In this document: one piece after another, positions 1-64,000 of the stretch
Layout of the letters: the number at the start of each line of letters is the position of its first letter
How positions within the stretch are numbered: the first letter of the stretch is position 1
Program-made: the position numbers and the translations under genes
Notes under the pieces: generated by a model
Database searches by the model: none
Seen by the model: only the letters and a program-made list of their open reading frames with translations
Told to the model about the DNA's origin: nothing
NCBI GenBank assembly: GCA_947038265.1
Contig: CAMQVP010000001.1
Location: 60,968 to 124,967, forward strand
Reading direction: 5' to 3'
Source: an uncultured Roseburia sp.
GTDB lineage: Bacteria; Bacillota; Clostridia; Lachnospirales; Lachnospiraceae
DNA: 64,000 bases

Positions 1-1176
1 TAAGTTTTCTTTTTCCTGAATTTTCTGATATTTTTCCTGCGAATAGTGTTCCATTAAGGAAAAAGCCCGAAAAATATTTTTCCTTGCTTTTTTCGCCATG
101 CCGTTCATGGCTTTATGGCTCTGGTTAATCGCAATGGCGGGATATGCAAGGAAGCGTTCTTCTAACAGCTCAAAATCCGCAAGTTCTTCCTGTTCTTCTT
201 CGGAATCCTTTACCAGCCAGAACACAAAACGCTCAATCCATTTGATAAACGGCATAAGCACAAGTATCGTCGCTGTACGGAATACCGTATTTAAAAGGGC
301 AATCTGCACAGCTCCCATTTTTATATCCATAAAACTGAAATGGACGGCCGCATGTATGGAATAAAAGGCGACTGACCAGAATATCATGCCGAACAAGTCA
401 TTTAACAGGTAGATAAGGGCAGTGCGTCTGCCATTGTTATTTGTGCCGATGGCGGACAATAGAACCGGACACGCCGCGCCGACGCCGATTCCCATAATGA
501 CAGGAAGGGCAGTGGCAAAACTGATGGTTCCCGTCACAGACAATGCCTGTAAGATTCCTACGGACGCGGATGCGCTTTGAAGGACTGCCGTAATTAAAAT
601 TCCAATTAAGATTCCCATTGCCGGATTGGAAAACATCGTCAGCCCGTTAATAAAACGCGGATTTTCTTTTAATACTGCGACGGAACTGCTCATAGTCTGC
701 ATACCCGTCATTAAAATAGAAAACCCTAACATGATTTCGCCGACATTCCGGTAGGCTGCTTTTTTGATAAACATTTTAAATATAATGCCAATGATTGCGA
801 CGATTGCGGAAATGGTCGCCGTGGATAACAACTGGGCAATGCCTTCTGATCCTTCCACATAGGACAGGCAGAGAATCCAGCCTGTTATGCTTGTGCCGAT
901 GTTTGCGCCCATAATGATTCCGATTGCCTGCGAAACTTTCATCATGCCGGAGTTTACAAATCCTACCACCATCACTGTCGTAGCAGAAGATGACTGGATA
1001 ATTGCCGTAACCCCCGCCCCTAAAAGTATTCCTTTGAGCGGCGTGTTTGTCAGACGGTATAAAACCGGCTCTAATTTATTTCCCGCTACCCGCTTTAGGC
1101 CGTCCCCCATCAGTGACATTCCAAACAAAAACAGCGCTACGCCGCTCAAAAGCAATAAAATCGATGTAATTCCCAT
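1..1176 (-). CDS. Na+/phosphate (Na/Pi) cotransporter family protein. The N-terminal part is in the window and the C-terminus runs past the window start.
   Basis: An open reading frame on the minus strand runs from the ATG at 1176 to beyond position 1. The translation begins MGITSILLLLSGVALFLFGMSLMGDGLKRVAGNKLE and contains ...IIQSSSATTVMVVGFVNSG.... It has many hydrophobic helices and the duplicated SSSATT/SASASV motifs typical of NptA-type Na/Pi cotransporters. The ORF track does not list it because no stop codon falls inside the window. Confidence 0.75.
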   Translation of the reverse strand, partial: MGITSILLLLSGVALFLFGMSLMGDGLKRVAGNKLEPVLYRLTNTPLKGILLGAGVTAIIQSSSATTVMVVGFVNSGMMKVSQAIGIIMGANIGTSITGWILCLSYVEGSEGIAQLLSTATISAIVAIIGIIFKMFIKKAAYRNVGEIMLGFSILMTGMQTMSSSVAVLKENPRFINGLTMFSNPAMGILIGILITAVLQSASASVGILQALSVTGTISFATALPVIMGIGVGAACPVLLSAIGTNNNGRRTALIYLLNDLFGMIFWSVAFYSIHAAVHFSFMDIKMGAVQIALLNTVFRTATILVLMPFIKWIERFVFWLVKDSEEEQEELADFELLEERFLAYPAIAINQSHKAMNGMAKKARKNIFRAFSLMEHYSQEKYQKIQEKENL

Positions 1177-1280
1177 ATTTGTTTTCCTCATCATTGGTAT
1201 TTTTTGGCGTTCCCAAGATACGATTGTTATTATACATAGATGAATGAAGAATTACAAGCATATTTTTCGGAATGAAGCGT

Positions 1281-1568
1281 TTAGAAACGTGGCGTTACTT
1301 TTATATGGACAGTATCGCCTGTCTGTTTTTTGATTTTTGCCCTAATCTCCTTCCGGATTCCAATGATATAACAAATGGAGCCGTCCGGATTTTTCACTCC
1401 CATATTCACCACGCTCCCATCGTAAGGCTCTCCATCAAATTCCACATGGACTTTTACGCGTCCCGCCTGAAATTCTTCCCTCACGTCATAGGGGAATTTT
1501 ACATAGGCGCCGCCTTTTTGGCTTGCTTCATAAATTTCCGAATCATATTCGTAGATTTTTTCCTGCAT
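1281..1568 (-). CDS. DUF1905 domain protein, about 95 aa
   Basis: An internal ATG at 1568 is preceded by AGGGAGG. The product MQEKIYEYDSEIYEASQKGGAYVKFPYDVREEFQAGRVKVHVEFDGEPYDGSVVNMGVKNPDGSICYIIGIRKEIRAKIKKQTGDTVHIKVTPRF matches the DUF1905 pattern GRVKV...FDG.PY.GS...MG. Confidence 0.6.
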   Translation of the reverse strand: MQEKIYEYDSEIYEASQKGGAYVKFPYDVREEFQAGRVKVHVEFDGEPYDGSVVNMGVKNPDGSICYIIGIRKEIRAKIKKQTGDTVHIKVTPRF

Positions 1569-1584
1569 CTTTTTCCTCCCTATC

Positions 1585-2430
1585 CTATTCAGATAATGCC
1601 AGAACCGCCGCCAGGTTGCCGCGTCTGCCACAAGATGCGCGGTGGGAAAACAATAACTTCGGATTACAGCAGGTGCAGACATTCGTCACTGCTAAATGCG
1701 CGGGGAGGATACCGGCTTCTATTAATATTATTTCGTTGGCTTTCCATAAATTAAGCAAATATGCCCCGTTTTCTTTTTTGGTAAAAATTTCACGTTCCCG
1801 CCCGCCAAATCCCTCCAAAAACGCTTCCGCCACATCTTCTCCCACTTCATAGCAATTTGGGCAGATAGAAGGGCCTATGGCGCAAAGGACGTCTTTTGGA
1901 TCTGTATGAAATTCCTCCTGCATTTTTTTAAGCGTTTTTTGCCCGATTTTTGCGGCTGTCCCACGCCACCCGGAATGGCTTAAGCCAATCGCGCGATGAA
2001 CAGGATCGACGAAATAAAGGGGAACGCAGTCCGCATGGTAAGTCAAAAGAGTAACGCCCACATCGTTTGCCACCATTCCGTCCACACCGTGGAACCGTTG
2101 GGGATAGAGGATTCCGGTTCCGGCGTCCGTGTGGCTTATGCGGACTACATTTGCCGTATGCGTCTGGCTTAAACAGACAAAACTTTCATATTCCACCCCT
2201 AACGCCAAAGAGAGCCTTTTAAAATTTTCTTCCACGCGCGCGTTATCATCGCCTCTGGAAAAACTTAAATTCAAGCTTTCAAAAATCCCTTCGCTGACTC
2301 CGCCAAGGCGTGTCGTAAAAGCATGTTTGACAATTCCGCTCTCGGTAAGAAGTGGAAATTGAAACAGAGGAAGCATTTTAGCGTCTTGCATTGGAATATG
2401 GTTTAATTTCGGGATTGTTTCAGGCTGCAT
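1585..2430 (-). CDS. pgeF: PgeF/YfiH family peptidoglycan editing factor (purine-nucleoside phosphorylase / laccase-domain protein)
   Basis: The product carries ...FTTRLGGVSEGIFESLNLS..., HTANVV, TYHADCVPLY and SHSGWRG, which are the conserved YfiH/DUF152 motifs. The first codon of the ORF is TTG at 2481, so the ATG at 2430 (MQPETIPK), preceded by GAAAGGG, was chosen as the start. Confidence 0.75.
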   Translation of the reverse strand: MQPETIPKLNHIPMQDAKMLPLFQFPLLTESGIVKHAFTTRLGGVSEGIFESLNLSFSRGDDNARVEENFKRLSLALGVEYESFVCLSQTHTANVVRISHTDAGTGILYPQRFHGVDGMVANDVGVTLLTYHADCVPLYFVDPVHRAIGLSHSGWRGTAAKIGQKTLKKMQEEFHTDPKDVLCAIGPSICPNCYEVGEDVAEAFLEGFGGREREIFTKKENGAYLLNLWKANEIILIEAGILPAHLAVTNVCTCCNPKLLFSHRASCGRRGNLAAVLALSE

Positions 2431-2546
2431 TGTTAAAAACCCTTTCTTTTTTAATATAGTAGAAAACCGGTTAAATGGCAAAGACTTGAAATTTTCCTTT
2501 GAATAAAAAAAGAAACATAGATTTTTCTATGCTTCTTATCTTAGGA

Positions 2547-2630
2547 TGCCGGCGATGGGACTTGAACCCATACGACGTTGCCGCCAACAGATTTTGAGTC
2601 TGCCTCGTCTGCCAATTCCGACACGCCGGC
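2547..2630 (-). tRNA. tRNA-Leu, anticodon CAA
   Basis: The reverse complement reads GCCGGCGTGTCGGAATTGGCAGACGAGGCAGACTCAAAATCTGTTGGCGGCAACGTCGTATGGGTTCAAGTCCCATCGCCGGCA. It shows a 7-bp acceptor stem, the Leu-type D-loop GGAATTGGCAGAC, the anticodon loop CTCAAAA, a long variable arm and the T-arm GGGTTCAAGTCCC. CCA is not encoded. Confidence 0.85.
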
Positions 2631-2682
2631 TCTTTGTCCATTTTAACCGGACAAGTAGTATACTATCATATTTTTTTTAAAA

Positions 2683-3960
2683 TTACAAGTGTTTTTTGAT
2701 TTTTTCGTAAATATTAAAACAATCAAAGGTCGAAAAGTAATCTTTCGGGGTTTCTGCGCGGCGGATCAGCTCAAAGCTTCCGTCCTGCTTTAAGAGGATT
2801 TCAGCAGATTTAAGTTTCCCATTGTAGTTATAGCCCATTGCAAACCCATGGGCCCCTGTATCATGGATTACTAAAAGATCTCCAATCTCAATTTTAGGAA
2901 GCATCCGGTCCACTGCAAATTTGTCGTTATTTTCACAGAGGGAACCTGTAATATCGTATTTATGGTTACATACGGAATTGTCTTTTCCCATTACAGTAAT
3001 ATGGTGGTATGCGCCATACATTGCCGGCCGCATAAGGTTGACCGCGCAGGCATCTACGCCAATATACTCTTTATAGGTATGTTTTTCATGGATTGCTTTC
3101 GTCACAAGGCATCCATACGGTCCCATCATAAAACGCCCCATTTCTGTATAAATCGCCACATCTCCCATTCCGGCGGGAACTAATGTTTCTTCATAAACTT
3201 TCCTTACGCCTTCTCCGATTACGCGTATGTCATTCGGGGTTTGGTCTGGGGAATAGGGAATGCCCACTCCGCCAGATAAGTTGATAAAACGAATGTCGCA
3301 TCCCGTCTCCCGTTTTAACTCCACTACTGTTTCAAACAGGGTTTTCGCTAAAATCGGATAGTAATCGTTTGTCACGGTGTTGCTCGCTAAAAATGCGTGC
3401 ACGCCGAAATTTTTAACGCCTTTTTGTTTTAGTATTTTAAATCCTTCGATAAGCTGTTGTTTGGTAAATCCATACTTCGCATCTTGCGGGTTGTCCATAA
3501 TGGCATTGCTGATTTTAAACACGCCGCCCGGATTATAGCGGCAGCTTATTGTCTCCGGCAGTTTCCCGATGGTCTGTTCTAAAAAATCAATATGGGTAAA
3601 ATCATCTAAGTTAATGACCGCCCCTAATTGATCCGCAAAAGCAAATTCTTCAGCGGGGGTGTCATTGGAAGAAAACATAATGTCATGGCCTGAGAAGCCA
3701 ATCGCCTCAGAGAGCATAAGCTCTGTCATGGAAGAACAGTCTACGCCGCATCCATATTCCTTAAGGATTTGAATTAAAAATGGGTTTGGGGTTGCCTTTA
3801 CTGCAAAATATTCACGGAAGCCCGCATTCCATGCAAAAGCTTCTTGGACGGCTTTCGCATTTTCACGGATTCCTTTTTCATCATATAAATGGAATGGGGT
3901 CGGATATTCTTTTATGATTTCCTGTAATTTTTCTTGGGTTGCGAATGGTTCTTTTTTCAC
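2683..3960 (-). CDS. PLP-dependent fold-III decarboxylase (Orn/DAP/Arg decarboxylase family; diaminopimelate decarboxylase-like)
   Basis: The ORF is about 425 aa and contains ...TPFHLYDEKGIRENAKAVQEAF...YFAVKATPNP...GCGVDCSS.... The likely start is the GTG at 3960, preceded by AAAAGGAGAAAG at 7 nt spacing. The upstream ATG at 4005 has no ribosome-binding site. Confidence 0.7.
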   Translation of the reverse strand: MKKEPFATQEKLQEIIKEYPTPFHLYDEKGIRENAKAVQEAFAWNAGFREYFAVKATPNPFLIQILKEYGCGVDCSSMTELMLSEAIGFSGHDIMFSSNDTPAEEFAFADQLGAVINLDDFTHIDFLEQTIGKLPETISCRYNPGGVFKISNAIMDNPQDAKYGFTKQQLIEGFKILKQKGVKNFGVHAFLASNTVTNDYYPILAKTLFETVVELKRETGCDIRFINLSGGVGIPYSPDQTPNDIRVIGEGVRKVYEETLVPAGMGDVAIYTEMGRFMMGPYGCLVTKAIHEKHTYKEYIGVDACAVNLMRPAMYGAYHHITVMGKDNSVCNHKYDITGSLCENNDKFAVDRMLPKIEIGDLLVIHDTGAHGFAMGYNYNGKLKSAEILLKQDGSFELIRRAETPKDYFSTFDCFNIYEKIKKHL

Positions 3961-4193
3961 TTTCTTTCTCCTTTTCGTTTGCGGTATCTTGGTTGATTTT
4001 AGCATATGAAAACAGGAAATTCAAGTAGCGATCACAGACACTGGCACGATCGTATAGGCAGACACACATTCATTTTTACGCCTGTCTGCATCTTAGTTTA
4101 TCTTTTTTAGATACTGCATGAAAGTGGTTTGCCGTTTTTTTGCTGAAGGACAATTTCACATCGGACAAGCTCATGCCAACTGTAATTTCTGGT

Positions 4194-4222
4194 TGATTTT
4201 CCTTTTCCCATACGCTATAATG
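4194..4222 (+). promoter_or_regulatory. sigma-A-type promoter for the TetR gene
   Basis: TTGATT, then 17 nt, then TATAAT (TTGATTttccttttcccatacgcTATAAT). It sits about 60 nt upstream of the ATG at 4283, and an AT-rich dyad (ttatataactaatttatattaa) lies just downstream. Confidence 0.5.
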
Positions 4223-4282
4223 CCATTGCATAAACATTTTATATAACTAATTTATATTAAATTTACAGAAAGGACTGTATAT

Positions 4283-4861
4283 ATGCCAAAACAGAGGATT
4301 ACAAAAGAAATGATTGTGGACGCCGCTTTTGAAATAGCAAAAACAGAAGGCATGGAACAGGTTTTAATTAAAAACATCGCAAAGAAAATTGGCTGTTCCG
4401 TCCAGCCGGTTTACACTTATTGCGCAAATATGGAAGGTCTTCGGAAAGAAGTGGAAAAGAAGGCTTGTGAAGTTATACGCGCATTTATCGAAAAGCATAT
4501 TGTAAAAGAAGACTTGTTCCACAGTACGGGACAGGCGTATGTCCGTCTTGCGAAAGAAAATCCGCATTTGTTCCGATTGTTTCTTTTACATAAAAGAGAG
4601 GGAATTTCTTCATTAGATGAGTTGCTCCAGTCTGAGACAAATCCGGCAGTTGCCGGATTTATCGCAGATACGTTTTCCATTTCTTTAGAACAGGCAAAAC
4701 AGCTTCATTTGAATTTACTTATTTACACGATTGGAATTGGGACAATTTTTGCTTCTTCCGAAATTTGCGCGGAGGAAATTTTTTCCCAGCAGGAATATGC
4801 TTTTAAGGCTTTTCTAAAAGCAAGCATGGATCAAAGAAAGGAGAATGGACATGAAACATAA
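4283..4861 (+). CDS. TetR/AcrR family transcriptional regulator
   Basis: N-terminal helix-turn-helix ...IVDAAFEIAKTEGMEQVLIKNIAKKIGCSVQPVYTYCANMEGL..., about 190 aa. Confidence 0.85.
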   Translation: MPKQRITKEMIVDAAFEIAKTEGMEQVLIKNIAKKIGCSVQPVYTYCANMEGLRKEVEKKACEVIRAFIEKHIVKEDLFHSTGQAYVRLAKENPHLFRLFLLHKREGISSLDELLQSETNPAVAGFIADTFSISLEQAKQLHLNLLIYTIGIGTIFASSEICAEEIFSQQEYAFKAFLKASMDQRKENGHET

Positions 4862-5402
4862 AATTTTGATTCTTTATAAAAGCGTTACGGGATTTACAAA
4901 AAAATACGCAGACTTTATCGCAAAAGAAACCGGAGGAACGGCGGTTGATTTTAAAAAAGCGGACCCAAAAACGCTGCATGGATATGACTGCATTATTTTT
5001 GGCAGCCGCGCGCATGCGGGAAGAATAGATGGATTGGGGAAACTTCGGAAACTTTTAGCGGGAAATTTCTCTGGCAGGCTGATTTTATTTGTGACTGGCG
5101 CTACGCCAAATTCTGAAGAAGATTCCATTTTAGAATTTTGGAAACAAAATCTGACGGCTGACGAGCAAAAACATCTTCCCCACTTTTATTTTCAGGGCGG
5201 ATTGTGTTATGAAAAAATGCCTCTGGCGGACAGGCTAATGATGAAAGCGGCGTCTCTTATGCTTCAAAAGAAAAAGAAGAAAAACGCTTCTGACCTTGCT
5301 TTCGAACAGGCAATCCAAAGCTCGTATGACATTTCTTCGGACATTTATGCGAAACCCCTAATCTCCTATCTTGTCCGTTCCGGTTTTTGTGATGCGAAGT
5401 AA
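4851..5402 (+). CDS. flavodoxin-like domain protein
   Basis: MKHKILILYKSVTGFTKKYADFIAKETGG...CIIFGS... is a flavodoxin-fold N-terminus. The ATG at 4851 is preceded by AAAGGAGAA and overlaps the end of the TetR gene, so the two are probably an operon. Confidence 0.6.
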   Translation: MKHKILILYKSVTGFTKKYADFIAKETGGTAVDFKKADPKTLHGYDCIIFGSRAHAGRIDGLGKLRKLLAGNFSGRLILFVTGATPNSEEDSILEFWKQNLTADEQKHLPHFYFQGGLCYEKMPLADRLMMKAASLMLQKKKKKNASDLAFEQAIQSSYDISSDIYAKPLISYLVRSGFCDAK

Positions 5403-5448
5403 AATACCAAAGAAAAACGCAGATGGCGTCGTCAAAAGACCATCTGCG
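5402..5448 (-). terminator. rho-independent terminator after azlD
   Basis: On the minus strand: CGCAGATGGtcttttgacgacgCCATCTGCG followed by TTTTTCTTTGG. The stem is 9 bp and overlaps the last azlD codons. Confidence 0.55.
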
Positions 5449-5764
5449 TCAAAACCATATACAATACTGTTCCCACTCCAATGCTTAACAGATTGTTTCT
5501 TTTCCAGATATGCAAAATGATTACTGTGGCTGTGGAAATCAATTCCGGCGCGGCGTGTGACGCAGACATTAGATTCATGTCTTTCAAACAATAAATCACT
5601 AACATCCCGATGACAGCCGGCGGAAGCGCGGCTCCTAAATACTTTACCAAAGGAGGGATTTCTTTCCCCTTTGGAAAAAGAAGAAACGGAATTGCCCGCG
5701 TTGCAAACGTCGTAACCGAAACAACTGCAATAATCAAAAGGGACCGCATTATGCTTACTGGCAT
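5432..5764 (-). CDS. azlD: AzlD branched-chain amino acid exporter small subunit
   Basis: 110 aa, four hydrophobic helices, begins MPVSIMRSLLIIAVVSVTTFATRAIPFLLF, and lies immediately downstream of azlC. Confidence 0.7.
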   Translation of the reverse strand: MPVSIMRSLLIIAVVSVTTFATRAIPFLLFPKGKEIPPLVKYLGAALPPAVIGMLVIYCLKDMNLMSASHAAPELISTATVIILHIWKRNNLLSIGVGTVLYMVLTQMVF

Positions 5765-5766
5765 TC

Positions 5767-6486
5767 CTATTCCCCCCTTTCACCCTTTTTTTCTATATGG
5801 CTCCTGCCAAAGACCAGACAGGCCATAATGCAAATCATAGACGGAAGGACAAAATTATCCCGCCCAAACGCCAAACGGAACAAAACCGTCGACAAAACCC
5901 CAATCACAGCCGGAATCCGTTTGCCGCCGGAAAGCCACTGCTCCACAAAAATCACAAGGAACAGAGCCGTCATTGCAAATTCAATGCCCTGCGCGTCAAA
6001 CGGAATCAGCGCCCCCGCCATTGCGCCAATCGCAGAGCCTAACACCCAATACCCCTGATCCAGCAACGCGACTGCAAACAAAAATTTATCCTCTGGAACG
6101 TCCTTTGGGATCTTAGCCGCGCAAAGAAGCGAATACGTTTCATCTGTCAGCGAAAAAATCATATAAAGCCTTTTTTTGCCCATGCGGCCAAACTTTTCCA
6201 AGAGGGAAAGGCCATAAAATATATGACGCACATTTACCATAAATGTCATAAAAATCATATCCCAGAAACCAACCTGCGGGGCAAAAAAATTTACGGCAAG
6301 ATACTGCCCGCTCCCAGCGTATACTACCATGCTCATAAAAACCGCCCACAAAAAATTATATCCTTTTTCCTGAAACATTACGCCAAACGCCGTTCCAATG
6401 AACAGATAGCCGGTAAACACCGGAATCGTATACGGAAATGCCGCGCGAAACGCTTTTGCATATCCGCCCGTCCTCTTTTGTTCCAT
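5767..6486 (-). CDS. azlC: AzlC family branched-chain amino acid permease
   Basis: 239-aa membrane protein containing ...GYLFIGTAFGVMFQEKGYNFLWAVFMSMVVYAGSGQYLAVNFF.... Confidence 0.8.
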   Translation of the reverse strand: MEQKRTGGYAKAFRAAFPYTIPVFTGYLFIGTAFGVMFQEKGYNFLWAVFMSMVVYAGSGQYLAVNFFAPQVGFWDMIFMTFMVNVRHIFYGLSLLEKFGRMGKKRLYMIFSLTDETYSLLCAAKIPKDVPEDKFLFAVALLDQGYWVLGSAIGAMAGALIPFDAQGIEFAMTALFLVIFVEQWLSGGKRIPAVIGVLSTVLFRLAFGRDNFVLPSMICIMACLVFGRSHIEKKGERGE

Positions 6487-6687
6487 TTCCTCCCCCTCTT
6501 TCCAGAAAATTCACATGGTAACTCTACACCATATAATAGGAAAATTCAATATTTTTTTTCAAGCGTTTTTTCTTTTCCATATACTGTAAAAATGCCACTG
6601 TCTGACAGGCAAATATGACTTCGTTTCTAAAAAAGAACCGGAAAGTTTCCTGAATCTAAAAAAAACGCTTCATTTTCGCAAAAAATA

Positions 6688-6696
6688 TGGTATACT
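6688..6696 (+). promoter_or_regulatory. extended -10 promoter element (TGGTATACT)
   Basis: TGnTATACT lies about 25-40 nt upstream of the candidate starts of the transglycosylase gene. The first ATG of the track ORF (6687) overlaps this element and so is unlikely to be the true start. Confidence 0.4.
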
Positions 6697-6734
6697 ATAA
6701 AAACACGATGACAGACGAAAGGATGTATGAAACT

Positions 6735-7541
6735 ATGCCAGCTATTTCAGCTTTAGAAGCATTAAACGCTGCGGTGTCCGCTTCCAATCAAATGCAGAGA
6801 AATTCCGCCAGCGAAGCAGATTTCTCCTCTTTTCTGAAAACAGAAAAAACCTTAGAAGACATCTACACGGAAGCGTCCCAGACCTATGGCGTATCCGTTG
6901 ACCTTTTAAAAGCAATGACAAGGCAGGAATCGAATTTTAACCCGAACGCCACCAGCAGAAGCGGCGCGCAGGGCCTTATGCAGCTAATGCCGGCGACCGC
7001 AGCAAGCCTTGGCGTGACAAACGCCTATGACCCTTACCAAAATATTATGGGCGGGGCGCAGTACATACGCAAAATGTTAGATAAATACAACGGAAACGTT
7101 TCCCTTGCATTAGCCGCCTATAATGCAGGCAGCAACAATGTGGACAAATACGGCGGCATCCCGCCTTTTGCGGAAACGCAAAACTATGTCGCGAAAATCA
7201 CGCAGTACCTTGCGGAAGGCGTGGACATACCGGATTCACAGACAGTCTATACGGCAGAAAGCAAGATAAAAGGCGACGCATCCGTTTCCTACCGGGATTT
7301 AAACAACTTAGCGGGAGAAATCCTGACGGAAATTTTTTCCTATGACGATTATATGAACTATCTTTCATCCCTGCTCGGACAAGACAAAACAGGCCTTGCC
7401 CTCTCCTTGTCCATCACTTCCTCATCTAACGAAAAAGATGAGGACAAAACCCAAGCCGAACCGGACAGTTATATCGCCTATGAAACCCTTTCAAACGGCG
7501 TAAAACCCGATTCTTTGACCGAAAAAACTGAACTAATCTAA
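6735..7541 (+). CDS. lytic transglycosylase (SLT domain) protein
   Basis: ...ESNFNPNATSRSGAQGLMQLMPATAASLG...AYNAGSNNVDKYGGIPPFAETQNYV... is the SLT catalytic motif. The start is ambiguous, at 6723 or 6735, and a GAAAGGA box lies at 6717-6723. Confidence 0.7.
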   Translation: MPAISALEALNAAVSASNQMQRNSASEADFSSFLKTEKTLEDIYTEASQTYGVSVDLLKAMTRQESNFNPNATSRSGAQGLMQLMPATAASLGVTNAYDPYQNIMGGAQYIRKMLDKYNGNVSLALAAYNAGSNNVDKYGGIPPFAETQNYVAKITQYLAEGVDIPDSQTVYTAESKIKGDASVSYRDLNNLAGEILTEIFSYDDYMNYLSSLLGQDKTGLALSLSITSSSNEKDEDKTQAEPDSYIAYETLSNGVKPDSLTEKTELI

Positions 7542-7562
7542 GTGAAAGGAGCCCTGACCGAT

Positions 7563-8573
7563 ATGAAAAACCTGATTATTCCAGATAACTATGAATCCAC
7601 GCTCAACCTGCACGATACACAGATTGCCATAAAAACCGTCAAAGATTTTTTCCAAAATCTTTTATCAGAACGGTTAAACCTTGCCCGCGTATCGGCTCCT
7701 CTGTTCGTCGATCCGGACACCGGATTAAACGACAACCTAAACGGCGTGGAACGCCCGGTATCATTTGGCATTAAAGAACAGAACGAAAAACAAGCCGAAG
7801 TCGTGCATTCCCTTGCAAAATGGAAACGCTTTGCGCTTGAGAAATATGGATTTTCCATCGGTGAAGGCCTCTATACTGATATGAACGCGATCCGGCGGGA
7901 CGAAGATACGGACAATATCCATTCTATCTTTGTAGATCAATGGGACTGGGAAAAAGTCATTGCAAAAGAAGACCGGACATTGGATTTCCTAAAAGAAACC
8001 GTGCGCGCCGTATATAAATGCCTGAGAAAAACGGAAAAATATATGTCGATCCGTTATGATTACATTGAAGAAATCCTTCCACATGACATTTTCTTTGCCA
8101 CGACAAGCGAACTGGAAGATTTATATCCCGATTCCACGCCAAAAGAACGGGAATATCAAATCGCCAAAGAAAAAGGCGCCGTCTGCATTATGCAGATTGG
8201 CGATAAATTAAAAAATGGAAAGCCGCACGACGGCCGCGCGCCGGATTACGACGACTGGGCTTTAAATGCTGACATTGTCGTCTACTATCCTGTGCTCGAC
8301 ATTGCGCTGGAACTTTCGTCTATGGGAATCCGCGTGGATAAACGCGCATTGCTTTCCCAGTTGGAAAAATCAGGCTGCATGAATCGCGCAGAACTGCCAT
8401 TCCAAAAAGCCGTAATTGAAGGCAGCCTTCCATTTACGATTGGCGGAGGCATCGGCCAGTCCCGCATTTGTATGTTTTTCCTGCGGAAAGCCCATATCGG
8501 AGAAGTACAATCCTCTCTTTGGCCCAAAGACATTCTTGCAGAATGCAATGCGCATGGAATCCTTTTACTGTAA
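7563..8573 (+). CDS. asnA: aspartate--ammonia ligase (asparagine synthetase A)
   Basis: MKNLIIPDNYESTLNLHDTQIAIKTVKDFFQNLLSERLNLARVSAPLFV...SIFVDQWDWEKVI... shows AsnA-type class II synthetase motifs. GAAAGGAG lies 9 nt upstream of the ATG at 7563. Confidence 0.9.
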   Translation: MKNLIIPDNYESTLNLHDTQIAIKTVKDFFQNLLSERLNLARVSAPLFVDPDTGLNDNLNGVERPVSFGIKEQNEKQAEVVHSLAKWKRFALEKYGFSIGEGLYTDMNAIRRDEDTDNIHSIFVDQWDWEKVIAKEDRTLDFLKETVRAVYKCLRKTEKYMSIRYDYIEEILPHDIFFATTSELEDLYPDSTPKEREYQIAKEKGAVCIMQIGDKLKNGKPHDGRAPDYDDWALNADIVVYYPVLDIALELSSMGIRVDKRALLSQLEKSGCMNRAELPFQKAVIEGSLPFTIGGGIGQSRICMFFLRKAHIGEVQSSLWPKDILAECNAHGILLL

Positions 8574-8651
8574 AACAAATCAGGGTACGAAATTCATAAT
8601 GTTCCGGCGGATTTTCAGCGGCAAGGAGGACAGTTCTGATCTATTTTCTAT

Positions 8652-9347
8652 CTAAAAAACAGCTCCGTCTTCCTCCGCTAAAAATCCCGCCCCTTCTAAA
8701 ACTTTCCTCGTCTTTTTCAGATTTCTCTGCCCAAATACCTGAATATAACCGCCCTTCACACGCGTCTTCTTTCCAAACGCCTCCCGCATCTGCCCGCAGT
8801 CCACAAAAATCCGGTTCCCCTGCTCCTCTAAAATTCCGCCAATTTTAGCTTTCCGTTCCTCCCCGCTTTCATCTGTCACAGTCACTTCAAGCTCCTCAAA
8901 TTTCGCCCTCCATCTATCGGATTGGCTTTTTAACGGTGGATTCCCGTCCTTGTCCGCCAAAGAATCAAAAAACTCCTCTCCGACCAAAAGTATGAGTGTA
9001 TTCCCAAAACAAACCTCTTTCGAAAACGAGGAAAAACGAAACTCCTCTTTTTCCATCTCCACTCCCTCCAAAACTCCTTCCATCGAAAAAGAATCCAAAA
9101 CAACTGTAACCGTAACTGTCCAAACAGGCTCAAATGAACAAAGCCCCGGCAGTTTCTGAAACTCCTCCAAGATCTCCTCTGTCAAATCCCTCTCAGCAAA
9201 CACCCGCATTCCATATATTCTCTCCTCAATCCAATACGCTTCCAACTTCCCCCAAAAAAACCAGACAGCCAATCCGGCCACTCCAGCCCAGACAATGATC
9301 CGATACACATTCTTTTCCTTCATGCCAGCCGCCACTTTCCTTTCCAT
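8652..9347 (-). CDS. hypothetical membrane-anchored protein (one N-terminal transmembrane helix)
   Basis: 231 aa. It has no recognisable motif and is the last gene of the two-component/ABC operon. Confidence 0.45.
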   Translation of the reverse strand: MERKVAAGMKEKNVYRIIVWAGVAGLAVWFFWGKLEAYWIEERIYGMRVFAERDLTEEILEEFQKLPGLCSFEPVWTVTVTVVLDSFSMEGVLEGVEMEKEEFRFSSFSKEVCFGNTLILLVGEEFFDSLADKDGNPPLKSQSDRWRAKFEELEVTVTDESGEERKAKIGGILEEQGNRIFVDCGQMREAFGKKTRVKGGYIQVFGQRNLKKTRKVLEGAGFLAEEDGAVF

Positions 9348-9362
9348 TCTAATCTGTCATTC

Positions 9363-10808
9363 TCACTTCCTTCTCCCCCTTGCTATAAGCCATAAAATCA
9401 CCGCCAAGAGCCCCAAAATCACCAACACAAACACCGTCACCCACCATTGGTTTGTCTCCGGCGCTTCTTCCTGAACCTTCAGTTCCACAACTTCCGGTTT
9501 CTGAACCGCCGTTATGATCTCCTGCCGCTGCTCCGTCACTTCTCCCTGCTCATTTTCAAACGTAAACACTGCCACGCCCAAAGTTTCCCCATACTTTTCC
9601 CCATGCTCTCCTGACTGATCCCCAGACTGTTCCGGCTCATCTTGTATGCCTTCCTCCATATCAAGCGTCCCCACAAAAACCGGAATTTCCCCCTCTTTCG
9701 CCTCGCCCGCTTCCAAATTCCCCAAAAAAATCTCCTTTGCCGCGAACAGCCCCCTGCCTTCAAAACGCACTTTCGCATTATAAATCACGGCAAGCCCTAC
9801 GTTTGTCGCCTGAAACGAGAATGGCTCCGTATCCCCTTCATAAACGCTTTTTGGAAATGATATATTCGTAAGCTCCGCTTTTTGCTTTCTGGCAATCCGA
9901 AGCGTGACCGTTTCCGTCATCTGGCAATTTTCCCCGCCTTCATCTTCATAGTCAAACAAAAACTGCGCGACGGCAGTCTCTTTGGCCGTCTTTGCCCCGA
10001 CCGAAATATTCTGGGACAAATCCATTACTCCGCCTGCCTTCACCTGCGAAAAGTACCATGAAGTATTTGTAAACACAAGATCCGCGTCCTCTGAAATCAA
10101 GGTCACTTTCAAATTCCATATCCCTTGGCTTTCACTGCAATTCTTTGCCATAAGCCGCCAAGCCGCAGATTCGCCCGCCATAAGAAACTCCCCATTTAAA
10201 CTATTCCCTTCTATCCTCACTTTCGGTTTCTGCCTTTTTTTCTCTGTCTCCGCTTCTTTGTCCAAAGAATCCGTTTCCATTTCCCATTGTTCCTCTTTCT
10301 TTAAATCCACTCCTTCCTCCGGCGGCGTGAAATCCCTGCCGTCTGTAATTTCCACATAAACCGTAAACTCCTGTTCCACCGTTTCCCCTGCTGTCTGCGC
10401 AGAAACGATAAGCCGCAGAGGATACTGCCCATTCACCCTGTCTTTTTTTAATTTCACCTTACAGCGGTACAAATAAATGCCCCGTTTTCCACGTTTTACC
10501 TTTTTCCAATAATTTTTAAAGTGAAATGGGCTGTTTTCCTCACGTTCAAACGAAATTTTCACTGACAGGCAATCTTCTTTCAATGGAAGATCCGTTTGAA
10601 ACGGCACGACAAGATCCATCTCCCCTTTTCTTACAGAAGGCGTATATCCTTTTGCAAACGACGCATTCATTCCCTGATACCTCCGGTTTGCGTCAATCGA
10701 AATGACCTCGCCTGCAGACACACGGAGCCTTCCCGCCATTAACCCACAGCAGAAACAAAACAGCGCAAACAAAATGTAAGCGCCGCCCTTTTTTTCTTTC
10801 GCCCTCAT
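9363..10808 (-). CDS. hypothetical cell-surface protein with a signal peptide and a C-terminal transmembrane anchor, possibly CARDB/DUF11-like
   Basis: The N-terminus is YILFALFCFCCGLMAGRLRVSA, the C-terminus is WWVTVFVLVILGLLAVILWLIARGRRK, and the body is beta-rich and acidic. Confidence 0.45.
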   Translation of the reverse strand: MRAKEKKGGAYILFALFCFCCGLMAGRLRVSAGEVISIDANRRYQGMNASFAKGYTPSVRKGEMDLVVPFQTDLPLKEDCLSVKISFEREENSPFHFKNYWKKVKRGKRGIYLYRCKVKLKKDRVNGQYPLRLIVSAQTAGETVEQEFTVYVEITDGRDFTPPEEGVDLKKEEQWEMETDSLDKEAETEKKRQKPKVRIEGNSLNGEFLMAGESAAWRLMAKNCSESQGIWNLKVTLISEDADLVFTNTSWYFSQVKAGGVMDLSQNISVGAKTAKETAVAQFLFDYEDEGGENCQMTETVTLRIARKQKAELTNISFPKSVYEGDTEPFSFQATNVGLAVIYNAKVRFEGRGLFAAKEIFLGNLEAGEAKEGEIPVFVGTLDMEEGIQDEPEQSGDQSGEHGEKYGETLGVAVFTFENEQGEVTEQRQEIITAVQKPEVVELKVQEEAPETNQWWVTVFVLVILGLLAVILWLIARGRRK

Positions 10809-11443
10809 ACCGCCAAAAGCCTCCCTCCGTCCATCTCATACACCCTGTCACATAAAATCCGGATATCCTCACTGTTATGGCTCGCTAACAGAATCGTTTT
10901 TCCCTGCTCCTTTAAGCCTGACAAAATTTTCCTAATGTCCGAAACGCCATGCTTATCCAGACCGTTAAACGGCTCGTCTAAAACCAATAAATCCGGATTT
11001 TCCATAATCGCCTGCGCAATGCCCAGCCGCTGTCGCATACCAAGGGAATACTTTGAAACCGCCTTTTTCAAATTTGGATTTAACCCCGCCCGTTCCATAG
11101 CCGCGCAGATTTCCGTTTTAGAAATTTTCCCCCGCAAACCTGCAAGGATTTCCAAATTTTTTCTTCCAGAAAGGTTTGTCAAAAACCCCGGCGTTTCAAT
11201 AATTACGCCAATACTTTCCGGAAAGTCAATTTCCGCCCCGATTTGTTTTCCCGCCACAAAAACTTTTCCTTCCGTCACTGGCAAAAACCCACAGATACAC
11301 TTCATCAACACCGTTTTCCCTGAACCGTTATTGCCGCAAATCCCATATGCCTTTCCCTGTTCCATATCCAGACAGACGTCATAAAGCGCAGTATCTTTTC
11401 CAAATTTTTTCGACACATGATCCACTTCAATATAAGACTTCAT
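10805..11443 (-). CDS. ABC transporter ATP-binding protein, short LanF/MutF-like (ABC-2 type)
   Basis: Walker A GNNGSGKT, signature YSLGMRQRL, Walker B LLVLDEP. At 212 aa it is typical of lantibiotic-protection ATPases. Confidence 0.85.
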   Translation of the reverse strand: MKSYIEVDHVSKKFGKDTALYDVCLDMEQGKAYGICGNNGSGKTVLMKCICGFLPVTEGKVFVAGKQIGAEIDFPESIGVIIETPGFLTNLSGRKNLEILAGLRGKISKTEICAAMERAGLNPNLKKAVSKYSLGMRQRLGIAQAIMENPDLLVLDEPFNGLDKHGVSDIRKILSGLKEQGKTILLASHNSEDIRILCDRVYEMDGGRLLAV

Positions 11444-12159
11444 ACAATCTCCTTTAACCTAAGATCCAGCAAAAATCCATGCAGGATAAGAGCCAATGCC
11501 GTAAACGCCAGCAAAAAAAGCCAAATCCCATTTCCGCTTTCGCCCCAATTTTCTTCACACAAAATCCACTCTGCCGGATACATCGCGTACATATCCGGCA
11601 AATAGCGGTCTTTTAAAATCACCAAAAAATAAAAGCAGACAAACGGAAGCCCATACGCCATATAATAATTCAAAAAAATGGCCGCAAAAAATCCTGAAAG
11701 TTCCGCTAACATCCCCCCGATCAGGCAAATGCGCATCAATAGCAAAAAAGCTTCCAAGATCTCCTCCCCTTTTATTTCGCCCACAATCTCCAATGGAAAA
11801 AAAAACAGAAAACAAATCAGAAATGCCAAAAGACCGGCAAGAAAAAAAGGGAATGCCCCGCTGACATAAACCTGAAACAGTTTCCGCTTAAGATATTCCA
11901 TACGGTTCATGCGGACGCAATACAGCTTCAAAAAACCGCTCTTGCTTTCCTGCAAAAAAACCGCTCCCGCCGGAAGCGACGCCGCCACTGGCAGAAAAAA
12001 CACCATAATTTGAGACTGTAATGCGGCGCGGTAAAACTTCAAGAAACTTCCTGCTGCAAGCGGAGGCTCTATTTGCCCATAAGGCATTCCCAAAAGCAGC
12101 GCGAGGACGCAGATGAAAGCCGATATCCAGATCCCTCTTTTAAGCATCAATTCTTTCAT
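11440..12159 (-). CDS. ABC-2 type permease
   Basis: 239 aa, six hydrophobic helices, translationally coupled to the ATPase gene by a 4-nt overlap. Confidence 0.6.
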   Translation of the reverse strand: MKELMLKRGIWISAFICVLALLLGMPYGQIEPPLAAGSFLKFYRAALQSQIMVFFLPVAASLPAGAVFLQESKSGFLKLYCVRMNRMEYLKRKLFQVYVSGAFPFFLAGLLAFLICFLFFFPLEIVGEIKGEEILEAFLLLMRICLIGGMLAELSGFFAAIFLNYYMAYGLPFVCFYFLVILKDRYLPDMYAMYPAEWILCEENWGESGNGIWLFLLAFTALALILHGFLLDLRLKEIV

Positions 12160-13046
12160 CCCATATCACCCGTAAATGAAGTAAAATTATATTTTTTTAA
12201 CGCAAAAAACGAAGCGGCCGCTAACAGCGCCAAAATACAAATAAACAGACTACACGACTGCCCAATCGAAGGCAAAAAATCATATCCAAAATCATGCATC
12301 CCGTACGTCGCATGGTTTAAAGGACTAATCCAGCCTGTAATCCTTCTTATCCGGTACATCTCATATTCTTCTTTGTGAAGGAACGCCGCAAGCGTTTCAG
12401 GTTTCAGCAAAAAACCAAACAGGCTGTAACAAAGCCCTGCCGCAATCCCGGCCCGCCGTCCTGCCGCCAACTGGACAAACAGCATCAAAAAACAAAGTGT
12501 CAATGCGTAAAAAAACAAAAGCAGAAGCATTTGGAAACAAACTTCCAAAGGCGCCGCGCTCTCCATCACTTTTACAGTCGATGGAACGGACATTTTCTTC
12601 CCCAGATCCGAATATGCAAGCAGCGCCGCCGTTTTGCTCCAGATATTCCCGATATATGTTTTTTTCATACATAAAATTCCGGTCACGGCAAACACATATC
12701 CCAGATAAATCATAACCCCCAGACACAAATAAAAAAACTGACCCAAAAGCCATTTTCCCTTCGTCATGCGTAATAGCGCATATGGCGTAAACGGACTAAG
12801 TTTCGGCATATCCATAAACATGAAAATCAATAGCAGTGAAGCAAGCAACACCGACGTCGCATCCCCAAACGTCCAGAGAACCGGCTCCGCCGCCTGCATG
12901 GGCGAATCAAAATATTCTGCCACATACATTGCCCTGTCACTTAGAAAAAAGCATAAAATAAAAGCAAACAAAAAAGCGAGTATCATTCTGGGGTTTTTGA
13001 AAAACCCCAGAAAATTCCAACGCGCCGCAATAACCGCCTGCCGCAT
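12156..13046 (-). CDS. ABC-2 type permease (second membrane subunit)
   Basis: 296 aa, polytopic, overlapping its neighbours. Confidence 0.55.
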   Translation of the reverse strand: MRQAVIAARWNFLGFFKNPRMILAFLFAFILCFFLSDRAMYVAEYFDSPMQAAEPVLWTFGDATSVLLASLLLIFMFMDMPKLSPFTPYALLRMTKGKWLLGQFFYLCLGVMIYLGYVFAVTGILCMKKTYIGNIWSKTAALLAYSDLGKKMSVPSTVKVMESAAPLEVCFQMLLLLFFYALTLCFLMLFVQLAAGRRAGIAAGLCYSLFGFLLKPETLAAFLHKEEYEMYRIRRITGWISPLNHATYGMHDFGYDFLPSIGQSCSLFICILALLAAASFFALKKYNFTSFTGDMG

Positions 13047-13048
13047 TC

Positions 13049-14533
13049 TTAATACCCCAATCCACGGTCAATCACTGTGCCGTCAATCGCATTAATCGTC
13101 AAAAAACTCTGTGACGAACGCTCCCCGCTGTTTCTCTCAGAAACTTCTCCATCTAAAGCTACATATTCAAACCCTCCAAAAAAATCCCAGACCGGAACCA
13201 TAAGTCCCGTATCATTGTCTGCCGCAGGGTCATAAATCCTTGAATAACCAAACTTAATCGTCCGGATATGGAACGTCCTCTGCGCCTCATAATTGACAAT
13301 ATCCGCATTTGACACTTCCATCATCTGTTCATAGATGTTTATAATACTGTTAAAATCCAAAAGCTGTACATTCTCCGTGACTACCCCGCCCATCTGATAA
13401 GGGCTCATCAATTCCATAGATTCAATCCCGTCGTCTCCCACAATTATATTACAGATCTCATAACTCCAAGGCTCTAACGTACTATCCATATCAGGAAGCC
13501 CGCCGCCCATCGAAATCGTATACGTCACCGGCACACCGTCCAATTCTCTGGCAAAGCAAAACAAATACCCTGCATCCAACATTCCTTCTTTAGACGCCCC
13601 TGTCTCTCCTTGGTAAAATACGCTGTAATCCCAATCCGCCAGAGAAAGCCCAAGTCCCAGCTTATCCACTTTTTCCTGCGCAGTTTTTTTCGCTTCTTCA
13701 AAAGAAATGCCGATCTTGTCTTTTATCATTTCCTCTGGTATATAATTTTCAGATTCTTCGTCCTCCGAAAGAAATTTTCCCTCAGTCCAATTTGTAGATC
13801 CCATCGGATCTGGCAAGTCATCTCTTATTTTTGTAATCCTAAAAGAAAGATCCGGCTTTAACGCATTCGTAAACACATAATGATAATTTCCATGTTCTGT
13901 TTCCACCACGCCTTCAAAATGACTCTCGTCAATCTCCTTGCCTTTTTCAGTCTCATACTCTAAATTTAAAGCAGGCTTCACTTCCACCTTTTTGGGCTTA
14001 TCAGGAGCCGTCTTTAATTGCTCTTGATAGTTTTCAATCACCTTATCAATATCAAACTGCAGGTTTCCGTTTTCATCAGTCCCATACATGTATGGATCTA
14101 AATTGCCTTGCGCCTTATACTTTTTCAGAAGCGTAATCTTCTCTTGCAAATCCTCTTTTGTCTGGATAGAATACAGATACCCCATGTAAATTTTATCTCC
14201 TTCAAAAAAAGCATTTGTCACCGTGTCAATTAAATCCTGATCCAGCTCCATTGCCGATACCGCATATGTATTCACCTCATTTGCATCCGGCACAATCACA
14301 TTTGCATCTGTATCAATTACAAGCTTGCCGTCTTCATAGGTTTTGAGATTTTTATAGTTCTTTGGCGCCGCAAGACGTTCCCGAAGCGAATTTTTTGATT
14401 CTTCCCCGCTTTTATAATTTTTCACATTACCCGCATTCTTCTCCCTGACAATCGTTTCTTCAGGCGTTTTTTCACAGCCTGCAAGCAAAAAAATAGAAAT
14501 GCAAAAACATGCCGCTAATACTTTTCTTTTCAT
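13049..14533 (-). CDS. lipoprotein, 494 aa, function unknown
   Basis: Lipobox ...LLAGCEKTPE. It is hydrophilic and acidic and sits between the histidine kinase and the permeases. Confidence 0.55.
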   Translation of the reverse strand: MKRKVLAACFCISIFLLAGCEKTPEETIVREKNAGNVKNYKSGEESKNSLRERLAAPKNYKNLKTYEDGKLVIDTDANVIVPDANEVNTYAVSAMELDQDLIDTVTNAFFEGDKIYMGYLYSIQTKEDLQEKITLLKKYKAQGNLDPYMYGTDENGNLQFDIDKVIENYQEQLKTAPDKPKKVEVKPALNLEYETEKGKEIDESHFEGVVETEHGNYHYVFTNALKPDLSFRITKIRDDLPDPMGSTNWTEGKFLSEDEESENYIPEEMIKDKIGISFEEAKKTAQEKVDKLGLGLSLADWDYSVFYQGETGASKEGMLDAGYLFCFARELDGVPVTYTISMGGGLPDMDSTLEPWSYEICNIIVGDDGIESMELMSPYQMGGVVTENVQLLDFNSIINIYEQMMEVSNADIVNYEAQRTFHIRTIKFGYSRIYDPAADNDTGLMVPVWDFFGGFEYVALDGEVSERNSGERSSQSFLTINAIDGTVIDRGLGY

Positions 14534-14668
14534 AATGTCCTCCTTTTGGTTTTATAGTTCCATTTTAACAAAGCGCTTTTTTCAAATATTCATGTAACTG
14601 TAAACATTATGTAAAGAACTGGCTGTTTGACTGCATTCGCCTAGAAAACCCTCTGTAACCCCCATCTA

Positions 14669-15931
14669 TCAAACATCTTCTATCTCAACCCATACTTTTG
14701 TCCCAGCCTTTACTTTGCTTTCCATCTTCATTTGTCCGCCATGCGCCGCCGCAATCTGATCGCATAACGCAAGCCCCAGACCCATATTCCCGCTTTTGCG
14801 TGACCGCGACTGATCCACCCGGTAAAACGCTTTTTTTACCTTTTCTAATTCATCAGGCGCTATCCCGCATCCTGTGTCCCTTACCCACAGGGACTTTGCA
14901 TCCGCCCCCAGAAAAATGCGGCTGCCCGTCTCTGAAGCCATTTTGGCATTATTGATCAAATTAATCAGAAAACTTGTCATTAAATCGGCGTCCATTCGCT
15001 TCTTTTTTCCAAAAAACTCTCCTTCCCGCTCCAAAACAATCTCTTTTTCTTTTAAACTATGGCGAACGCTGTTTGCCACCGCCAAAAACAGATCCTCCAC
15101 CAAAACATCTTCCATTACAATTTTACAATCCGGATCATATAATTCCGTCAATTCCATCATTTTTTCCGACAGCCTTGAAAGCCTTGCGCTCTCCTTGTGA
15201 ATGTAATGGAGCGCCTTATCTTCCTGTTCTTTCGACAATTTTACTGCAAGCAGCGTCTCCGAATACCCCTGTATCGCCGTAAGCGGCGTTTTTAACTCAT
15301 GCGACATACTGCCAATTAGCTGGCGCTGTGTTTCATTTACCGCCTGTAAAGGCTTCGTGATTTTTTTTATCCGGTAAACCAAAAGCGCCGCCATGCCAAC
15401 CGACGCCAGTAACGAAAAAAACGCTTCCTTTATAACAAGCGAAAAACTTTCCAAATAAACGGACGTAATATCCTGTACATAAAAAAAAGAGTATTTTTGC
15501 GTTTGGGCTGAAATCTCCAACATATCCTTTTCCAAATAAAAAACGAGAAGATACCTCCCGTTTATCTGTTCTAACTTTGACCGGCAGGGATATTCCCATT
15601 TCTGCCACCCGGCATCCGGAATTTCAAATACATAACGGCTCCCGTTATACAATTCTTTCCCATCTTTATAAAAAGCCACGTCTTCCGGCATATACTCCCG
15701 GAAAAAATATGTCATCACATATTCCTGTGACTTATCTTCTGAATGGGATTTCTGTATTTCCTCCATACAGCGCCCCGCCGCATCGACAAAATACCTGCCC
15801 TCTTTTTCTTGCAAAAGCTCAATTTTTTCCTGATGGCTGGCAAAAATCACATAACCCGAAATAAACTGCGCCAATAGAAACAACATCATCGCCGCAGTCC
15901 ACGCAATCTTATGTATCATTGTCATTATCAA
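14669..15931 (-). CDS. sensor histidine kinase (HisKA + HATPase_c)
   Basis: Two N-terminal transmembrane segments, the H-box MSHELKTPLTAIQGYSETLL, the N/G boxes ...NLINNAKMASE...DTGCGIAP..., and ...GLGLALCDQIAAAHGG.... Confidence 0.85.
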   Translation of the reverse strand: MIMTMIHKIAWTAAMMLFLLAQFISGYVIFASHQEKIELLQEKEGRYFVDAAGRCMEEIQKSHSEDKSQEYVMTYFFREYMPEDVAFYKDGKELYNGSRYVFEIPDAGWQKWEYPCRSKLEQINGRYLLVFYLEKDMLEISAQTQKYSFFYVQDITSVYLESFSLVIKEAFFSLLASVGMAALLVYRIKKITKPLQAVNETQRQLIGSMSHELKTPLTAIQGYSETLLAVKLSKEQEDKALHYIHKESARLSRLSEKMMELTELYDPDCKIVMEDVLVEDLFLAVANSVRHSLKEKEIVLEREGEFFGKKKRMDADLMTSFLINLINNAKMASETGSRIFLGADAKSLWVRDTGCGIAPDELEKVKKAFYRVDQSRSRKSGNMGLGLALCDQIAAAHGGQMKMESKVKAGTKVWVEIEDV

Positions 15932-16587
15932 ACCTCCATTCGATACCCCACGCGCGGAGCCGTAATAATCACATCAAAAAAATCCAGCTTCTTGCGGATA
16001 TTTGCCACATGCACGTCCACAGTCCGGCTCTCTCCATCGAAATCCACGCCCCAAAGCATATTTAAAATCTGATCTCTCGTCAAAACCCTGCCACGGCGCT
16101 TCCAAAACGCCATCAGGCAGTCAAATTCCATTGGCTGCATCGAAACTTCCTTGCCGCCCTTTGTGACAATCCGTTTTTTCTCGTAGATTACCACGTCTTT
16201 AATATGGATTTCCTCGTCCTCCTTTCCCCCATGCCGTTTTAACACGTTCTCCATACGCGCCAAAAGTTCCAGCATCTCAAACGGTTTTACAAGATAATCC
16301 TCTGCGCCGCTTTTTAACCCCTTCACCTTACTGGACAAATCTCCTTTTGCCGTAAGGTAAATTACAGGGATCTCATGCGACTTTAATTCTTTTAAAAGCG
16401 CAAACCCATCTTTTCCGGGCAGCATAATATCCAAAAGAGCAAGGTCATACTTTGAATCCCGCTCTAAATGACGGCTGACCTTTATCCCGTCAAAAAACGG
16501 AACCGGACAATACCCCGCAATTTCCAAGTTCATACAAATTAAATCATTAATCGCCGCCTCATCTTCAATGACCAGTATTTTTTTCAT
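15928..16587 (-). CDS. OmpR-family response regulator
   Basis: MKKILVIEDEAAINDLICMNLEIAGY...LDIMLPGKDG... followed by a C-terminal winged helix ...RVLTRDQILNMLWG.... It overlaps the kinase gene by 4 nt. Confidence 0.9.
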   Translation of the reverse strand: MKKILVIEDEAAINDLICMNLEIAGYCPVPFFDGIKVSRHLERDSKYDLALLDIMLPGKDGFALLKELKSHEIPVIYLTAKGDLSSKVKGLKSGAEDYLVKPFEMLELLARMENVLKRHGGKEDEEIHIKDVVIYEKKRIVTKGGKEVSMQPMEFDCLMAFWKRRGRVLTRDQILNMLWGVDFDGESRTVDVHVANIRKKLDFFDVIITAPRVGYRMEV

Positions 16588-16692
16588 AGAAATCCCTATC
16601 CTTTATTTTCATTGTCAATCCAGTTTCATTATAATCAATCTTTTCGCCAAACACTACACACTTTTGTAAAGAAATTGTAAATCTTCGCCCCT

Positions 16693-16720
16693 TGACATTT
16701 TTTCAATCCCATGTTAAGGT
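16693..16720 (+). promoter_or_regulatory. putative promoter of the blaI-blaR1 operon
   Basis: TTGACA, 16 nt, TGtTAAGGT (a weak extended -10). An upstream TACA-N6-TGTA dyad at 16655-16668 could be a BlaI-type operator. Confidence 0.3.
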
Positions 16721-16768
16721 TTATATAAATAAACCGGTCTATTAAAATAAACCAAAGGAGGGACTTAC

Positions 16769-17131
16769 ATGAACTATAAATTATGTGACGGAGAATACCA
16801 TCTAATGGAAATTGTATGGGAACTAGAGCCCATTAGCTCTACCGAACTGCACAAAGTATGCCTGCCGCGCCTTGGCTGGAAAAAATCCACGACTTATACC
16901 ATGCTCCGCAAACTTTGCGGACGGGGCCTGCTTTTAAATCAAGATTCCATCGTTACTTCTTCCGTCAAAAAAGAAGAAATTGAACGTTATGACAGCAGAG
17001 AAGTGGTTGAAACACGCTTTAACTGCTCCCTGCCAAAATTTGTAGCCGCTTTCCTAGGAGAGCGGAAACTAAGCCAAAAAGATGCAGACGAACTTCAAAA
17101 GCTAATTGACACTTACCGGAAAAAAGAATAA
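16769..17131 (+). CDS. BlaI/MecI/CopY family transcriptional repressor
   Basis: 120 aa, winged helix ...EYHLMEIVWELEPISSTELHKVC...KKSTTYTMLRKLCGRGLL.... Confidence 0.85.
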   Translation: MNYKLCDGEYHLMEIVWELEPISSTELHKVCLPRLGWKKSTTYTMLRKLCGRGLLLNQDSIVTSSVKKEEIERYDSREVVETRFNCSLPKFVAAFLGERKLSQKDADELQKLIDTYRKKE

Positions 17132-17145
17132 GGAGGCGCATTTTT

Positions 17146-18882
17146 ATGACAAACATAATTATGACTTTAACCAGATTAAGTTTTCTCACTTCTATTATGG
17201 CGCTTATTGTCTTAGGCATACGGTTCTGCTTAAGAAAAGCCCCAAAAACATACACCTATATTTTATGGATATTTGTATTTATCCGCGCAATCATGCCGGC
17301 GTCCTACACGTCTGACTACAGCCTGTGGAACCTAATGCAATCTTTCTTTTCCACACATCAGACAACAGCGCCTGCCACCAATGCAGAAACGCTTAAAGCC
17401 ATTTCAAAACCCTTTGCTTTTCCAAGAGACGCGGCAGCGGCTGTTTCACAAACCAAAGAAGCGGCCTTCACAACGCAAAACCTGTTCAACCCATGGATCA
17501 TAATAGCGGCGGTCTGGGCGCTTGGAATGTCCGTTATGCTGATTTACAGCCTGTATTCCATGCGAAAACTCCGTAAAACAGTAGAATTTTCCACTCTGTC
17601 CAAAACAGCCCATGCATCTGCAAACTGCCGCATTTACGAATCCGGACAGATCAAAACCGCATTTATTTTAGGATTTTTCTCTCCCGTCATCTACCTACCA
17701 AAAGGTCTCGGTTCGTCAAAAAAACAAATGATACTGGAACATGAATCTGTGCATATCCGCCGCCATGACCACCAGATCAAAATGGCCGCATGGATTATTT
17801 TATCCCTGCACTGGTTCAATCCCCTTATGTGGGTCAGCTTTTATTTTTTAAACAAAGATATGGAATTATCCTGCGACGAACAAGTGCTTATCAACCTTGG
17901 TTCCCAAATACGGGCTGACTACAGTTCCCTCCTGTTAGACCTTGCAATGCCAAACCGCATTTCCTCTGGGATGCCGCTTGCGTTCAGCGAAGGGAACACG
18001 AAAATCCGCATCAAAAATATACTGGCTTACCGGCCTGTGAAATTCGGCGCTTCCACAGCCGCAATCCTTTTAATCTGCATTACAATATATGGCTGCATGG
18101 GAAATCCAAAAAACGAGACAAGCGTCCCAGAAACCGAACAAACCAAACAAACTGAGCTGCAAAACGAAGGAACAGAACTTCCTGCCACACCGGAAGACGA
18201 AGAAAAACTTGCCTTCCTAAATACGTTTTTAGATAACTTAGCAAACTGCCGCGCCGAAGAAATTTACGCTGTTCTTTCACCGGAATTAAAAACGGAAGCC
18301 GACACATTTATGAACAACTCATTTAACATCACTCTAAACGAGCCAAAAAAACACAGGCGGATCAACCCATTCACCCCGACAGAAACGCCTGTAATTGAAA
18401 AAACAGATTCCGGATACCATTACAAATTCAAACGGCCAGATAATTATCCGCTCCCAGAATACGATAAATTTCATTCATCTGACGTTTGGGAAGGATTTCT
18501 GACGCTAGAGGAGACGGACAGCGGAATACAGGTTACAGAATGGCAAGACGGAAGTTATAATGAAATTGCCTCGCGCGAAGAATTTGACTGGCAGTTTCAA
18601 TACTATTCTTTTGAAAAAGAAGCAGAAACAGAACTAAACTGGCTGAATGAACACCCAGACGAAGTTGCTAATCTATACTATTACAACCGCGCAAACGAAG
18701 AACCGGAAAAAATCTTAACAGAGCGTTTCCATTTGAAAAATGGGACTGTAACAGACATCAACAAAGATAAAGAAAAAGAAATGCTTATCACATATAGCTG
18801 GGATGATGGCTCTGTGATATTCCGTATGGAACAGCTTTATAATGACATCTGGTATGTAACGGGAGCAGATACGGGGAAATAA
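17146..18882 (+). CDS. BlaR1-like M56 family membrane metalloprotease / signal transducer with a non-PBP C-terminal domain
   Basis: Four transmembrane segments and the zinc motif HESVHIRRHDH with a downstream ...ELSCDE.... The C-terminal region of about 270 aa is acidic and Y/W-rich and lacks the SxxK/KTG motifs of a penicillin-binding domain. Confidence 0.8.
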   Translation: MTNIIMTLTRLSFLTSIMALIVLGIRFCLRKAPKTYTYILWIFVFIRAIMPASYTSDYSLWNLMQSFFSTHQTTAPATNAETLKAISKPFAFPRDAAAAVSQTKEAAFTTQNLFNPWIIIAAVWALGMSVMLIYSLYSMRKLRKTVEFSTLSKTAHASANCRIYESGQIKTAFILGFFSPVIYLPKGLGSSKKQMILEHESVHIRRHDHQIKMAAWIILSLHWFNPLMWVSFYFLNKDMELSCDEQVLINLGSQIRADYSSLLLDLAMPNRISSGMPLAFSEGNTKIRIKNILAYRPVKFGASTAAILLICITIYGCMGNPKNETSVPETEQTKQTELQNEGTELPATPEDEEKLAFLNTFLDNLANCRAEEIYAVLSPELKTEADTFMNNSFNITLNEPKKHRRINPFTPTETPVIEKTDSGYHYKFKRPDNYPLPEYDKFHSSDVWEGFLTLEETDSGIQVTEWQDGSYNEIASREEFDWQFQYYSFEKEAETELNWLNEHPDEVANLYYYNRANEEPEKILTERFHLKNGTVTDINKDKEKEMLITYSWDDGSVIFRMEQLYNDIWYVTGADTGK

Positions 18883-18902
18883 AAGCGGCAAAAATACGTT
18901 TA

Positions 18903-19126
18903 AAGGAGAAGGGGCTTTCTAGCAAGGGCTGTGTTCAGGGATTAAGGGTTACTAAAGCCTTCCATATACACTTTTAAATACGGACGCAACCACCGCAAAC
19001 ACGCCTTCCATGGCGTGGCTGCGGTTTGCCCTGCCTTCCATGGCAGGGCATTGCTGACTGTGTATGGAAAGCTTAAGTAACCCTAAATCCCATCACAATG
19101 CCCTTGCTAGAAAGCCCCTTCTCCTT
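18903..19126. repeat. long nested palindromic element E1 (27-bp perfect terminal inverted repeats flanking 170 bp)
   Basis: Left arm AAGGAGAAGGGGCTTTCTAGCAAGGGC at 18903-18929; right arm GCCCTTGCTAGAAAGCCCCTTCTCCTT at 19100-19126. The interior has further imperfect inverted repeats (tgtgttcagggattaagggttactaaag ... gcttaagtaaccctaaatcccatcacaat) and a central dyad ccttccatggcgtgg/ccttccatggcaggg. Confidence 0.8.
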
Positions 19127-19149
19127 CAAACGGCGTTTCGTCGATCGAT

Positions 19150-19530
19150 AGGAAGTTTTGGGAAGTTTTTTATATGATTGCATCTATAAGGGGGTTGGGG
19201 TTGGGTTGGAATTTTGGAACATAGTTTCTTATGTCTGTGATTTATATGGATGCTGATATAGAGTATTATTTGGGGTGGCGTTGTTCCATTGTATCTATTT
19301 TGGTTCTCTGATAAAATACTATTTTTCTGTATAACTAATGGCTCAATTTACATACAATACATTGATTTTAGTTTGTTTGTAAAGTTACGTCTTATAGCTT
19401 TTTTCATTGTTTGGTTGTGGATTTTCTATATAGTAATGTTTAATTATTCTATCTTACTATATTAGACAAATAGTTTTTGCAGAAATTTTTTGTTGTTGTA
19501 ATCTGAATATTTTGATATTTTTGTTTTTAT
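19150..19530 (+). other. cytosine-depleted T/G-rich low-complexity tract
   Basis: By eye about 50% T, 20% G and under 10% C on the plus strand. It contains the G-run gggggttggggttgggttgg and no credible ORF (the track ORF 19531..19833 is F/L-rich). Confidence 0.7.
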
Positions 19531-19671
19531 ATGTTTTTTACCACTAATGACATACACTTTGCAAACATCTTTGACGCATTCTACGAATCTATTGTTCTTT
19601 TATTCTTCTTTGAATCTCTCTATATTTTAATTTTTCGTTTTGATAATTATTTTCTATATATTTCCTTCCAG

Positions 19672-20092
19672 TTCATTGAAAATTTCAACCATCACGCAAA
19701 CCATATTTTTTTGCTAACGACTTCTCTAAGATTCTTTCTAGGAAATCAAAAAAACATCAGAAATCGCCTATATGATTGCGATCGCTTGCATCTGCGGCAC
19801 ATGTATCGTTTGCTTGTTCTAATCTTTTTTTGAATCAATCATTGCATTGGATCTATCATTTCCTAATACGATTTCTTCCTATTCATTGATACTCTCAACC
19901 ATCACGAAAACCATATTTTTCTGCTAACGACTGCAAAAATTCTTTCTTTGAGATCCAAAAAGAACCTCAAAAATCAGGACACTTATATCTAACGCAATTC
20001 TATCTGGCTCTCTCCATCTATCAGAAAATCTCTATATCTATTCCATCCACTACGCTCCACCTCTATATTCCGCCGTCTGCCAACGCTGTAGT
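19672..20092 (+). repeat. two diverged tandem copies of a repeat of about 200 bp
   Basis: ttcattgaaaatttcaaccatcacgcaaaccatatttttttgctaacgact... at 19672 aligns with ttcattgatactctcaaccatcacgaaaaccatatttttctgctaacgact... at 19873. Identity is about 75-80% over about 110 bp, with a period of about 201 bp. Confidence 0.65.
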
Positions 20093-20334
20093 CATCGGGC
20101 GGATGCAATAGGGCTGTCTTGTTCGTTGCCTTGTGATTGGATTTAGAGTTTCTTAACAATCCCATTCCAGTCACAAGAATCCGCGAACAGGACGTTCGCG
20201 GAAGTCCTAATGCGCCATGGACGGCGCTTTTAGGACGGTTCTGTACGGCGCCAATAAAAAAACGGGATTGTTTAGAAACTCTTAATCCATGAACACAACA
20301 ACGAACAAGACAGCCCTATTGCATCCACCCGATG
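20093..20334. repeat. long nested palindromic element E2 (36-bp terminal inverted repeats with one mismatch, flanking 170 bp), related to E1
   Basis: Left CATCGGGCGGATGCAATAGGGCTGTCTTGTTCGTTG at 20093-20128; right CAACGAACAAGACAGCCCTATTGCATCCACCCGATG at 20299-20334. The inner inverted repeat ggatttagagtttcttaacaatccc / gggattgtttagaaactcttaatcc shares about 24 of 27 nt with the inner repeat of E1 (tgtgttca.ggattaag.gtt.ctaaa). Confidence 0.8.
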
Positions 20335-20418
20335 ACGGACGCCCCCACAGCCCCCTTTGTAACTTTTCTTCTCTTTCATCATAAATTATATAGATAGAAA
20401 AAAAGGAGACTTTTCACT

Positions 20419-22242
20419 ATGGCTATCGGTTATCTAATCCTACAAGCCCGTACCGCGCACGATGCCGTCCCATTAAGCGGCGTCAGGATTAAAATCTTAG
20501 ATCCCCTCGGAAACAATGTCTATGAATTATCAACAGATGAAAACGGAGAAACGCAGAAAATCCCCCTTGAAACTTTAAGCAGAGATTTTTCCCTAAACCC
20601 CTATTTTACAGAACTTCCCTATATCAGTTACAATGTCCGCACCCTCGCGGACGGCTTCCATTCCCTTTTTGTATCGGATATTCCCATCTATGAAGGCGAA
20701 ACCGCTATCCTGCCGCTTACGCTGATTCCCATGGAAACGAACAGACGCAATGCGCTGCAAACGGAAATCTCTGTCGGAAAACCTGCAGTCGCAATGGATA
20801 AACCCCGCCATCAGGAAGGAATGCCACAGGGAAATTATGTGCTCAGGCAAGTCGTAATCCCAAATCCAATTACTGTGCATCTTGGCTCGCCTTCTTCGTC
20901 CGCTTCTAATGTGCGGGTTTCGTTTCCAGACTATATTAAGAACGTTGCAAGCAGTGAAATCTACCCAACATGGCCGGAAGCTTCTCTAAGAGCTAATATT
21001 TACGCCATTATCACGTTTGCCTTAAACCGCGTTTATACGGAATGGTACAGAAGCCGCGGCTATAATTTTGATATTACAAATAATACCGCCTACGACCAGT
21101 ATTTTGTCTATGGAAGGCCGATTTATGATTCCATCAGCAGGATTGTAGATGAAATTTTTAATGAATATGTCCGCAGGAAAGGTCAGAACAACCCATATTT
21201 TACCTCGTTTTGTAATGGAACGACTGCCACTTGCCAAGGGCTTTCGCAGTGGGGTACGGTTTCTTTGGCGGAACAGGGCATGACCCCGATTGGCATTCTC
21301 CGTTCTTATTATCCAAAGGATATTGAAATCGCGCAAACGGATATTATCACGGGTATGCTTTCTTCTTATCCGGAAACGCCGTTAAAGCTTGGAAGCCGCG
21401 GCTTGAATGTGCAGACGATCCAGACTTACTTAAACAGGATACGGAAAAATTATCCGGCTATCCCGAAGATTACTGATGAGACAGGTGTGTTTGGGAAAAG
21501 CACGCAGGACGCAGTGAAAAAATTCCAGTCTGTGTTTCACTTGGCTTCTGATGGGATTGTTGGAAAAAGCACATGGTATAAGATTTCAAGCCTTTATACT
21601 GCCGTTACCAGACTTGCGGAATTAAATGGAGAAGGGGAAACGCTTGGGATCGGGACTGTGCCGCCGGATTCTTTGCTCCGTCAGGGAAGCAGGGGTCAGG
21701 ACGTAATTATTTTACAGTATTTGCTAAATGTGATTTCTGAATATTATGTCGGAGTTCCAGCTCCTGCGCAGGACGGCATCTTTGGAAGCCAGACCGCTCA
21801 GGCTGTTTCGGCTTTTCAAAGGATTATGCGTTTAAATCCGGACGGCATTGTAGGGCCTTTGACTTGGAACGCGCTTTATGAGGCTTATCGGGGAATCGAG
21901 CAGAATATTCCGTCTTTTGGACCGGATCAAGGGACGATTGAATATATCGTTCAGGCAGGTGACACGCTTTGGGCGATTGCCAGAAAATACGGCACGACGG
22001 TTGATGTGTTGAAAAGTTTAAATGGATTAGACAGCGATTTACTGAGGATTGGACAGAAGCTGAAAGTGCCTGTTTCCCAGAGCGCCCCCTCCTATACCGA
22101 ATATACGGTGCAGTCGGGAGATACGCTTTGGTCGCTTGCAAAAAGATACCATACCACGGTAGATGCGATTAAGCAGTTAAATAATCTGTCAAGTGACTTA
22201 CTTAGGATTGGACAGATTTTAAAAATACCTGAAAACAGGTAA
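20419..22242 (+). CDS. SpoIID/LytB-domain cell-wall protein with 2 peptidoglycan-binding (PG_binding_1) and 2 LysM domains
   Basis: SpoIID-type motifs ...EASLRANIYAIITFALNRVY..., ...FDITNNTAYDQYFVYG... and ...CQGLSQWGTVSLAEQGMTPIGILRSYYP.... Two ...GSRG.NV..IQ.YLN...DGIVG..TW... modules and two C-terminal LysM repeats (YIVQAGDTLWAIARKYG... and YTVQSGDTLWSLAKRYH...). GGAG lies 9 nt upstream. Confidence 0.75.
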   Translation: MAIGYLILQARTAHDAVPLSGVRIKILDPLGNNVYELSTDENGETQKIPLETLSRDFSLNPYFTELPYISYNVRTLADGFHSLFVSDIPIYEGETAILPLTLIPMETNRRNALQTEISVGKPAVAMDKPRHQEGMPQGNYVLRQVVIPNPITVHLGSPSSSASNVRVSFPDYIKNVASSEIYPTWPEASLRANIYAIITFALNRVYTEWYRSRGYNFDITNNTAYDQYFVYGRPIYDSISRIVDEIFNEYVRRKGQNNPYFTSFCNGTTATCQGLSQWGTVSLAEQGMTPIGILRSYYPKDIEIAQTDIITGMLSSYPETPLKLGSRGLNVQTIQTYLNRIRKNYPAIPKITDETGVFGKSTQDAVKKFQSVFHLASDGIVGKSTWYKISSLYTAVTRLAELNGEGETLGIGTVPPDSLLRQGSRGQDVIILQYLLNVISEYYVGVPAPAQDGIFGSQTAQAVSAFQRIMRLNPDGIVGPLTWNALYEAYRGIEQNIPSFGPDQGTIEYIVQAGDTLWAIARKYGTTVDVLKSLNGLDSDLLRIGQKLKVPVSQSAPSYTEYTVQSGDTLWSLAKRYHTTVDAIKQLNNLSSDLLRIGQILKIPENR

Positions 22243-22252
22243 TAAGGGGGTA

Positions 22253-22293
22253 TCACAACCCGTTTTGGCTTTGACGCAAACGGGTCGTGACTC
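22253..22293. terminator. convergent-gene hairpin (13-bp stem, no clear T-run)
   Basis: atcacaacccgttt tggctttgacgc aaacgggtcgtgac, lying between the cell-wall gene (+) and the TVP38 gene (-). Confidence 0.35.
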
Positions 22294-22295
22294 TA

Positions 22296-22856
22296 TTATA
22301 TTGCTGCAAAGGCAAGGCTGTACGCTAAAATGCACCATGGCTTGCCGACAATGATAATAGCCGCAAATTTTTTCGCCTGCATTTTCGTTAATCCGGAAAA
22401 GTAGCAGAAGAAATCGTCTGGAAACAGGGGCAGCGCCATTCCTAAAAACAAAAATAGAATGTAGGATTTGCTTTTTTGCGCCCACTGGGAATATTTCTCA
22501 TATTTCTCTTTCGAAAACAGCTTTTCGACTAATTTCACGCCATATTTCCTTGCCAGAAAAAATGCCGCAATCGAACCGGCGGAAATGCCGATATAATTAC
22601 ACCAAAACCCGCCTGCGCTCCCAAATAACACCGCCCCTGCGGCACAGCCTGCAAGCCCCGGAAGCACTGGGAAAATAACCTGAAGCGCCTGCACGACAAC
22701 AAGCGCAAACGGCGCAAGCAGGCCAAATCCTTTGATATATTCTGAAAATGTTTCGACAGACTGAAATCTGCCATCGAAATATGCTTTTAAAATAAAACTG
22801 ATGAAAAGAACAAAAAATACTGTAACTATGACTGTTAAAATCTTTTTCGTCTTCAT
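22296..22856 (-). CDS. TVP38/TMEM64 (DedA/SNARE-associated) family membrane protein
   Basis: 186 aa, polytopic, ...FGLLAPFALVVVQALQVIFPVLPG...AAFFLARKYG.... Confidence 0.7.
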   Translation of the reverse strand: MKTKKILTVIVTVFFVLFISFILKAYFDGRFQSVETFSEYIKGFGLLAPFALVVVQALQVIFPVLPGLAGCAAGAVLFGSAGGFWCNYIGISAGSIAAFFLARKYGVKLVEKLFSKEKYEKYSQWAQKSKSYILFLFLGMALPLFPDDFFCYFSGLTKMQAKKFAAIIIVGKPWCILAYSLAFAAI

Positions 22857-22967
22857 TTCAAATCTCCTTATGCCAGACTTTTACTTTACTGTATCAGTAT
22901 AGCGCAAAGAATCGTTTTCTTTTTTAACAAAACTTAATTTTTTCTTTAAGAAAAGAGGAAAGTTTTC

Positions 22968-23798
22968 TTATCTGTGTAAACTCCTTAAAAGCATAATTTC
23001 TTTTGCCCAGCCGGCGTCATCGTTTGGCGTTTCTAAAATGACCGGAAGACCCTGAAGTTTCGGGTGGTTTAAAACTTCTTCCATAGCTTTTAAGCCAATT
23101 TTCCCCTGCCCGATTTTTTCATGGCGGTCTTTGTGGCTCCCTAATGGGTTCATGCTGTCATTCATATGAATCGCTTTTAAGCGGTCTAACCCGATTGTCT
23201 CATCAAACTTCTTAAGCGTTCCGTCTAAATCGTTTACAATATCGTATCCGCCGTCCCAGACATGGCAGGTGTCCAGACAAACGCCCATTTTGTCCTGTAA
23301 TTCCACTAAATCAAGGATTTTCCGCAATTCTTCAAAGTTTCGCCCTATTTCGCTTCCTTTGCCTGACATTGTTTCTAACAGCACAGTCGTCGTCTGTTCG
23401 GGCTTTAATGTTTCGTTTAATATTTCCGCCGTCAATGCCATCCCCACATCGCTGCCCTGCCCTACATGGGAACCGGGATGAAAATTGTAGTAATTGCCCG
23501 GCGTATATTCCATGCGCCGAAGGTCATCTGCCATGGTTTCCCTTGCGAATCTGCGTATATCCTCTTTTGCCGCGCAGGCATTCATTGTATAGGGCGCGTG
23601 CGCGACCAGTTTTCCAAAAGAATGTTCCTTTGCCAATGCAAGAAAACGTCCCACATCTTCTTCGTCGATTTCTTTTGCCTTACCGCCGCGGGGGTTTCTT
23701 GTAAAAAACGCAAATGTATTTGCGCCCAGTTTTAACGCCTGTTTTCCCATTGCCTCATAGCCTTTTGCGGCTGAGATATGACTTCCAATATAGAGCAT
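22968..23798 (-). CDS. nfo: deoxyribonuclease IV (endonuclease IV)
   Basis: [39 protein letters not shown]...HAPYTMN...ETMSGKGSE...[11 protein letters not shown]...IHMNDS... are the conserved Nfo metal-binding motifs. Confidence 0.9.
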
Positions 23799-23823
23799 AA
23801 CTTCCTCCTAAATGACAATCCAT

Positions 23824-25038
23824 TTATAATTTTGCAATTCTCTCTAACGCGGCAAGCGTATTTTCATAACTTCCAAATGCAGTCAGCCTAAAATAGCCTT
23901 CCCCGCTTGGCCCAAACCCAGACCCCGGCGTTCCGACTACGTTTGCGCGTTCCAAAAGAAAATCAAAAAATTCCCACGAAGTCATTCCTTCCGGCGTTTT
24001 CAGCCAGATATAAGGCGCATTGACGCCTCCAAATACCGTATAGCCGTTTTCTTTTAACCCTTGCTTAATGGCAGATGCATTTTTCATGTAATACGCTACC
24101 TGTTTTTTAATCTGTTCTTTTCCTTCTGGGGAATACACAGCTTCTCCGGCGCGCTGTACAATATACGGGGCGCCGTTAAATTTCGTCCCATGGCGCCTTG
24201 CCCACATATCATGCAGTGATACGCCATTGCATTGTAATGCTTTCGGAACGACGGCATACCCTAACCGCACGCCTGTAAATCCTGCATTCTTAGAAAAACT
24301 TTTTAACTCAATGGCGCAAGTCTGCGCGCCTTTACATTCATAAATAGAATGCGCCACATCTTCTTCCGAAATATACGCTTCATATGCGCCGTCATAGAGA
24401 ATTACCGCCCCTGTTTTATTCGCATAATCCACCCATTCCTGAAGCTGCGCTTTCGTTAATGTCGTGCCTGTCGGGTTATTCGGCAGGCACAAGTAAATCA
24501 AATCTGGCGCTGCTTTTGGAAATTCCGGCGCAAAATTATTTTCTGCCGTACAAGGCATATAAATTACGTCGCTCCAACGCTCTGTGTCCGGATCGTATAC
24601 GCCTGTCCTTCCTGCCATTACATTCGAATCCACATACACCGGATAGACAGGATCGCAGACCGCAATTTTATTTTCCACTGCAAAAATTTCCTGAATATTT
24701 GCAGAATCGCTTTTTGCCCCGTCCGAGACAAAAATTTCATCTTCCGAAATCTCACATCCGCGCGCTTTATAATCATTTTCTACAATCGCTTTCCGCAAAA
24801 AAGCGTAACCAAGATCCGGCGCGTACCCATGAAACGTTTCCGCTTGTCCCATTTCATCTACCGCTTTGTGCATTGCCTCAATAATCGCCGGCGCTATCGG
24901 CTGCGTCACATCGCCGATTCCAAGGCGGATTAAAGGCTTATCCGGATTTTTTTCGGAATAAGCGGCTACTTTTTTCGCGATTGCGCTAAATAAATAACTT
25001 CCCGGTAACTTCTGGTAATTCTCATTAATCTGAAACAT
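23824..25038 (-). CDS. dapL: LL-diaminopimelate aminotransferase
   Basis: [24 protein letters not shown]...[12 protein letters not shown]...[15 protein letters not shown]...; 404 aa. Confidence 0.9.
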
Positions 25039-25058
25039 GTTTAATCTCCTTTTTCTCT

Positions 25059-25901
25059 TTAAATATCTATTTCACCGTCAAATACTGTAACGGCTTTTCC
25101 CGTCATATAAATTTGGTTTTCCTTTTGGTTCCAGCGGACAGTTAAATCTCCGCCCAAAAGCTGCGCCGTCACTTCATCTTCTGTAAGCTGGTTCGCCATC
25201 GCCGCTGCCGCGGCGGCGCAGGCTCCCGTCCCACAGGCAAGCGTTTCGCCCGAACCGCGTTCCCAAACGCGCATCCGGATTGTCTTACGGTCAAGGATAT
25301 TGACAAACTCCGTATTAATCCGCTCTGGAAATTTCTCATGGCGCTCAAACGCCGGGCCAAGGGACGGCAAATCCAAATTTTTGACTTCTTCTTTTAAAAA
25401 CACAACACAATGTGGATTTCCTACGGAAAGACATGTAACGGGATATTGCTTTCCGTTTACCGTCAGGGGGGCGTTTATCATTTCTCTTTCCTCTGTCCTA
25501 ACCGGGATTTCGGACGCCAGAAATTTCGGGCTGCCCATTTCCACTATAACCTGTTCTGTTTTTTCGTCCTGAACCGTTAGTTCTAAATGTTTGATTCCCG
25601 CCAATGTTTCAATATCCAGACTTTTTTTCTTGGTAAGCCCTTTGTCATACACATATTTTCCAACGCATCGGATGCCATTGCCGCACATTTGCGCTCTCGA
25701 CCCGTCGGCATTGTAAATATCCATTTCAAAGTCAGCCAAAGCCGATGGCTTAATCAAAATCAACCCGTCTGATCCTATGCCAAAATGCCTGTCACTAAGC
25801 TTTACCGCCAGTTTAGCAGGGTTCTCCACAGTTTCATGCAGACAGTTGACATAAATATAGTCATTTCCCAATCCATGCATCTTCGTAAAGCGCATTCTCA
25901 T
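25059..25901 (-). CDS. dapF: diaminopimelate epimerase
   Basis: ...[15 protein letters not shown]...MCGNGIRC...GTGACAAAAAA...; 280 aa. Confidence 0.9.
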
Positions 25902-26683
25902 TCCTCCATTCTTTTCAGATAATCCAAAACCATCCGATATTCCATTCCACCGCCAAATAAATCCAGCGCGCTTCCGATTGTCACGTTTAGCCTGCCCATT
26001 CCTTCTTTTTTTAACTGCCGCAAATCTTCAAAGCTTCCCACGCCGCCGGCGTATGTGACCGGAATTTTCGCCCACCGTCCCAGCAGCCTGACAAGCTCCG
26101 TTTCTATGCCGGAAGCTTTTCCCTCTACATCTGCGGCATGTACCAGAAATTCATCTGCATATTCCATAAGGCAGTCTAACAGTTCTTCGGTAATTTTTTC
26201 CTCCGTAAACTTCTGCCAGCGGTCCGTGACAATATAATAAGAATCTTCCCGTTTTCGGCAGCTTAAGTCAAGCGTTAGATGCTCTTTTCCTACAGCATCC
26301 CTCATTTTTTTTAAATTTTCATAATTGACCCGTCCATTTTGAAACACATAGGAGGTCACTATGACATGGCTCGCCCCCGCGTTTAAAAATTCCTCCGCAT
26401 TTCCGGCATGGATTCCGCCGCCTGCCTGAAGCCCGTTTGGATACGCTTGTAACGCGGCAACTGCCTGCCGCTTCGTTTCCCCATAATATGCGCTTGTGGC
26501 AGGATTGAGCAGTATGACATGGCCGCCTTTGATTTGATCTTTTTTATAAAACTCCGCGTAAAAGGCAGCATCCTGAGCGGAAACAAAATTCTCTTTTGCC
26601 TGATTCCCCTCATCTTTTAAACTTCCCCCGACAATTTGTTTTACTTTCCCATTGTGTATATCGATACAAGGCCGAAACTCCAA
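25898..26683 (-). CDS. HisA/HisF-family (beta/alpha)8-barrel protein (ProFAR isomerase-like), TTG start
   Basis: ...RPCIDIHNGKVKQIVGG...HVIVTS...TYAGGVGSFEDL... resembles HIS6/HisA-like isomerases. The first codon is TTG (reverse complement of caa at 26681-26683), preceded by AGGAGAGGAG. It overlaps dapF by 4 nt. Confidence 0.7.
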   Translation of the reverse strand: MEFRPCIDIHNGKVKQIVGGSLKDEGNQAKENFVSAQDAAFYAEFYKKDQIKGGHVILLNPATSAYYGETKRQAVAALQAYPNGLQAGGGIHAGNAEEFLNAGASHVIVTSYVFQNGRVNYENLKKMRDAVGKEHLTLDLSCRKREDSYYIVTDRWQKFTEEKITEELLDCLMEYADEFLVHAADVEGKASGIETELVRLLGRWAKIPVTYAGGVGSFEDLRQLKKEGMGRLNVTIGSALDLFGGGMEYRMVLDYLKRMEE

Positions 26684-26703
26684 TCTCCTCTCCTTTCGTC
26701 TGA

Positions 26704-26739
26704 CAAAACGACGAAGCCCATACCGGAACTCCGTCGTTT
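26704..26739 (-). terminator. hairpin with T-run after the giant surface-protein gene
   Basis: On the minus strand: AAACGACGgagttccggtatgggcttCGTCGTTTTg. Confidence 0.45.
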
Positions 26740-26755
26740 CGCATATTATCCGTGA

Positions 26756-29700
26756 TTATTTTACTTTTACCTTAAATACTACTTTTTTACCTGTGCCATC
26801 TGTCGCAGCCGCCGTAATTTTCACTGTTTTGCCTTTCTTCGCATTTTTTGCAATTTTTACTTTTGCAGAAGCCGCCTGCTTGCCTTTCCCTTTTACAGTG
26901 GCAATCGCAGGATTCGAAGAAGTCCACTTCAATGCCTTATTCACGGGCTTACCGCCTTTTGTCTTTACTTTTGCTTTTAATGTGACTGTTTTATTCCGCG
27001 CCGCCGTTACGTTCTTTTTCCCGCTTGCCGTAACTTTAGACACGCTTCCCTTCATAATCTGAATCGTTGCCGTTGCAGACACTTTGCCATCTGCCGTTGA
27101 CGCCATAACGACAACTTTCTGTTTTGCTCCTTTCGCAGATAGCTTAACGCTGCCGCTTCCACTTAACTGCGCATACTTGTTATTTGAAGTAATTTTCCAT
27201 GTAAGCTTTTCACTTTTTGCGCTTTCTGGCAGAATCGTTAGTTCTTTTAGCAAATTAATTGATTTTCCTTTTGCTATTTGATATTTGGAAGATTGAAACT
27301 TCAAGCTAGTTACTTTCGTTGTTTTCGTTTCTTCTTTCTTTTCTGCTAAAGCTATCCTAGCTTTCGTAAGATTCGCCGTTAAAGTTTCAATACGCTGTTT
27401 TGAATATCCGGCTAATTGTTTATCCGTTATATTTTTCACAGAGTTATAAACATTGACAAACGCATTCCATGTTTTATCCGTATAATTCTTCTTTCCCGCC
27501 TGAATGATTCTTGCTGACGTCTGCCTTTCACTTTTAAATTTAGAAATTGCATTTTTCTTAGCCGTGTCTGTCTGAGTAGAGGAACCGCCATTATTCTGAT
27601 TTTCCTCATCTTTTTCCCAGTCTGCATAAAGCGTTAAGTCTTCCGTTACCGCTTCTTCTGAAAAATCAAAATCTTCTCTAAGCCCTTTATCCCGATACCA
27701 AACGCCGGTAAATGTATAACCGCTTCTTTTTGGAACCGTTTCCGGCGGGGTCACAAAACTTCCCGCTTCCACTTCTTTTGTCTCCGGCTGTGATCCTTCG
27801 TAGTTCCAGTCAAATGTCACCGTACATTTCTGCGCGCCAGACCCATTTTGATTCCATTCTGCATAAAGCGTCAGGTTATCCGTTACTTTTTCTGTCGTAA
27901 AGTCATATTCTTCCGTACATGCCTTATTCAAGTGCCATTTTCCTGTAAACGTATAGCCTTCCCGCTCCGGAGCTTCATCCGGCGGAGCCACACTGCTTCC
28001 GGCATCCACTTCTTTTCGAACTGTGTTTCCACCTTCATAATTCCAGTTAAATGTTACGATATAAGTTTCCGATGCCACTCCGTCTTGCCGCCAGCCTGCA
28101 TACAACGTCAAATTATCCGTTACTTTTTCTGTCGTAAAGTTATATTCTTCCGTACATGCCGCATCACGGTACCATTTTCCTGTAAACGTATAGCCTTCCC
28201 GCTCTGGAGCTTCATCCGGCGAAGCCACACTGCTTCCAGCATCCACTTCTTTCCGAATTGTCGTTGCGCCTTCATAATTCCAGTTAAATGTTACGATATA
28301 AGTTTCCGATGCCACTCCGTCTTGCCGCCAGCCTGCATACAACGTCAAATTATCCGTTACTTTTTCTGTCGTAAAGTTATATTCTTCCGTACATGCCGCA
28401 TCACGGTACCATTTTCCTGTAAACGTATAGCCTTCCCGCTCCGGAGCTTCATCCGGCGAAGCCACACTGCTTCCGGCATCCACTTCTTTCCGAATTGTCG
28501 TTGCGCCTTCATAATTCCAGTTAAATGTCACGATATAGGTTTTTGACGCCACTCCATCTTGCCGCCAGCCTGCATACAATGTGAGGTCGCTTGTTACATT
28601 TTCCGTAAAATCATATTCTTCCGTACATGCCGCATCACGGTACCATTTTCCTGTAAACGTATAACCTTCCCTGTTTGGAGCCGTAAGCGGAGCCACTGCC
28701 GGACTGCCGGATTCCACAGTCTTCGTCTCAACGTCAGCTCCCTCATAATTCCAATTAAATGTCACGTTATGTTCAGGAATTTTATCCTGATTCCAGCCTG
28801 CATAAAGCGTCATATTGCCTGTTACCTTCTCTGTAGCAACGTCAAATTTCTGAGCGCAGTCTGCATCCCGATACCACTCTCCCGTAAAGGTATAGCCTTC
28901 CCTGTTCGGAGCCGTGTCTGGAGCTGTCACTACACTGCCTTTCTCTGCTTCTACTCTTTCAGTTGATGCATTTTCATAATTCCAATGGAATGTAACCGTA
29001 TAAATAGGCACAAGATCATCGATTGCATTTTGCAAATCCGCCGCCACACTGTCTACCCTGCTTTGCGCAACGTACGCGCTGTCTTTTATCTTTTCTGCCG
29101 AAGCTATTTCCGTTCTTAACGCCTCTAAACTGGAAGCGGTATATTTTCCTGAAAGATGAATTGCCGCTTCTTTTAAAAGATCTTCCAATACAGATTTATC
29201 CACGGACGTCCCATCTGTCAAATCCTCTAATGCTGACAACAACGCATTTTTTGCTTCCCTGATTTCATCAAATGTCGCAGAATCTCCTTTTTCTGCCACT
29301 GCTTTCGCCTGATCATACGCCTCAACATATGCTGTCCATTTTACCGGATTATAAAATTCTGCATCGTCTTTTATAAATTCTGCCGCTTCGCAGAGACTAT
29401 CTAAATCAGCCTTTATATCCGATAGTTCAACATCTTTTGTATATGACATCGCCGTTTCCAGCTTACTTTTCACCTGCCGGATCAGATCGGTAGAGTCACA
29501 ATCAGCCGCTATTTCACGGGCTTCTGCAATCGCCGCCTGCAATTTTGTCCAGCTTTCCTCTGAAAAATCCGTTTTTTCCAGATTTTCCGCCTCTTGGATT
29601 AGCCGGTTTATTTCCGTTTTGGCTGTTTCCAACTCCTCTTCATTCTCTGTTTTCCAGCCTGCATAAAGCGTGATCGATTCCGTAACTTTCTCTGTATTAA

Positions 29701-32700
29701 AATCGTATTCCGTCTTACAAACCGCTTCTTTATACCACTTTCCGGTAAATATCTGCCCTTCTCTCTCTGGCGTCTCCTCCGGTTCTGTCGCGGCAAATCC
29801 ACTTGTCACTTTATTCGTGATGTTCGTTGAGCCAGAATAATTCCAATCGAACGTAACCGTATAGACTTCTATCAGCGCAGTCGCTGTCCTGTTTAATTTT
29901 TCTAACGCTTCGTCAATCTCTGATAAAGATGCGTTCCCTTTGTTTAAAACTTCATCGGCTTTTTTACGCGCATGATCAAAAGCTGTAAAGCTTGCGGCAG
30001 TATAGGCATCTGCCTGATATGCTGCGCTCATATACTTCGTGTATAAAGTCTGCAGCTGCTCTTTCTTTGCAGTGATCTCATTCAATGCGCTGTTATTCAA
30101 TGCGCTGTTTAAACTGTCCGTCGCTGCTTTTAAGCTGGAAACTGTAACGCCGTCTTTTAAAATCGCTTTTGCTTTTGTAATTGCTCCTCTTAAAGCGAGC
30201 CATCCTTTCTCTGAATAATCGCTTTCTTCTTTTCCTTCAGCAGTTTTAATTAACGATTCTAAATCCGCTATCCCGTCTACCAGCGTCCGATTCGCCGCCA
30301 TATATCCTTGCTCTACAGGATTGCTGGAATAATCAATATCCAAATGCGCCAGAATTTCCTTTATCGCCGCATAGTTTCCATGTCCACTAAATACTTGAAT
30401 TTGTAAATAATGCCCAAATTTCCCATCTTTGTTTGTAGTTTCCGGCAGCGCCAAAACTTCTTCTGTACCGGTTATATCTGTAACTTTCTCTCCTTCCACT
30501 CTATTAATTCCCGTTTCTGGATTGTTCATTATCTGATAAGTGGATTCATTATAGGCATCGCCTGTAACCAATTTATATGACTGAATATACCCATTGGTTC
30601 CACTCGGCTTTTGTAAGGCTTCTATCGAATCATATTCTGATAAATCCCTTGGAAATTCAACCGTAAACACCGCCGGATTTGTTTCTGAAACTGTAAATCC
30701 GCTATACTGTGAATGCCAGTATGTATTTAATTTTCCATCTACTGCCAAATTTGCGACGCCATCGCCATAAGTATTTCCATTCTTGTTATTCTCTTGGGTA
30801 TTCGCCCACGCTTTTCCACTGAGATCTTCATCTCCCTCATACTGTTCCGGCAGCGTCACAGTAGCGCTCACACGCTCAGACGTCCCATCACTAAAAACAG
30901 CCTCTGCCGTTATTGTAGCCGTGCCAACTCCTACAAAATATACATTTCCATACTTATCGACAAGGGCAACATCCTCATCACTGGAGCTCCAAGAAATACT
31001 TGGATTCTGCCCGTTGCTGTTTCTAAAAACAGCTTTTAATTTGACTGAATCTTTCGCAGTAACCACTTCTACATTTGATGGGCTGATCACAGTTTCTTCT
31101 GTTGCCGGCAGAATATTGCTGACTTTAATTGTCGTCTCCGGTGTGCCTGCAAAGGCAATTTTTCCTGCTGTGTCAGCGCTCACTGAGCCGCCTGCATCTT
31201 CCTGTTCAAAAATCTTTTCCCCATTAATCTCTAAGCTGAATTTCCGATCATTTGTCCATGATATCCGGACTCTTTTCAGATTGTCCGCTCCCGGATTATC
31301 TTCTCTATCTCCTTGATACCATGGGGAGTTGTCTTCTGAATACTTTTGCCAAAACCAGCCATAGTCATCAAATCCGAAAAACATGCCTAATGCTTTGTCA
31401 CTTCCATTCTTATAACCCATATACACGCCCATCCAGTTCTTGCCGGTATATTCCAAATCAAATTCGAAAAATCCCTCATGGGTAAAATCAAATGTCTGTT
31501 TACTTACAAATGTTGTCGGAGAGCTGTAAGAGCTGGATGAACCGCCCGTTAACTCCAATACTCCATTTTGAGACGAAACAACCGCGCCATTCGGGTTCCT
31601 GTCAGCTATCCATTCTCCTTCCAAAATTTCAGGCGGAATTTCTTTCCACTTTGCATATAGGATAAGATTGCTCTTTACAACTGCGTTAAAATCATATTTT
31701 TTCTCAAACTTACTGTCCGCATACCAGTTGACAAACTCATATCCTTCTTTTTCCGGCATTTCGTAAAGCATTTCTTTCGTCGGCTTTACTGCTTTTCCAT
31801 TTAATGCAACCGTCTGGCTTAAAGCATGCACTTCGGCGCCGTCACTCATAAAAGTCACCGTAAATGTCTTTTTCTCCAGATTTATTGCGTCAATTGCCGC
31901 TTTTGCCGCTTTCAGCGCAGCATTTACTCCCGCAATATCCGACGCTTTGTCAATATTCGCTTTGCCTTCCGCGATTGCGCGCTTTAGTTCAATTCTCTGG
32001 TCATATTCATTGATATTCGTATAATTGTCAAGTTTCTGTTTCGCTTCCTCCTTTGCCTGCGCCAATTCTCTTTCTGCCGCCTGCTCTTTTGTTTCAATCG
32101 AATCCAGATTTTCTTTCGCTTCCTGCAATGCGGCGTTCATGCCGGATATATTCATCGCTTTGTCAATCGCCGCTTCTCCTGCCGCAATCGCTTCCGCCCT
32201 TTTCGTCTTGCTTTCAGCGCCATAGTTGTCCGCGTTCGTATATTCGTTCAATTCCGTCTTTTTTGCATTCTTTAAAGTCTGAATCGCTGTAACTATCCCT
32301 GCCAGATTCTCTTTCACAACAACTTTACATGCAAAAGATTGTGACTCCTCATCAGCATAAGCCGCCGTAACTGTTGTTTCACCTGCTCCAACTGCCGTAA
32401 TAATGCCATTTTCGTCCACTGACGCTGCTCCCGGATTCGAAGAAGTCCAGACTGCCTTTCCCCTATCATCCTGCAAAAGGGACAAATTCTCCGCTATCGC
32501 AGCGCGGTCACCCGAAACCAGATAAATATTCTCTTTATTATCCTGATTCCCAAATGCCGCTTCCTTAAATACGGCAGTTGAACCGGACGGGCCTGACGTT
32601 TCAATTTTTAGATTGCGAATCCCTTCAATATCAAGGGATAACGACGTTTCCAAATCTCCTGCTGAAGTGTCAAATTGATACAATGGCTGTGGATTGTCAT

Positions 32701-35700
32701 CCCCATAAATTTTCACCTCAGCCGCATTATTTCCCAAACTTCCTTCTATGACGATCTGAGAAGTAAATTTGTCAAATTCCTTTCCAATTAAATCCGCAGT
32801 AACCGTAGTCCCAGCCGGAATTGAAACTGATTTTAAGGTCTCATCTTTTTGGACAGAGGCATCCCAACTGCCTAATGTCAAATCGCTGAGATAACTGGTT
32901 GTCAAAGCTTTCTCAAACTTCTCATAAAGACAAAATTCTGCCGCCGTAATAAATTTATTTGCCCCGCCCTCTCCTGCGGTAGTCAGCGCGCGGATTCTAA
33001 TTCTTCTTGCATTTTTTGCGTCAAACTCCAAACTCTTTGTATTGGCATTATCCGCCCATGTAATGGACGGTAAAGTGATTTTTTTAAAATCCTCGCCGCT
33101 TTCCGTCTCGCTGTAATATAATTCACAAGAAAGAATCCTTCCGTTATTATTATTACCTTGCCTTGGAACATAATCCAATTTCCCAATGTCTATATTTTCA
33201 GGAAGCGTAATTGTATAATTCCCCGGAACATTAACCTGATCATATTTCGTATGCCAAATCGTCCCTAAATCTTTGTCAAGGGCTTTCTGCGCCCCTTCAT
33301 CTACGCTGTTTTGGCTGTCCGCCACGGCGCTTAACGCGCTTGAGTCTATTTTGTGATAACCATAAATTGTTTGCTCGTGCCCCAGGATACGGCCATAAAC
33401 CGCATCATACGCCGCCTTTTCCTCATCATCTAACAGCTCATATGCCTTTGCAAGCGCAATTTTTGCATTATGGAACTTGCTTTCAGAAGCCAAATCGTCC
33501 ATTGCCATATGCTCCAACAGATAATCGGAATAACTGTTCATCATGGACACAAACACGTCTTTTTGCTTTGCTTCATTCCAGCCTTGCTGCATAAGCCCTC
33601 TGTCTGTCATCACATAGGTCACAGTTTTTATCCCGCTGTTTCCTTCAATATAATACGCCGGAATATCTTTTTTAGTATACTGGCTTGTATAATACATTTT
33701 TCCAATTTCTTCATGATCCAGTTCTATTTTCGTTCCAACCGGAAAGTCAAAATCCTCATTATACGCATCCGCTTTATCTTTTCCAGTTAAAGTCCGGTCA
33801 AACACTTTCGTCCCAGACGAATTATACACACGGACTGCGACATACTTATTCTCAAAATATACATGCGGCTCTACATTATTGATTCTGACGTTAATCTTAT
33901 TTTCCCCTGTTTTTTGCGAAACAACGATAATTTCGCCGCCCATGCCCGTCATACGGATCTGCATATCGTCCGCCAGCAGGTTGCCTGTTACTTTTTTATA
34001 TTCCAAATCCTTCGTAACGGCTCCTTTTGCCGCTACCAGATACTCATTGCCATACTGATAGTTTTTTTCCCGTGGCATTGGAAGCTCTACTTCATAAATG
34101 CCCACTGGGAGAGTCGCCGTAATCTGGGCGTTTTCAACCGGAAGCCGCTTAACAATCTTTGACCCGTTTTTGATAACGACATATTTTCCCTGGATCTTTT
34201 CTAAGTCATCAATCGACACATTCAACGTAACATTGCTTGTGTCATTCCGTTGAAGCTCCGCCAAATCGTCTGTGCTGACAAGGCTGTAAATGCCGTTCAT
34301 TACCTTGCCTTTTTCTGCAAGCGCCTGACGGACTGTTTCCGCTTCTTCATCGTTTGTATAGAGATTTCTCAGATAATAAAGCATCGGCAAATCCTGATCA
34401 TAAATTTTATCTTCTAAAACTTCCGATGCGTGGATATGCCATCCTTCAAAATAAGGGATTACATTATATCCGCCCGTCTGGCTGAAACTCTCTACGATCG
34501 CCTCTGAAGAAGACATATTGCTTCCATGCTCGTAATTATATTTACGGAAAGTCGTATGCATTGCCGCCGTCGTTTTTTCCGGTCCCAGACGGTCGAGCAT
34601 ATTGACAAACATAAACAGACTGTTCTTATACATTTTCCGTCCTGCAGTGATGTCATTAAATACAGGCACTGCATTACGCGTCTGCTCCGATTCCCTTCCG
34701 AGCGCATTATACGCTTCCAGTTTCGTACTTCCATACCCGCCTAAAAGCCATCCAAAATCCTTCTCCGGACGGTAAGTCGGTTCAAAATAATATCCCATAA
34801 TATTATTCGTCGTCTCTACAAAAGAGTTTTCCTGATTTGCAATCGCCCCTTCATACCCATGCCCGAACTCATGCAGGGAAGTCCAGTCTTTATACAAATA
34901 GGAGCCAAGATTATCCCCGTGGAACGCGCTGTGATCTCCGGAATAGTATGCAAGTCCTGCGCCATTTACGTTCGCTTTAATAAAGAATTTTGCCCGAACG
35001 TTTTGATTATAAGGCTTATCCGTATAAAAATCCAATCCGGAATACGCATCATACTGTTCTTCAAATGCCGCCGCCCAGTCTAACATCTCATCAATCGTAT
35101 GAAATTGGTAGACTGGATCGTTTTTCTTATCCGGATGATCTATAATCTCATACCTGTTCTTCCTTGGCGCCAAAAACGTAGCCGCCTGCCCTTCTATAAT
35201 CGCAAACGAATCTTCTGTTTTATCCCAATCAGAAAAGAACGCCGACTCATCATCTCCATACCGGTAATAAGGAATATCACGGTAAGCATCGTTCCATTCC
35301 ACCTCAACCACCGGCTGTACCGTCGTATTCTTTGGCGTATAAATAAACGGCACGCTGTCCACGCTCTTTTTCTTCTCATTTTCTATACACTGGTTTTTTA
35401 CCGTGATCCATTCCCCACCAGCAGGAATGCGGACAGAATCCTTCGGGTCAGACTCTTCCTCTCCCTTCACTTCAACCAGTTTTTCCGTAGTTGCATCAAT
35501 ATTCAAAAGCTTTAAATTCAATTCTTTCGTAAACTCTGTATGATTAACCAGACGGATTTTCATAGTTTCATTTTCCGGCAGCCAAAAACCCAGATTCTGC
35601 CTGTCATGGTTATATCCTCTGTTAAACCCGATATTCGTCAAATGGGACGCGTCCGGAAGCGTATACAAGATCCTCTTGATATTCTTTTTCTCCGTGTCCC

Positions 35701-36094
35701 CACTGTCCTTTGCTAAAACGGATACCGTAAGCGTATGTTCCGCTGTTCTGCCGTCCGAGTCCGTCACCCGGTATGTAACCGTCTGATCGCCTAACTTAGA
35801 CGTATCGATCGATCCTGTCTGGACAATATTCTTCGTTAAATCTCCATCTTCCTGATCATCTGCAAAAACAATATTCCTGCTATTTTCATAGTCGAACTCT
35901 TCCCCCTGATAGATCCAAGTCTTTAAAGTTCCCGATAAAAACGGCGTCCGATACGCATCAAACCCATTTTCCGATTCATTTGCAGTTTTTGCAGTATCCG
36001 GCGCTTCCGCCGCTTTCAAATTCATACCGGGCATTATGCCAAGCGCCATTGCAGATGCAAGAACCACTGCACAACTCTTTTTTAAAAACCCCAT
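26756..36094 (-). CDS. giant secreted M60-like (enhancin-type) zinc metalloprotease/adhesin carrying F5/8-type-C, Big_2, FIVAR and about 8 Listeria-Bacteroides (Flg_new) repeats
   Basis: 3112 aa counted from the ATG at 36094, which has GGAGG 10 nt upstream. Signal peptide MGFLKKSCAVVLASAMALGIMPG. The zinc site is LHEFGHGYEG (HExxH) in an M60-like context. There are two discoidin-like segments (...LGTIWHTKYDQ... and ...LNTYWHSQYSG...), alpha-helical FIVAR-like units (...AKENLDSIETKEQAA...), 79-aa repeats YIVTFNWNYEG...GYTFTGKWYRDAACTEEY...LTLYAGW, Big_2-like C-terminal domains and a lysine-rich tail. No LPXTG motif is visible. Confidence 0.85.
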   Translation of the reverse strand: MGFLKKSCAVVLASAMALGIMPGMNLKAAEAPDTAKTANESENGFDAYRTPFLSGTLKTWIYQGEEFDYENSRNIVFADDQEDGDLTKNIVQTGSIDTSKLGDQTVTYRVTDSDGRTAEHTLTVSVLAKDSGDTEKKNIKRILYTLPDASHLTNIGFNRGYNHDRQNLGFWLPENETMKIRLVNHTEFTKELNLKLLNIDATTEKLVEVKGEEESDPKDSVRIPAGGEWITVKNQCIENEKKKSVDSVPFIYTPKNTTVQPVVEVEWNDAYRDIPYYRYGDDESAFFSDWDKTEDSFAIIEGQAATFLAPRKNRYEIIDHPDKKNDPVYQFHTIDEMLDWAAAFEEQYDAYSGLDFYTDKPYNQNVRAKFFIKANVNGAGLAYYSGDHSAFHGDNLGSYLYKDWTSLHEFGHGYEGAIANQENSFVETTNNIMGYYFEPTYRPEKDFGWLLGGYGSTKLEAYNALGRESEQTRNAVPVFNDITAGRKMYKNSLFMFVNMLDRLGPEKTTAAMHTTFRKYNYEHGSNMSSSEAIVESFSQTGGYNVIPYFEGWHIHASEVLEDKIYDQDLPMLYYLRNLYTNDEEAETVRQALAEKGKVMNGIYSLVSTDDLAELQRNDTSNVTLNVSIDDLEKIQGKYVVIKNGSKIVKRLPVENAQITATLPVGIYEVELPMPREKNYQYGNEYLVAAKGAVTKDLEYKKVTGNLLADDMQIRMTGMGGEIIVVSQKTGENKINVRINNVEPHVYFENKYVAVRVYNSSGTKVFDRTLTGKDKADAYNEDFDFPVGTKIELDHEEIGKMYYTSQYTKKDIPAYYIEGNSGIKTVTYVMTDRGLMQQGWNEAKQKDVFVSMMNSYSDYLLEHMAMDDLASESKFHNAKIALAKAYELLDDEEKAAYDAVYGRILGHEQTIYGYHKIDSSALSAVADSQNSVDEGAQKALDKDLGTIWHTKYDQVNVPGNYTITLPENIDIGKLDYVPRQGNNNNGRILSCELYYSETESGEDFKKITLPSITWADNANTKSLEFDAKNARRIRIRALTTAGEGGANKFITAAEFCLYEKFEKALTTSYLSDLTLGSWDASVQKDETLKSVSIPAGTTVTADLIGKEFDKFTSQIVIEGSLGNNAAEVKIYGDDNPQPLYQFDTSAGDLETSLSLDIEGIRNLKIETSGPSGSTAVFKEAAFGNQDNKENIYLVSGDRAAIAENLSLLQDDRGKAVWTSSNPGAASVDENGIITAVGAGETTVTAAYADEESQSFACKVVVKENLAGIVTAIQTLKNAKKTELNEYTNADNYGAESKTKRAEAIAAGEAAIDKAMNISGMNAALQEAKENLDSIETKEQAAERELAQAKEEAKQKLDNYTNINEYDQRIELKRAIAEGKANIDKASDIAGVNAALKAAKAAIDAINLEKKTFTVTFMSDGAEVHALSQTVALNGKAVKPTKEMLYEMPEKEGYEFVNWYADSKFEKKYDFNAVVKSNLILYAKWKEIPPEILEGEWIADRNPNGAVVSSQNGVLELTGGSSSSYSSPTTFVSKQTFDFTHEGFFEFDLEYTGKNWMGVYMGYKNGSDKALGMFFGFDDYGWFWQKYSEDNSPWYQGDREDNPGADNLKRVRISWTNDRKFSLEINGEKIFEQEDAGGSVSADTAGKIAFAGTPETTIKVSNILPATEETVISPSNVEVVTAKDSVKLKAVFRNSNGQNPSISWSSSDEDVALVDKYGNVYFVGVGTATITAEAVFSDGTSERVSATVTLPEQYEGDEDLSGKAWANTQENNKNGNTYGDGVANLAVDGKLNTYWHSQYSGFTVSETNPAVFTVEFPRDLSEYDSIEALQKPSGTNGYIQSYKLVTGDAYNESTYQIMNNPETGINRVEGEKVTDITGTEEVLALPETTNKDGKFGHYLQIQVFSGHGNYAAIKEILAHLDIDYSSNPVEQGYMAANRTLVDGIADLESLIKTAEGKEESDYSEKGWLALRGAITKAKAILKDGVTVSSLKAATDSLNSALNNSALNEITAKKEQLQTLYTKYMSAAYQADAYTAASFTAFDHARKKADEVLNKGNASLSEIDEALEKLNRTATALIEVYTVTFDWNYSGSTNITNKVTSGFAATEPEETPEREGQIFTGKWYKEAVCKTEYDFNTEKVTESITLYAGWKTENEEELETAKTEINRLIQEAENLEKTDFSEESWTKLQAAIAEAREIAADCDSTDLIRQVKSKLETAMSYTKDVELSDIKADLDSLCEAAEFIKDDAEFYNPVKWTAYVEAYDQAKAVAEKGDSATFDEIREAKNALLSALEDLTDGTSVDKSVLEDLLKEAAIHLSGKYTASSLEALRTEIASAEKIKDSAYVAQSRVDSVAADLQNAIDDLVPIYTVTFHWNYENASTERVEAEKGSVVTAPDTAPNREGYTFTGEWYRDADCAQKFDVATEKVTGNMTLYAGWNQDKIPEHNVTFNWNYEGADVETKTVESGSPAVAPLTAPNREGYTFTGKWYRDAACTEEYDFTENVTSDLTLYAGWRQDGVASKTYIVTFNWNYEGATTIRKEVDAGSSVASPDEAPEREGYTFTGKWYRDAACTEEYNFTTEKVTDNLTLYAGWRQDGVASETYIVTFNWNYEGATTIRKEVDAGSSVASPDEAPEREGYTFTGKWYRDAACTEEYNFTTEKVTDNLTLYAGWRQDGVASETYIVTFNWNYEGGNTVRKEVDAGSSVAPPDEAPEREGYTFTGKWHLNKACTEEYDFTTEKVTDNLTLYAEWNQNGSGAQKCTVTFDWNYEGSQPETKEVEAGSFVTPPETVPKRSGYTFTGVWYRDKGLREDFDFSEEAVTEDLTLYADWEKDEENQNNGGSSTQTDTAKKNAISKFKSERQTSARIIQAGKKNYTDKTWNAFVNVYNSVKNITDKQLAGYSKQRIETLTANLTKARIALAEKKEETKTTKVTSLKFQSSKYQIAKGKSINLLKELTILPESAKSEKLTWKITSNNKYAQLSGSGSVKLSAKGAKQKVVVMASTADGKVSATATIQIMKGSVSKVTASGKKNVTAARNKTVTLKAKVKTKGGKPVNKALKWTSSNPAIATVKGKGKQAASAKVKIAKNAKKGKTVKITAAATDGTGKKVVFKVKVK
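27610..29010 (-). repeat. intragenic tandem repeats of 237 bp (79 aa); two adjacent copies are identical at protein level and flanking copies are near-identical
   Basis: Period-237 DNA repeats, e.g. ccagcctgcatacaacgtcaaattatccgttactttttctgtcgtaaagttatattc recurs at about 28091 and about 28328. The protein copies YIVTFNWNYEGATTIRKEVDAGSSVASPDEAPEREGYTFTGKWYRDAACTEEYNFTTEKVTDNLTLYAGWRQDGVASET occur twice, flanked by close variants. Confidence 0.85.
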
Positions 36095-36358
36095 AACAAA
36101 TAAGACCTCCTTCTGAAAATTGTTCACAAAATGTACAGTTATTCTCATTATAGAATCTTTCCTGCCATTTTACAACCACTTTTTTACATTATTTTTTCAA
36201 AAAAATATAAGCCAAACAGACAGAAAGCAGTCAGCGGATCACATCGAAAATGCAAACAAGCTGAAATCAATTTCATATAGTTTGCACAAAATTCTTATGC
36301 CAAATTTATCAAAAACGCCTATTTACAATCTAAAGAATACCATATATCCTATAAAAAT

Positions 36359-36373
36359 ATGAAACCGATCACA
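36359..36373 (+). promoter_or_regulatory. cre/LacI-family operator-like site (aTGAAACCGATCACa)
   Basis: It fits WTGNAANCGNWNNCW and sits about 25 nt upstream of the scrK ATG, in the promoter region divergent from the giant gene. Confidence 0.4.
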
Positions 36374-36398
36374 CAATACTAAAATGGAGGATCTATCT

Positions 36399-37355
36399 AT
36401 GGCATACTATGACGTAACCGCCCTAGGCGAACTGTTAATCGACTTCACGGAACATGGCTTAAGCGCTCAAGGCAATCCGCTATTAGAAGCCAATCCCGGA
36501 GGCGCCCCCTGCAATGCGCTTGCCATGCTGGCAAAGCTAGGCCGAAAGACCGCGTTTATCGGCAAGGTGGGAACTGACATTTTTGGAACCCAGCTTAAAC
36601 AGACGCTGGAAGAATGCCACATCGGCGCAAACGGACTTGTACGGGATAAAAAAACTCATACTACTTTGGCATTTGTCCATAAAACGCCAGACGGCGACAG
36701 AAAATTTTCTTTTTGCCGCAATCCGGGCGCCGATATGATGTTAAATGAAGATGACCTCGATGAAGATCTAATTAAAAACTGTAAAATATTCCACTATGGC
36801 TCTCTGTCCATGACGCATGAGCCTTGCCGCGCCGCCACAAAAAAAGCAATCAGGCTGGCGGAAGAAAGCGGCGCCCTGCTTTCCTTTGACCCAAACCTAA
36901 GAGAACCCCTGTGGAACTCGCTGGAAGAAGCAAGAAAGCAAATCTCTTTTTGTATGGCGCATTGCCAGATTTTGAAAATATCCGACAATGAACTCCAATG
37001 GTTTACAGGAGAAAGCAACTTTGACCAAGGCATTATTGCCCTGAAAAAAATCTATAATATACCGCTTATCCTGTTATCTATGGGTAAAGACGGAAGCCGC
37101 GCATATACAAAAAACTGCTTTGTGGAATATCCCGCTTATGAACAGCCTTTTGTAAAAGACACTACAGGAGCGGGAGACACGTTCTGCGCCTGCATTTTAC
37201 ACTATATATTAGAACATGGATTTGTGGAATTTACCGCCCAGCAGCTCACTGAAATGCTAAAATTCGCAAATGCCGCCGCCTCTATCGTTACAACAAAAAA
37301 AGGCGCCCTGCGCGTTATGCCAGACAAAACGGAAATTCAAGCGCTAATCCAATAA
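36399..37355 (+). CDS. scrK: PfkB-family carbohydrate kinase (fructokinase)
   Basis: MAYYDVTALGELLIDFT...NPGGAPCNALAMLAKLG...FIGKVGTDIFG... and a C-terminal ...DTTGAGDTFCA.... GGAGG lies 9 nt upstream of the ATG at 36399. Confidence 0.8.
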   Translation: MAYYDVTALGELLIDFTEHGLSAQGNPLLEANPGGAPCNALAMLAKLGRKTAFIGKVGTDIFGTQLKQTLEECHIGANGLVRDKKTHTTLAFVHKTPDGDRKFSFCRNPGADMMLNEDDLDEDLIKNCKIFHYGSLSMTHEPCRAATKKAIRLAEESGALLSFDPNLREPLWNSLEEARKQISFCMAHCQILKISDNELQWFTGESNFDQGIIALKKIYNIPLILLSMGKDGSRAYTKNCFVEYPAYEQPFVKDTTGAGDTFCACILHYILEHGFVEFTAQQLTEMLKFANAAASIVTTKKGALRVMPDKTEIQALIQ

Positions 37356-37385
37356 CCATTAAATCCCCGCCAAGGAGGTGAACCT

Positions 37386-39230
37386 ATGCAAACAAACCAG
37401 ATATTCGAAAAAAGATTATCCTGCCGGCATGATGAACTGCGCTGGCTCTATATGGAACTCTATGGAAACCCTTCCATGTTTGCCGAACTTTGTGACAATA
37501 TGTTTCAATTTTACAAGGAACGCAGGCGCGAATTAAAAGCGCGTGATTCCCTGCGTGAGACGGAACCCGGCTGGTATAAAAAAAACGACCTGTTGGGCAT
37601 GATGTTCTACATCGACAATTTTGCCCAAAACCTGACAGGCGTGGAAAAAAAACTGGATTACATAGAGCAGTGCAGCGTCAACTATATCCACCTTATGCCC
37701 TTTTTAGAAACGCCGGACGGCCGTTCTGACGGCGGCTATGCCGTTTCCGATTTTAGGACTGTAAAAAAAGAACTTGGAACCATGGAAGATTTGGAACGCC
37801 TGACTTTTGCCTGTCACAAAAAAGGAATCCATGTCTGCATGGACTTTGTCATGAACCATACATCGGAAGACCATGAATGGGCAAAAAAAGCGCGGCAGGG
37901 CGACGGGGAATATATGAGCCGCTACTTCTTTTATGACAACTATGAAATACCGTCCCAATACGAGCAGACTGTCCCACAAGTCTTCCCGACAACGGCGCCC
38001 GGAAACTTCACATGGCTAGATGACTGCAGACATTACGTTATGACAAGCTTTTATCCCTACCAATGGGACTTAAATTATAAAAATCCAAGAGTTTTTAACG
38101 AAATGATCTACAACTTCCTGTTTCTGGCAAATAAGGGAATTGACATTATCCGTCTGGACGCCGTCCCTTATATATGGAAGGAATTACACACAAACTGCCG
38201 AAACCTGCCACAAGCGCATACCATCGTGCGTTTAATGCGGATTATCAGTGAAATTGTCTGCCCGAGCGTCTTGCTGCTTGGTGAAGTCGTTATGGAACCG
38301 GAAAAAGTCGTTCCCTATTTTGGGACTGTGGAAAAACCCGAATGCCATATGCTCTACAATGTAACGACAATGGCCGCCACATGGCATACGGTAGCCACAA
38401 GAGACGTCCGCCTGCTGAAACGCCAGCTTGACATTCTCCATTCCCTGCCAAAAGAATATATTTTCTTAAACTACCTAAGATGCCATGATGACATTGGCTG
38501 GGGTCTTGACTATCCTTCCTTAGAAAAAGAGGGATTTGCCGAAATTCCCCACAAACAATACCTAAATGACTATTTCAGAGGATTAGCGGGAAACAGCGTC
38601 AGCCGCGGAGAGCTCTACAATGACGACCCCGTGACGAAAGACGCAAGATTCTGTGGCGCAACCGCGTCTATGTGCGGCATAGAAAAAGCGGGATTTGAAC
38701 AAGATGATAACGCCATGGCAAAGGCTATTCAACTTGATCTCATGCTCCACGCCTGTATGTTTATGCAGTCAGGAATCCCGATGCTTTACAGTGGCGACGA
38801 AATTGGCCAAGTCAATGACTATTCCTACAAAGAGAACCCAAAAAAAGCAGGCGACTCGCGTTATCTGCATCGGGGCGCCATGAACTGGACGCTTGCCAAT
38901 CGCATAACTGATTTAAACACAGTGGAAGGGAAACTTTTTCATGGGCTTGAGCTGTTAGAGCAAATCAGGAAAACGGAACGCGTCTTCTGCGCAGAGGCAG
39001 ACGCAAGAACCGTAGAAACACAAAACAACGCGATCCTTTCTATCGAGAGGTCTTATGGCGGGGAAACGCTTATCGGCGCATTTAATTTCAGCGAAGATGA
39101 AAAAACAGCATGTTTAAACGCGCCGGACGGCATTTATACTGACTTAATTTCAGGCGGGGATAAGACCCCGGATTGTCTCCGGCTTATGCCATATGAATTT
39201 TGCTACCTGAAAAAGAGGAAACTTTCATGA
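37386..39230 (+). CDS. cytoplasmic GH13 alpha-amylase-family enzyme (amylosucrase / sucrose-utilising glucanotransferase-like)
   Basis: 614 aa with no signal peptide. GH13 regions ...VCMDFVMNHTS..., ...GIDIIRLDAVPYIW..., ...LLGEVVME... and ...FLNYLRCHDDIGWG... are present. Its length and N-terminal helical domain resemble amylosucrases. Confidence 0.7.
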   Translation: MQTNQIFEKRLSCRHDELRWLYMELYGNPSMFAELCDNMFQFYKERRRELKARDSLRETEPGWYKKNDLLGMMFYIDNFAQNLTGVEKKLDYIEQCSVNYIHLMPFLETPDGRSDGGYAVSDFRTVKKELGTMEDLERLTFACHKKGIHVCMDFVMNHTSEDHEWAKKARQGDGEYMSRYFFYDNYEIPSQYEQTVPQVFPTTAPGNFTWLDDCRHYVMTSFYPYQWDLNYKNPRVFNEMIYNFLFLANKGIDIIRLDAVPYIWKELHTNCRNLPQAHTIVRLMRIISEIVCPSVLLLGEVVMEPEKVVPYFGTVEKPECHMLYNVTTMAATWHTVATRDVRLLKRQLDILHSLPKEYIFLNYLRCHDDIGWGLDYPSLEKEGFAEIPHKQYLNDYFRGLAGNSVSRGELYNDDPVTKDARFCGATASMCGIEKAGFEQDDNAMAKAIQLDLMLHACMFMQSGIPMLYSGDEIGQVNDYSYKENPKKAGDSRYLHRGAMNWTLANRITDLNTVEGKLFHGLELLEQIRKTERVFCAEADARTVETQNNAILSIERSYGGETLIGAFNFSEDEKTACLNAPDGIYTDLISGGDKTPDCLRLMPYEFCYLKKRKLS

Positions 39231-40225
39231 ATGTATCTGACATTGCAAAATTAGCAGGCGTATCTAATTCCGCTGTTTCCCGCTACTTTAATCACGGATA
39301 CATCTCACAAGAAAAACGGGAAGCTATCCGCAAAGTCGTAGAGGAAACCGGATACCGCCCTTCCGTACAGGCGCAGACCCTTCGGACAAAAAAGACAAAT
39401 ATGATAGGCGTTATCGTCCCGAAAATCGCTTCTGCTTCGATCGGAAAAATTGTAGAAGGAATCCTTTCTGTCCTAAATAAGAGCAACTATCAAATGCTGC
39501 TTGCCGTTACGGAAAACGACCCGAAAAAAGAGTTAGAATATCTGTTATCCTTCAACAGAAAACAGGTAGACGGCCTGATACTGGCAGCGACCGTTTTTTC
39601 GGAAGAACATAAGCGCCTGCTCAAACACTTAACTGTGCCCGCCGTCATCACCGGACAAAAGCTTCACGGGCAGTTTTGCGTTTACCATGACGACTACCAT
39701 GCCGCCTATGACATCACAGAATATGTCTTAGAGAAAGGAAAGAGAAACCTAGCCTACATGAATGCAATCCTTTCTGACGAAGCGGCAGGGGCAAAACGTT
39801 ACCGCGGATACTGCGATGCTGTGCGGGACAGAGGCTTTGAAGCTCTTGCCGGCCAGCATATTACCGCAGACTTTACCGTAATTTCCGGCTATGAAAAAAC
39901 AAGAGAGCTCCTATCGCAGTATCCTGGTTTGGACGCCATTCTCTGCGCCACGGATTCCATGGCGGCAGGAGCTATGCAGTTCCTTGCCGAACATGGAATA
40001 ACCGTACCGGATCAAATACTCGTTACGGGACAAGACGACTCGGATATTGCGAGAGTTACATCTCCGCCGATTATTACAGTACATTATTCCTTTGAGACAT
40101 GCGGCGAAACTGCAGTCCGGATGCTTTTAGAACAAATAAACCAAAAAGACGCCGCTCCAAAAGAAGTAAAGCTCGGCTACTCTATTACTGATTATCAAAC
40201 AAAGGAGAACCCCTATGACAAATAA
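39227..40225 (+). CDS. LacI family transcriptional regulator
   Basis: MNVSDIAKLAGVSNSAVSRYFNHGYISQEKREAIRKVVEETGYRPS... is a helix-turn-helix followed by a periplasmic-binding-protein-like domain. The ATG overlaps the stop codon of the GH13 gene. Confidence 0.85.
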   Translation: MNVSDIAKLAGVSNSAVSRYFNHGYISQEKREAIRKVVEETGYRPSVQAQTLRTKKTNMIGVIVPKIASASIGKIVEGILSVLNKSNYQMLLAVTENDPKKELEYLLSFNRKQVDGLILAATVFSEEHKRLLKHLTVPAVITGQKLHGQFCVYHDDYHAAYDITEYVLEKGKRNLAYMNAILSDEAAGAKRYRGYCDAVRDRGFEALAGQHITADFTVISGYEKTRELLSQYPGLDAILCATDSMAAGAMQFLAEHGITVPDQILVTGQDDSDIARVTSPPIITVHYSFETCGETAVRMLLEQINQKDAAPKEVKLGYSITDYQTKENPYDK

Positions 40226-40853
40226 CGAAAGACGAGACTTAAATCTGCCTTATATCACGGACGATTCCGTTTTAAATGAACAAAAAACAGCCAGAAGGCT
40301 GACGCAGATATTAAACACAACTGACCGTTCGGACTTTGACGCTATAAAAAACATAGTCAAAGAATTATTTGGAAAATCGGAAAACGCTTTTGTCAATCCG
40401 CCCTTCTACTGCGATTATGGAAAAAACATTGAAGTCGGCAAAAACTTCTATGCAAATTACAACTGCACCATTTTAGATGTGGCAAAAGTCATGATCGGCG
40501 ACAACTGTATGCTTGCCCCGAATGTGGCGATTTACACAGCCGGCCACCCTGTACATCCGCTTACCCGCAACACATTATATGAATATGGCATAGAAATCAC
40601 GATTGGCGATAATGTCTGGATTGGTGGAAACACTGTCATCTGTCCCGGCGCGCATATTGGAAGCAATACTGTAATTGGCGCAGGAAGCGTCGTGACGAGA
40701 GATATTCCTGACTATAGCATCGCCGCCGGAAATCCCTGCCGCGTAATCCGAAGCATTACCGATGCAGATAAAAAATTTTATTTCCGGGACTTAGAATTTG
40801 ACGAAGAAACATGGAAGGACGCGCAACAGCGGTTAAAAGAACCGCCTGTTTAA
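40215..40853 (+). CDS. maltose/galactoside O-acetyltransferase (hexapeptide-repeat, Maa/LacA family)
   Basis: ...NPPFYCDYGKNIEVGKNFYANYNCTILD...IGDNVWIGGNTVICPGAHIGSNTVIGAGSVV.... Confidence 0.8.
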   Translation: MTNNERRDLNLPYITDDSVLNEQKTARRLTQILNTTDRSDFDAIKNIVKELFGKSENAFVNPPFYCDYGKNIEVGKNFYANYNCTILDVAKVMIGDNCMLAPNVAIYTAGHPVHPLTRNTLYEYGIEITIGDNVWIGGNTVICPGAHIGSNTVIGAGSVVTRDIPDYSIAAGNPCRVIRSITDADKKFYFRDLEFDEETWKDAQQRLKEPPV

Positions 40854-40880
40854 AAAGCCCCCTTACTAATTTATCATATA

Positions 40881-40926
40881 TAAACCCCCTGAAACGTTAT
40901 ATGTTTCAGGGGGTTTACTTTTTTCC
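40881..40926. terminator. bidirectional rho-independent terminator
   Basis: AAACCCCCTGAAACgttatatGTTTCAGGGGGTTT followed by actTTTTTTcc. It lies between convergent genes. Confidence 0.8.
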
Positions 40927-40928
40927 AA

Positions 40929-41726
40929 TCAAACTTCTAAAAGCTTAGAAACGCTGCTTCTCTTTGCAACATACAAGGGAAAGTCCTCTCCTTTGTAGGG
41001 GCAAAGCCCCATACTGATTTCCAGTTTTACCGTTTCATATGCAAGCTCAGGATAATTATTTTCCTTGCTTAAATGCCCCAGCATAACCGCATGGACGTCA
41101 TCATGGAGGATTTCCGCCAAAAGCTGCCCACACCGCTCATTGGACAAATGTCCCCGTTCTCCGGAAATCCTCTGTTTTAAATAATAGGGGTATGAACCCG
41201 TTTGAAGCATATGTATATCATGATTTGCTTCTAACAGCAAAAGATGAATCCCCCTTAATTTTTCTACAATATAAGAGTTGTAATTTCCAAGATCCGTCAC
41301 AACTCCCGCCGATTTCCCTCTGCTTCTTATCACATACGCAACCGGATCTGCCGCATCGTGGGAAATGGAAAAAGGAGCAATTTCAAGTTCCCCCACCGTA
41401 AACGGTTCGTCCGGCGCAATGACATGGAACAGGCTTTCGTCAATTTTTCCGACAGACTTTGTATTTAAAATTGCCTGTTTCGTATTCTCTGTCGCATATA
41501 TGGGAACGCCGTATCTTCTGGCAATTACGCCAAGGCCGCCTATATGGTCAATATGCTCATGGGTAATTAATACGCCCTTCATTTCAGAAGTTTTATGCCC
41601 ATATTCATTTAAGCCCTGTTCAATTTTCCTTCCGCTGATCCCTGCGTCTATTAAAACGTGGCTGTTGGCGCTTCCCGCCATTATGCAGTTTCCACTGCTC
41701 CCGCTTGCAATGCTAAGTAATTCCAT
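40929..41726 (-). CDS. MBL-fold metallo-hydrolase (YycJ/WalJ-like)
   Basis: ...HVLIDAGISG...LITHEHIDHIGGLGV... is the HxHxDH motif; 265 aa. Confidence 0.8.
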   Translation of the reverse strand: MELLSIASGSSGNCIMAGSANSHVLIDAGISGRKIEQGLNEYGHKTSEMKGVLITHEHIDHIGGLGVIARRYGVPIYATENTKQAILNTKSVGKIDESLFHVIAPDEPFTVGELEIAPFSISHDAADPVAYVIRSRGKSAGVVTDLGNYNSYIVEKLRGIHLLLLEANHDIHMLQTGSYPYYLKQRISGERGHLSNERCGQLLAEILHDDVHAVMLGHLSKENNYPELAYETVKLEISMGLCPYKGEDFPLYVAKRSSVSKLLEV

Positions 41727-41729
41727 TGT

Positions 41730-44504
41730 TTAAGTCTCTTTCCAATAAATTTCCACTTCATCTCCACTGTAAAGCGGCTGCATATAGCCCGCGGAGTCTC
41801 CATTGACAGTCGTGACAATCGCCCGCCCCCTTGAGTCCGCCAGGTCAAAGTTTATAAAATCAAAAATATCGACAAATATATAGTCCATTTTTCCGGTAAG
41901 CGTCACGGGTTCCCCATTTACCGTAATCCGAATTGCGACCCATGGGTTTTGCGGATATCCGGCGTCTTCTTCCGGCTGTCCGCCCTTCTCTTTTGGTTCT
42001 TCTGATTTTTTCTCTAATTCATCAGACGGCTGTGGCGTAGGTAAGAGCTCTGGCTCTGTGTTTTTATCCTCAATCTGCGCTGACGCTTCTGGTTTTACGG
42101 CAATCACGGGCAGCGTTTCTTCATATTGTACGTTTAACACTTCCCAGTCTATTGTAAAATTCTCATAAATTAACGTCTGAAATCCGGCAGGGCGGTTATT
42201 CACAAGTATTTCAAAATCCATGTCGATTTCCACGTCCATAAATTCTGCAAGCTGCGCGATTGTATAGAAATTTCTCGTCTCGATGACGTCCCCTTCATGG
42301 ACTTCATAGGAAGAAAGTTCAATACTGCCGTTGACTTCTACAAATTTTGGACAGCGTATCGTCTTTCCATTGACAATAAACGTCACAGATTCTTCGGTAT
42401 AATCCGTTATATCTGCAAGCGTCACTTTTGCGGCGTCTCCCGCCGTTGACGGCTCAACTGTAATATAACTGTTTGCAATCAAAGGCGCGTTAATGTTCGT
42501 CAGTTTCCCGTTTACTTTGACAACCGCAGATTCCCCGGCTTCCCCTCTTGCAATCCTCGGGCTTCCGTTTACCGTAAAATTAATTTCCCTGCCCCGTTTT
42601 GGGAACAGATATTCATTTGGAAAGCCCGCCTGTAGCGCGGCGTCGACGATTGTCAAACGGTTATTGTCATACAATTTAATCCGTTCACCGTTAAAATGCA
42701 CCATAATAAAGCTATTCCGCTGTTCAAAATAATTTAAGCAAATGCCGACCGGCGTAACGAGCAGAGGATCTTTCTTCACTCCCGGCTGTTCAAATGTGAC
42801 TTGCCGCAGGACTTCTTCCCCGCGCAGCGCCACACGCTCATACGGAAGCTCCAGCTTATCCGCAAGCCTTGTGTCAAATCCATGCGCTTTTCCGCCGCCG
42901 CCGACAATAAACGCCGCCTTGACTGTCTCACCGCCGTTTAATTCGATAATTTTATCTGCAACTTCTGTCGTAATCCGCTCTACAACTTCGTCCGTCAGCT
43001 CCCAGACTTCTTCCGAGCTGATTTTATGGTCTAACATCATAATATCCGTATATTCCACCTCGCCCCCTAACGTAGAGGCCAGTTTCATATATTCCGCCAT
43101 TTGGAAATCGACCAGATACTTCTGGACAATGACTTCCGTTATCTCATCTCCCGCAAGCGGAATCATGCCATATGCGATAATGCTTCCGTCTCTTGTCACG
43201 GAAATATCGGACGTGCCCGCCCCCACGTCAATCAAGGCGATATTAAGCATACGGAAGTTTTCCGGTATGGCAATGTCAATCGCGGCAATCGGCTCTAATG
43301 TCATGTTCGCTACGGACAGACCGGCTATGCCGACTGCCGCATAAAGCCCGTCTATTACGTCTTCCGGCAAAAATGTGACAATAATGTCTTCCGCGATTTT
43401 TTCCGCCTTATGGCTTTCTATGCTTTGGAAAATTTCCCCATTCAAATAATATTTGACAACGGAATACCCGACACAGTAAAATTTGTAGTTCGTATCATTT
43501 TTTTCCTGAAGCTCTTTTTGGGCTTTTTCAATCCCTAACAAATCCAATGTATGAATATCTTCTGCAAGCACGACGCTTTCCACTTCAAAATCGTATTCGA
43601 TATGGGTCGTCACAGTCTTTAAGACACGTCCTGCCGCTGCGACGCAGACAGAAGTAAGCGTCTGGCCGATCTGATCTTCTAATGCTTCTTTTACACGGCG
43701 AATCGTATTTCCAACCCTTCCAATGTGATGAATCTGCCCATCTAACATTGCGCGCGTTTCATGTTCGATTGAATGCTGCGCAAGCACGATAAATTCTTTG
43801 TCAATCCGGTATCCGACTGTTCCGACGACATTACGCGTCCCGATGTCAAGACCGAATACCAAATCTTCTCCTATCTGCCTTTTTTCCATCTCACTGCCTC
43901 CTACCTCACCATGTCTGGCAAATGCTTTTTGAATTTCTTCATAAGCTTCTTCTAACGTACCGTTATTTTCAATCACGACAGCGCAATGCCTGCGGTACTC
44001 TGAATCAGAAAGCTGGCTCCCTAATATATCGTCAATTTTTTCATCAGAGTATCCTCTCGTTTCTTTTAGCCGTTTCCGCCGGATTGGTTCGGCTGCGTCA
44101 ATTAACCAAAGCTCATCACATATTTTATCATATCCTTCTTCAATTAAAAGAGCCGCTTCTAAAATAAAATAAGAATATATTTCCTCTTTTCGCTCTTTCT
44201 CGACAAGACGCAAAATTTCCTGCTTCACTGCGGGGTGGACGATTTTGTTTAGCGTTTCCCGTTTCCCGCTGTCAGAAAAAATGACTGCGGCAAGTTTTGC
44301 GGAGTCAAAGCCGCCTTCCTTAGTATAAATGTCCTCTCCTTCAAATGCGTCTTTGAGTTTCGCAAAACATTCAGAGCCGGACTGCATAAGCTCATGGGCA
44401 AGCTCGTCTGCCAAAACTATTTTTGCGGGATATTCCTGTTCTATATAACGCAGGATTTTCGACTTTCCGGCTCCTGCGCCTCCTGTGATTCCGATAAATT
44501 TCAT
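41730..44504 (-). CDS. coaE: dephospho-CoA kinase (CoaE) fused in frame to an FtsA-like actin-fold ATPase and tandem S4/ThiS-like beta-grasp repeats. These are possibly two genes joined without a stop codon.
   Basis: The N-terminus MKFIGITGGAGAGKSKI (P-loop) and the following region to about residue 200 look like CoaE. A GGAGG box (reverse complement of 43898-43903) lies 8 nt upstream of the internal ATG at 43889 (MEKRQIGEDLVFGLDIGTRNVVGTV). Downstream are the actin-fold phosphate-2 motif ALIDVGAGTSDISV and the adenosine motif FIVGGGGKAHG. The C-terminal 350 aa or so repeat x(V/F)NG...GD(V/E)IE about seven times. Confidence 0.6.
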   Translation of the reverse strand: MKFIGITGGAGAGKSKILRYIEQEYPAKIVLADELAHELMQSGSECFAKLKDAFEGEDIYTKEGGFDSAKLAAVIFSDSGKRETLNKIVHPAVKQEILRLVEKERKEEIYSYFILEAALLIEEGYDKICDELWLIDAAEPIRRKRLKETRGYSDEKIDDILGSQLSDSEYRRHCAVVIENNGTLEEAYEEIQKAFARHGEVGGSEMEKRQIGEDLVFGLDIGTRNVVGTVGYRIDKEFIVLAQHSIEHETRAMLDGQIHHIGRVGNTIRRVKEALEDQIGQTLTSVCVAAAGRVLKTVTTHIEYDFEVESVVLAEDIHTLDLLGIEKAQKELQEKNDTNYKFYCVGYSVVKYYLNGEIFQSIESHKAEKIAEDIIVTFLPEDVIDGLYAAVGIAGLSVANMTLEPIAAIDIAIPENFRMLNIALIDVGAGTSDISVTRDGSIIAYGMIPLAGDEITEVIVQKYLVDFQMAEYMKLASTLGGEVEYTDIMMLDHKISSEEVWELTDEVVERITTEVADKIIELNGGETVKAAFIVGGGGKAHGFDTRLADKLELPYERVALRGEEVLRQVTFEQPGVKKDPLLVTPVGICLNYFEQRNSFIMVHFNGERIKLYDNNRLTIVDAALQAGFPNEYLFPKRGREINFTVNGSPRIARGEAGESAVVKVNGKLTNINAPLIANSYITVEPSTAGDAAKVTLADITDYTEESVTFIVNGKTIRCPKFVEVNGSIELSSYEVHEGDVIETRNFYTIAQLAEFMDVEIDMDFEILVNNRPAGFQTLIYENFTIDWEVLNVQYEETLPVIAVKPEASAQIEDKNTEPELLPTPQPSDELEKKSEEPKEKGGQPEEDAGYPQNPWVAIRITVNGEPVTLTGKMDYIFVDIFDFINFDLADSRGRAIVTTVNGDSAGYMQPLYSGDEVEIYWKET

Positions 44505-44515
44505 ACTGTCTCCTG

Positions 44516-47164
44516 TTATTTGGCTTCGTACCAGTTTTTTCCGGTGTGCATGTCAATCTCTAAATCAACCGACAAATCTGCCGCGCCCTGCATTTCTTCC
44601 ATTAGAATCTGTTTGACTTGCGCAAGCTCATCTTCTCTTGCTTCGATTAACAGTTCATCATGCACCTGTAAAATCAATTTGGATTTCAGCCCGCTCTTTG
44701 CCAGACGGTCATGGACGCGTATCATTGCGATTTTAATAATGTCTGCCGCAGTTCCCTGAATCGGCGCATTCATTGCGACGCGTTCGCCAAACGAACGCTG
44801 CATAAAATTGCCGGACGCCAGCTCCGGCAGGGGCCTTCTTCTTCCAAACATCGTTAAGGAGTATCCGTTTTCTTTTGCCGATGCCACCAGCCCGTCCAGA
44901 AATGTTTTTATCTTCGGATACGATTCAAAATAACGTTCGATATATTCCGCGGCTTCTTTTTTGCTAATGCTTAAATCTTGGCTTAAGCCAAAAGAACTGA
45001 TCCCGTACACAATGCCAAAATTAACCGCTTTTGCGTTTCGCCGCTGTAAATCCGTCACTTCCTCAAACGGCGTATGGAATACCTGCGATGCAGTGATTCT
45101 ATGAATGTCCTCCGCCTGGCGGTAAGCCTGAATCAGCGTTTCATCTTCCGACATATGCGCCAGCACGCGCAGTTCAATCTGGGAATAATCCGCATCGACA
45201 AAGACACAGCCTTTGGCCGGAAGGAACACCTTTCGGATTGATCTGCCAAGTTCCATGCGGATCGGGATATTCTGTAAATTCGGGTCCGCGCTGCTGATCC
45301 TTCCCGTCGCCGTAATCGTCTGATGGAACACGCTGTGAATCCGCCCTGTTTCATCAATGAAGTTTGCCAATCCGTCCGCATATGTGGATTTTAGTTTCGT
45401 AAGCTGGCGGTATTCTAAAATATCCGCCACGATAGGATGCTCTGCGGCAAGTTTCTCCAAAACGTCCGCCGCCGTGGAATAGCCTGTTTTGGTTTTTTTG
45501 CCGTTTGGCATTTTTAACTTTTCAAATAATATCACGCCTAACTGTTTCGGTGAATTAATATTAAACGTCTCTCCCGCCTGCGCGCAAATGCTTTTCTCTA
45601 ACGCTTCTATCTTTCCAGACAAACTCCTCCCATATTCGGCAAGGGCGTCCCTGTCCGCCGCAATGCCTTCACGTTCCATGGAAGACAGCGTATAGACAAG
45701 CGGAAGCTCTATTTCTTCATATAATTTGAGCATATCCGTTTCTTTCAGCCGTTCGGTTAAACGTCCTCTTGCGTTCCACGCTGTATACGCCATATAGCAG
45801 GCAAATGTCAAAAATGCGTCTTGCTGTTCTTCCACAGCCGCTTTTAAGCTTGATTTCCCCAATAAATCTGCCTGCGATAACAGCATCAGGCCGCAGACGT
45901 CTTTTGCAATCTCTACATAGGTATACTCGCTTTGCAGTGGATTTAACAAATAGGCTGCAATCCCGCAATCAAACAAGCGCTTACGGATCGCGCCGTCCGC
46001 TTCGGGAAGCTCTAAAAATTTGATATGCGGCTTTAAATCCAAAAAAGACACGTCTGCCTGCATTGTGATTTCTTTTAGCTTCTCTTTTAAATACGCCTCC
46101 GTTAAAAAACCTCCGACCAAAAGAAACGCCGTCTTATCTTCCGTATAGCAAATGGAAGCCCCAAGAAACTCCCCGTCTTCCACAAAACACGCCATGCCAA
46201 GCGCCCCGTTTTCTTTTGCATTCGCCAGAAATTCTTCCGCCTGCGTAAAATCGCTGATTATTTGGAAATACGTTTCCATCTGGTTTTTCGGCGCGTCTAA
46301 ATCAAAGCGGCCCAGCATCTTTTTAAAATCGAGCTTCTTGCAAAGAAGATACGCTTCTTCCGTATAAAAATCTTTTACTATTGCATCTTCGAATGAAAAA
46401 TCAATCGGGACATTCACGTCAATCGTCGCAAGCGTTTTCGAAAGCTGCGCCATATCATAGTGGTTTTTTAAGTTTTCTTTAGCGCGGTTTGGCTTAATTT
46501 CATCTGCATGGGCATACGCATTTTCTATGCTGCCGTATGCGGCAATCAGATTCGTCGCCGTCTTTTCCCCGATTCCCGCCACGCCCGGAATATTGTCCGA
46601 CGCATCGCCCATCAGCGCCTTTACGTCTATAAATTCTGACGGCGTGACCTGATACCGTTCCTTCACGTCTTTGGCAAAATAGTCTTCAATTTCCGTCCCC
46701 GTTTTCTTCGTTTTCGGGATTCTGATTTTTACGCGGTCCGTGGCAAGCTGAAGCAAATCCCTGTCGCCGGATACGACAGACACAAAAAAACCCTCATTTT
46801 CTGCGCGTTTTGAAAGCGTCCCCAGCAAATCATCTGCTTCAAATCCTGCTAACTCTACGGTTTTTATGCCCATTGCCGCCAGCATTTCTTTCATCAGGGG
46901 CACCTGCTCTTTTAGTTCTTCCGCCATCGGCTTTCTTGTGCCTTTATATTCCGGATACATCGTATGGCGGAACGTCGGCTCATGCACGTCAAAAGCAACC
47001 GTCAAATACTCCGGCTGCTCCTCGTCTAATATTTTAAATAAAATATTTAAAAATCCAAACACTGCATTTGTATGGATTCCCTCGGAATTGGTCAAATCCC
47101 GCACTCCGAAAAACGCGCGGTTTAAAATACTGTGTCCGTCGATTAAAACTATTTTTTTACTCAT
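44516..47164 (-). CDS. polA: DNA polymerase I
   Basis: 882 aa. The 5'-3' exonuclease N-terminus MSKKIVLIDGHSILNRAFFG..., the polymerase motifs ...RRNAKAVNFGIVYGISSFGLS... and ...LQVHDELLIEA.... It lies immediately upstream of coaE, which is the conserved polA-coaE order. Confidence 0.95.
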   Translation of the reverse strand: MSKKIVLIDGHSILNRAFFGVRDLTNSEGIHTNAVFGFLNILFKILDEEQPEYLTVAFDVHEPTFRHTMYPEYKGTRKPMAEELKEQVPLMKEMLAAMGIKTVELAGFEADDLLGTLSKRAENEGFFVSVVSGDRDLLQLATDRVKIRIPKTKKTGTEIEDYFAKDVKERYQVTPSEFIDVKALMGDASDNIPGVAGIGEKTATNLIAAYGSIENAYAHADEIKPNRAKENLKNHYDMAQLSKTLATIDVNVPIDFSFEDAIVKDFYTEEAYLLCKKLDFKKMLGRFDLDAPKNQMETYFQIISDFTQAEEFLANAKENGALGMACFVEDGEFLGASICYTEDKTAFLLVGGFLTEAYLKEKLKEITMQADVSFLDLKPHIKFLELPEADGAIRKRLFDCGIAAYLLNPLQSEYTYVEIAKDVCGLMLLSQADLLGKSSLKAAVEEQQDAFLTFACYMAYTAWNARGRLTERLKETDMLKLYEEIELPLVYTLSSMEREGIAADRDALAEYGRSLSGKIEALEKSICAQAGETFNINSPKQLGVILFEKLKMPNGKKTKTGYSTAADVLEKLAAEHPIVADILEYRQLTKLKSTYADGLANFIDETGRIHSVFHQTITATGRISSADPNLQNIPIRMELGRSIRKVFLPAKGCVFVDADYSQIELRVLAHMSEDETLIQAYRQAEDIHRITASQVFHTPFEEVTDLQRRNAKAVNFGIVYGISSFGLSQDLSISKKEAAEYIERYFESYPKIKTFLDGLVASAKENGYSLTMFGRRRPLPELASGNFMQRSFGERVAMNAPIQGTAADIIKIAMIRVHDRLAKSGLKSKLILQVHDELLIEAREDELAQVKQILMEEMQGAADLSVDLEIDMHTGKNWYEAK

Positions 47165-48957
47165 ATTTTCCTCGTATATTCCTTTAACCAGTGAGTTTCT
47201 TCGGCTGTCAGATACGGTGAAAGCGTCTTATATACGGTTTCGTGGTATTGGTTCAACAGCATCTTTTCTTTTTCCGTCAGGCTTTCTGCATCTACCGCGT
47301 CTAAATCCACAGGCGCGTATGTGATCGTTTCAAAACATAAAAACTGGCCGTATTCATTTTTTTGGGCTTTTTTACAGAGAAGCTCATTTTCAATGCGGAT
47401 TCCATATTCGCCCGCCAAATATACGCCCGGCTCATCTGTTGTAATCATGCCCGCTTTTAACGCGAAATCTTCGTCTTTTCCCTGACGCTTTTTCCAACGG
47501 AACGCATTCGGCCCTTCGTGCACATTTAAAATATGCCCCACTCCATGCCCCGTTCCGCATTTATAGTCCAGACCCAATTCCCAAAGAGGCTCTCTAGCCA
47601 AAATATCCAGATTTTGTCCGGTGCATCCCTCTAAGAACTTTGCGTCCGCCAACGCTAAGTTTGCCCGCAGGACAGCGGTAAAATGCTGACGCATTTGATG
47701 TGTGATTTTTCCCAGAGCGATGGTTCTTGTGACGTCCGTCGTCCCTTCTAGGTAATGCCCGCCGGAATCCACCAAAAGAAAACCTTCCGGCTCTAAGACT
47801 GCGTTTTCATCTGGCGCCGCCTGATAGTGCATCATGGCGGCGTTCCCACGGTAAGCGCAGATAGTGGCAAAACTTGGCCCTAAATAGCTCGGCTGTTCCC
47901 TCCGCCTATCCTCCAGATATTCACCGGCGGAAAGTTCCGTCACCGGCTCCAAACCAATCTTTGTTTTCAGCCAATACATAAATTTCGTAAATGCCACACC
48001 GTCTTTGATGTGCGCCCAAACCGTATTGCGGATTTCCACCGGATTTTTCACTGCTTTTAACAATTCGGAGGGGTTTGGCTGTGTAAGCCTTTGGACGGAA
48101 GCTGACAGACCGGATACAATTCTGTCATTGAGCGTTTCCGGATCATAAAGAACGGATACGCCAGAAAGGCTGTCTGTATAAGCTTCTACTGCTTCATATG
48201 GTCTGGTTTCTATCTGGTTTTCTTTCAGGTACGCCCGCTGATCCTGTGTAATGACGTCTTCCTGCAAAAACCAAATGCAGGTCTCCAGTGATATGATAAG
48301 ATATGACATCACAACTGGAACATGCGCGATGTCGGCGCCACGGATATTTAATGTCCATGCTATGTCCGTTAAGGACGACAGGATATGCGTATCTACACCT
48401 GCGGATTTCATTTCTTTGCGGATCTCTGCTATCTTTTCCTTTACGCTTTTGCCGGAATAGGTTTCGTCTAATATGAAAAACGGGTTCGCGGCTGCAGGCG
48501 GGCGGTCTGCCCAAAATTGATCCAAAAGATCTTGTTTGGGATCTAAGATGGCGCCTGCTTGTTTTAGGATGCTACGGTAATCTTCTCCGTCTGCCGCATT
48601 TATAGTTCTGCCGTCATAGGCAAGCGTCTCGCCTTTTTTTATGGTTTTTTTGATAAATTCTTTGACTGTGGGAACATCATCTTCTCCTATGCGCATAAGC
48701 GTGACTGAACTTCCTTCGAGCTGTTTTTCCGCTTGCAGGAAGTATCTGCCGTCTGTCCAAAGGTATGCCTGCGTCTGCGTGATGACTGCTGTCGCATTGG
48801 AACCGGAAAATCCGGTCAAATGCCGGATTGCCTGAAAATGCTCCCCGATATATTCGGAACCGTGATAATCGGAGTTTGTCATAAGATAATAATTGATGTT
48901 TTGTTTTGCCATTTGCCCTCTGAGCGTTGTCAGGCGTTTCAGAGTGGAGTTACTCAT
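47161..48957 (-). CDS. aminopeptidase P family (M24B Xaa-Pro aminopeptidase)
   Basis: About 598 aa with a creatinase/prolidase N-terminal domain and the M24 core ...HGVGHILNVHEGP.... The likely start is the ATG at 48957, preceded by GAGGAAACAG. The first codon of the track ORF is TTG. Confidence 0.8.
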   Translation of the reverse strand: MSNSTLKRLTTLRGQMAKQNINYYLMTNSDYHGSEYIGEHFQAIRHLTGFSGSNATAVITQTQAYLWTDGRYFLQAEKQLEGSSVTLMRIGEDDVPTVKEFIKKTIKKGETLAYDGRTINAADGEDYRSILKQAGAILDPKQDLLDQFWADRPPAAANPFFILDETYSGKSVKEKIAEIRKEMKSAGVDTHILSSLTDIAWTLNIRGADIAHVPVVMSYLIISLETCIWFLQEDVITQDQRAYLKENQIETRPYEAVEAYTDSLSGVSVLYDPETLNDRIVSGLSASVQRLTQPNPSELLKAVKNPVEIRNTVWAHIKDGVAFTKFMYWLKTKIGLEPVTELSAGEYLEDRRREQPSYLGPSFATICAYRGNAAMMHYQAAPDENAVLEPEGFLLVDSGGHYLEGTTDVTRTIALGKITHQMRQHFTAVLRANLALADAKFLEGCTGQNLDILAREPLWELGLDYKCGTGHGVGHILNVHEGPNAFRWKKRQGKDEDFALKAGMITTDEPGVYLAGEYGIRIENELLCKKAQKNEYGQFLCFETITYAPVDLDAVDAESLTEKEKMLLNQYHETVYKTLSPYLTAEETHWLKEYTRKI

Positions 48958-49423
48958 TTTCTGTTTCCTCATAGTATTCAAAAAATCTGGTGTCCAACTC
49001 TGGATAGGAGCGCTTGAGTGAAATTGGCTTGCCGCTTCGGTTTAAAAAGCAGTGCTCGCTTGTCGCTAGGGTGCGGAGCTCTCCTGTTTTTTTGTCGGTC
49101 ATACGGTATTCTACTTTCATTTTTATTCCGTTATATTCGGAGATTTTCGTTTCGATTATAACGGTATCGTCAAAATGAACCATGCTTTTATATTCACAGG
49201 CTATGGACAGTACGGGGCTGATGATTTCCATCTTTTCCATGCCTTTATAGGATAGGCCGATCTGCTCCATGAGATCCATGCGGGCTTCTTCCATCCAACG
49301 GATATAGTTGGAGTGGTGGATTATGCCCATTTGATCAGTCTCGTAGTATTTTGCATGATGTTCGTATGGTTTGATATGGATTTGGCCTGCTTGTCCATAT
49401 AACTGTAATTCTCTTCCTGCCAT
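48950..49423 (-). CDS. hotdog-fold acyl-CoA thioesterase (YbgC/4HBT-like)
   Basis: 157 aa, ...YYETDQMGIIHHSNYIRWMEEAR.... Confidence 0.65.
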   Translation of the reverse strand: MAGRELQLYGQAGQIHIKPYEHHAKYYETDQMGIIHHSNYIRWMEEARMDLMEQIGLSYKGMEKMEIISPVLSIACEYKSMVHFDDTVIIETKISEYNGIKMKVEYRMTDKKTGELRTLATSEHCFLNRSGKPISLKRSYPELDTRFFEYYEETENE

Positions 49424-49519
49424 AAGTCATTCCTCCTTTTGCAAGTGGGGCTTAATAGTATTATTATGTCACAGAGGGCGGGGAATTTCAAGTTGGAAAT
49501 GATTTTAAAAATGTTGATT

Positions 49520-49549
49520 GGGGTGGGGTGAGGCAGTGAGGCAGTGAGG
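49520..49549 (+). repeat. tandem octamer repeats GAGGCAGT/GAGGCGGC leading into palindrome E3
   Basis: gggtggggtGAGGCAGTGAGGCAGTGAGGCGGcagacgc. Confidence 0.6.
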
Positions 49550-49677
49550 CGGCAGACGCAAAACTATAGTTCATTCAGACACGCTCTCGCTCTTAGAAGC
49601 CAGTAGCGGTTCTAAGTTCGAAAAAACCTCACTAAGAACCGACAGGCTTCTAACGGTCTTCATTGAACTATAGTTTT
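49550..49677. repeat. nested palindromic element E3 (24-bp perfect terminal inverted repeats flanking 80 bp)
   Basis: CGGCAGACGCAAAACTATAGTTCA at 49550-49573 and its exact reverse complement at 49654-49677. Inner imperfect repeats cttagaagcc / ggcttctaa and gttctaagt / actaagaac. Confidence 0.8.
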
Positions 49678-49739
49678 GCGTCTGCCGCGGAACGTCTTTG
49701 GGGATCAATATTTTTAAATTTGCTTGTTAGGGAGTGTGG

Positions 49740-50280
49740 GAAGTTGGACTTTTTTGATTTATTATGGGTTTGTTTCTGGGGGATTTTATATTATTTTTTG
49801 TTGTATCTTTTTGTTTGGGCTGTCTTTTTGACTTCGTAGATGTTTTAGTTATATTTTTTGTTTTTCTTTCTGTCTTTTTGATTCGGAGCAGATTCTTTTT
49901 GTTCATTTTTTTATTGTTGATTTTTGATTTATTTTTGTTATTTATTATTTGAGTTTTTTGTGTCTTGTTTTTTTATTTTATTTTCGTAGTTCGTTTTGTA
50001 GTTTGTTCTTATGATTTGTTTTTTGGTTTTTTTATCTTCTTGGGAGACGCATTGTTTCTGTTAAGTTGTTTAAGGTTTTCTTTCCAATTTATTTTTTGGA
50101 AGGAGGGGGAATGTTTCGTTTTGTTAGTTTATTATTTCCGATTTTTTTAATATTATGGATTAATATGTTGTGTATTCGTTTTTTATTTTCTAGAAATTTT
50201 GTGTGGGAGATTTTTAATGGATTTTTAGTTTTCTTTTTATTTATGAGTGATTAGTTTTATTTGCTGATTTTACTTTTAAT
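49740..50280 (+). other. cytosine-depleted T/G-rich low-complexity tract of about 540 bp
   Basis: By eye about 60% T, about 20% G and under 10% C on the plus strand. Only F/L/V-rich artefact ORFs are present (49764..49952, 49965..50150, 50066..50254). Confidence 0.7.
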
Positions 50281-50713
50281 TAATTCAATGAAGCATTTTC
50301 AATAATATACATTATATCCTGCCTTGACTTTTATGTATGTTAATTTCTTTTTTAACGAAAGCATGTCAAAAATGCGATTCTGTAGCTGTTTTATCTTTCT
50401 AATAGATATTGTCTGCTTTATTATATCTTTATTTAATATGATATAATCTGCCTTTTGTTTCAAAAACTATCGCGTCTTTTCATGATATAATAGTTCTATC
50501 TCTATATAGTGTATAGATCTATTTTAATAAATCTATTTGATGAATTATTGATTTTTTCTTAAATTCAAAATATTTGGCATTTTCTTTGGAAAAGCATTCC
50601 AAACAATATGAAAAGGTGAATGAAGTTTCTATGGACTTATGTTTTTCTATTTGAATTAAGAATGCTTTTTGATAATGTGTTAAAATTTCTATATTTTATT
50701 AAGGTGTGATTCA

Positions 50714-50722
50714 TGTTATAAT
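50714..50722 (+). promoter_or_regulatory. extended -10 element TGtTATAAT upstream of the amidase gene
   Basis: tcaTGtTATAATatcc, about 128 nt upstream of the ATG at 50850. Confidence 0.4.
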
Positions 50723-50849
50723 ATCCACGGAATGAATCCTAGGCTTTGTCTTATGGAGACACATAGATCTGGAAGTATGGGGGATTTTTTAGCGAATAAG
50801 ACTTTTTACTAAAATGTCAAATATTTTAAATTAAGAAAGAGGGCTGATT

Positions 50850-51959
50850 ATGAATTTAAAAAAACGAATATCTCTGTTTTCCATATTGCTGTTTCTTTTT
50901 ACTGTTGGTTTCTTGGGCTGTGGCAAAACTGATCCTGTGAAAAAAACGGTTCCGGAACGGGAGGAGGCAGAAGAAACTAGTTCAGGGCAAATGCTTCCTT
51001 CTGAATATGCTGACAGTGAAATGATTCAGGATAACGAGGAGATTCCTACAGAAACTGAACTTATTTTGGATGCAAATGCGGCGGAACCATTTCCGGAAGC
51101 GGCAGAAAACCCAGACAGTATTTCCACGACGGAAATTATTACAACGGATACTGTGAATATCCGCATTGCTCCGGATTTAAACGCTGACGTTGCCCAAAAA
51201 GCGGCGCGGCGGACTGTGTTAAATAAGGTTTCTGAAGCAGATGGCTGGACTAAAATTTTAATGGAGAATTTTTTTTATTATGTAAAAAGCGATTATGTAA
51301 AAGATATGCCTGCCGCGGGTGAACGCACAGGATTTCTTGTTGCAATCGATGCTGGACATCAGGCTAAGGGAAACAGTGAAACGGAACCCATCGGGCCTGG
51401 CGCATCTGAACAGAAAGCGAAAGTCGCTGGAGGCACAAGAGGCGTTTCAAGCGGGCTTGCCGAATATGAACTTACTCTGCAGGTTTCTCTGAAATTGCGG
51501 GACGAGCTTACGGCCCGCGGATATGAGGTGCTGATGATTCGGGAAAGCAATGATGTCAATATCAGCAATGCAGAACGCGCAGAAATTGCAAATCAGGCGG
51601 GGGCAGACGCGTTTTTGCGTATCCATGCAAATGGTTCGGAAAACAGCGGGGCAAACGGAGCTATGACAATCTGCCAGACGGCGGGCAATCCTTATAATGC
51701 CGCGCTTTACAGTGACAGCAGACGTCTGTCTTCTCATGTATTAGACGCTCTTTCCGCGGCAACGGGATGCCAAAAACAATCTGTTTGGGAAACGGACACT
51801 ATGACCGGGATTAACTGGTGCCAAACGCCGGTTACGATTGTCGAAATGGGCTTTATGACTAATCCCACGGAAGATTCTAATATGGCAAATCCCGATTACC
51901 AGTACAAAATTGCCCAAGGAATTGCAGACGGCGTGGACGCTTATTTTCAGGCAGAATAA
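50850..51959 (+). CDS. N-acetylmuramoyl-L-alanine amidase (Amidase_3) lipoprotein with SH3-like domain
   Basis: Lipobox LFLFTVGFLGCG, the SH3b-like segment ...TDTVNIRIAPDLNADV...DGWTKIL..., and the Amidase_3 segment ...LVAIDAGHQAKGN...LRIHANGS.... AAGAAAGAGGG lies upstream. Confidence 0.85.
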   Translation: MNLKKRISLFSILLFLFTVGFLGCGKTDPVKKTVPEREEAEETSSGQMLPSEYADSEMIQDNEEIPTETELILDANAAEPFPEAAENPDSISTTEIITTDTVNIRIAPDLNADVAQKAARRTVLNKVSEADGWTKILMENFFYYVKSDYVKDMPAAGERTGFLVAIDAGHQAKGNSETEPIGPGASEQKAKVAGGTRGVSSGLAEYELTLQVSLKLRDELTARGYEVLMIRESNDVNISNAERAEIANQAGADAFLRIHANGSENSGANGAMTICQTAGNPYNAALYSDSRRLSSHVLDALSAATGCQKQSVWETDTMTGINWCQTPVTIVEMGFMTNPTEDSNMANPDYQYKIAQGIADGVDAYFQAE

Positions 51960-52033
51960 AGCAATCTGGCGTACAGATGGGATGCTTTGCTGACAATGTT
52001 ATGTATTTTTTCACTTCTTGTTAAATATAATTC

Positions 52034-52095
52034 AGGGGAAGCGAGATGACGGCGGCATTTATATCCTCTTTTTGCTTCCCCTGCTTTTTCTTTTC
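52034..52095 (+). terminator. putative terminator after the amidase gene
   Basis: AGGGGAAGCg...(long loop)...tGCTTCCCCT followed by GCTTTTTCTTTTC. Confidence 0.4.
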
Positions 52096-52252
52096 TGTCT
52101 GGATTCCTTACTTAGTACAAATTCCAAAAAAATTTCTGAAAGCTTTCAACTGTTTGAGACATTTAATTTTGCTCCTTTTCTATGAACTTATCTTTACGCT
52201 CCCATTAATCTACATCTCTATAAACTTTTCTTTACGCTTCCATAAGTCTATG

Positions 52253-54130
52253 TCACTCTTTTGCGGCTGCCATAGCCGATAAGCGGTAGAAGCAGAAAAA
52301 GACGGCAAAAACGACGGCTATACTGGCAAAGTATATGAGACGCAAGTCTGCATACATCATTTTTTCCAAGGCGTGAACGGAAAAATAAGCGGAAACTGCC
52401 ATCACAAGAAACGGTAATCCATATGCGGCTTTCAGTTCATTGGAAACTGACTTTTTTAAGATCTTTCCAGATATGCCAATTTTTCGGAGTGTCTGCATCC
52501 GCTCTTTTTCCTCAAAGGAATCGTTGTACAGTTTCATAAACAGTATGCTTCCGCTTGCTAAGATAAACACCAGAAACATGAAAATGCACATTGTATACAA
52601 AACCTTCACCCACTCAATATCACTGCTGTTTGGGTCTGTTTTTATTACTCCCATTTCTGGGGAAAGTGAATCCAAAGCATCGTTTGCCGCGGCAAAATTG
52701 GAAAGATCCTGAATTTTATAGTTGTACAGATACAGTTCTTCCCCAAGCGGCAAAAGACGCTTATATTCTTTATCATTGACCAGATACAGGCTCATCATTT
52801 CCTGAAGATAGCCCAGATATGGCACTGTTGTCTCTTGGATCTGCTGATACGTTTTTCCGTGAATTGTACAAATGACGTCTGACCGGTTTGTCAGCAGTGA
52901 CAATAGATAGAGACGTGAAATTTTTATAATTTCATCTTGTTTTGGATTTTTTAATGTAAATTCCAGCCCTGCCGCTTTCGCAAGCTGTTTCATCTGTGAA
53001 TAAGAAACTACGGCATAATCTGATGTATGCGTCTCGGTCTTCCATGCTGAATCGTCAATATGCAGCACGGTTATTTCGGTTTCATATTCGATTTGATTGT
53101 TTTTTTCAATTAATGGGCGGATCATGTCAGAAAGTCCGCTTTGGCTTCCAATAATCTGGTAAGTGTAAGTCGTCCGGAAATGCGTCATTGCTTCATAACG
53201 GTATTTCATGGCAAATCCTGTCGCAAGCGCAGTCACGGAACATAGCATAAGCACACAGGTCATTGCATAAGCGCGGTAATTTTTTTTCATGCGGAAAATA
53301 ACATTATTTACCCAAAGCGTCCGCTCTTTTTGATATAAAAATGTCTTTCTTTTTGCTAATTTCTGAAACAGCATGGGCAAAAACCCGCCAAATAAAAGGT
53401 ATACGCCTAAAATGACAAGCGCGACGGCTGCAAGCACATTTCCCATTACTTCCTGCCCGCCTTCTTTTATGGCAAGGAAATAGCCGGAAAAAAGAATGAT
53501 AAGACCGAGAATGGTTTTTACTGTTAAAACGACCGGATTTTGACGGACGTATTCATTCTGCCTTGTTGCTGACACCAGTTCAAGCACGCTGCTCCTTACG
53601 ATTTCCACATATCCTTTGATGGAAAAAATCAGATAAAACAGTAAATATACGATGCTTGGAAGGATTAGGGGCTCTATATGGAACTGAAAGGCGATTTCTA
53701 CTGTAATATCTGAAATTGCCAAGAGTATCATTTGAAATAACTGCGTCGTCAGCATACCGGACGAGATTCCTAAAATCCATGCAAAAATTCCGGTCATTAC
53801 GGTTTCGATGAAATACAGTTTTCCAATTTGCTGATTCGTCAAACCCATAAAAATATAGATCCCGATTTCTTTTTTTTGTTTCGTTAAAAACACATTGGTC
53901 GCGTACCAGAGAAAACAAAACATAAAGCAAATTAAAACAATTGAAATAATCTGAACTAAAATATCGATGTACTCTGCATTTTTTCCGCCCAATCCTTCAA
54001 ATAAATTGGAGTATATAATATTCTGGAAATTGACAAATGCCAAAATCGTAAATGCCATTGACAACACGACGGCAAGATAATTCCTTAAATTGCTTTTAAA
54101 ATTCTGCATTGCAAGCTGTATCATGCTCAT
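52253..54130 (-). CDS. FtsX-like ABC transporter permease (BceB-type, 10 transmembrane segments plus an extracellular domain)
   Basis: 625 aa. Four N-terminal transmembrane segments, a large loop and six C-terminal transmembrane segments. It overlaps the ATPase gene by 4 nt. Confidence 0.85.
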   Translation of the reverse strand: MSMIQLAMQNFKSNLRNYLAVVLSMAFTILAFVNFQNIIYSNLFEGLGGKNAEYIDILVQIISIVLICFMFCFLWYATNVFLTKQKKEIGIYIFMGLTNQQIGKLYFIETVMTGIFAWILGISSGMLTTQLFQMILLAISDITVEIAFQFHIEPLILPSIVYLLFYLIFSIKGYVEIVRSSVLELVSATRQNEYVRQNPVVLTVKTILGLIILFSGYFLAIKEGGQEVMGNVLAAVALVILGVYLLFGGFLPMLFQKLAKRKTFLYQKERTLWVNNVIFRMKKNYRAYAMTCVLMLCSVTALATGFAMKYRYEAMTHFRTTYTYQIIGSQSGLSDMIRPLIEKNNQIEYETEITVLHIDDSAWKTETHTSDYAVVSYSQMKQLAKAAGLEFTLKNPKQDEIIKISRLYLLSLLTNRSDVICTIHGKTYQQIQETTVPYLGYLQEMMSLYLVNDKEYKRLLPLGEELYLYNYKIQDLSNFAAANDALDSLSPEMGVIKTDPNSSDIEWVKVLYTMCIFMFLVFILASGSILFMKLYNDSFEEKERMQTLRKIGISGKILKKSVSNELKAAYGLPFLVMAVSAYFSVHALEKMMYADLRLIYFASIAVVFAVFFCFYRLSAMAAAKE

Positions 54131-54888
54131 GCAAAATCACCTCCCATGGCCGCCTGCATATCTATAATCCGGTCGTAAAATTCTTTCCGGCTCTCGCCGC
54201 GGCTTAACCTGCATTGAATCTGCCCGTCATTTAAAATGTAAACGTCTTTCGCATATGATGCGCTGTATGCATCATGCGTCACCATTAGAATCGCCGCCCT
54301 GCCGCTGTCGTTGACTGTTTTAAAACACTCTAACAATTCTTTACTGGAACGGGAGTCCAAAGCGCCCGTCGGCTCGTCTGCAAAAATAATTTCCGGTTCC
54401 GTAATTAATGCGCGGCACGCCGCCCCTCGCTGTTTTTGTCCGCCGGAAAGCTGGTAGGGATATTTTGTAATATGATCTTTTAAGCCAAACATACGGCTTA
54501 GTTCCATTGTTTTTTCCATGCACACCCTGCTGGACGCGCCGTTTAACGACAATGGAAGCGCAATATTATCCTGAAGGGTCATCGTGTCTAAAAGATTGTA
54601 ATCCTGAAACACGAAACCAATTTTATCCCGCCTGAGTTTGGATAATTCTTTGTTCGTCAATTTTGTAACGTCTTTTCCGTCCAACTGAACGATTCCCTGC
54701 GTCGGCTTGTCAATGGTGGAAAGGATATTAAGCAATGTTGTTTTGCCAGACCCGCTTGGTCCCATCACCGCTATAAAATCGTTTTTGTAAATTTCCAGAT
54801 TGACGCCTTTTAACACCGCAGTCAAAAACCCTCCTGATCCATAGTTTTTTGTCAAGTTTCTAATTTCCACTACTTTTTTTTCATTCAT
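54127..54888 (-). CDS. ABC transporter ATP-binding protein (BceA/MacB-like)
   Basis: GPSGSGKTTLLN, LSGGQKQRGAACRAL, IIFADEPTGALD; 253 aa. Confidence 0.9.
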   Translation of the reverse strand: MNEKKVVEIRNLTKNYGSGGFLTAVLKGVNLEIYKNDFIAVMGPSGSGKTTLLNILSTIDKPTQGIVQLDGKDVTKLTNKELSKLRRDKIGFVFQDYNLLDTMTLQDNIALPLSLNGASSRVCMEKTMELSRMFGLKDHITKYPYQLSGGQKQRGAACRALITEPEIIFADEPTGALDSRSSKELLECFKTVNDSGRAAILMVTHDAYSASYAKDVYILNDGQIQCRLSRGESRKEFYDRIIDMQAAMGGDFA

Positions 54889-55182
54889 GGCTGTTCCCTC
54901 CTATGAATGGCATTATAGAGGATTTTTTGGCAAAAATCCTGACATTTGGATTACAGTTTTGTAAGGTTAGTTTTTACTATACTCTAAAATAATTTACTTT
55001 ACAAAAAATAAGATTGGGAACCTGTTTTTACATTCCCAGTCTGCCGTCCCATTTAGGCTGTTCATTTTGCATTCAATTTTTTCACTTCGTCAAGTGAAAG
55101 TCCTGCATACTCCTCAATTTTTTAAGCGTCAACATTCCATCTGCCAACATTCTTTTGGCAGTAGTTATTGCCCCCTCCTTTT

Positions 55183-58158
55183 TTACTTTGCAGCTCTTAA
55201 TATTTGATAAATTTCAGATGAAAAGATTCCTAATACTTCTTTTTTTATTTCTGGATTCTTCAAAAGCAAAGAGAAGAAGTCCTTATTTTGTTCTAATCCC
55301 TCTATCAATGCATCATCAATATCATCATAATAAGAAAATTCAAAATTTTCTTCGCTGTTATTCTTTGCGCTATTTTTCAGTTTCTCTGATTTCATAAGAA
55401 TATCTTTAATCTGGAGCATAGCTTTTACAGCTACATCGCTATCATAAAATCTTCCAGTCTTGTTGTTAATCTCAACAATAATTTCAGATAGTTTTTGAAT
55501 CTTATCCTCCGTAAGACCAAATGCCTCTGCTGTTGGTAATTTTAAAATAGGATCACTTGTAACTTTTTTTCCTTTAATTTCTTTTCCTTTTTTCTGTACA
55601 AAATCAGAAGCTTGAATTTTTCCATCAAGATTATATCCACCCCCAGAACGCTTAACATCTAAGTAAGCGTTCAGCCCTACAATAAAATGATATTTTTTAT
55701 GCAGCTCTGTATCCTCAAAACAAGATACTTGCAACAAAAATTCATAAAATCTTATGAAGCTTCGAACTAATTGCGCAAATTTAAGCTGATCTTCCAATGA
55801 CATCTTTTCAACATTCTTTTTACACTTCTTAAAATAAAAAGTCAGTTTTACAGTTTCTTTTGAATTTCTATCTTTCTTATTTTTACATAAAAGAATATTA
55901 GCAAGGTCGATGTCACTTGGATCTATTATTGCATAAGCATCTATCTTTGCTTCTAAGTCATAAATAGCTGTTGGCGTAATCGAGTTTGATAGCAAGGTTG
56001 TTGTGTAATATGGAGCAAATGCCTTTTTAATGTCTTCAAACTCATTCACAAAATCTAATATGAATGTCTTTTTATTATAAGGCGGATAGATCCTGTTTAA
56101 TCTGGAAAATGTCTGAACAGCGTTTACTCCTTTTAATTTTTTTAGCACATACATAGCAGCAAGTTTTGACTGATCAAATCCTGTTTGATATTTATTTGCA
56201 ACAAGAAGCACTTGATATTCATCTGTGTCAAATTTCTCAGGAAGTTTATTCTCTGCAAATCCATTCATACTGGCTTCTGTATACTCTGTTTCATCGTCTT
56301 TTAGCTTTACTTTACCAGAAAAAGCAACCAACGCATGAATACCTGTATAACCTTTTCTTTTCACATAATCTTCAAATGCCTGTCGATATTTTACTGCGCT
56401 TTCTCTGGAATCTGTAATTACCATAGCTTTTGCAGCGCCTCCAAGCTCCATCATTACATTATTTTTAAAATGCTCCACAATAATTTCAACTCTTTGAGCA
56501 ATATTTGTTTCGTGCAGTTTTACAAAACGGGCAATCTGCTTTTTAGCTTCATTTGTTTTTACTGAAGGATCTTCAGCAATCTCTTTATTGATTTTGTAAA
56601 ATGTCTTATATGGCGTAAAGTTCTGTAAAACATCAAGAATAAATTCTTCTTCTATCGCCTGCTTCATGGAATAGATATGGAAAGCTTCTTTTTGACCTTT
56701 TATATTCAACTTTCCAAATAGCTCAAGCGTTGTCGGTTTAGGTGTTGCTGTAAAAGCAAACATAGAAACATTGGGTCTTTTACCTGATTTCTTTACCTGC
56801 GCCACAATCACATCTTCCATATCTGCATTATCTGATTCATCAGAGCCTAGAGCCTGCCTAATGGCTTCCATATCTTTTCCCGCCGTCGAGGAATGCGCTT
56901 CATCTATAATTACTGCAAAACGCTTTTTCTCCAGTCCGGATACGCTCTCAATGATATAAGGGAATTTTTGTATTGTGGTTGCAATTATCTTAGTATTTCC
57001 AGTCAGAGCCTTTGCCAAATCTGTAGAATTGCATTTTTCATTCATTACACGAATCATTCCACTTTTATGCTCCAATCCTACAATAGCGGCTTGAAGCTGT
57101 CTGTCTACAACAACCCTATCTGTTACAACAACAATATTATCAAAAATAATTTTGTCATCTTCATCATGTAAAGAAACTAATCTATGAGCAAGCCATGCAA
57201 TAGAATTTGTTTTTCCAGACCCAGCCGAGTGTTGTATTAAATAATTCTGTGATGTACGATTAACAGTAAGATCTGATAAGACTTGCCTTATTACATCAAG
57301 CTGATGGTATCTTGGAAAAATCACATTTTCACTTCTGCTAATTTTCCCTGTTTCTTCATCTTTTTTCTCTATCTGCTCAATAAACATGAAATTAGTAATA
57401 AGCTGTATCACTGTTTCTTTCTTTAGAATATCTTCCCACATATAAGATACACTGTATTTATCTTCATAAATAGGATTTCCTTTTCCTGCATATACCCCTT
57501 CTCCATTGCCCATGTTAAATGGCAAAAAATATGTAGAACCGCCAGAAAGACGTGTTGCCATATACACTTCTTCTAAGTCCATAGCAAAATTTACAAGACA
57601 TCCTGCTTTAAAAAGGAATAACCTTGTTTTTGGATTTCGTTCAGTTCTATATTGATAAATTGCATCTTGATAACTTTGTCCTGCCGGATTGCATTTTAGT
57701 TCAAATGACATAATAGCAAGACCATTTAAAAAGATTACCAAATCAATTCTTTCTTTATCGCTTGCCCACACTTCTTCCATAACAGAAAAGATATTTTGAT
57801 TATACTTTTTGTTCAAAGCAGTATTATAAGAAGTTGAAGGTTTTCCATATAAAAAAACAAGTTTTTTTCCTGATATTTCAATTCCATGCTTTAACACATT
57901 AAGAAGACTTCCTCTATCTTTTGTTGTTTCTGTATTGATAAAATTTACAATCGTTTCTTCTAAATTTGCTTTATATATTTTACGCAAATACTCCATTTCG
58001 TCTGGCTGTGTCTCATTCAAGAACTGGAATAATAATTCTTTATCCATAGCAAAGCGCCTTTCAAAACTCTTTGTATCACGAATCATATAACCATTCTTAT
58101 TTTTTAGTTCATTCATTATATAATGCTGATATTCTTTTTCAGATAATATGTTATTCAC
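55183..58158 (-). CDS. hsdR: type I restriction enzyme R subunit
   Basis: 991 aa, with helicase motifs ...LIQHSAGSGKT... (motif I), ...VIIDEAHSS... (DEAH) and ...TGFD.... Confidence 0.9.
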   Translation of the reverse strand: MNNILSEKEYQHYIMNELKNKNGYMIRDTKSFERRFAMDKELLFQFLNETQPDEMEYLRKIYKANLEETIVNFINTETTKDRGSLLNVLKHGIEISGKKLVFLYGKPSTSYNTALNKKYNQNIFSVMEEVWASDKERIDLVIFLNGLAIMSFELKCNPAGQSYQDAIYQYRTERNPKTRLFLFKAGCLVNFAMDLEEVYMATRLSGGSTYFLPFNMGNGEGVYAGKGNPIYEDKYSVSYMWEDILKKETVIQLITNFMFIEQIEKKDEETGKISRSENVIFPRYHQLDVIRQVLSDLTVNRTSQNYLIQHSAGSGKTNSIAWLAHRLVSLHDEDDKIIFDNIVVVTDRVVVDRQLQAAIVGLEHKSGMIRVMNEKCNSTDLAKALTGNTKIIATTIQKFPYIIESVSGLEKKRFAVIIDEAHSSTAGKDMEAIRQALGSDESDNADMEDVIVAQVKKSGKRPNVSMFAFTATPKPTTLELFGKLNIKGQKEAFHIYSMKQAIEEEFILDVLQNFTPYKTFYKINKEIAEDPSVKTNEAKKQIARFVKLHETNIAQRVEIIVEHFKNNVMMELGGAAKAMVITDSRESAVKYRQAFEDYVKRKGYTGIHALVAFSGKVKLKDDETEYTEASMNGFAENKLPEKFDTDEYQVLLVANKYQTGFDQSKLAAMYVLKKLKGVNAVQTFSRLNRIYPPYNKKTFILDFVNEFEDIKKAFAPYYTTTLLSNSITPTAIYDLEAKIDAYAIIDPSDIDLANILLCKNKKDRNSKETVKLTFYFKKCKKNVEKMSLEDQLKFAQLVRSFIRFYEFLLQVSCFEDTELHKKYHFIVGLNAYLDVKRSGGGYNLDGKIQASDFVQKKGKEIKGKKVTSDPILKLPTAEAFGLTEDKIQKLSEIIVEINNKTGRFYDSDVAVKAMLQIKDILMKSEKLKNSAKNNSEENFEFSYYDDIDDALIEGLEQNKDFFSLLLKNPEIKKEVLGIFSSEIYQILRAAK

Positions 58159-58384
58159 CGTTTCGTTCCTCTCCTTTTGTAAATCAACACGACATACGAT
58201 TATATATTATTTTAATGACATTTTTTCAATAACGCTTATAACAGCATATTTCCATTCATAATTAAATACACATTATCCACTAATTATAAACCACATAAAG
58301 TGATACTCTAATCATCTTTTCGTGGTACACAGTCTATAGCGTATTAATTTATTATTTTCAATGTTTTTTCAAAATCTTAATCAA

Positions 58385-58516
58385 TTATAAAACACATACA
58401 TTATCTTCTTCTGTACTATATATAAAATTCCAATCACAATTCTGATAATTTTTATCACTATAAATTTTTTCAATCTGAGATTGTATGTAGTGAATTACAT
58501 TGAAATCTTTAGACAT
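58385..58516 (-). CDS. small ORF (43 aa) translationally coupled to hsdS
   Basis: The start AACAATGTCTAA overlaps the hsdS stop, and AAAAGGAGG lies 13 nt upstream. The product is MSKDFNVIHYIQSQIEKIYSDKNYQNCDWNFIYSTEEDNVCVL. It is not in the ORF track because it is shorter than 60 aa. Confidence 0.3.
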   Translation of the reverse strand: MSKDFNVIHYIQSQIEKIYSDKNYQNCDWNFIYSTEEDNVCVL

Positions 58517-59786
58517 TGTTTTTTGGAACCTCCTTTTTCCCTGTCACATATTCGTAAATAAAAGATTTTTTATATTGTTCAAGAACTTCTAATTGTTTCT
58601 TTTTATCTTCAATAACAGCATCTATTTCCAAACACTTCTGATCAAGATATTTCACGATTTCTTTTTGTATGTTCCGAATAGGAAATACCACCTTTATTTC
58701 ACCTAATTCTTCTTTGTTTATTTTGGGCATTTTAACTCTGTCTTCTGTCACTAATGCAACTTGGTTTAAAAAATACTGAGATAACATCATGTATAAAATA
58801 AATCTCGTATATTCTTGAGTTTCTATGGGATACATGTCTGCACTACATAGTCCGTCAAAAGGCGCTATTGTTACTTTGTTTAACTTGGGACGAATCTTGG
58901 AATATAATATCTGCCCTTTATAAAACAAATGATTATCGCTAATCACTCCAGCCTCGGCAACTGTATTATATCCTAATAAGACACCTGAATCTTTCGCTAT
59001 ATTATCAGGTGATATTTGTGGATACTCTTGGTATAAATTCACATTCACCAAATTTGATTTTATAATTCCAACATATTTAAATCGAGTTATTTTCCAATCT
59101 TTTGGCACCTTCCCAATACCTCCAATTCCACTATCTTTCATTTCCACATTAAGATGTAATCCTTTTGTTACTGCTTCTGTAATAATAGACTTTTTATAAT
59201 CTTCTAATATATCAATCTGAGATTGAATATCTGATACGAGTGAATCAGTTTCATTGCATTTTATATCAAGATAATTTGCAATTTTTTTCTGCTCATAAAT
59301 TGATGGTAAAGAAATTTTACGTTTAAATATGTCATCAGCAGAAACTCTCAAACGAATTTCCAGAATACCATTTGCATATTTTCTTAATTCCGTTTGAAGC
59401 TCTCTTGTATTAAAAATATAGTTGATAAAACGCAACTCTACATTATCTGTTTCTTTAAAAACATAATAAACAGGGCTAACGCATCCGAAGTAATTCGAAA
59501 TTCCTACAGAACCTATTAGTATATTCATGCTATTCACAATAAGAGTGTTAGGATATGCCAGTTTATAATCAGTAATATTTTCTTTTGCCTTATTTCCAAT
59601 ATTCCCTTTGTCTTCATAAAGCATAACACCTTTATCTTTCACAAGTGATAACACTTGTGATGTCTGTATTGGTAAATTTTTTTCTTTTATTTCTAAAAGA
59701 CAATACTGAATCCTATTAAGCTTCCAATCTGAAGGTATTTCCCCAATCCACTGAATCCCACTATCTTTCATTTCCCTAGCCATCAT
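58509..59786 (-). CDS. hsdS: type I R-M specificity subunit with two target-recognition domains
   Basis: The two halves each begin EMKDSGIQWIGEIPSDWK / EMKDSGIGGIGKVPKDWK, and conserved coiled-coil spacers are present (...LEDYKKSIITEAVTKG... and ...LEQYKKSFIYEYVTGK...). Confidence 0.9.
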   Translation of the reverse strand: MMAREMKDSGIQWIGEIPSDWKLNRIQYCLLEIKEKNLPIQTSQVLSLVKDKGVMLYEDKGNIGNKAKENITDYKLAYPNTLIVNSMNILIGSVGISNYFGCVSPVYYVFKETDNVELRFINYIFNTRELQTELRKYANGILEIRLRVSADDIFKRKISLPSIYEQKKIANYLDIKCNETDSLVSDIQSQIDILEDYKKSIITEAVTKGLHLNVEMKDSGIGGIGKVPKDWKITRFKYVGIIKSNLVNVNLYQEYPQISPDNIAKDSGVLLGYNTVAEAGVISDNHLFYKGQILYSKIRPKLNKVTIAPFDGLCSADMYPIETQEYTRFILYMMLSQYFLNQVALVTEDRVKMPKINKEELGEIKVVFPIRNIQKEIVKYLDQKCLEIDAVIEDKKKQLEVLEQYKKSFIYEYVTGKKEVPKNNV

Positions 59787-61873
59787 CAGTCCTCCTTAAA
59801 AAGCTTTGCAATTCTTTTATTTACAGACTTTTCAAGTTCAAAAAACTTTTGTTCCAAAACTTTACTGCTCTCTGGCTGCTGATATTTATAAAAATATCTA
59901 GTAAATGGAATCTCTGCGCCTGTTTTAATAACTGGATTTTTTGCTCCTAAATTTTCTTCAAAGAACCATTTTGCATCTGGAACATAGGGAAGAACTTCTC
60001 TTGCCATATAATCTTCTATGGATTCCTGATATTTAACAATCTCTGTATCTTTTGTAGTCTTATCATAAATAATATTGCCTTTTTTATCTCTTTGAATATC
60101 TGCTTTTTTATCCAAAACAGATAATCCATCGGCTATTCTTTCAAGGAGTTTTTTATTAGCAAATCCTTCTAAAATCTCTGTAAGTACAGGCATAAAAGAT
60201 TCTGGATTCATATATATGCTATCTGAAATATTCTCCCTTAATGCTTGAATGATCGCATCATAAATAGGCTTCTTCTCATAATAAGTTTCCAGTTTCTTTT
60301 CCTCTTTACCCGTTAAAAATTCTGCATTTTCCAGCGCATATACTTTTGCTTCATCATAAAGAGAATTTAATACGCCAGAAGAAAGCATATTTTGCATTCT
60401 TTCTTCTGTAATGCCATAGCTTCTCTGCAATGGCTGCATCACAGAATATTCTCTATACATAAATTCTTCATTATCATAAATTTTACAAAGATCATTCTCT
60501 TTAAAGTCGGCATAAAGCCTTGTAATTTTCTCTCTATCTTCTGGTGATAATTCATTCTTTTTATTGCTAAGAGCTTTTCGTAATTTATGATAAATGTTTG
60601 AAGCATCTATCAACTGGATTTTTCCTTTTCTTTCTGCCCTTTTATTTTTTGATATTACCCAGATATATGTAGCAATTCCTGTGTTATAAAATAAATCTGT
60701 TGGAAGCGCAATAATCGCTTCTAGTAAATCGTTTTCTAATAGAAAGCGTCTAATCTGGCTTTCTCCCGATGACGTTCCTCCTGTAAATAATGGAGAACCA
60801 TTTTCAATAATTGCAGCGCGTCCACATTCATCATCAAGTTTATCAATGGCTGACTGGATAAATAACAACTGCATATCGCTTCCCGCAGGAAGTCCTACGC
60901 CCCATCTGCTATCTATTTTTATATGTTCAGCTCTTACAGCATCTTCAACTCCATCTGCGGAATCTTTTCCTGCCCATGGCGTTCCAAATGGGGGATTTTC
61001 CAAAACAAAACGCATTTTTATATCAGGGAAACAGTCCTTTTTCATTGTATCTTGGTATCTGACATTTTCTGCATTCTGTCCTTTGATGAGCATTTCCGCC
61101 AAACAAATCGCATAGCTTTCTGGATTTACTTCTTGAGAAAACATTCTAATGTCTGCTGTTGGATTAAACCTATGAATATAATTATAAGCAGTAGAAAGCA
61201 TACCGCCTGTTCCTGCGGCTTGATCTAAAATAGTAATTACTTTATTATCATCGAAGATGTCATCACAGCCTTCTGCCAAAATAATAGATACCATAGTCTT
61301 TATAATGTCTCTGCCTGTGTAGTGATCACCAGCTTCAGCATTTTCAGAAAATCTCCTAATCAAATCTTCAAAGATATATCCCATCTTCACATTATCAATC
61401 GTTTTTGGTGATAAATCTAATTCTGAAAAAGCTTTTACAACACTATAAAGTCTATCGTTTTCTTCCATCTTATCAATTTGTTTATCAAATTCTAAACTTC
61501 TTATAATATCCTGTACATTCGCAGAAAATCCTTTTATGTACTCTCTGAAATTTCCTGCAATATGATCTGGTTCATTAACAAGCTCTGCTAAATCGTACTT
61601 ACTTGTATTGTAAAAGTCATATCCTGATGTACGACAAAAAACTTGCGTCGGCAAATCTGGATCAATATCAAATCTTGCTAATACTTTTTCTTTTGTGTCT
61701 TCCAATGCGCACTCAAGTCTTCTGATGATAACCATTGGAATGATTACATCTTTATATTTATCACTTCTATATGGACCACGGAGCTTATTCGCAATACTCC
61801 AGATGAAATTTACTTCTGATGTCACATTGACTGGCTCATCATCCCACATAAGATCAATGGGTTTATCACTCAT
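59786..61873 (-). CDS. hsdM: type I R-M N6-adenine DNA methyltransferase subunit
   Basis: ...DQAAGTGGML... (AdoMet site) and ...VLENPPFG... (catalytic NPPF) are present. The chosen start, the ATG at 61873 (MSDKPIDL), has GGAG 10 nt upstream. The stop codon overlaps the hsdS ATG. Confidence 0.9.
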   Translation of the reverse strand: MSDKPIDLMWDDEPVNVTSEVNFIWSIANKLRGPYRSDKYKDVIIPMVIIRRLECALEDTKEKVLARFDIDPDLPTQVFCRTSGYDFYNTSKYDLAELVNEPDHIAGNFREYIKGFSANVQDIIRSLEFDKQIDKMEENDRLYSVVKAFSELDLSPKTIDNVKMGYIFEDLIRRFSENAEAGDHYTGRDIIKTMVSIILAEGCDDIFDDNKVITILDQAAGTGGMLSTAYNYIHRFNPTADIRMFSQEVNPESYAICLAEMLIKGQNAENVRYQDTMKKDCFPDIKMRFVLENPPFGTPWAGKDSADGVEDAVRAEHIKIDSRWGVGLPAGSDMQLLFIQSAIDKLDDECGRAAIIENGSPLFTGGTSSGESQIRRFLLENDLLEAIIALPTDLFYNTGIATYIWVISKNKRAERKGKIQLIDASNIYHKLRKALSNKKNELSPEDREKITRLYADFKENDLCKIYDNEEFMYREYSVMQPLQRSYGITEERMQNMLSSGVLNSLYDEAKVYALENAEFLTGKEEKKLETYYEKKPIYDAIIQALRENISDSIYMNPESFMPVLTEILEGFANKKLLERIADGLSVLDKKADIQRDKKGNIIYDKTTKDTEIVKYQESIEDYMAREVLPYVPDAKWFFEENLGAKNPVIKTGAEIPFTRYFYKYQQPESSKVLEQKFFELEKSVNKRIAKLFKED

Positions 61874-62273
61874 ATTCTTTAGTCTCCTTTTATATGATTC
61901 TTTATAAATCTTTATTTCTGTAGATAAAAATACCCAAATGAAAGAAAAAATATAGCTTGCCAATGATAAAAACAAGCTCTTATGTCTTTAAAAAAATGGA
62001 TATAAAAATGAGCAAAAATAAAATCAATAATATCTTTGTCGTCAAGTTATTATCATAAACCTCCTAGTTTTATAAACCGAAAGCCCGAGCATTTCTGATC
62101 CCATACTAGCCCAAATTGCCATAAACTCATTTTTAATTTCCCACATAAATAATAAAGCATTTACAGTATAACACAAAAAGAGCTCAAACAAAATCTCCCT
62201 AAGCCAAAACAAAATAAAAAGCAGATAGAGAACACCCTCTATCCGCTTTCTTTTCTGCACACTAACCCCCGTC

Positions 62274-62966
62274 TCACAAAAGCCCTGCAAACGCTCCCGC
62301 GCCAATTACGGTCAGGATGCCGGAAACGACGATGGACAGGCTGCTCATCGCCCCTTCTACTTCTCCAAGCTCCATCGCTTTTGCCGTCCCTACCGCATGA
62401 GCGGAAGTCCCAAGCGCAATTCCTTTCGCAACCGGATCTTCAATGTGAAATGCCCGAAAGACCCATTCCGCCGCCATGCCTCCAAAAATGCCCGTCACTA
62501 TAATGACCGCAACCGTTATCGCCACATAGCCGCCCAATTCCTCCGAAACGCCCATTCCTATCGCCGTCGTAATCGACTTTGGCAGAAGCGTCACATAGGA
62601 AGCGTGATCCAGACGGAACAATACGGCAAGCAAAAACACACTGACAAAACTTGTTATCACGCCAGAACAAATGCCAATCAGTACGGCTTTATAATTTTTC
62701 TTCAATAGCTCCATCTGTTCATACAGCGGAACCGCAAGGCAAATCGTAGCCGGAGTCAGAAAAAAACTGATATATTTCCCACTTTCATTATATACCTTAT
62801 AATCTACCTGAAAAACCAGTAAAACCAAAACAGTCAAGACGGACGCTATTAAAAGCGGATTACATATCGCAAGCTTAAACTTTCGTTTCATAGAAACGCC
62901 TATTCCATAGGAAAGCAGGGAAAGAAACACACCGAAAAAGACAGAAGTCTCAAAAAAACCGTTCAT
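62274..62966 (-). CDS. lrgB: LrgB family (antiholin-like) membrane protein
   Basis: 230 aa, polytopic, ...GIALGTSAHAVGTAKAMELGEVEGAMSSLSIVVSGILTVI.... Confidence 0.8.
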   Translation of the reverse strand: MNGFFETSVFFGVFLSLLSYGIGVSMKRKFKLAICNPLLIASVLTVLVLLVFQVDYKVYNESGKYISFFLTPATICLAVPLYEQMELLKKNYKAVLIGICSGVITSFVSVFLLAVLFRLDHASYVTLLPKSITTAIGMGVSEELGGYVAITVAVIIVTGIFGGMAAEWVFRAFHIEDPVAKGIALGTSAHAVGTAKAMELGEVEGAMSSLSIVVSGILTVIGAGAFAGLL

Positions 62967-63331
62967 TTTTTATTTCTCCCTTTCCGTTCTTTTCTGCGCA
63001 AAAGCGCCTGCGCTGTTTTCCCCGAAGCCGCCATGACCGCGACTGTCGTCAGCGCTATTATGACAATGTATGAAAACAATTCCGGTTTTAAAATATCCCA
63101 AGAATCCATTAGCCCCACTGCTGCCGGAATAAACATCACCGGCATAAGCTCAATTAAAAACACGCTCACTTCCTTCACGGACGAAACCGGAAGGATCTTC
63201 CATTCCAAACAGAAAAACAACAGCGCAATGCCATAGATGCTTGCCGGAATCGGAAACGGCAGCAGGCTGCGCAGCGCTTCCCCTAAAAACGCCAAGAACA
63301 TAATAATCCCAAATTGTTTTAAAAACTTCAA
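62963..63331 (-). CDS. lrgA: CidA/LrgA family holin-like protein
   Basis: 122 aa, four transmembrane segments, basic C-terminus, overlaps lrgB by 4 nt. Confidence 0.75.
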   Translation of the reverse strand: MKFLKQFGIIMFLAFLGEALRSLLPFPIPASIYGIALLFFCLEWKILPVSSVKEVSVFLIELMPVMFIPAAVGLMDSWDILKPELFSYIVIIALTTVAVMAASGKTAQALLRRKERKGRNKK

Positions 63332-63388
63332 ACTACACCCTCATTTCTCTTTCCCGATATGCCAAATACCAAAAACTCCCATCTTAAT

Positions 63389-64000
63389 TTACGCATGGGG
63401 AATATTTGTAAATTCCGAAATTTCCCTATTTATTGTAACCAAATCGCAGACATTTAAATCATGCACACTGGCATGCCCCGTAATTCGCGCAAATGTTTTC
63501 AATTCTTCTTTCGTCACATTTAGATAATTTGCCACTCTTTTGGCCGCCTGTTCTGTCTTTAACCGCTCTCTTAATTTTGGGTCCTGCGTCGCAATTCCCA
63601 CCGGACAGTTTCCCGTTCCGCAAATGCGGTACTGCTGACACGCGGCGGCAATCAAAGCCGCGCTTGCAACTGCGACTGCATCCGCCCCCATGGCAAGCGC
63701 TTTTGCCACATCTGAAGACACCCTTAAGCCTCCCGTTATAATAAGGGAAATATCCGAGTTTACCGAATCCAGATATTTTCTGGCGCGGCATAATGCGTAA
63801 ATCGTCGGGACGCTTGTCGCTTCACGCAGGAAAAACGGACTTGAACCCGTCGCTCCGCCCCTGCCGTCAACCGTAATAAAATCCGGCTCCGCATATACGC
63901 AGTATTCCAAATCCCGTTCAATCCGCCCAGCGGCAATTTTAATGCCGATTGGCCTTCCGTCAGAACGAGCCCGAAGCATGGAAACCATCTCTTTTAAATC
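63389..64000 (-). CDS. glutamate synthase (GltB FMN-binding domain)-related protein. The C-terminal part is in the window and the N-terminus lies beyond the window end.
   Basis: ...GIKIAAGRIERDLEY...ITVDGRGGATGSS...CRARKYLD...LIITGGLRVSSDVAKALAMGADAVAVASA...CPVGIATQDP.... The reading frame remains open upstream of 63988 through to position 64000. Confidence 0.7.
   Translation of the reverse strand, partial: DLKEMVSMLRARSDGRPIGIKIAAGRIERDLEYCVYAEPDFITVDGRGGATGSSPFFLREATSVPTIYALCRARKYLDSVNSDISLIITGGLRVSSDVAKALAMGADAVAVASAALIAAACQQYRICGTGNCPVGIATQDPKLRERLKTEQAAKRVANYLNVTKEELKTFARITGHASVHDLNVCDLVTINREISEFTNIPHA

Follow-up and report, generated by a model that had tools for sequence, protein, structure and literature searches.

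A conserved gene cluster of gut Clostridia pairs a two-component system with an ABC-type module and three surface proteins, probably for sensing and resisting cell-wall-targeting antimicrobials

YycH and YycI are accessory regulators of the WalK kinase and work via their transmembrane (TM) helices. A second point of reference is YtrBCDEF of B. subtilis, in which a pair of ATPases and a pair of membrane proteins are combined with an FtsX/MacB-domain protein; antibiotics that bind lipid II induce this system, and it changes the thickness of the wall (PMC8060467). Here, we describe eight minus-strand ORFs at positions 8652–16587 of a 64,000-nt window, the whole stretch of DNA analyzed, from contig CAMQVP010000001.1 of an uncultured Roseburia sp. 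We read this apparently unstudied cluster as a variant of the two-component/ABC envelope-stress module, combining a signalling system with three surface proteins and a transporter not assigned to any class, and infer from its components and relatives that it probably senses and resists cell-wall-targeting antimicrobials.

Layout and conservation of the cluster

An ORF listing reproduced the eight genes and the spacing reported in a preliminary description of this DNA (Table 1). Neighbouring genes overlap by 4 nt at four junctions (RR/HK, P1/P2, P2/ATPase and ATPase/S481) and are separated by 2 nt between the lipoprotein and P1 genes, 15 nt between S481 and M231, and 135 nt between the kinase and lipoprotein genes. 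Neither end of the eight-gene block showed a terminator.

Table 1 Features of the cluster and its surroundings (window coordinates)
Feature	Position	Strand	Size	Basis or context
OmpR-family response regulator (RR)	15928–16587	-	219 aa	Pfam, NCBIfam
Histidine kinase (HK)	14669–15931	-	420 aa from TTG	Pfam HisKA, HATPase_c
DUF6034 lipoprotein	13049–14533	-	494 aa	Pfam; lipobox LLAGC
P1, ~6-TM membrane protein	12156–13046	-	296 aa	orphan family
P2, ~6-TM membrane protein	11440–12159	-	239 aa	no significant family match
ABC ATPase	10805–11443	-	212 aa	Pfam ABC_tran
S481, Ig-like surface protein	9363–10808	-	481 aa	AlphaFold2 model
M231, reduced FtsX/MacB-type permease	8652–9347	-	231 aa	hhalign
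Candidate regulator-binding box TTTACAATTTCTTTACA	16665–16681	-		upstream of regulator gene
Second candidate box TTTACATAATGTTTACA	14599–14615	-		within 135-nt kinase–lipoprotein gap
BlaI	16769–17131			divergent from cluster
BlaR1-M56	17146–18882			divergent from cluster

The cluster is real and kept in many gut Clostridia, and its cultured carriers include Blautia producta DSM 2950, Petralouisia muris and Eubacterium sp. 14-2. Among 79 fetched loci, the order and strand of its genes are preserved in ~55 from Lachnospiraceae (type A loci), some of which sit among different neighbours, and this conservation far exceeds chance. dN/dS values of ~0.0–0.19 for all eight genes in the pairs tested indicate purifying selection. 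The gene order thus bears out the earlier proposal of an operon-like, co-conserved sensing and ABC module with three extracytoplasmic accessory proteins; because the accessory genes stay with the module in the relatives surveyed, the loss of co-conservation that would speak against the proposal is not seen.

The exact direct repeat TTTACA-N5-TTTACA occurs only twice in the 64-kb window, before the regulator and lipoprotein genes, and both copies show an identical 31-nt spacing to a downstream -10-like hexamer (TATAAT at 16633–16628 for TTTACAATTTCTTTACA; TAAAAT at 14567–14562 for TTTACATAATGTTTACA). The lipoprotein gene has a GGAGG ribosome-binding site ahead of its ATG. Allowing at most one mismatch, 34 of 45 related loci have the box before the regulator gene and 48 of 65 have it before the DUF6034 gene, compared with 18 of 6978 background windows, a strong enrichment at the two positions. 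We treat it, as a sequence motif, as a candidate regulator-binding box.

The divergent BlaI/BlaR1-like pair said to adjoin the cluster is present. It adjoins the module in only the closest relatives among the fetched loci (L001, L002 and L004) and is no conserved partner of it; the C-terminal domain of the window's BlaR1 is unrelated to DUF6034 (hhalign 1.5%).

Signalling pair, transporter and surface proteins

The regulator matches Pfam Response_reg (2.8e-21) and Trans_reg_C (1e-20), and its orthologues in type A loci are 60–85% identical. Its top NCBIfam matches are PhoB, MtrA and YycF, and those of the kinase (Pfam HisKA 3.3e-14, HATPase_c 2e-18) are PnpS, WalK and PhoR, all under their cut-offs. 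Public annotation of the identical contig starts the kinase at an ATG at 15925, giving 418 aa. A hydropathy scan places two TM helices at ~13–31 and 165–188 with a ~135-aa extracellular loop between them, and no HAMP domain was detected in the kinase. The resemblance to LanRK proposed earlier was not supported; both proteins are generic members of the OmpR/PhoR/WalK branch.

The ATPase (Pfam ABC_tran 4.1e-28) is 60–79% identical across all loci. The preliminary description had likened the transporter to LanFEG/MutFEG, and the best NCBIfam match of the ATPase is indeed the lantibiotic-protection model TIGR03740; its score of 176.3 bits, however, lies below the cut-off of 309.75. DrrA, GldA and PmtC follow; the top-scoring NCBIfam models represent ATPases that serve ABC-2-type exporters. 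P1 has no match in Pfam, NCBIfam or PDB sequences, belongs to a family of 1075 clusters at 50% identity and is the most conserved membrane component (40–73% identical in the aligned set). P2 has neither a significant family match in Pfam or NCBIfam nor a PDB match; weak contact with ABC2_membrane_4 (E 0.057) was seen for two of 28 family members, and one homologue carries a weak precomputed DUF2705 match. P1 and P2 share no detectable homology (hhalign 0.2%), and P2-P1 fusion proteins occur elsewhere. Neither protein matched anything in NCBIfam at E ≤ 0.1, or significantly among the Pfam ABC-2 models. The NCBIfam library holds TIGR-series models, TIGR03740 among them, and the scan should thus have covered TIGR03732 and TIGR03733, the models for the MutE/MutG permeases. 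P1 and P2 are therefore presumed subunits of an ABC transporter, the exporter assignment resting on gene context, topology and ATPase type.

The 494-aa lipoprotein belongs to Pfam DUF6034, which no paper in the literature searched mentions. Its lipobox cysteine, Cys20, is almost invariant, and a high-confidence model adopts a YycH/YycI fold that is also PepSY-like. The predicted fold is thus that of a kinase accessory protein and not of LanI, the type to which the lipoprotein had been compared. A locus holds between one and three DUF6034 genes, and DUF6034 is retained beside P1, P2 and the ATPase even without a nearby regulator gene, for example in L070, L072 and L080. Outside Lachnospiraceae, DUF6034 fused to a BlaR1 protease domain replaces the kinase pair: in L063, a BlaI-like gene is followed by one for an M56::DUF6034 fusion, and in L061 BlaI is followed by an 831-aa BlaR1-like ORF that matches DUF6034 by blastp.

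S481 begins with a signal peptide, ends in a TM anchor and contains a conserved TNQWW motif; its AlphaFold2 model (pLDDT 82.8) shows three Ig-like beta-sandwich domains (~36–154, 197–306 and 311–436), for which Foldseek returned generic Ig-like matches only; one homologue bears Pfam CARDB. An hhalign comparison of 62 M231 homologues with 11 full-length neighbouring permeases, which have four TM helices and a Pfam FtsX domain, aligned residues 8–229 to 8–243 (probability 98.6%, E 5.7e-16). By this alignment, M231 is an FtsX/MacB-type permease cut down to TM1 and the extracytoplasmic domain, without TM2–4. M231 dN/dS is 0.11–0.27 (23 pairs), and the divergence rates of S481 and M231 match. For the three extracytoplasmic proteins left unassigned earlier, a description can now be given: DUF6034 folded like YycH, S481 with its three Ig-like domains, and M231 as a truncated FtsX-type outer domain.

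Relatives outside Lachnospiraceae carry a full FtsX permease and a second ATPase of the LolD/FtsE/MacB type, and the S481 gene in relatives either stands between a MacB-type ATPase and an FtsX permease or comes immediately behind a double-FtsX permease. In L081, the order is regulator, short kinase, MacB-type ATPase, double-FtsX permease and S481 homologue, and the ORF layout of L082 matches it (ORF sizes and blastp only). VanY and VanW genes occur inside such clusters; this link is confined to distant relatives, in which S481 is 26–30% identical, and neither gene is found in the window's own cluster.

Proposed function and competing explanations

We see roughly an even chance that the cluster works as a regulon with two promoters through which the cell detects and withstands damage to its envelope. 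Its first two genes encode an OmpR-type regulator and a kinase whose outer loop spans 135 aa, and the remaining six form an effector block. The phosphorylated regulator would bind both boxes, and thereby amplify the system and switch on the effectors. The DUF6034 lipoprotein, a proposed extracytoplasmic ligand-binding co-sensor, would signal from the cell surface to the outer loop of the kinase and may also pass its ligand to the transporter. A sensory role is suggested by the DUF6034-BlaR1 protease fusion that replaces the kinase pair in other Clostridia. The YycH/YycI mechanism is not simply transferable because DUF6034 is lipid-anchored, and a role in immunity or feedback fits equally well, as the gene is predicted to lie in the effector transcript, not that of the kinase. 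P1, P2 and the 212-aa ATPase would form a heterodimeric ABC-2-like exporter that removes the harmful compound or protects the cell from it. S481 and M231 may be the remnant of a second, MacB/FtsX-type machine that in relatives would retain its own ATPase and complete permease and in Lachnospiraceae would have lost its motor, probably leaving a passive surface complex. An antimicrobial acting on the cell wall or lipid II is the likely trigger, because the corresponding clusters of relatives include VanY, VanW, BlaR1 and Bce-like genes.

The same parts could serve cell-wall homeostasis instead of resistance, in the manner of WalRK-WalHI combined with FtsEX. In that case the kinase, together with the YycH-like protein, would keep watch on the state of the peptidoglycan, S481 and M231 would guide the placement or activity of a wall hydrolase, and a wall component would be the substrate that the ABC part exports or flips. 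Several observations agree with this: the gene next after that of the kinase encodes a YycH/YycI fold, the kinase and regulator searches are topped by the PhoR/WalK/PnpS and PhoB/YycF models, hydrolases in FtsEX are under the control of FtsX-type outer domains (PMC8060467), and SLT and LysM/SpoIID genes flank the cluster. However, the flanking SLT gene is common to close relatives only, no conserved hydrolase gene lies within the cluster, and the system is patchy rather than universal or housekeeping, with up to three DUF6034 copies per locus, variable or absent regulators, and resistance-type VanY, VanW and BlaI/BlaR1 genes in relatives. We consider homeostasis unlikely.

True lantibiotic immunity, with ATPase and permeases expelling the peptide, a lipoprotein sequestering it and the LanRK pair sensing it, appears quite improbable. 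The composition would fit, with a lipoprotein and a two-component pair beside a short ATPase and two 6-TM proteins from separate genes, as would the top-ranking TIGR03740 match and the weak ABC2_membrane_4 contacts of two P2 homologues. That match nevertheless falls below its cut-off, P1 and P2 match no NCBIfam permease model at E ≤ 0.1, the lipoprotein fold differs, the S481/FtsX-derived part has no LanFEG counterpart, and none of the eight larger window ORFs scanned outside the cluster is a lantibiotic biosynthesis gene. An ABC importer, in which the lipoprotein would be the substrate-binding protein of permeases P1 and P2 and their single ATPase, would have the classical Gram-positive composition, but is scarcely credible given that P1 and P2 match neither BPD_transp_1 nor other importer permease models, that the short ATPase is closest to exporter ATPases, and that DUF6034 lacks the two-lobed binding-protein fold in its model and is also fused to a BlaR1 signalling protease.

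Comparison with known systems

Compared with LanFEG/LanI and LanRK (NisFEG-NisI-NisRK; the MutFEG/EpiFEG models), the cluster shares the short ATPase, two 6-TM proteins, lipoprotein and OmpR-type pair. It differs in its ATPase, well under the TIGR03740 cut-off, in permeases that match neither lantibiotic permease model, in a lipoprotein about twice the size of LanI, in two extra surface proteins apparently derived from a MacB/FtsX system, and in that lantibiotic genes were not seen near it. Like YycH/YycI (WalH/WalI; Bacillus, Staphylococcus), DUF6034 is encoded directly downstream of a WalK/PhoR-branch kinase. Unlike them, it is a lipoprotein rather than TM-anchored, matches neither Pfam YycH nor YycI, has its own candidate promoter box and predicted co-transcription with the transporter, varies in copy number and also occurs fused to BlaR1 M56.

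YtrBCDEF resembles the fuller relatives in its parts list (ATPase, two membrane proteins, second ATPase and MacB-like/FtsX-domain protein), but is controlled by the GntR-type repressor YtrA instead of a two-component system and lacks DUF6034 and the Ig-like S481; the window cluster, in turn, has neither an FtsX TM domain nor a second ATPase. The type VII, mechanotransmission systems MacB, FtsEX and BceAB share the FtsX-type TM1 and outer domain homologous to M231, the LolD/FtsE-type ATPase matched in relatives, and the neighbourhood of S481 with a short kinase and a double-FtsX permease in L081 (by ORF layout also L082). The window, however, lacks the motor (ATPase and TM2–4) and a 10-TM BceB, and its kinase has a 135-aa outer loop whereas BceS is intramembrane-sensing. 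Finally, BlaI/BlaR1 (MecI/MecR1) is approached by L063 and, by blastp, L061, where a BlaI-like gene and an M56 protease with a DUF6034 outer sensor domain precede the cluster, whereas the window uses a two-component system and its adjoining BlaR1, with an unrelated C-terminal domain, belongs to a pair not co-conserved with the module.

Gene block, its conservation and its putative regulatory sites

The eight minus-strand genes listed in the preliminary description were all recovered as open reading frames exactly where it had placed them. Neighbouring genes overlap by 4 nt at four junctions and are separated by 2, 15 and 135 nt at the other three.

Genes of the block and direct-repeat boxes, in window positions
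Feature	Position	Strand	Location	Source
OmpR-type response regulator	15928-16587	minus		ORF listing
Histidine kinase	14669-15931	minus		ORF listing
Lipoprotein (DUF6034)	13049-14533	minus		ORF listing
P1, membrane protein	12156-13046	minus		ORF listing
P2, membrane protein	11440-12159	minus		ORF listing
ATPase	10805-11443	minus		ORF listing
S481, surface protein	9363-10808	minus		ORF listing
M231, truncated permease	8652-9347	minus		ORF listing
Box 1	16665-16681		upstream of regulator gene	sequence scan
Box 2	14599-14615		135-nt gap before lipoprotein gene	sequence scan

Genes elsewhere on the window, for PolA, CoaE and an amylase, give it a chromosomal character, and it is matched by a contig of a Lachnospiraceae-type metagenome-assembled genome (GCA_949385135.1), whose protein P0187 is identical to the window's DUF6034 protein. 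To gather related genome and metagenome loci we used homologues of S481, the 481-aa surface protein, and all eight window proteins were compared by blastp. The order regulator-kinase-DUF6034 (one or two copies)-P1-P2-ATPase-S481-M231, here called type A, recurred in ~55 Lachnospiraceae loci, and the neighbouring genes differed widely in some of them, as in L003, which adjoins topoisomerase and recA genes. For each of the eight genes, dN/dS was ~0.0-0.19 in the pairs tested. The preliminary reading of the block as a peptide-antibiotic or envelope-stress sensing and resistance module depended in part on its accessory genes being co-conserved with the kinase, regulator and ABC genes; blastp showed this linkage to be kept throughout the ~55 loci, and, together with the low dN/dS, it therefore leaves that part of the reading standing. 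Several cultured carriers of the module exist.

Some individual loci depart from this pattern. Between the related loci L039 and L055, identity reaches 100% for the kinase and ATPase and 99% for P1, yet only 87% for S481 and 89% for M231, which suggests either recombination or faster diversification of this surface-exposed pair. No sizeable open reading frames were found at the expected regulator and kinase place upstream of DUF6034 (about 2000-6000) in L028 and L036, where the box described below is present; this could reflect masked or degraded sequence, or two-component genes located elsewhere. Four further loci (L018, L020, L032 and L040) retain the box without adjacent regulator and kinase genes.

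The exact direct repeat TTTACA-N5-TTTACA occurs only twice in the 64-kb window, both copies lying 31 nt before a -10-like hexamer. Allowing up to one mismatch, it was found across the related loci upstream of 48 of 65 DUF6034 genes and 34 of 45 regulator genes, against a background of 18 in 6978 windows. The box is a phylogenetic footprint of a putative OmpR-type site, to which the regulator is predicted to bind. It resembles the TT(A/T/C)ACA repeats of the B. subtilis PhoP type. No convincing intrinsic terminator was detected after M231 (z-score -0.5) or after the kinase gene.

Two-component genes, transporter and lipoprotein

The regulator combines a receiver with a winged helix and the kinase carries HisKA and HATPase_c domains, all with Pfam matches above cut-offs, placing the pair in the OmpR family. 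The nearest NCBIfam models were PhoB/YycF for the regulator and PnpS/WalK/PhoR for the kinase, with membership in none. Two transmembrane helices of the kinase flank an outer loop of ~135 aa, whereas the BceRS-BceAB system pairs an intramembrane-sensing kinase having a minimal outer loop with a 10-helix BceB; the window cluster likewise differs from that system in containing no FtsX-type permease with helices TM2-4.

The transporter had been described as LanFEG/MutFEG-like. For the ATPase this held in rank though not in score: its best NCBIfam match was indeed TIGR03740 (galliderm_ABC), but at 176.3 bits it did not reach the family cut-off of 309.75. DrrA, GldA and PmtC followed, so that all four best matches were ATPases of ABC-2-type exporters, all below their cut-offs. 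The proposed kinship of P1 and P2 with LanEG/MutEG permeases was not borne out. Each has ~6 transmembrane helices, and neither matched the MutE/EpiE and MutG models (TIGR03732 and TIGR03733), any NCBIfam family at E <= 0.1 or any Pfam family; ABC2_membrane_4 was not significant, being touched by just 2 of 28 P2 homologues (E 0.057). Extending the searches to family profiles and distant members brought neither protein a significant match to Pfam, NCBIfam or PDB sequences, and profiles of P1, P2 and S481 had no matches among PDB sequences. P1, whose family comprises 1075 clusters at 50% identity, could not be linked to Pfam when 5.8 billion proteins were searched, when 1.84 billion representatives were screened with a profile, or when its distant members were scanned.

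No paralogy between P1 and P2 was detectable (hhalign 0.2%). Two metagenomic proteins, P0361 and P0362, are single polypeptides of 582-593 aa with P2 at the N-terminus and P1 at the C-terminus, following the type B gene order described below, and because such fusions exist, they support a P1/P2 heterodimer. We also considered an importer and rejected it on the basis of the ATPase type, the lack of an importer permease match and the fold of the lipoprotein.

The lipoprotein is a full-length member of Pfam DUF6034 (PF19499; residues 1-494, 397.5 bits vs a gathering cut-off of 27), with a lipobox (LLAGC) whose Cys20 is nearly invariant. Its AlphaFold2 model was confident (pLDDT 89.3, pTM 0.87), and an independent Foldseek search gave no match below 1e-3 other than 5coz and a WalK-YycH model. 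As judged from this model, the protein adopts the fold of the YycH/YycI (WalH/WalI) extracytoplasmic domains and not that of NisI/SpaI, the LanI-type immunity lipoproteins whose place in the gene order it had been noted to occupy. YycH and YycI contact the kinase through an N-terminal transmembrane helix; the window protein carries a lipoprotein signal instead. No Pfam YycH/YycI match was found in it, DUF6034 and two chance-level matches being all that appeared at E <= 0.1, and against PDB sequences a profile of DUF6034 found just two matches, both at chance level (E 0.11 and 1.8). The motif INAIDGTVIDR, conserved at the C-terminus, resembles the PepSY signature. In the literature searched, we found no mention of DUF6034 and nothing relevant on EUBREC_2869 or 5COZ.

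Loci carry from one to three DUF6034 genes in tandem (L072:14-5181, L080:3620-6600, L014, L046 and others), and copies in Lachnospiraceae-type loci typically share 45-60% identity with the window protein. The association of DUF6034 with P1, P2 and the ATPase persists at loci that have no regulator gene close by.

Surface proteins, relatives outside Lachnospiraceae and neighbouring genes

In S481, a signal peptide is followed by three Ig-like sandwich domains and a transmembrane helix at the C-terminus; the 126 homologues of this protein are all unannotated, and Foldseek gave nothing beyond generic Ig-like matches. M231 has one transmembrane helix and ends at residue 231. Its provenance became apparent from loci of Christensenellaceae, Oscillospiraceae, Coprococcus catus and other Bacillota, which hold a fuller version of the cluster, type B, in the order (regulators)-DUF6034-P2-P1-ATPase-ATPase2-S481-permease. 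Here the second ATPase is of the LolD/FtsE/MacB type, and the last gene encodes a four-helix protein (370-420 aa) in which Pfam identifies an FtsX domain and, weakly, MacB_PCD. A profile of 62 M231 homologues aligned to residues 8-243 of the type B permeases (hhalign 98.6%, E 5.7e-16), and M231 therefore corresponds to TM1 and the outer domain of a MacB/FtsX permease minus TM2-4. Thus M231 shares TM1 and a homologous extracytoplasmic domain with the neighbouring full-length permeases, which carry Pfam FtsX, while FtsX TM2-4 and a cognate MacB/LolD-type ATPase, both present in the relatives outside Lachnospiraceae, are missing from the window, whose cluster has no second ATPase. With a dN/dS of 0.11-0.27 (23 pairs), M231 is not a gene in decay, and its rate of divergence equals that of S481.

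Genes for a VanW/PG_binding_4 protein and a VanY-B/G-like carboxypeptidase anchored in the membrane lie within several type B clusters. L063 has, in place of the two-component pair, a BlaI-like gene and an 852-aa BlaR1 M56 protease (L063:3319-5877) whose C-terminal outer domain is DUF6034 (Pfam 8.3e-36), and in L061 an 831-aa BlaR1-like open reading frame after a BlaI gene (L061:1379-3874) matched DUF6034 by blastp. L081 resembles a Bce module in that genes for a regulator, a short kinase (331 aa), a MacB-type ATPase and a double-FtsX permease (933 aa) precede that for an S481 homologue; the layout of L082 matches it, as judged by ORF sizes and blastp only.

The BlaI/BlaR1-like pair reported beside the window cluster is real. 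Among the fetched loci it is common to the closest relatives only, and on this ground we rejected it as a conserved partner of the Lachnospiraceae-type module. The window BlaR1-like protein (17146-18882) has M56 at residues 7-292, followed by ~285 residues without a Pfam match, and this C-terminal part is unrelated to DUF6034 (hhalign 1.5%).

Eight larger open reading frames elsewhere in the window were scanned, and none proved to be a lantibiotic biosynthesis gene. A second ABC pair was noted (52253-54888, minus strand), in which a 253-aa reading frame lies directly upstream of a 625-aa FtsX-domain permease; this pair could be BceAB-like, the domain scan having covered the permease alone. The region is flanked by peptidoglycan-related genes, which encode a LysM/PG_binding_1/SpoIID protein of 607 aa (20419-22242) and an SLT lytic transglycosylase (6687-7541); the close relative L001 has the SLT and AsnA neighbours too. 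Elsewhere, a 3130-aa surface protein (26756-36148) with eight Listeria-Bacteroides repeats and F5/8 type C, mucin-binding, GH101_N, FIVAR and Big_2 domains is probably a mucin-glycan adhesin or enzyme. A 924-aa reading frame (41730-44504) with an N-terminal dephospho-CoA kinase (CoaE) and an FtsA/PilM/MreB-like actin-fold region is either an unusual fusion or mis-joined. A type I restriction-modification system (55183-61975; HsdR-like 991 aa, HsdM 729 aa) has a G+C of 0.30-0.37 vs about 0.44 elsewhere and is likely an acquired island.

Proposed function and comparison with known systems

Gene content, folds, the M231-FtsX homology, the conservation of cluster and box, and the domain fusions are established, and from them we infer how the module may function. 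The regulator would activate both promoters. DUF6034 would be a ligand-binding surface element with the kinase as its signalling partner, or the M56 protease where the two are fused, and its retention beside the transporter genes at loci lacking a nearby regulator gene suggests that it may also serve the transporter. P1, P2 and the ATPase would form an exporter of the ABC-2 kind, and S481 and M231 a surface complex that derives from a MacB-type machine but has no motor. The predicted trigger is a cell-wall-active antimicrobial, given the VanY, VanW, BlaR1 and Bce-like genes associated with the module in relatives and given that B. subtilis YtrBCDEF, which the cluster resembles in composition only, is induced by antibiotics that bind lipid II (PMC8060467).

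Joining these elements, we tentatively propose, as a possible rather than a probable reading, that DUF6034 is an unrecognised, portable extracellular sensor of YycH-like fold, plugged into a histidine kinase as a lipoprotein and into a BlaR1-type protease, in both cases controlling a transporter of two orphan membrane families, and that S481/M231 descends from MacB/FtsX mechanotransmission machinery, having lost its motor and been kept as a passive surface complex. If so, a Pfam DUF would gain a function, the idea of YycH/YycI as accessory sensors would reach beyond WalK and be tied to BlaR1-type signalling, and an FtsX-type permease would have survived the loss of its motor. Although the module is found widely among gut Lachnospiraceae and other Clostridia, five of the eight proteins are without functional annotation; the module may also explain the tolerance of common commensals to cell-wall-active antimicrobials or host peptides.

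Together, these data confirm the gene block of the preliminary description, partly support its interpretation and depict a widespread, unstudied module with several components that can now be described for the first time. The cluster belongs neither with LanFEG/LanI nor with BceRS-BceAB; it shares with YycH/YycI only the predicted fold and with MacB/FtsX only the outer domain. By analogy, it would work most like a two-component/ABC module for antimicrobial detoxification.

Follow-up and report, generated by a model that had tools for sequence, protein, structure and literature searches.

TwoAYGGAY RNA elements in a back-to-back pair of long foldback rods: probable structured sRNA genes from a dispersed, possibly MITE-like family

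MITE-like structured repeats include bcr1 of Bacillus cereus, the Correia elements of Neisseria, ERIC, the pneumococcal BOX and RUP elements and REPIN doublets. The conserved part of such repeats is their terminal inverted repeats, some of them are accompanied by short AT-rich target duplications, and in REPINs two inverted copies move together as a doublet. Among regulators of CsrA, the known antagonist in Firmicutes is a protein, FliW, and not an sRNA.

The TwoAYGGAY RNA motif (Rfam RF01731) was discovered in 2010, and its long closing stem was already described in the supplement of the discovery paper (Weinberg et al. 2010, Genome Biol 11:R31). Its resemblance to the CsrA motif has led to the proposal that it binds CsrA (PMC4333381). 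A 2025 preprint still refers to TwoAYGGAY as a 'relatively unexplored motif', and, on term probing, preprint 10.64898/2026.09.22.753630 names RF01731 nine times and CsrA not at all. In the papers searched we found no functional study of TwoAYGGAY and no published mention of a divergent-pair architecture, of dispersal or of lineage-specific presence.

Two copies, E1 and E2, lie in the window analysed here, a 64,000-nt stretch of DNA from an uncultured Roseburia sp., to which all coordinates refer; source annotations label the organism a 'Eubacterium sp.' MAG. The cmscan search suggested in the earlier note identified both cores at once: E1 (18931-19098, minus strand) matches RF01731 with 131.2 bits (E = 1.3e-23) and E2 (20131-20296, plus strand) with 121.4 bits (E = 2.2e-21), each over model positions 1-168 of 168, the Rfam gathering score being 43 bits. 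Because the 170-bp cores match the covariance model over its full length, E1 and E2 are two new members of this known RNA family. The earlier proposal of a pair of structured ncRNAs was right in kind, both cores being RF01731; the RNA role itself is one that we infer from the features set out below. The core is a three-way junction with two hairpins that carry GGA-containing loops, closed by the P1 stem. GGA is found in all four terminal loops (4/4): E1 has AUGGAA twice (5/6 to AYGGAY), the second loop of E2 is AUGGAC (6/6 to AYGGAY), and the first loop of E2 is the variant CAGGAC, which lacks a canonical AYGGAY, as do the first loops of many family members (ACACGAUG). Weak matches to mir-203 and mir-144 are chance matches on the hairpin, and a third foldback in the window (49504-49718) is unrelated in sequence to TwoAYGGAY.

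Both cores are enclosed in complete foldback rods. RNA folding gives one nested rod of ~258 nt with 85-nt arms for E1 (18886-19143, minus strand; -160.2 kcal/mol, z = -15) and one of ~246 nt with 76-nt arms for E2 (20091-20336, plus strand; -152.1 kcal/mol, z = -16), and in neither case did any of the dinucleotide shuffles fold as well (0/200). In a repeat search, the imperfect inverted repeats reach 18886-18970/19059-19143 in E1 (85 nt, 82%) and 20091-20166/20261-20336 in E2 (76 nt, 87%). The rods amount to ~85 bp in total, including outer segments beyond the Rfam model whose arms are complementary at 27/27 positions in E1 (18903-18929/19100-19126) and at 35/36 positions in E2 (20093-20128/20299-20334), with one C/A mismatch on the plus strand. 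The earlier note had described these segments exactly, as 27-bp perfect terminal inverted repeats and as 36-bp terminal repeats with one mismatch, and the 170-bp spacing that it gave between them holds for the interior of both elements (170 nt). Its long nested hairpins are borne out by the folds, and so is its view of E1 and E2 as diverged, inverted homologues with differing terminal repeats: the outer arms are unrelated (17/36 alike), and a single covariance model recognizes both elements at full length on opposite strands, with 118/186 identities between the cores in inverted orientation (core identity ~63-70%). The combination of conserved subterminal and variable perfect terminal repeats had been called unusual, which was an overstatement, as it is the long, poorly conserved P1/external stem known for the family. 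The 5' sides of E1 (minus strand) and E2 (plus strand) both face the spacer, resulting in a back-to-back layout.

Upstream of the pair lie genes for a BlaI-like repressor (16769-17131, plus strand; Pfam PF03965) and a BlaR1-like M56 sensor (17146-18882, plus strand; Pfam PF05569), the first base of E1 falling 4 nt past the blaR1-like stop codon. Downstream lies the gene for a LysM/PG_binding_1 cell-wall protein (20419-22242, plus strand), previously labelled SpoIID-like; the SpoIID match stands exactly at the Pfam cut-off. E2 is followed by a C-rich, G-poor 3' tail, ACGGACGCCCCCACAGCCCCC (20337-20356, plus strand), containing the motif CCCCCACAG common to the L055 copies of the family, with which E2 also has asymmetric (non-palindromic) flanks in common. 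The promoter/RBS region of the LysM gene (20357-20418, plus strand; TGTAAC...CATAAATTATATAGATAGAAAAAAAGGAGAC) begins directly after this tail, downstream of E2, and is conserved in species that lack the elements.

The AT-rich spacer between the rods (19144-20090; 24-34% GC) is non-coding and contains a C-depleted tract, as the earlier note had it: its ORFs are of low complexity only, a 100-aa ORF is without a Pfam match, and the left half is C-poor (9.2% C) and the right half G-poor (10.3% G), so that the sense strand of each element is depleted of G for ~500 nt upstream. Since other pairs are without this GC-skew flip, we take it to be locus-specific. The two diverged tandem repeats of about 200 bp reported in the spacer were also found, as a decayed tandem duplication (19662-19975, plus strand) with a ~210-bp period, in which 19662-19765 and 19872-19975 are 80% identical.

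Alignment of the window to loci L124-L126 defines a lineage-specific block of 1.47 kb (18887-20356) made up of E1, the spacer, E2 and the tail. In the sister species the synteny is identical and the intergenic region is only 134 nt long with a plain terminator; at the position of the block it has ~75 nt with an intrinsic terminator, where E1 stands in the window. The orthologous loci of five further relatives contain no TwoAYGGAY copy. On parsimony, the block would have been gained in this lineage rather than lost in the sister species. An empty site of the kind asked for earlier is seen between species but was not found within the species: neither the four assemblies nor metagenomes screened for the sister-like empty-allele pattern yielded an empty allele, and a one-sided anchor search of metagenomes recovered a single allele, the filled one.

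We compared E1 and E2 with a family sample of 137 TwoAYGGAY copies in about 60 Lachnospiraceae genomes; true pattern matches come from Lachnospiraceae-type genomes throughout. Outer stems were assessed by flank duplexes with a swapped-flank control, chosen over MFE folding with +/-150-nt flanks, which over-extended the stems, and over a strict outward stem walk, which stalled at the internal loop separating P1 from the outer stem; both of these methods were dropped. Beyond the model, perfect Watson-Crick runs reach a median maximum length of 20 bp, compared with 5 bp in the swapped-flank control, and the corresponding flank duplex energies are -74.5 and -25.2 kcal/mol. Compensatory double changes occur in 54 of the 83 pairs of the extended rod, and 93% of its cells are paired, compared with 81% when shuffled and 37-45% when slid, with 0/500 shuffles reaching the observed values. 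The long outer stem is thus a family-wide and strongly covarying feature.

Several properties of the family are polar. G-U pairs outnumber A-C mismatches in the family stems (333 versus 81); in hairpins of single-stranded DNA, too, no mismatch is more stable than the G-T wobble, so this asymmetry cannot separate RNA from ssDNA function. Runs of at least five C are found on the 3' side of the hairpin in 17/101 copies, compared with 1/101 on the 5' side. Adjacent copies are divergent in 21 cases, convergent in 2 and tandem in 0 (P = 3e-11; 137 copies, about 60 genomes), and the divergent pair, as in E1/E2, is the preferred arrangement of the family. The core-to-core spacing of E1 and E2, 1032 nt, is the longest among the 21 divergent pairs (121-758 nt in the others), and the gap between rods goes down to ~70 nt in pairs of other genomes. 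Partners usually belong to the same cluster, so a heterotypic rule under which type A cores would pair with type B cores in every case does not hold in general. Upstream of the hairpins, no consistent sigma-70-type promoter was found at any one distance (mean best score 7.33 versus 7.07 in the control), and no intrinsic terminator follows the rods, there being no T-run past E1 or E2 on either strand. Orientation relative to neighbouring genes is random (59:59 and 55:52); because of this, and because E2 stands upstream of the conserved LysM promoter, the elements are not cis-regulatory.

Taken together, E1 and E2 are probably two divergent structured sRNA genes from a family that is dispersed and possibly MITE-like. 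Each copy is a ~250-nt rod composed of a conserved core, the P1 closure and a copy-specific, near-perfect outer stem of 27-36 bp. The G-U excess, the C-rich 3' tails, the 21:2 ratio of divergent to convergent pairs and the non-palindromic conserved flanks lead us to infer that both elements work at the RNA level, on the Rfam strand; transcription is predicted to run most likely outward from the spacer common to E1 and E2. The long perfect stems would most likely stabilize the core or act as RNase III-type double-stranded processing stalks, and the most likely ligand of the two CAUGGAUG-like loops would be a dimeric RNA-binding protein, in line with the CsrA-sponge hypothesis in the literature. 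TwoAYGGAY RNA may titrate a CsrA-like protein; a tblastn search found neither csrA nor fliW in the 64,000-nt stretch and in ~1 Mb of retrieved loci, a result of little weight for whole genomes. This negative, the lack of a consistent promoter and of an intrinsic terminator, the unit of one subfamily that has no obvious promoter, and the loops without a canonical AYGGAY count against the sRNA reading. The block would have been gained in the lineage through duplication or MITE-like dispersal of the pair unit, and E1 would, as a by-product, now stand in for the blaR1 terminator.

Two readings confined to the locus itself have to be weighed against divergent sRNA genes. The earlier note had suggested an invertible or excisable segment with E1 and E2 at its boundaries. 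As inverted repeats they could frame, for instance, a phase-variable promoter switch, and the position of two inverted homologues on either side of AT-rich, non-coding DNA ahead of a cell-wall gene would suit such a device. However, this one orientation is common to four independent, collinear assemblies of the species, with 7 point differences, and no empty allele was found within the species, so that inversion or excision is unsupported. It is also hard to reconcile with the low identity of E1 and E2, which have no identical core beyond a few bases, with the lack of a recombinase gene among the ten flanking genes (Pfam), with a conserved LysM promoter outside the segment and with the ~70-nt rod-to-rod spacers seen elsewhere, and we regard it as extremely unlikely. 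A strictly local role would make E1 the 3' hairpin or terminator of blaI-blaR1 and, with E2, an insulator before the LysM gene, with no function in trans. The extreme stability of both rods, whichever strand is folded, and the start of E1 just past the blaR1 stop, in place of the sister species' intrinsic terminator, speak for this role; but neither rod is followed by a U-tract, position and orientation relative to genes are random across the family, a terminator would not need conserved loops and a conserved junction, and termination needs neither a 1-kb spacer nor a second element. A role of this kind is improbable.

The distribution of the family bears on a reading as non-autonomous mobile DNA, MITE-like or, as doublets, REPIN-like, in which the hairpin and the conserved core would be recognized as DNA, possibly single-stranded, by a transposase encoded elsewhere, the RNA motif would be a by-product and E1-spacer-E2 a composite insertion. 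In keeping with this reading, TwoAYGGAY copies are dispersed and intergenic, with at least 9 per genome; copies within one MAG can be 89-94% identical at unrelated loci with the element alone in common (L017/L071, L025/L100, L045/L101 and L009/L032); the pair unit is present as three paralogues with sharp outer ends in one MAG; the sister species' site is without the block; a canonical promoter was not found; and assemblies break at the elements. (Loci L102, L109 and L110, considered as orthologues, proved to be paralogues within one MAG.) One subfamily has discrete termini, GATTCGGGTGTCAAAAGG...CCTTTTGACACCCGAATC, an example of the terminal inverted repeats that are conserved within some subfamilies only, and the direct repeats at its two sides co-vary (L037 TTTTTAAG, L017 TATAAG, L071 TATAT(T)AG); these TSD-like repeats amount to 26 compared with 19.3 +/- 2.9 when permuted (p = 0.007), in a test of six copies only (n = 6) with AT-rich flanks. 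The dispersed unit of this subfamily ends exactly at the hairpin base and therefore carries no obvious promoter. Across the family, by contrast, conservation lies in the interior and variation at the ends, the reverse of a TIR-defined MITE, and the 21:2 excess of divergent pairs and the strand-specific 3' tails are unexpected for a symmetric DNA foldback. The spacer and arms of the window have no siblings in 120 loci (blastn), plasmids or phages, and no TSD is recognizable at the ends of the 18887-20356 block. Among the 25 most frequent of the 195 families matched by 132 neighbouring proteins there is no transposase or integrase, and no protein family is enriched among the matches listed; the ten genes that flank the pair do not include a transposase either. 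For TwoAYGGAY itself, plasmids and phages gave no match and viral contigs a single one. The absence of an empty allele within the species also counts against mobile DNA. The earlier note's foldback or MITE-like element thus finds partial support at the level of the family, in its dispersed multi-copy state, its near-identical copies at unrelated loci, its subfamily repeats and the absence of the block from the sister species, but for E1 and E2 themselves sibling copies, conserved TIRs, TSDs and a transposase were not found. We consider mobile DNA of this kind unlikely. A tentative synthesis, possible although short of probable, is that TwoAYGGAY is a self-propagating, strand-specific foldback element of Lachnospiraceae that spreads as single rods or REPIN-like divergent doublets without a linked transposase, its outer stems being kept near-perfect by hairpin selection or by arm-to-arm template-switch correction; the block in the window would then be such a doublet, inserted at a gene terminator whose place it took.

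For the window, the assignment is routine annotation, in that a catalogued RNA motif gains two copies; of wider interest is the family as a whole. Its regularities, comprising obligate covarying rods, divergent pairs, dispersal, C-rich tails and a block gained or lost between sister species, provide experimental handles. Under the sRNA-gene reading that we favour, a TwoAYGGAY RNA that does sequester CsrA would be, as far as we know, the first sRNA in Firmicutes to antagonize this protein. If mobile, TwoAYGGAY would stand out among MITE-like repeats in being defined by its interior and not by its ends. Long palindromes break metagenome assemblies, and MAG contiguity in gut Lachnospiraceae is affected as a consequence.

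Compared with MITE-like repeats and REPINs, TwoAYGGAY elements are similarly short, non-coding, intergenic foldbacks present in many copies and forming long hairpins once transcribed; they differ in that their termini vary and a complex internal junction and loops are conserved across genera, and neither a transposase nor a RAYT is known to serve them. With rRNA-type processing stalks and RNase III substrates, they would share pairing that is kept while the sequence is free and a conserved RNA enclosed by the stem; the likeness is purely one of analogy, and TwoAYGGAY is not known to be cleaved or to have processed ends. In the cmscan output, RF01731 is placed in Rfam clan CL00106, which we take to be the Csr/Rsm clan, and the TwoAYGGAY loop CAUGGAUG resembles the CsrA SELEX consensus RUACARGGAUGU. 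The Csr/Rsm sponge sRNAs (CsrB, CsrC, RsmX/Y/Z) are like E1 and E2 in presenting GGA in hairpin loops and in having several paralogues per genome. TwoAYGGAY RNAs, however, carry two GGA sites each, compared with 5-22 in CsrB and the Rsm RNAs, and these sit on a very long perfect rod, unlike those of the sponges; we know of no GacA/UvrY-type control of TwoAYGGAY. The closest system remains the TwoAYGGAY family itself. The rods of E1 and E2 run 27-36 bp past the Rfam model, and three of their four loops depart from AYGGAY in the way given above; nothing essential sets them apart: at about three times the gathering score, they share with the described family its junction, GGA loops, long P1 stem, intergenic and not cis-regulatory placement, and gut Clostridiales/Lachnospiraceae host.

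We scanned the entire window with Rfam at the gathering threshold and obtained only three matches, one tRNA-Leu and two full-length copies of the TwoAYGGAY RNA motif (RF01731). The latter form the cores of the palindromic elements E1 (18886-19143, minus strand; core 18931-19098, 131.2 bits) and E2 (20091-20336, plus strand; core 20131-20296, 121.4 bits), both far above the gathering score of 43 in the covariance scan that the earlier note had proposed. The "170-bp cores" of that note are therefore two copies of TwoAYGGAY, and its proposal of two diverged copies of one family in opposite orientation holds. The motif was published in 2010 (PMC2864571) and is still termed "relatively unexplored" in a 2025 preprint; E1 and E2 are new members of an already known, functionally uncharacterised RNA family.

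The anatomy is as the earlier note described it. The E1 arms (18903-18929 and 19100-19126) are complementary at 27 of 27 positions and the E2 arms (20093-20128 and 20299-20334) at 35 of 36, each with 170 nt between them; when mismatches are allowed, the inverted repeats reach 85 nt and 76 nt per arm, respectively. RNA folding predicts a single nested rod for E1 (–160 kcal/mol, z-score –15) and for E2 (–152 kcal/mol, z-score –16), matched by none of 200 dinucleotide shuffles. The spacer (19144-20090) is likewise non-coding, with no credible ORF and no Pfam match for its 100-aa ORF, and comprises a C-poor left half (9.2% C), a G-poor right half (10.3% G) and a decayed tandem duplication with a period of ~210 bp. 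Near E1, at 19191-19210, it carries a GGGGTT-type G-rich micro-repeat (GGGGGTTGGGGTTGGGTTGG); read on the sense strand of E1, this is C-rich and precedes the rod on its 5' side.

The flanking genes identified with Pfam are ordinary chromosomal genes, with no recombinase, transposase or phage gene among them. The elements are preceded by genes for a DUF6034 protein and a two-component system and by a BlaI/BlaR1-like pair, which ends at 18882; downstream lie a LysM/PG-binding protein starting at 20419, whose SpoIID match falls exactly at the Pfam cut-off, and VTT, AP-endonuclease and aminotransferase genes. Further along, a surface protein of 3130 aa is encoded at 26756-36148 on the minus strand. 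Precomputed Pfam matches of the corresponding gene in locus L001 are to Peptidase_M60, mucin-binding, F5/F8 type C, GH101_N and Big_2, suggesting that the host is a mucin-degrading gut organism.

Within the species, the intergenic region hardly varies: three ENA contigs show 7 differences in 1.5 kb, and one JGI contig, which breaks inside E1, is 99.7% identical. A sister species (LysM protein 82% identical) has the same synteny and a BlaR1-LysM intergenic region of only 134 nt with a classic terminator (AGAGCATATAGAA...TTCTATATGCTCT, then a T-run); its homology to the window ends directly after the stop codon and restarts at TGTAAC, ~20357. In five more distant relatives, the LysM upstream regions (51-250 nt) hold no TwoAYGGAY copy and share the proximal promoter/RBS block found downstream of E2 in the window. 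The most parsimonious reading is that the window's lineage gained the 1.47-kb block (18887-20356), which took the place of the blaR1 terminator.

Scanning one genome for each GTDB species with a core pattern yielded at least 120 loci, and an HMM built from these identified at least 137 copies; all copies among the loci listed are in Lachnospiraceae-type genomes. Ten pattern matches in other phyla were rejected as chance matches. Copies at loci L038, L051, L061, L066 and L083 lie on short contigs of Senegalimassilia-, Bacteroidaceae- or Butyricicoccaceae-labelled bins and may represent Lachnospiraceae contamination from binning, not a broader host range. Many copies, including those of L006, L061, L063, L068, L070 and L104, lie within ~50 nt of the extreme ends of MAG or metagenome contigs, and contig L137 begins within E1 at window position 19105; it seems that short-read assemblies tend to break at the long palindromes.

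Outer stems are general across the family. For each copy, the longest perfect Watson-Crick run that its 5' and 3' flanks can form beyond the Rfam model was measured; the median is 20 bp (10th-90th percentile 11-31) vs 5 bp when flanks are swapped between copies, and the flank duplex energy is –74.5 vs –25.2 kcal/mol. In a 17-member subfamily, 83 consensus pairs make up the extended rod. Compensatory double changes occur at 54 of these pairs (31 in the outer helices), and 93% of cells pair, compared with 81% after shuffling and 37-45% with partners slid. The combination of conserved subterminal and variable perfect terminal repeats, considered unusual in the earlier note, is the known anatomy of TwoAYGGAY. 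One subtype, 90% identical over 255 nt, occurs at unrelated loci in Coprococcus hominis (L026, ~1030-1330) and Eubacterium sp. MSJ-21 (L029, ~6590-6890); its outermost 17-20-bp arms are only ~60-70% identical between the two, yet in each copy they still pair perfectly or nearly so. The outer stem therefore evolves faster than the core while pairing is kept.

The elements have a strand polarity and do not act as cis-regulators. On the Rfam strand, 333 G-U pairs were counted vs 81 A-C mismatches, and a C-rich tract lies 3' of the rod in 17 of 101 copies and 5' in one. The tail motif of E2 (CCCCCACAG) recurs in copies from another genome, as does an upstream block; orientation relative to adjacent genes is random. 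Adjacent copies (within 2.5 kb; 23 among the loci listed) are arranged minus-then-plus like E1/E2 in 21 cases and converge in two, with no tandem case (P = 3e-11). Pair partners belong to the same core cluster in most cases, and core-to-core spacers of the other pairs measure 121-758 nt, the window pair being the longest at 1032 nt. Three paralogous pair units in one Lachnospira MAG have sharp outer ends in common and a poorly conserved central spacer. An orthologous divergent pair in two species (L036, ~6300-6400, and L093) conserves spacer blocks, one a perfect palindrome (CATAGATTGTC...GACAATCTATG) and another CGCATATTGGGCAGATAAATC, which are candidate regulatory sites of the pair.

At this locus, two rod-shaped TwoAYGGAY elements stand in the family-typical divergent arrangement, and evolutionarily maintained pairing, strand polarity, dispersal and lineage-specific presence accompany it. 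E1 and E2 most likely function as RNAs transcribed outward from the spacer. Their long stems, free in sequence and constrained in pairing, would lend stability to the core or serve as stalks for double-strand processing, and their two CAUGGAUG-like loops would engage a dimeric RNA-binding protein, CsrA being the published candidate. The weak points of this RNA reading are that neither a sigma-70 promoter signal at a fixed position near the copies nor an intrinsic terminator after the rods was found, that some dispersed units stop at the hairpin base, and that tblastn located no csrA or fliW gene in the window or in ~1 Mb of the loci. G-T wobble, moreover, is tolerated in single-stranded DNA hairpins too.

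The main rival, a MITE/REPIN-like DNA element, draws on dispersal: at least nine copies are present per genome, 89-94% identical copies sit at loci otherwise unrelated by tblastx within one MAG and between species, and one subfamily has discrete termini with flanking direct repeats covarying on both sides (TTTTTAAG, TATAAG, TATAT(T)AG; permutation p = 0.007, from six copies only). Against it, the 25 of 195 families listed for 132 proteins encoded near the copies include no transposase and none that is enriched, and no target duplication is recognisable at the block at window-sister divergence. We consider it rather unlikely, and the foldback or MITE-like idea of the earlier note has partial support at the level of the family; the two views are compatible, as TwoAYGGAY could be a mobile, RNA-encoding repeat. 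Plasmid and phage collections gave no match and viral contigs one. That E1 and E2 bound an invertible or excisable segment, as the note also suggested, is effectively excluded because their identity is low, no recombinase gene is among their neighbours, all assemblies share one order and orientation, and the segment does not include the LysM promoter. The observation in that note is confirmed and its interpretation partly supported. A useful by-product is a set of family regularities, namely the divergent doublets, the extended rods with their covariation, the dispersal, and a gain or loss that separates sister species.

A third long foldback (49504-49718) lies in the second large non-coding gap of the window (49424-49849 region). 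The Amidase_3 cell-wall hydrolase gene at 50850-51959 is downstream of it. This foldback matches no Rfam family and is not similar in sequence to TwoAYGGAY. Its 25-bp perfect arms (49549-49573 and 49664-49688), 90 nt apart, are nested in a second inverted repeat (fold z = –8). G-rich repeats (GGGGTGGGGTGAGGCAGTGAGGCAG) precede it on the plus strand; seen from the minus strand they form a C-rich 3' tail, as many TwoAYGGAY copies have.

Follow-up and report, generated by a model that had tools for sequence, protein, structure and literature searches.

TwoAYGGAY is a structured motif described from gut metagenomes, Clostridia and gammaproteobacteria. It was judged to be probably an RNA and not cis-regulatory, and its closing stem P1 was called "often very large", with 24 base pairs as the example (Weinberg et al., 2010; PMC2864571). 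The family (Rfam RF01731) has been an orphan since 2010, and the published functional idea is a putative one: two strong matches to CsrA-binding sites were recognized in TwoAYGGAY, and it was proposed to be a CsrA-sequestering sRNA of Clostridia (Gardner and Eldai, 2015). If such a sponge role is true, the family would supply the missing CsrA-antagonist RNA for Clostridia. RF01731 belongs to Rfam clan CL00106, which we confirmed as the CsrB clan by scanning the csrB locus of E. coli. The CsrB, CsrC and RsmX/Y/Z sRNAs of the same clan share with TwoAYGGAY the display of GGA in hairpin loops fitting CANGGANG. However, they carry about 5–22 such sites, whereas TwoAYGGAY has only two, held inside a very long double-stranded stem; it also lacks a recognisable promoter or terminator, is dispersed, multi-copy and variably present, and its CsrA binding is putative.

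Several DNA-level systems are also close to what is described here. MITEs and REPINs, such as the R-family repeats of P. fluorescens (Silby, 2009; PMC2718517) and the REP doublets mobilised by RAYT, resemble TwoAYGGAY in being intergenic, hairpin-forming and dispersed, multi-copy in Pseudomonas, arranged in oppositely oriented doublets, and present or absent between lineages. TwoAYGGAY differs from them in that neither a target-site duplication nor a matching transposase was found in the loci covered here, in its covarying core with strand-specific loops, and in outer stems that are specific to each copy and not shared terminal repeats. Invertons, such as fimS of E. coli and the capsule promoters of Bacteroides, are built of inverted repeats around a short segment that precedes a gene for a surface or cell-wall function.

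The window, by which we mean the whole 64-kb stretch of DNA analysed here, is ordinary chromosome carrying BlaI/BlaR1, a two-component system, DapF, PolA and similar genes, and no recombinase, transposase, reverse transcriptase or CsrA is found among its annotated ORFs. Upstream of a SpoIID/PG_binding/LysM ORF (hereafter the LysM gene) lies an element, E2, which is a complete copy of the known and functionally orphan TwoAYGGAY family. A second copy, hairpin 1, is located about 950 bp upstream of E2 on the opposite strand, beginning 3 nt past the BlaR1 stop codon. The features of the locus are as follows, in positions of the window.

18886–19143, minus strand: hairpin 1, the second TwoAYGGAY copy, "type A" (core 18931–19098, 131.2 bits, and fold).
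19144–20090, no strand: spacer between the hairpins, 947 bp, about 33% G+C, with no credible ORF.
20091–20336, plus strand: the entire E2 element, a giant hairpin of 246 nt, TwoAYGGAY "type B" with extended P1 (arms, fold, Rfam match of the interior), invariant in all conspecific contigs.
20091–20128, plus strand: outer 5' arm of P1, the left inverted repeat, outside the Rfam model (38-mer, 0 mismatches).
20131–20296, plus strand: core, the RF01731 match (model positions 1–168 of 168, 121.4 bits, E = 2e-21).
20180–20202, plus strand: hairpin P2, a 9-bp stem with loop AGGAC (fold and Rfam alignment).
20204–20236, plus strand: hairpin P3, GCC-AUGGAC-GGC, its GGA loop fitting the CsrA-site consensus CANGGANG (fold and Rfam alignment).
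20299–20336, plus strand: outer 3' arm of P1, the right inverted repeat (a single mismatch, C.A on the plus strand).
20357–20386, plus strand: promoter-like site of the LysM gene, TTGTAA-N18-ATAAAT, followed by an RBS and the ATG at 20419; outside the element, with a homologous stretch in the element-free orthologous locus L127.

An initial annotation of this DNA had reported near-perfect 36-bp inverted repeats flanking 170 bp, some 85 bp upstream of the LysM gene. These repeats are indeed present and are slightly longer than described. The 38-mer GTCATCGGGCGGATGCAATAGGGCTGTCTTGTTCGTTG at 20091–20128 (plus strand) recurs at 20299–20336 (minus strand) with one mismatch, where 0 matches are expected in shuffled sequence; the two outer repeats span 170 bp between them, and the LysM ORF starts at 20419, 82–84 nt past the repeat. 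The same annotation had called the interior itself palindromic, and this is correct: it is composed of the inner part of P1 and the apical hairpins P2 and P3. A repeat finder follows the arms inward to 76 nt each (20091–20166 and 20261–20336, 87% complementary) around a 94-nt centre, an instance of the large P1 often seen in the family. The remark that a giant hairpin would fit was also right, as either strand folds into one, with −152.4 kcal/mol (z = −16.7) for the plus strand and −159.2 kcal/mol (z = −17.0) for the minus strand.

In the Rfam scan of the window the interior of E2 (20131–20296, plus strand) scores 121.4 bits as a full-length TwoAYGGAY match, the gathering score being 43. Hairpin 1 holds the other full-length match, 18931–19098 on the minus strand with 131.2 bits. 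Apart from TwoAYGGAY, Rfam matches to these hairpins are weak and are to miRNA precursor models only. Since the interior matches TwoAYGGAY and the arms continue inward, the inverted repeats are the outer third of P1. E2 shares with the described family the full-length model match, the two apical GGA-loop hairpins and the large closing P1, and the copies found here likewise come from gut Clostridia and gammaproteobacteria. The P3 loop is AUGGAC, and the P2 loop ACAGGAC keeps the GGA and is one base shorter, P2 reading ACAGGACG in place of the family consensus CAUGGAUG; the same variant is found in the minus-strand copy of L117, a Roseburia MAG. Both loops are of the kind seen in CsrA-sequestering sRNAs, CAUGGACG in P3 and ACAGGACG in P2, and the two sites, about 30 nt apart, would suit one CsrA dimer by analogy with CsrB, CsrC and RsmX/Y/Z. 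The consensus CANGGANG used for this comparison is reportedly that of Schubert and co-workers from 2007. E2 is a new instance of a known RNA family, and by itself it does not make a new type of system; its unusually long closing stem and its paired, lineage-specific arrangement are worth recording.

Hairpin 1 has arms of 85 nt (18886–18970 and 19059–19143, 82% complementary). The two copies in the window are oppositely oriented with both 5' ends toward the spacer, and the same layout occurs in L117 and in L032. The left copy of the window and the plus-strand copy of L117 share one sequence type (A), and E2 and the minus-strand copy of L117 share the other (B), including the shorter first loop; the two types are kept between the window and L117 despite unrelated neighbouring genes. 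E2 is the right member of a two-part unit, whose left member is the type A hairpin. The spacers are unrelated in sequence and vary in length (947 nt in the window, about 136 nt in L117, 84–1071 nt in Pseudomonas), that of the window containing an internal duplication of about 210 bp with 74% identity. Of the gammaproteobacterial copies, 67 lie within 1.3 kb of a partner that they face with their 5' ends, 36 that could be tested lack such a partner, and 0 are convergent; among Firmicutes there is one convergent pair (L091). Conserved A/B pairs with facing 5' ends set the copies described here apart from the published motif, and the available literature text on TwoAYGGAY holds no mention of this layout. 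We also considered insertion of Pseudomonas pairs into pre-existing hairpins, which would leave locus-specific inverted flanks; only 2/19 pairs beat the cross-pair control, and this was rejected as a general trait.

A pattern scan with one genome per species gave 120 loci, mostly from Pseudomonas and relatives, with Lachnospiraceae and other Clostridia contributing about a dozen. Of the Firmicutes copies, 14 were confirmed with the Rfam model, to which a degenerate one in L032 is added. In all 16 Firmicutes copies that were folded, the two of the window included, P1 extends 35–79 bp past the Rfam match, for a total of 67–108 pairs and a whole hairpin of 229–334 nt. The stem of E2 (about 76 bp) is in the company of these long Firmicutes stems and far exceeds the published example of 24 bp, and it runs past the Rfam model. 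The outer stems are specific to each copy. When complementarity is scored over the 90 nt on each side beyond the model, the two flanks of one copy reach a median of 26.5 and never fall below 16, whereas flanks combined across copies have a median of 7, with 12 as the 95th percentile. What the copies have in common is the inner core alone, and terminal repeats common to the copies, as expected of a MITE, were not found. Gammaproteobacterial copies, on the other hand, have a short P1 inside a repeat of about 270 nt with extra 3' hairpins, in multiple copies per genome. This Pseudomonas repeat is compatible with the R6 family (Silby, 2009; PMC2718517) in a comparison by size alone.

In the conserved core, compensatory double changes are observed at 33/41 consensus pairs among 15 Firmicutes copies, with the inner part of P1 among the covarying stems, GCCAYGGANGGC is invariant or nearly so in 15/15 of them, and the GGA is invariant in both loops across the family. 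G.U pairs compared with A.C appositions in the stems number 43 to 31 overall, 34 to 29 in the outer part and 9 to 2 in the inner part. The overall strand-bias test is not decisive. The outer stems taken by themselves are without G.U excess, which RNA-level selection alone does not predict, and the only outer mismatch of E2 is a C.A on the sense strand, likewise a point against an RNA reading.

Directly outside one hairpin end, TAY is found in 9/15 copies, compared with 0–4/15 at all other offsets, and this points to a defined junction. The genes next to the Firmicutes copies are unrelated, among them ABC ATPases, a MiaB-like radical SAM enzyme, ThiI, CbiD and an alanine symporter, and TwoAYGGAY copies take any position relative to their neighbours, with no common functional theme. 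No recurrent protein partner emerged from 1,669 flanking ORFs of about 120 loci, which clustered into generic paralogue families only (e.g. ABC ATPases and two-component proteins). RT-like ORFs were found neither in the 8-kb blocks around these copies nor in the window. The element gave no blastn matches in plasmid and phage collections, and a single viral pattern match was ruled out as it is not a TwoAYGGAY.

Signals for expression of the element itself are not visible. Inside E2 the only promoter-like site is TTAACA-16-AAGAAT, which matches 9 of 12 positions and is no better than shuffles, and between 18700 and 20500 six promoter-like sites were counted, where shuffles would give 6.1. On the plus strand E2 is not followed by a U-tract. 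Around the 15 Firmicutes hairpins there is no sense-specific U-tract (T counts 3.6 vs 3.6) and no sense-specific promoter (best scores 7.6 vs 7.0 of 12, not significant). This lack of a sense-specific promoter and U-tract, together with the missing G.U excess in the outer stems, the dispersed and variable occurrence of the family and the TAY at one hairpin end, suits a simple sRNA gene poorly and a dispersed element acting at the DNA level well.

The locus was compared with its counterparts in related genomes. Orthologues of the LysM gene have 82%, 79%, 76%, 75% and about 70% identity, and the protein collection holds none of 83–98% that might have offered a within-species empty site. In the closest (L127, 82%) the BlaI-BlaR1-LysM synteny is kept, with an intergenic region of 148 bp vs 1,537 bp in the window and a plain terminator where the window has hairpin 1. 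In L205/L206 (79%) and L208/L209 (76%) a response-regulator gene directly abuts the LysM gene, and the block is absent. No TwoAYGGAY lies upstream of the LysM gene in the fetched orthologous loci, conspecific contigs excepted. The sole significant intergenic homology between the window and L127 joins 20340–20415 with 4924–4996. Because the block is absent from the related loci and the promoter region is kept in L127, the 1.45-kb non-coding block 18886–20336 is, by parsimony, an insertion in the lineage of the window alone, and the LysM promoter is independent of E2. The suggestion of the initial annotation that E2 could gate the LysM gene is not supported by this comparison, as the element-free locus retains the promoter, RBS and start codon that follow E2 in the window, and other copies of the family adjoin unrelated housekeeping genes. 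A candidate target-site duplication was tried at E2, where both sides resemble CCGCCGCCAAACGCCCC of L127; the left side scores 13 vs a shuffle mean of 13.8, and the candidate was rejected. Similarly, 18/19 Pseudomonas pairs have no target-site duplication.

The locus was recovered from ten independent samples, as seven full-length contigs and four contigs starting at the E2 centre. The asymmetric centre of E2 has the orientation of the window throughout, although assemblies are consensus sequences and a minor subpopulation might escape them. There are two haplotypes with 7 differing sites, all of them in the spacer and 0 of 504 hairpin positions. About 3.7 hairpin differences would be expected at the rate of the spacer (P ~0.02 by our own calculation), and thus the hairpins are constrained or homogenised.

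We consider it somewhat favoured, with a probability of roughly 55%, that E2 is a structured-RNA element which is released from longer transcripts by means of its long stem and which resides on a non-coding block that is mobile or was acquired horizontally. A functional molecule that is single-stranded and strand-specific, and that a factor would recognise, is supported by the strand-specific conserved loops, the conserved internal mismatches, the covariation of the core and the inner-stem G.U to A.C ratio of 9:2. The most concrete candidate for the factor is a dimeric RNA-binding protein, because the GGA loops are of the CsrA type. At the apex, the two short hairpins would display their GGA loops to such a CsrA-type dimer (after Gardner and Eldai, 2015). 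The long double-stranded stem may act as a stabilising stalk, or as a processing stalk cut by RNase III that frees the core from longer transcripts, a role we propose since no promoter or terminator of the element's own is visible. The stalk has likeness to rRNA precursor stems and pri-miRNA-like hairpins, where a long near-perfect, non-conserved stem also surrounds a conserved core. This comparison is pure analogy, however, and selection at the RNA level is not favoured by an outer stem that lacks a G.U excess. The block itself might have spread as a non-coding module that is selfish or moved horizontally. On the other side, the csrA gene was not found within the 64-kb window, the part of the genome that was covered. 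The dispersal of the family, its multiple copies in Pseudomonas and its variable presence would be fitted equally well by a DNA-level mobile element.

The strongest competitor is a mobile palindromic element acting at the level of DNA (MITE-, REPIN- or PATE-like), which we regard as rather unlikely. In this reading a transposase encoded at another place in the genome would recognise the hairpins as single-stranded or cruciform DNA, the opposite pair would form both ends of a non-autonomous element that carries the spacer as a passenger, and the near-perfect outer stems would be kept by arm-to-arm correction (quasipalindrome template switching) and not by RNA function. The presence of the block in the lineage of the window and its absence at the same site in three related lineages agree well with this, as do the A/B pair in an unrelated gene context in L117, the absence of a functional theme among neighbours and the multiple copies in Pseudomonas genomes, where contigs break at TwoAYGGAY copies. 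The exclusively 5'-facing polarity of the gammaproteobacterial pairs also speaks for it, but the Firmicutes pair L091 is convergent and the spacers are unrelated, from 84 to 1071 bp. The outer stems without G.U bias and the TAY suggesting a defined junction fall on the same side, whereas target-site duplications are missing both at E2, where the candidate is no better than shuffles, and in the Pseudomonas pairs. No transposase or recombinase is encoded in the window, no recurrent neighbour protein is found in about 120 loci, and plasmid and phage collections returned no matches. Moreover, loops and internal mismatches that are strand-specific and conserved across phyla, with strong covariation of the core, are typical of a functional RNA. 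The proposal of a miniature inverted-repeat element in the initial annotation is therefore partly borne out: the family is dispersed, with presence/absence polymorphism (absent from L127, L205/L206 and L208/L209), and the block is without counterpart in related lineages, but no target-site duplication was found, and no cognate transposase in the window or as a recurrent neighbour in about 120 loci. It is because of the RNA-like features, and the lack of a target-site duplication and transposase, that we place a structured RNA on a mobile or acquired block ahead, with the DNA-level element as its main rival.

The other explanations fare less well. The initial annotation, which left the assignment open, had noted that the geometry matches that of an inverton, in which a site-specific recombinase would flip the 170-bp segment between the 36-bp repeats and switch the LysM gene on or off. 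Inverted repeats around some 170 bp upstream of a cell-wall gene do fit, and assemblies often break inside E2, which a population of mixed orientation could also cause, but the 38-bp inverted repeat alone explains such breaks. The arms, moreover, are the outer part of a continuous stem that runs on to 76 nt and closes a conserved, strand-specific RNA motif. The internal promoter-like site is at shuffle level, no invertase or other recombinase is encoded in the 64 kb, and all ten samples agree in orientation. Together with a LysM promoter that lies past E2 and is kept in the orthologue lacking the element, and with the other copies of the family beside unrelated genes at any relative position, this makes an inverton extremely improbable. 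A local cis-acting structure, with E2 as terminator, insulator or 5'-leader for BlaR1 read-through or LysM expression, might explain why hairpin 1 sits 3 nt past the BlaR1 stop, at the place of an ordinary terminator in L127, why only 21 nt separate E2 from the −35 box of the LysM gene and why both hairpins are extremely stable. Yet no U-tract follows E2 on the plus strand, the element is absent from orthologous loci keeping the same promoter, the gene contexts of the family are unrelated, and the family was judged not cis-regulatory (Weinberg et al., 2010), so that we hold such a role very unlikely. Slightly more plausible, and still very unlikely, is that a reverse transcriptase encoded at another locus uses TwoAYGGAY as its template or partner RNA. 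Retron ncRNAs loosely resemble it in having small hairpins enclosed by a long stem, a likeness by analogy that would speak for such a role. The idea is drawn from the vocabulary of one preprint of 24 September 2026, [quoted passage not shown] (10.64898/2026.09.22.753630), whose abstract names TwoAYGGAY together with one of the terms "reverse transcriptase" and "defense". By its term counts TwoAYGGAY occurs 52 times ("TwoAYGGAY RNA" 8, "element" 4, "loci" 5), cDNA 24, reverse transcriptase 14, defense 5, cryo-EM 4 and transposase 1, with 0 for recombinase, integrase, nuclease, sRNA, CsrA and RsmA. Judged by this vocabulary, the preprint may assign TwoAYGGAY a function other than that of a CsrA-type RNA. 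On the other hand, "retron" occurs in it only twice and its reverse transcriptase content may belong to another part of that work, and no RT-like ORF lies in the window or in the 8-kb blocks around the copies.

What this locus adds to the family is mostly anatomy: a non-conserved closing stem of 70–110 bp in Firmicutes, 5'-facing A/B pairs in two phyla, a lineage-specific insertion, and invariant hairpins beside a fast-evolving spacer. A bolder proposal, which we offer only tentatively and consider doubtful, is that TwoAYGGAY hairpins are the two ends (A and B, 5' inward) of a non-coding cassette that encodes no protein and moves from one intergenic site to another, unrelated one in Lachnospiraceae and Pseudomonas, without target-site duplication and with a TAY junction, its outer stems kept near-perfect by DNA-level correction. 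If this is true, it would be a previously undescribed mobile structured-RNA module, possibly delivering decoys for a CsrA-like regulator. There is also a lesson for annotation, in that an Rfam scan should precede the naming of giant palindromes upstream of gut-Clostridia surface genes as invertons or MITEs. Such palindromes also break short-read assemblies, and at this locus the contig breaks fall at 20178 and 19105, as would be expected of a perfect inverted repeat exceeding the assembler's k-mer in length.

The palindromes of the TwoAYGGAY hairpin E2, which lies upstream of the SpoIID/LysM gene, and of hairpin 1, the second copy, systematically break assemblies. Four short-read contigs from independent samples (L213, L214, L216 and L217) begin at window position 20178, the exact centre of E2, and a fifth short-read contig (L125) begins at 19105, within the right arm of hairpin 1. 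Among the index blocks holding the proteins of the locus, blocks 132-134 have a longest contig of only 2-5 kb.

At the junctions of the Firmicutes hairpins, TAY, most commonly in the form TAC, stands directly outside one hairpin end in 9 of 15 copies, compared with 0-4 of 15 at each of the other offsets. The sense-strand 5' junction reads YGTAG in the subfamily formed by the window, a Roseburia MAG locus (L117) and another Firmicutes locus (L032). The copy E2 provides an example of a hairpin flank:

20086-20092, 5' junction of E2, CTGTAG/TC (slash marks the junction)

In gammaproteobacteria, the TwoAYGGAY-type repeat forms a conserved unit of approximately 270 nt ending in CGGATATGTAC, found in four Pseudomonas loci (L031, L033, L050 and L113) and in other loci of this genus, and the spacers separating paired copies contain the hexamer microsatellites (TTGCTG)n, (TCTTGC)n, (CTTTGG)n and (GATCTT)n. 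A candidate counterpart may be the R6 repeat family, described as 177 bp with 34-bp inverted repeats (Silby, 2009; PMC2718517).

A BlaI/BlaR1-like gene pair (window 16769-18882) is found in the species of the window and in the 82% lineage (L127), but it is missing from the 79% and 76% lineages (L205 and L208), where a response-regulator gene abuts the LysM gene, so the pair counts as a second gain or loss, again lineage-specific, at this position. The SpoIID/LysM orthologue of a related species (74% identity) is split by an insertion of 1.9-2.9 kb (L148, 3100-5000; also L135 and L136) at a point corresponding to window position ~21046. The inserted DNA carries the gene for a large serine recombinase of 531 aa (Resolvase and Recombinase domains) and looks like a gene-intervening, "skin"-like element within a sporulation-type gene.

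Three further features were noted in the window:

49400-50850, AT-rich non-coding stretch of 1.4 kb upstream of an Amidase_3 gene (28% G+C around 50-51 kb)
55183-61975, type I restriction-modification system (HsdR, HsdS, HsdM) in a stretch of ~30-35% G+C
26756-36148, minus strand, ORF of 3,130 aa

The Rfam scan gave no match in the first two. The third encodes a giant mucin-targeting surface protein, its domains in a conspecific contig being Peptidase_M60, mucin-binding, F5/8 type C, GH101_N and Ig-like.
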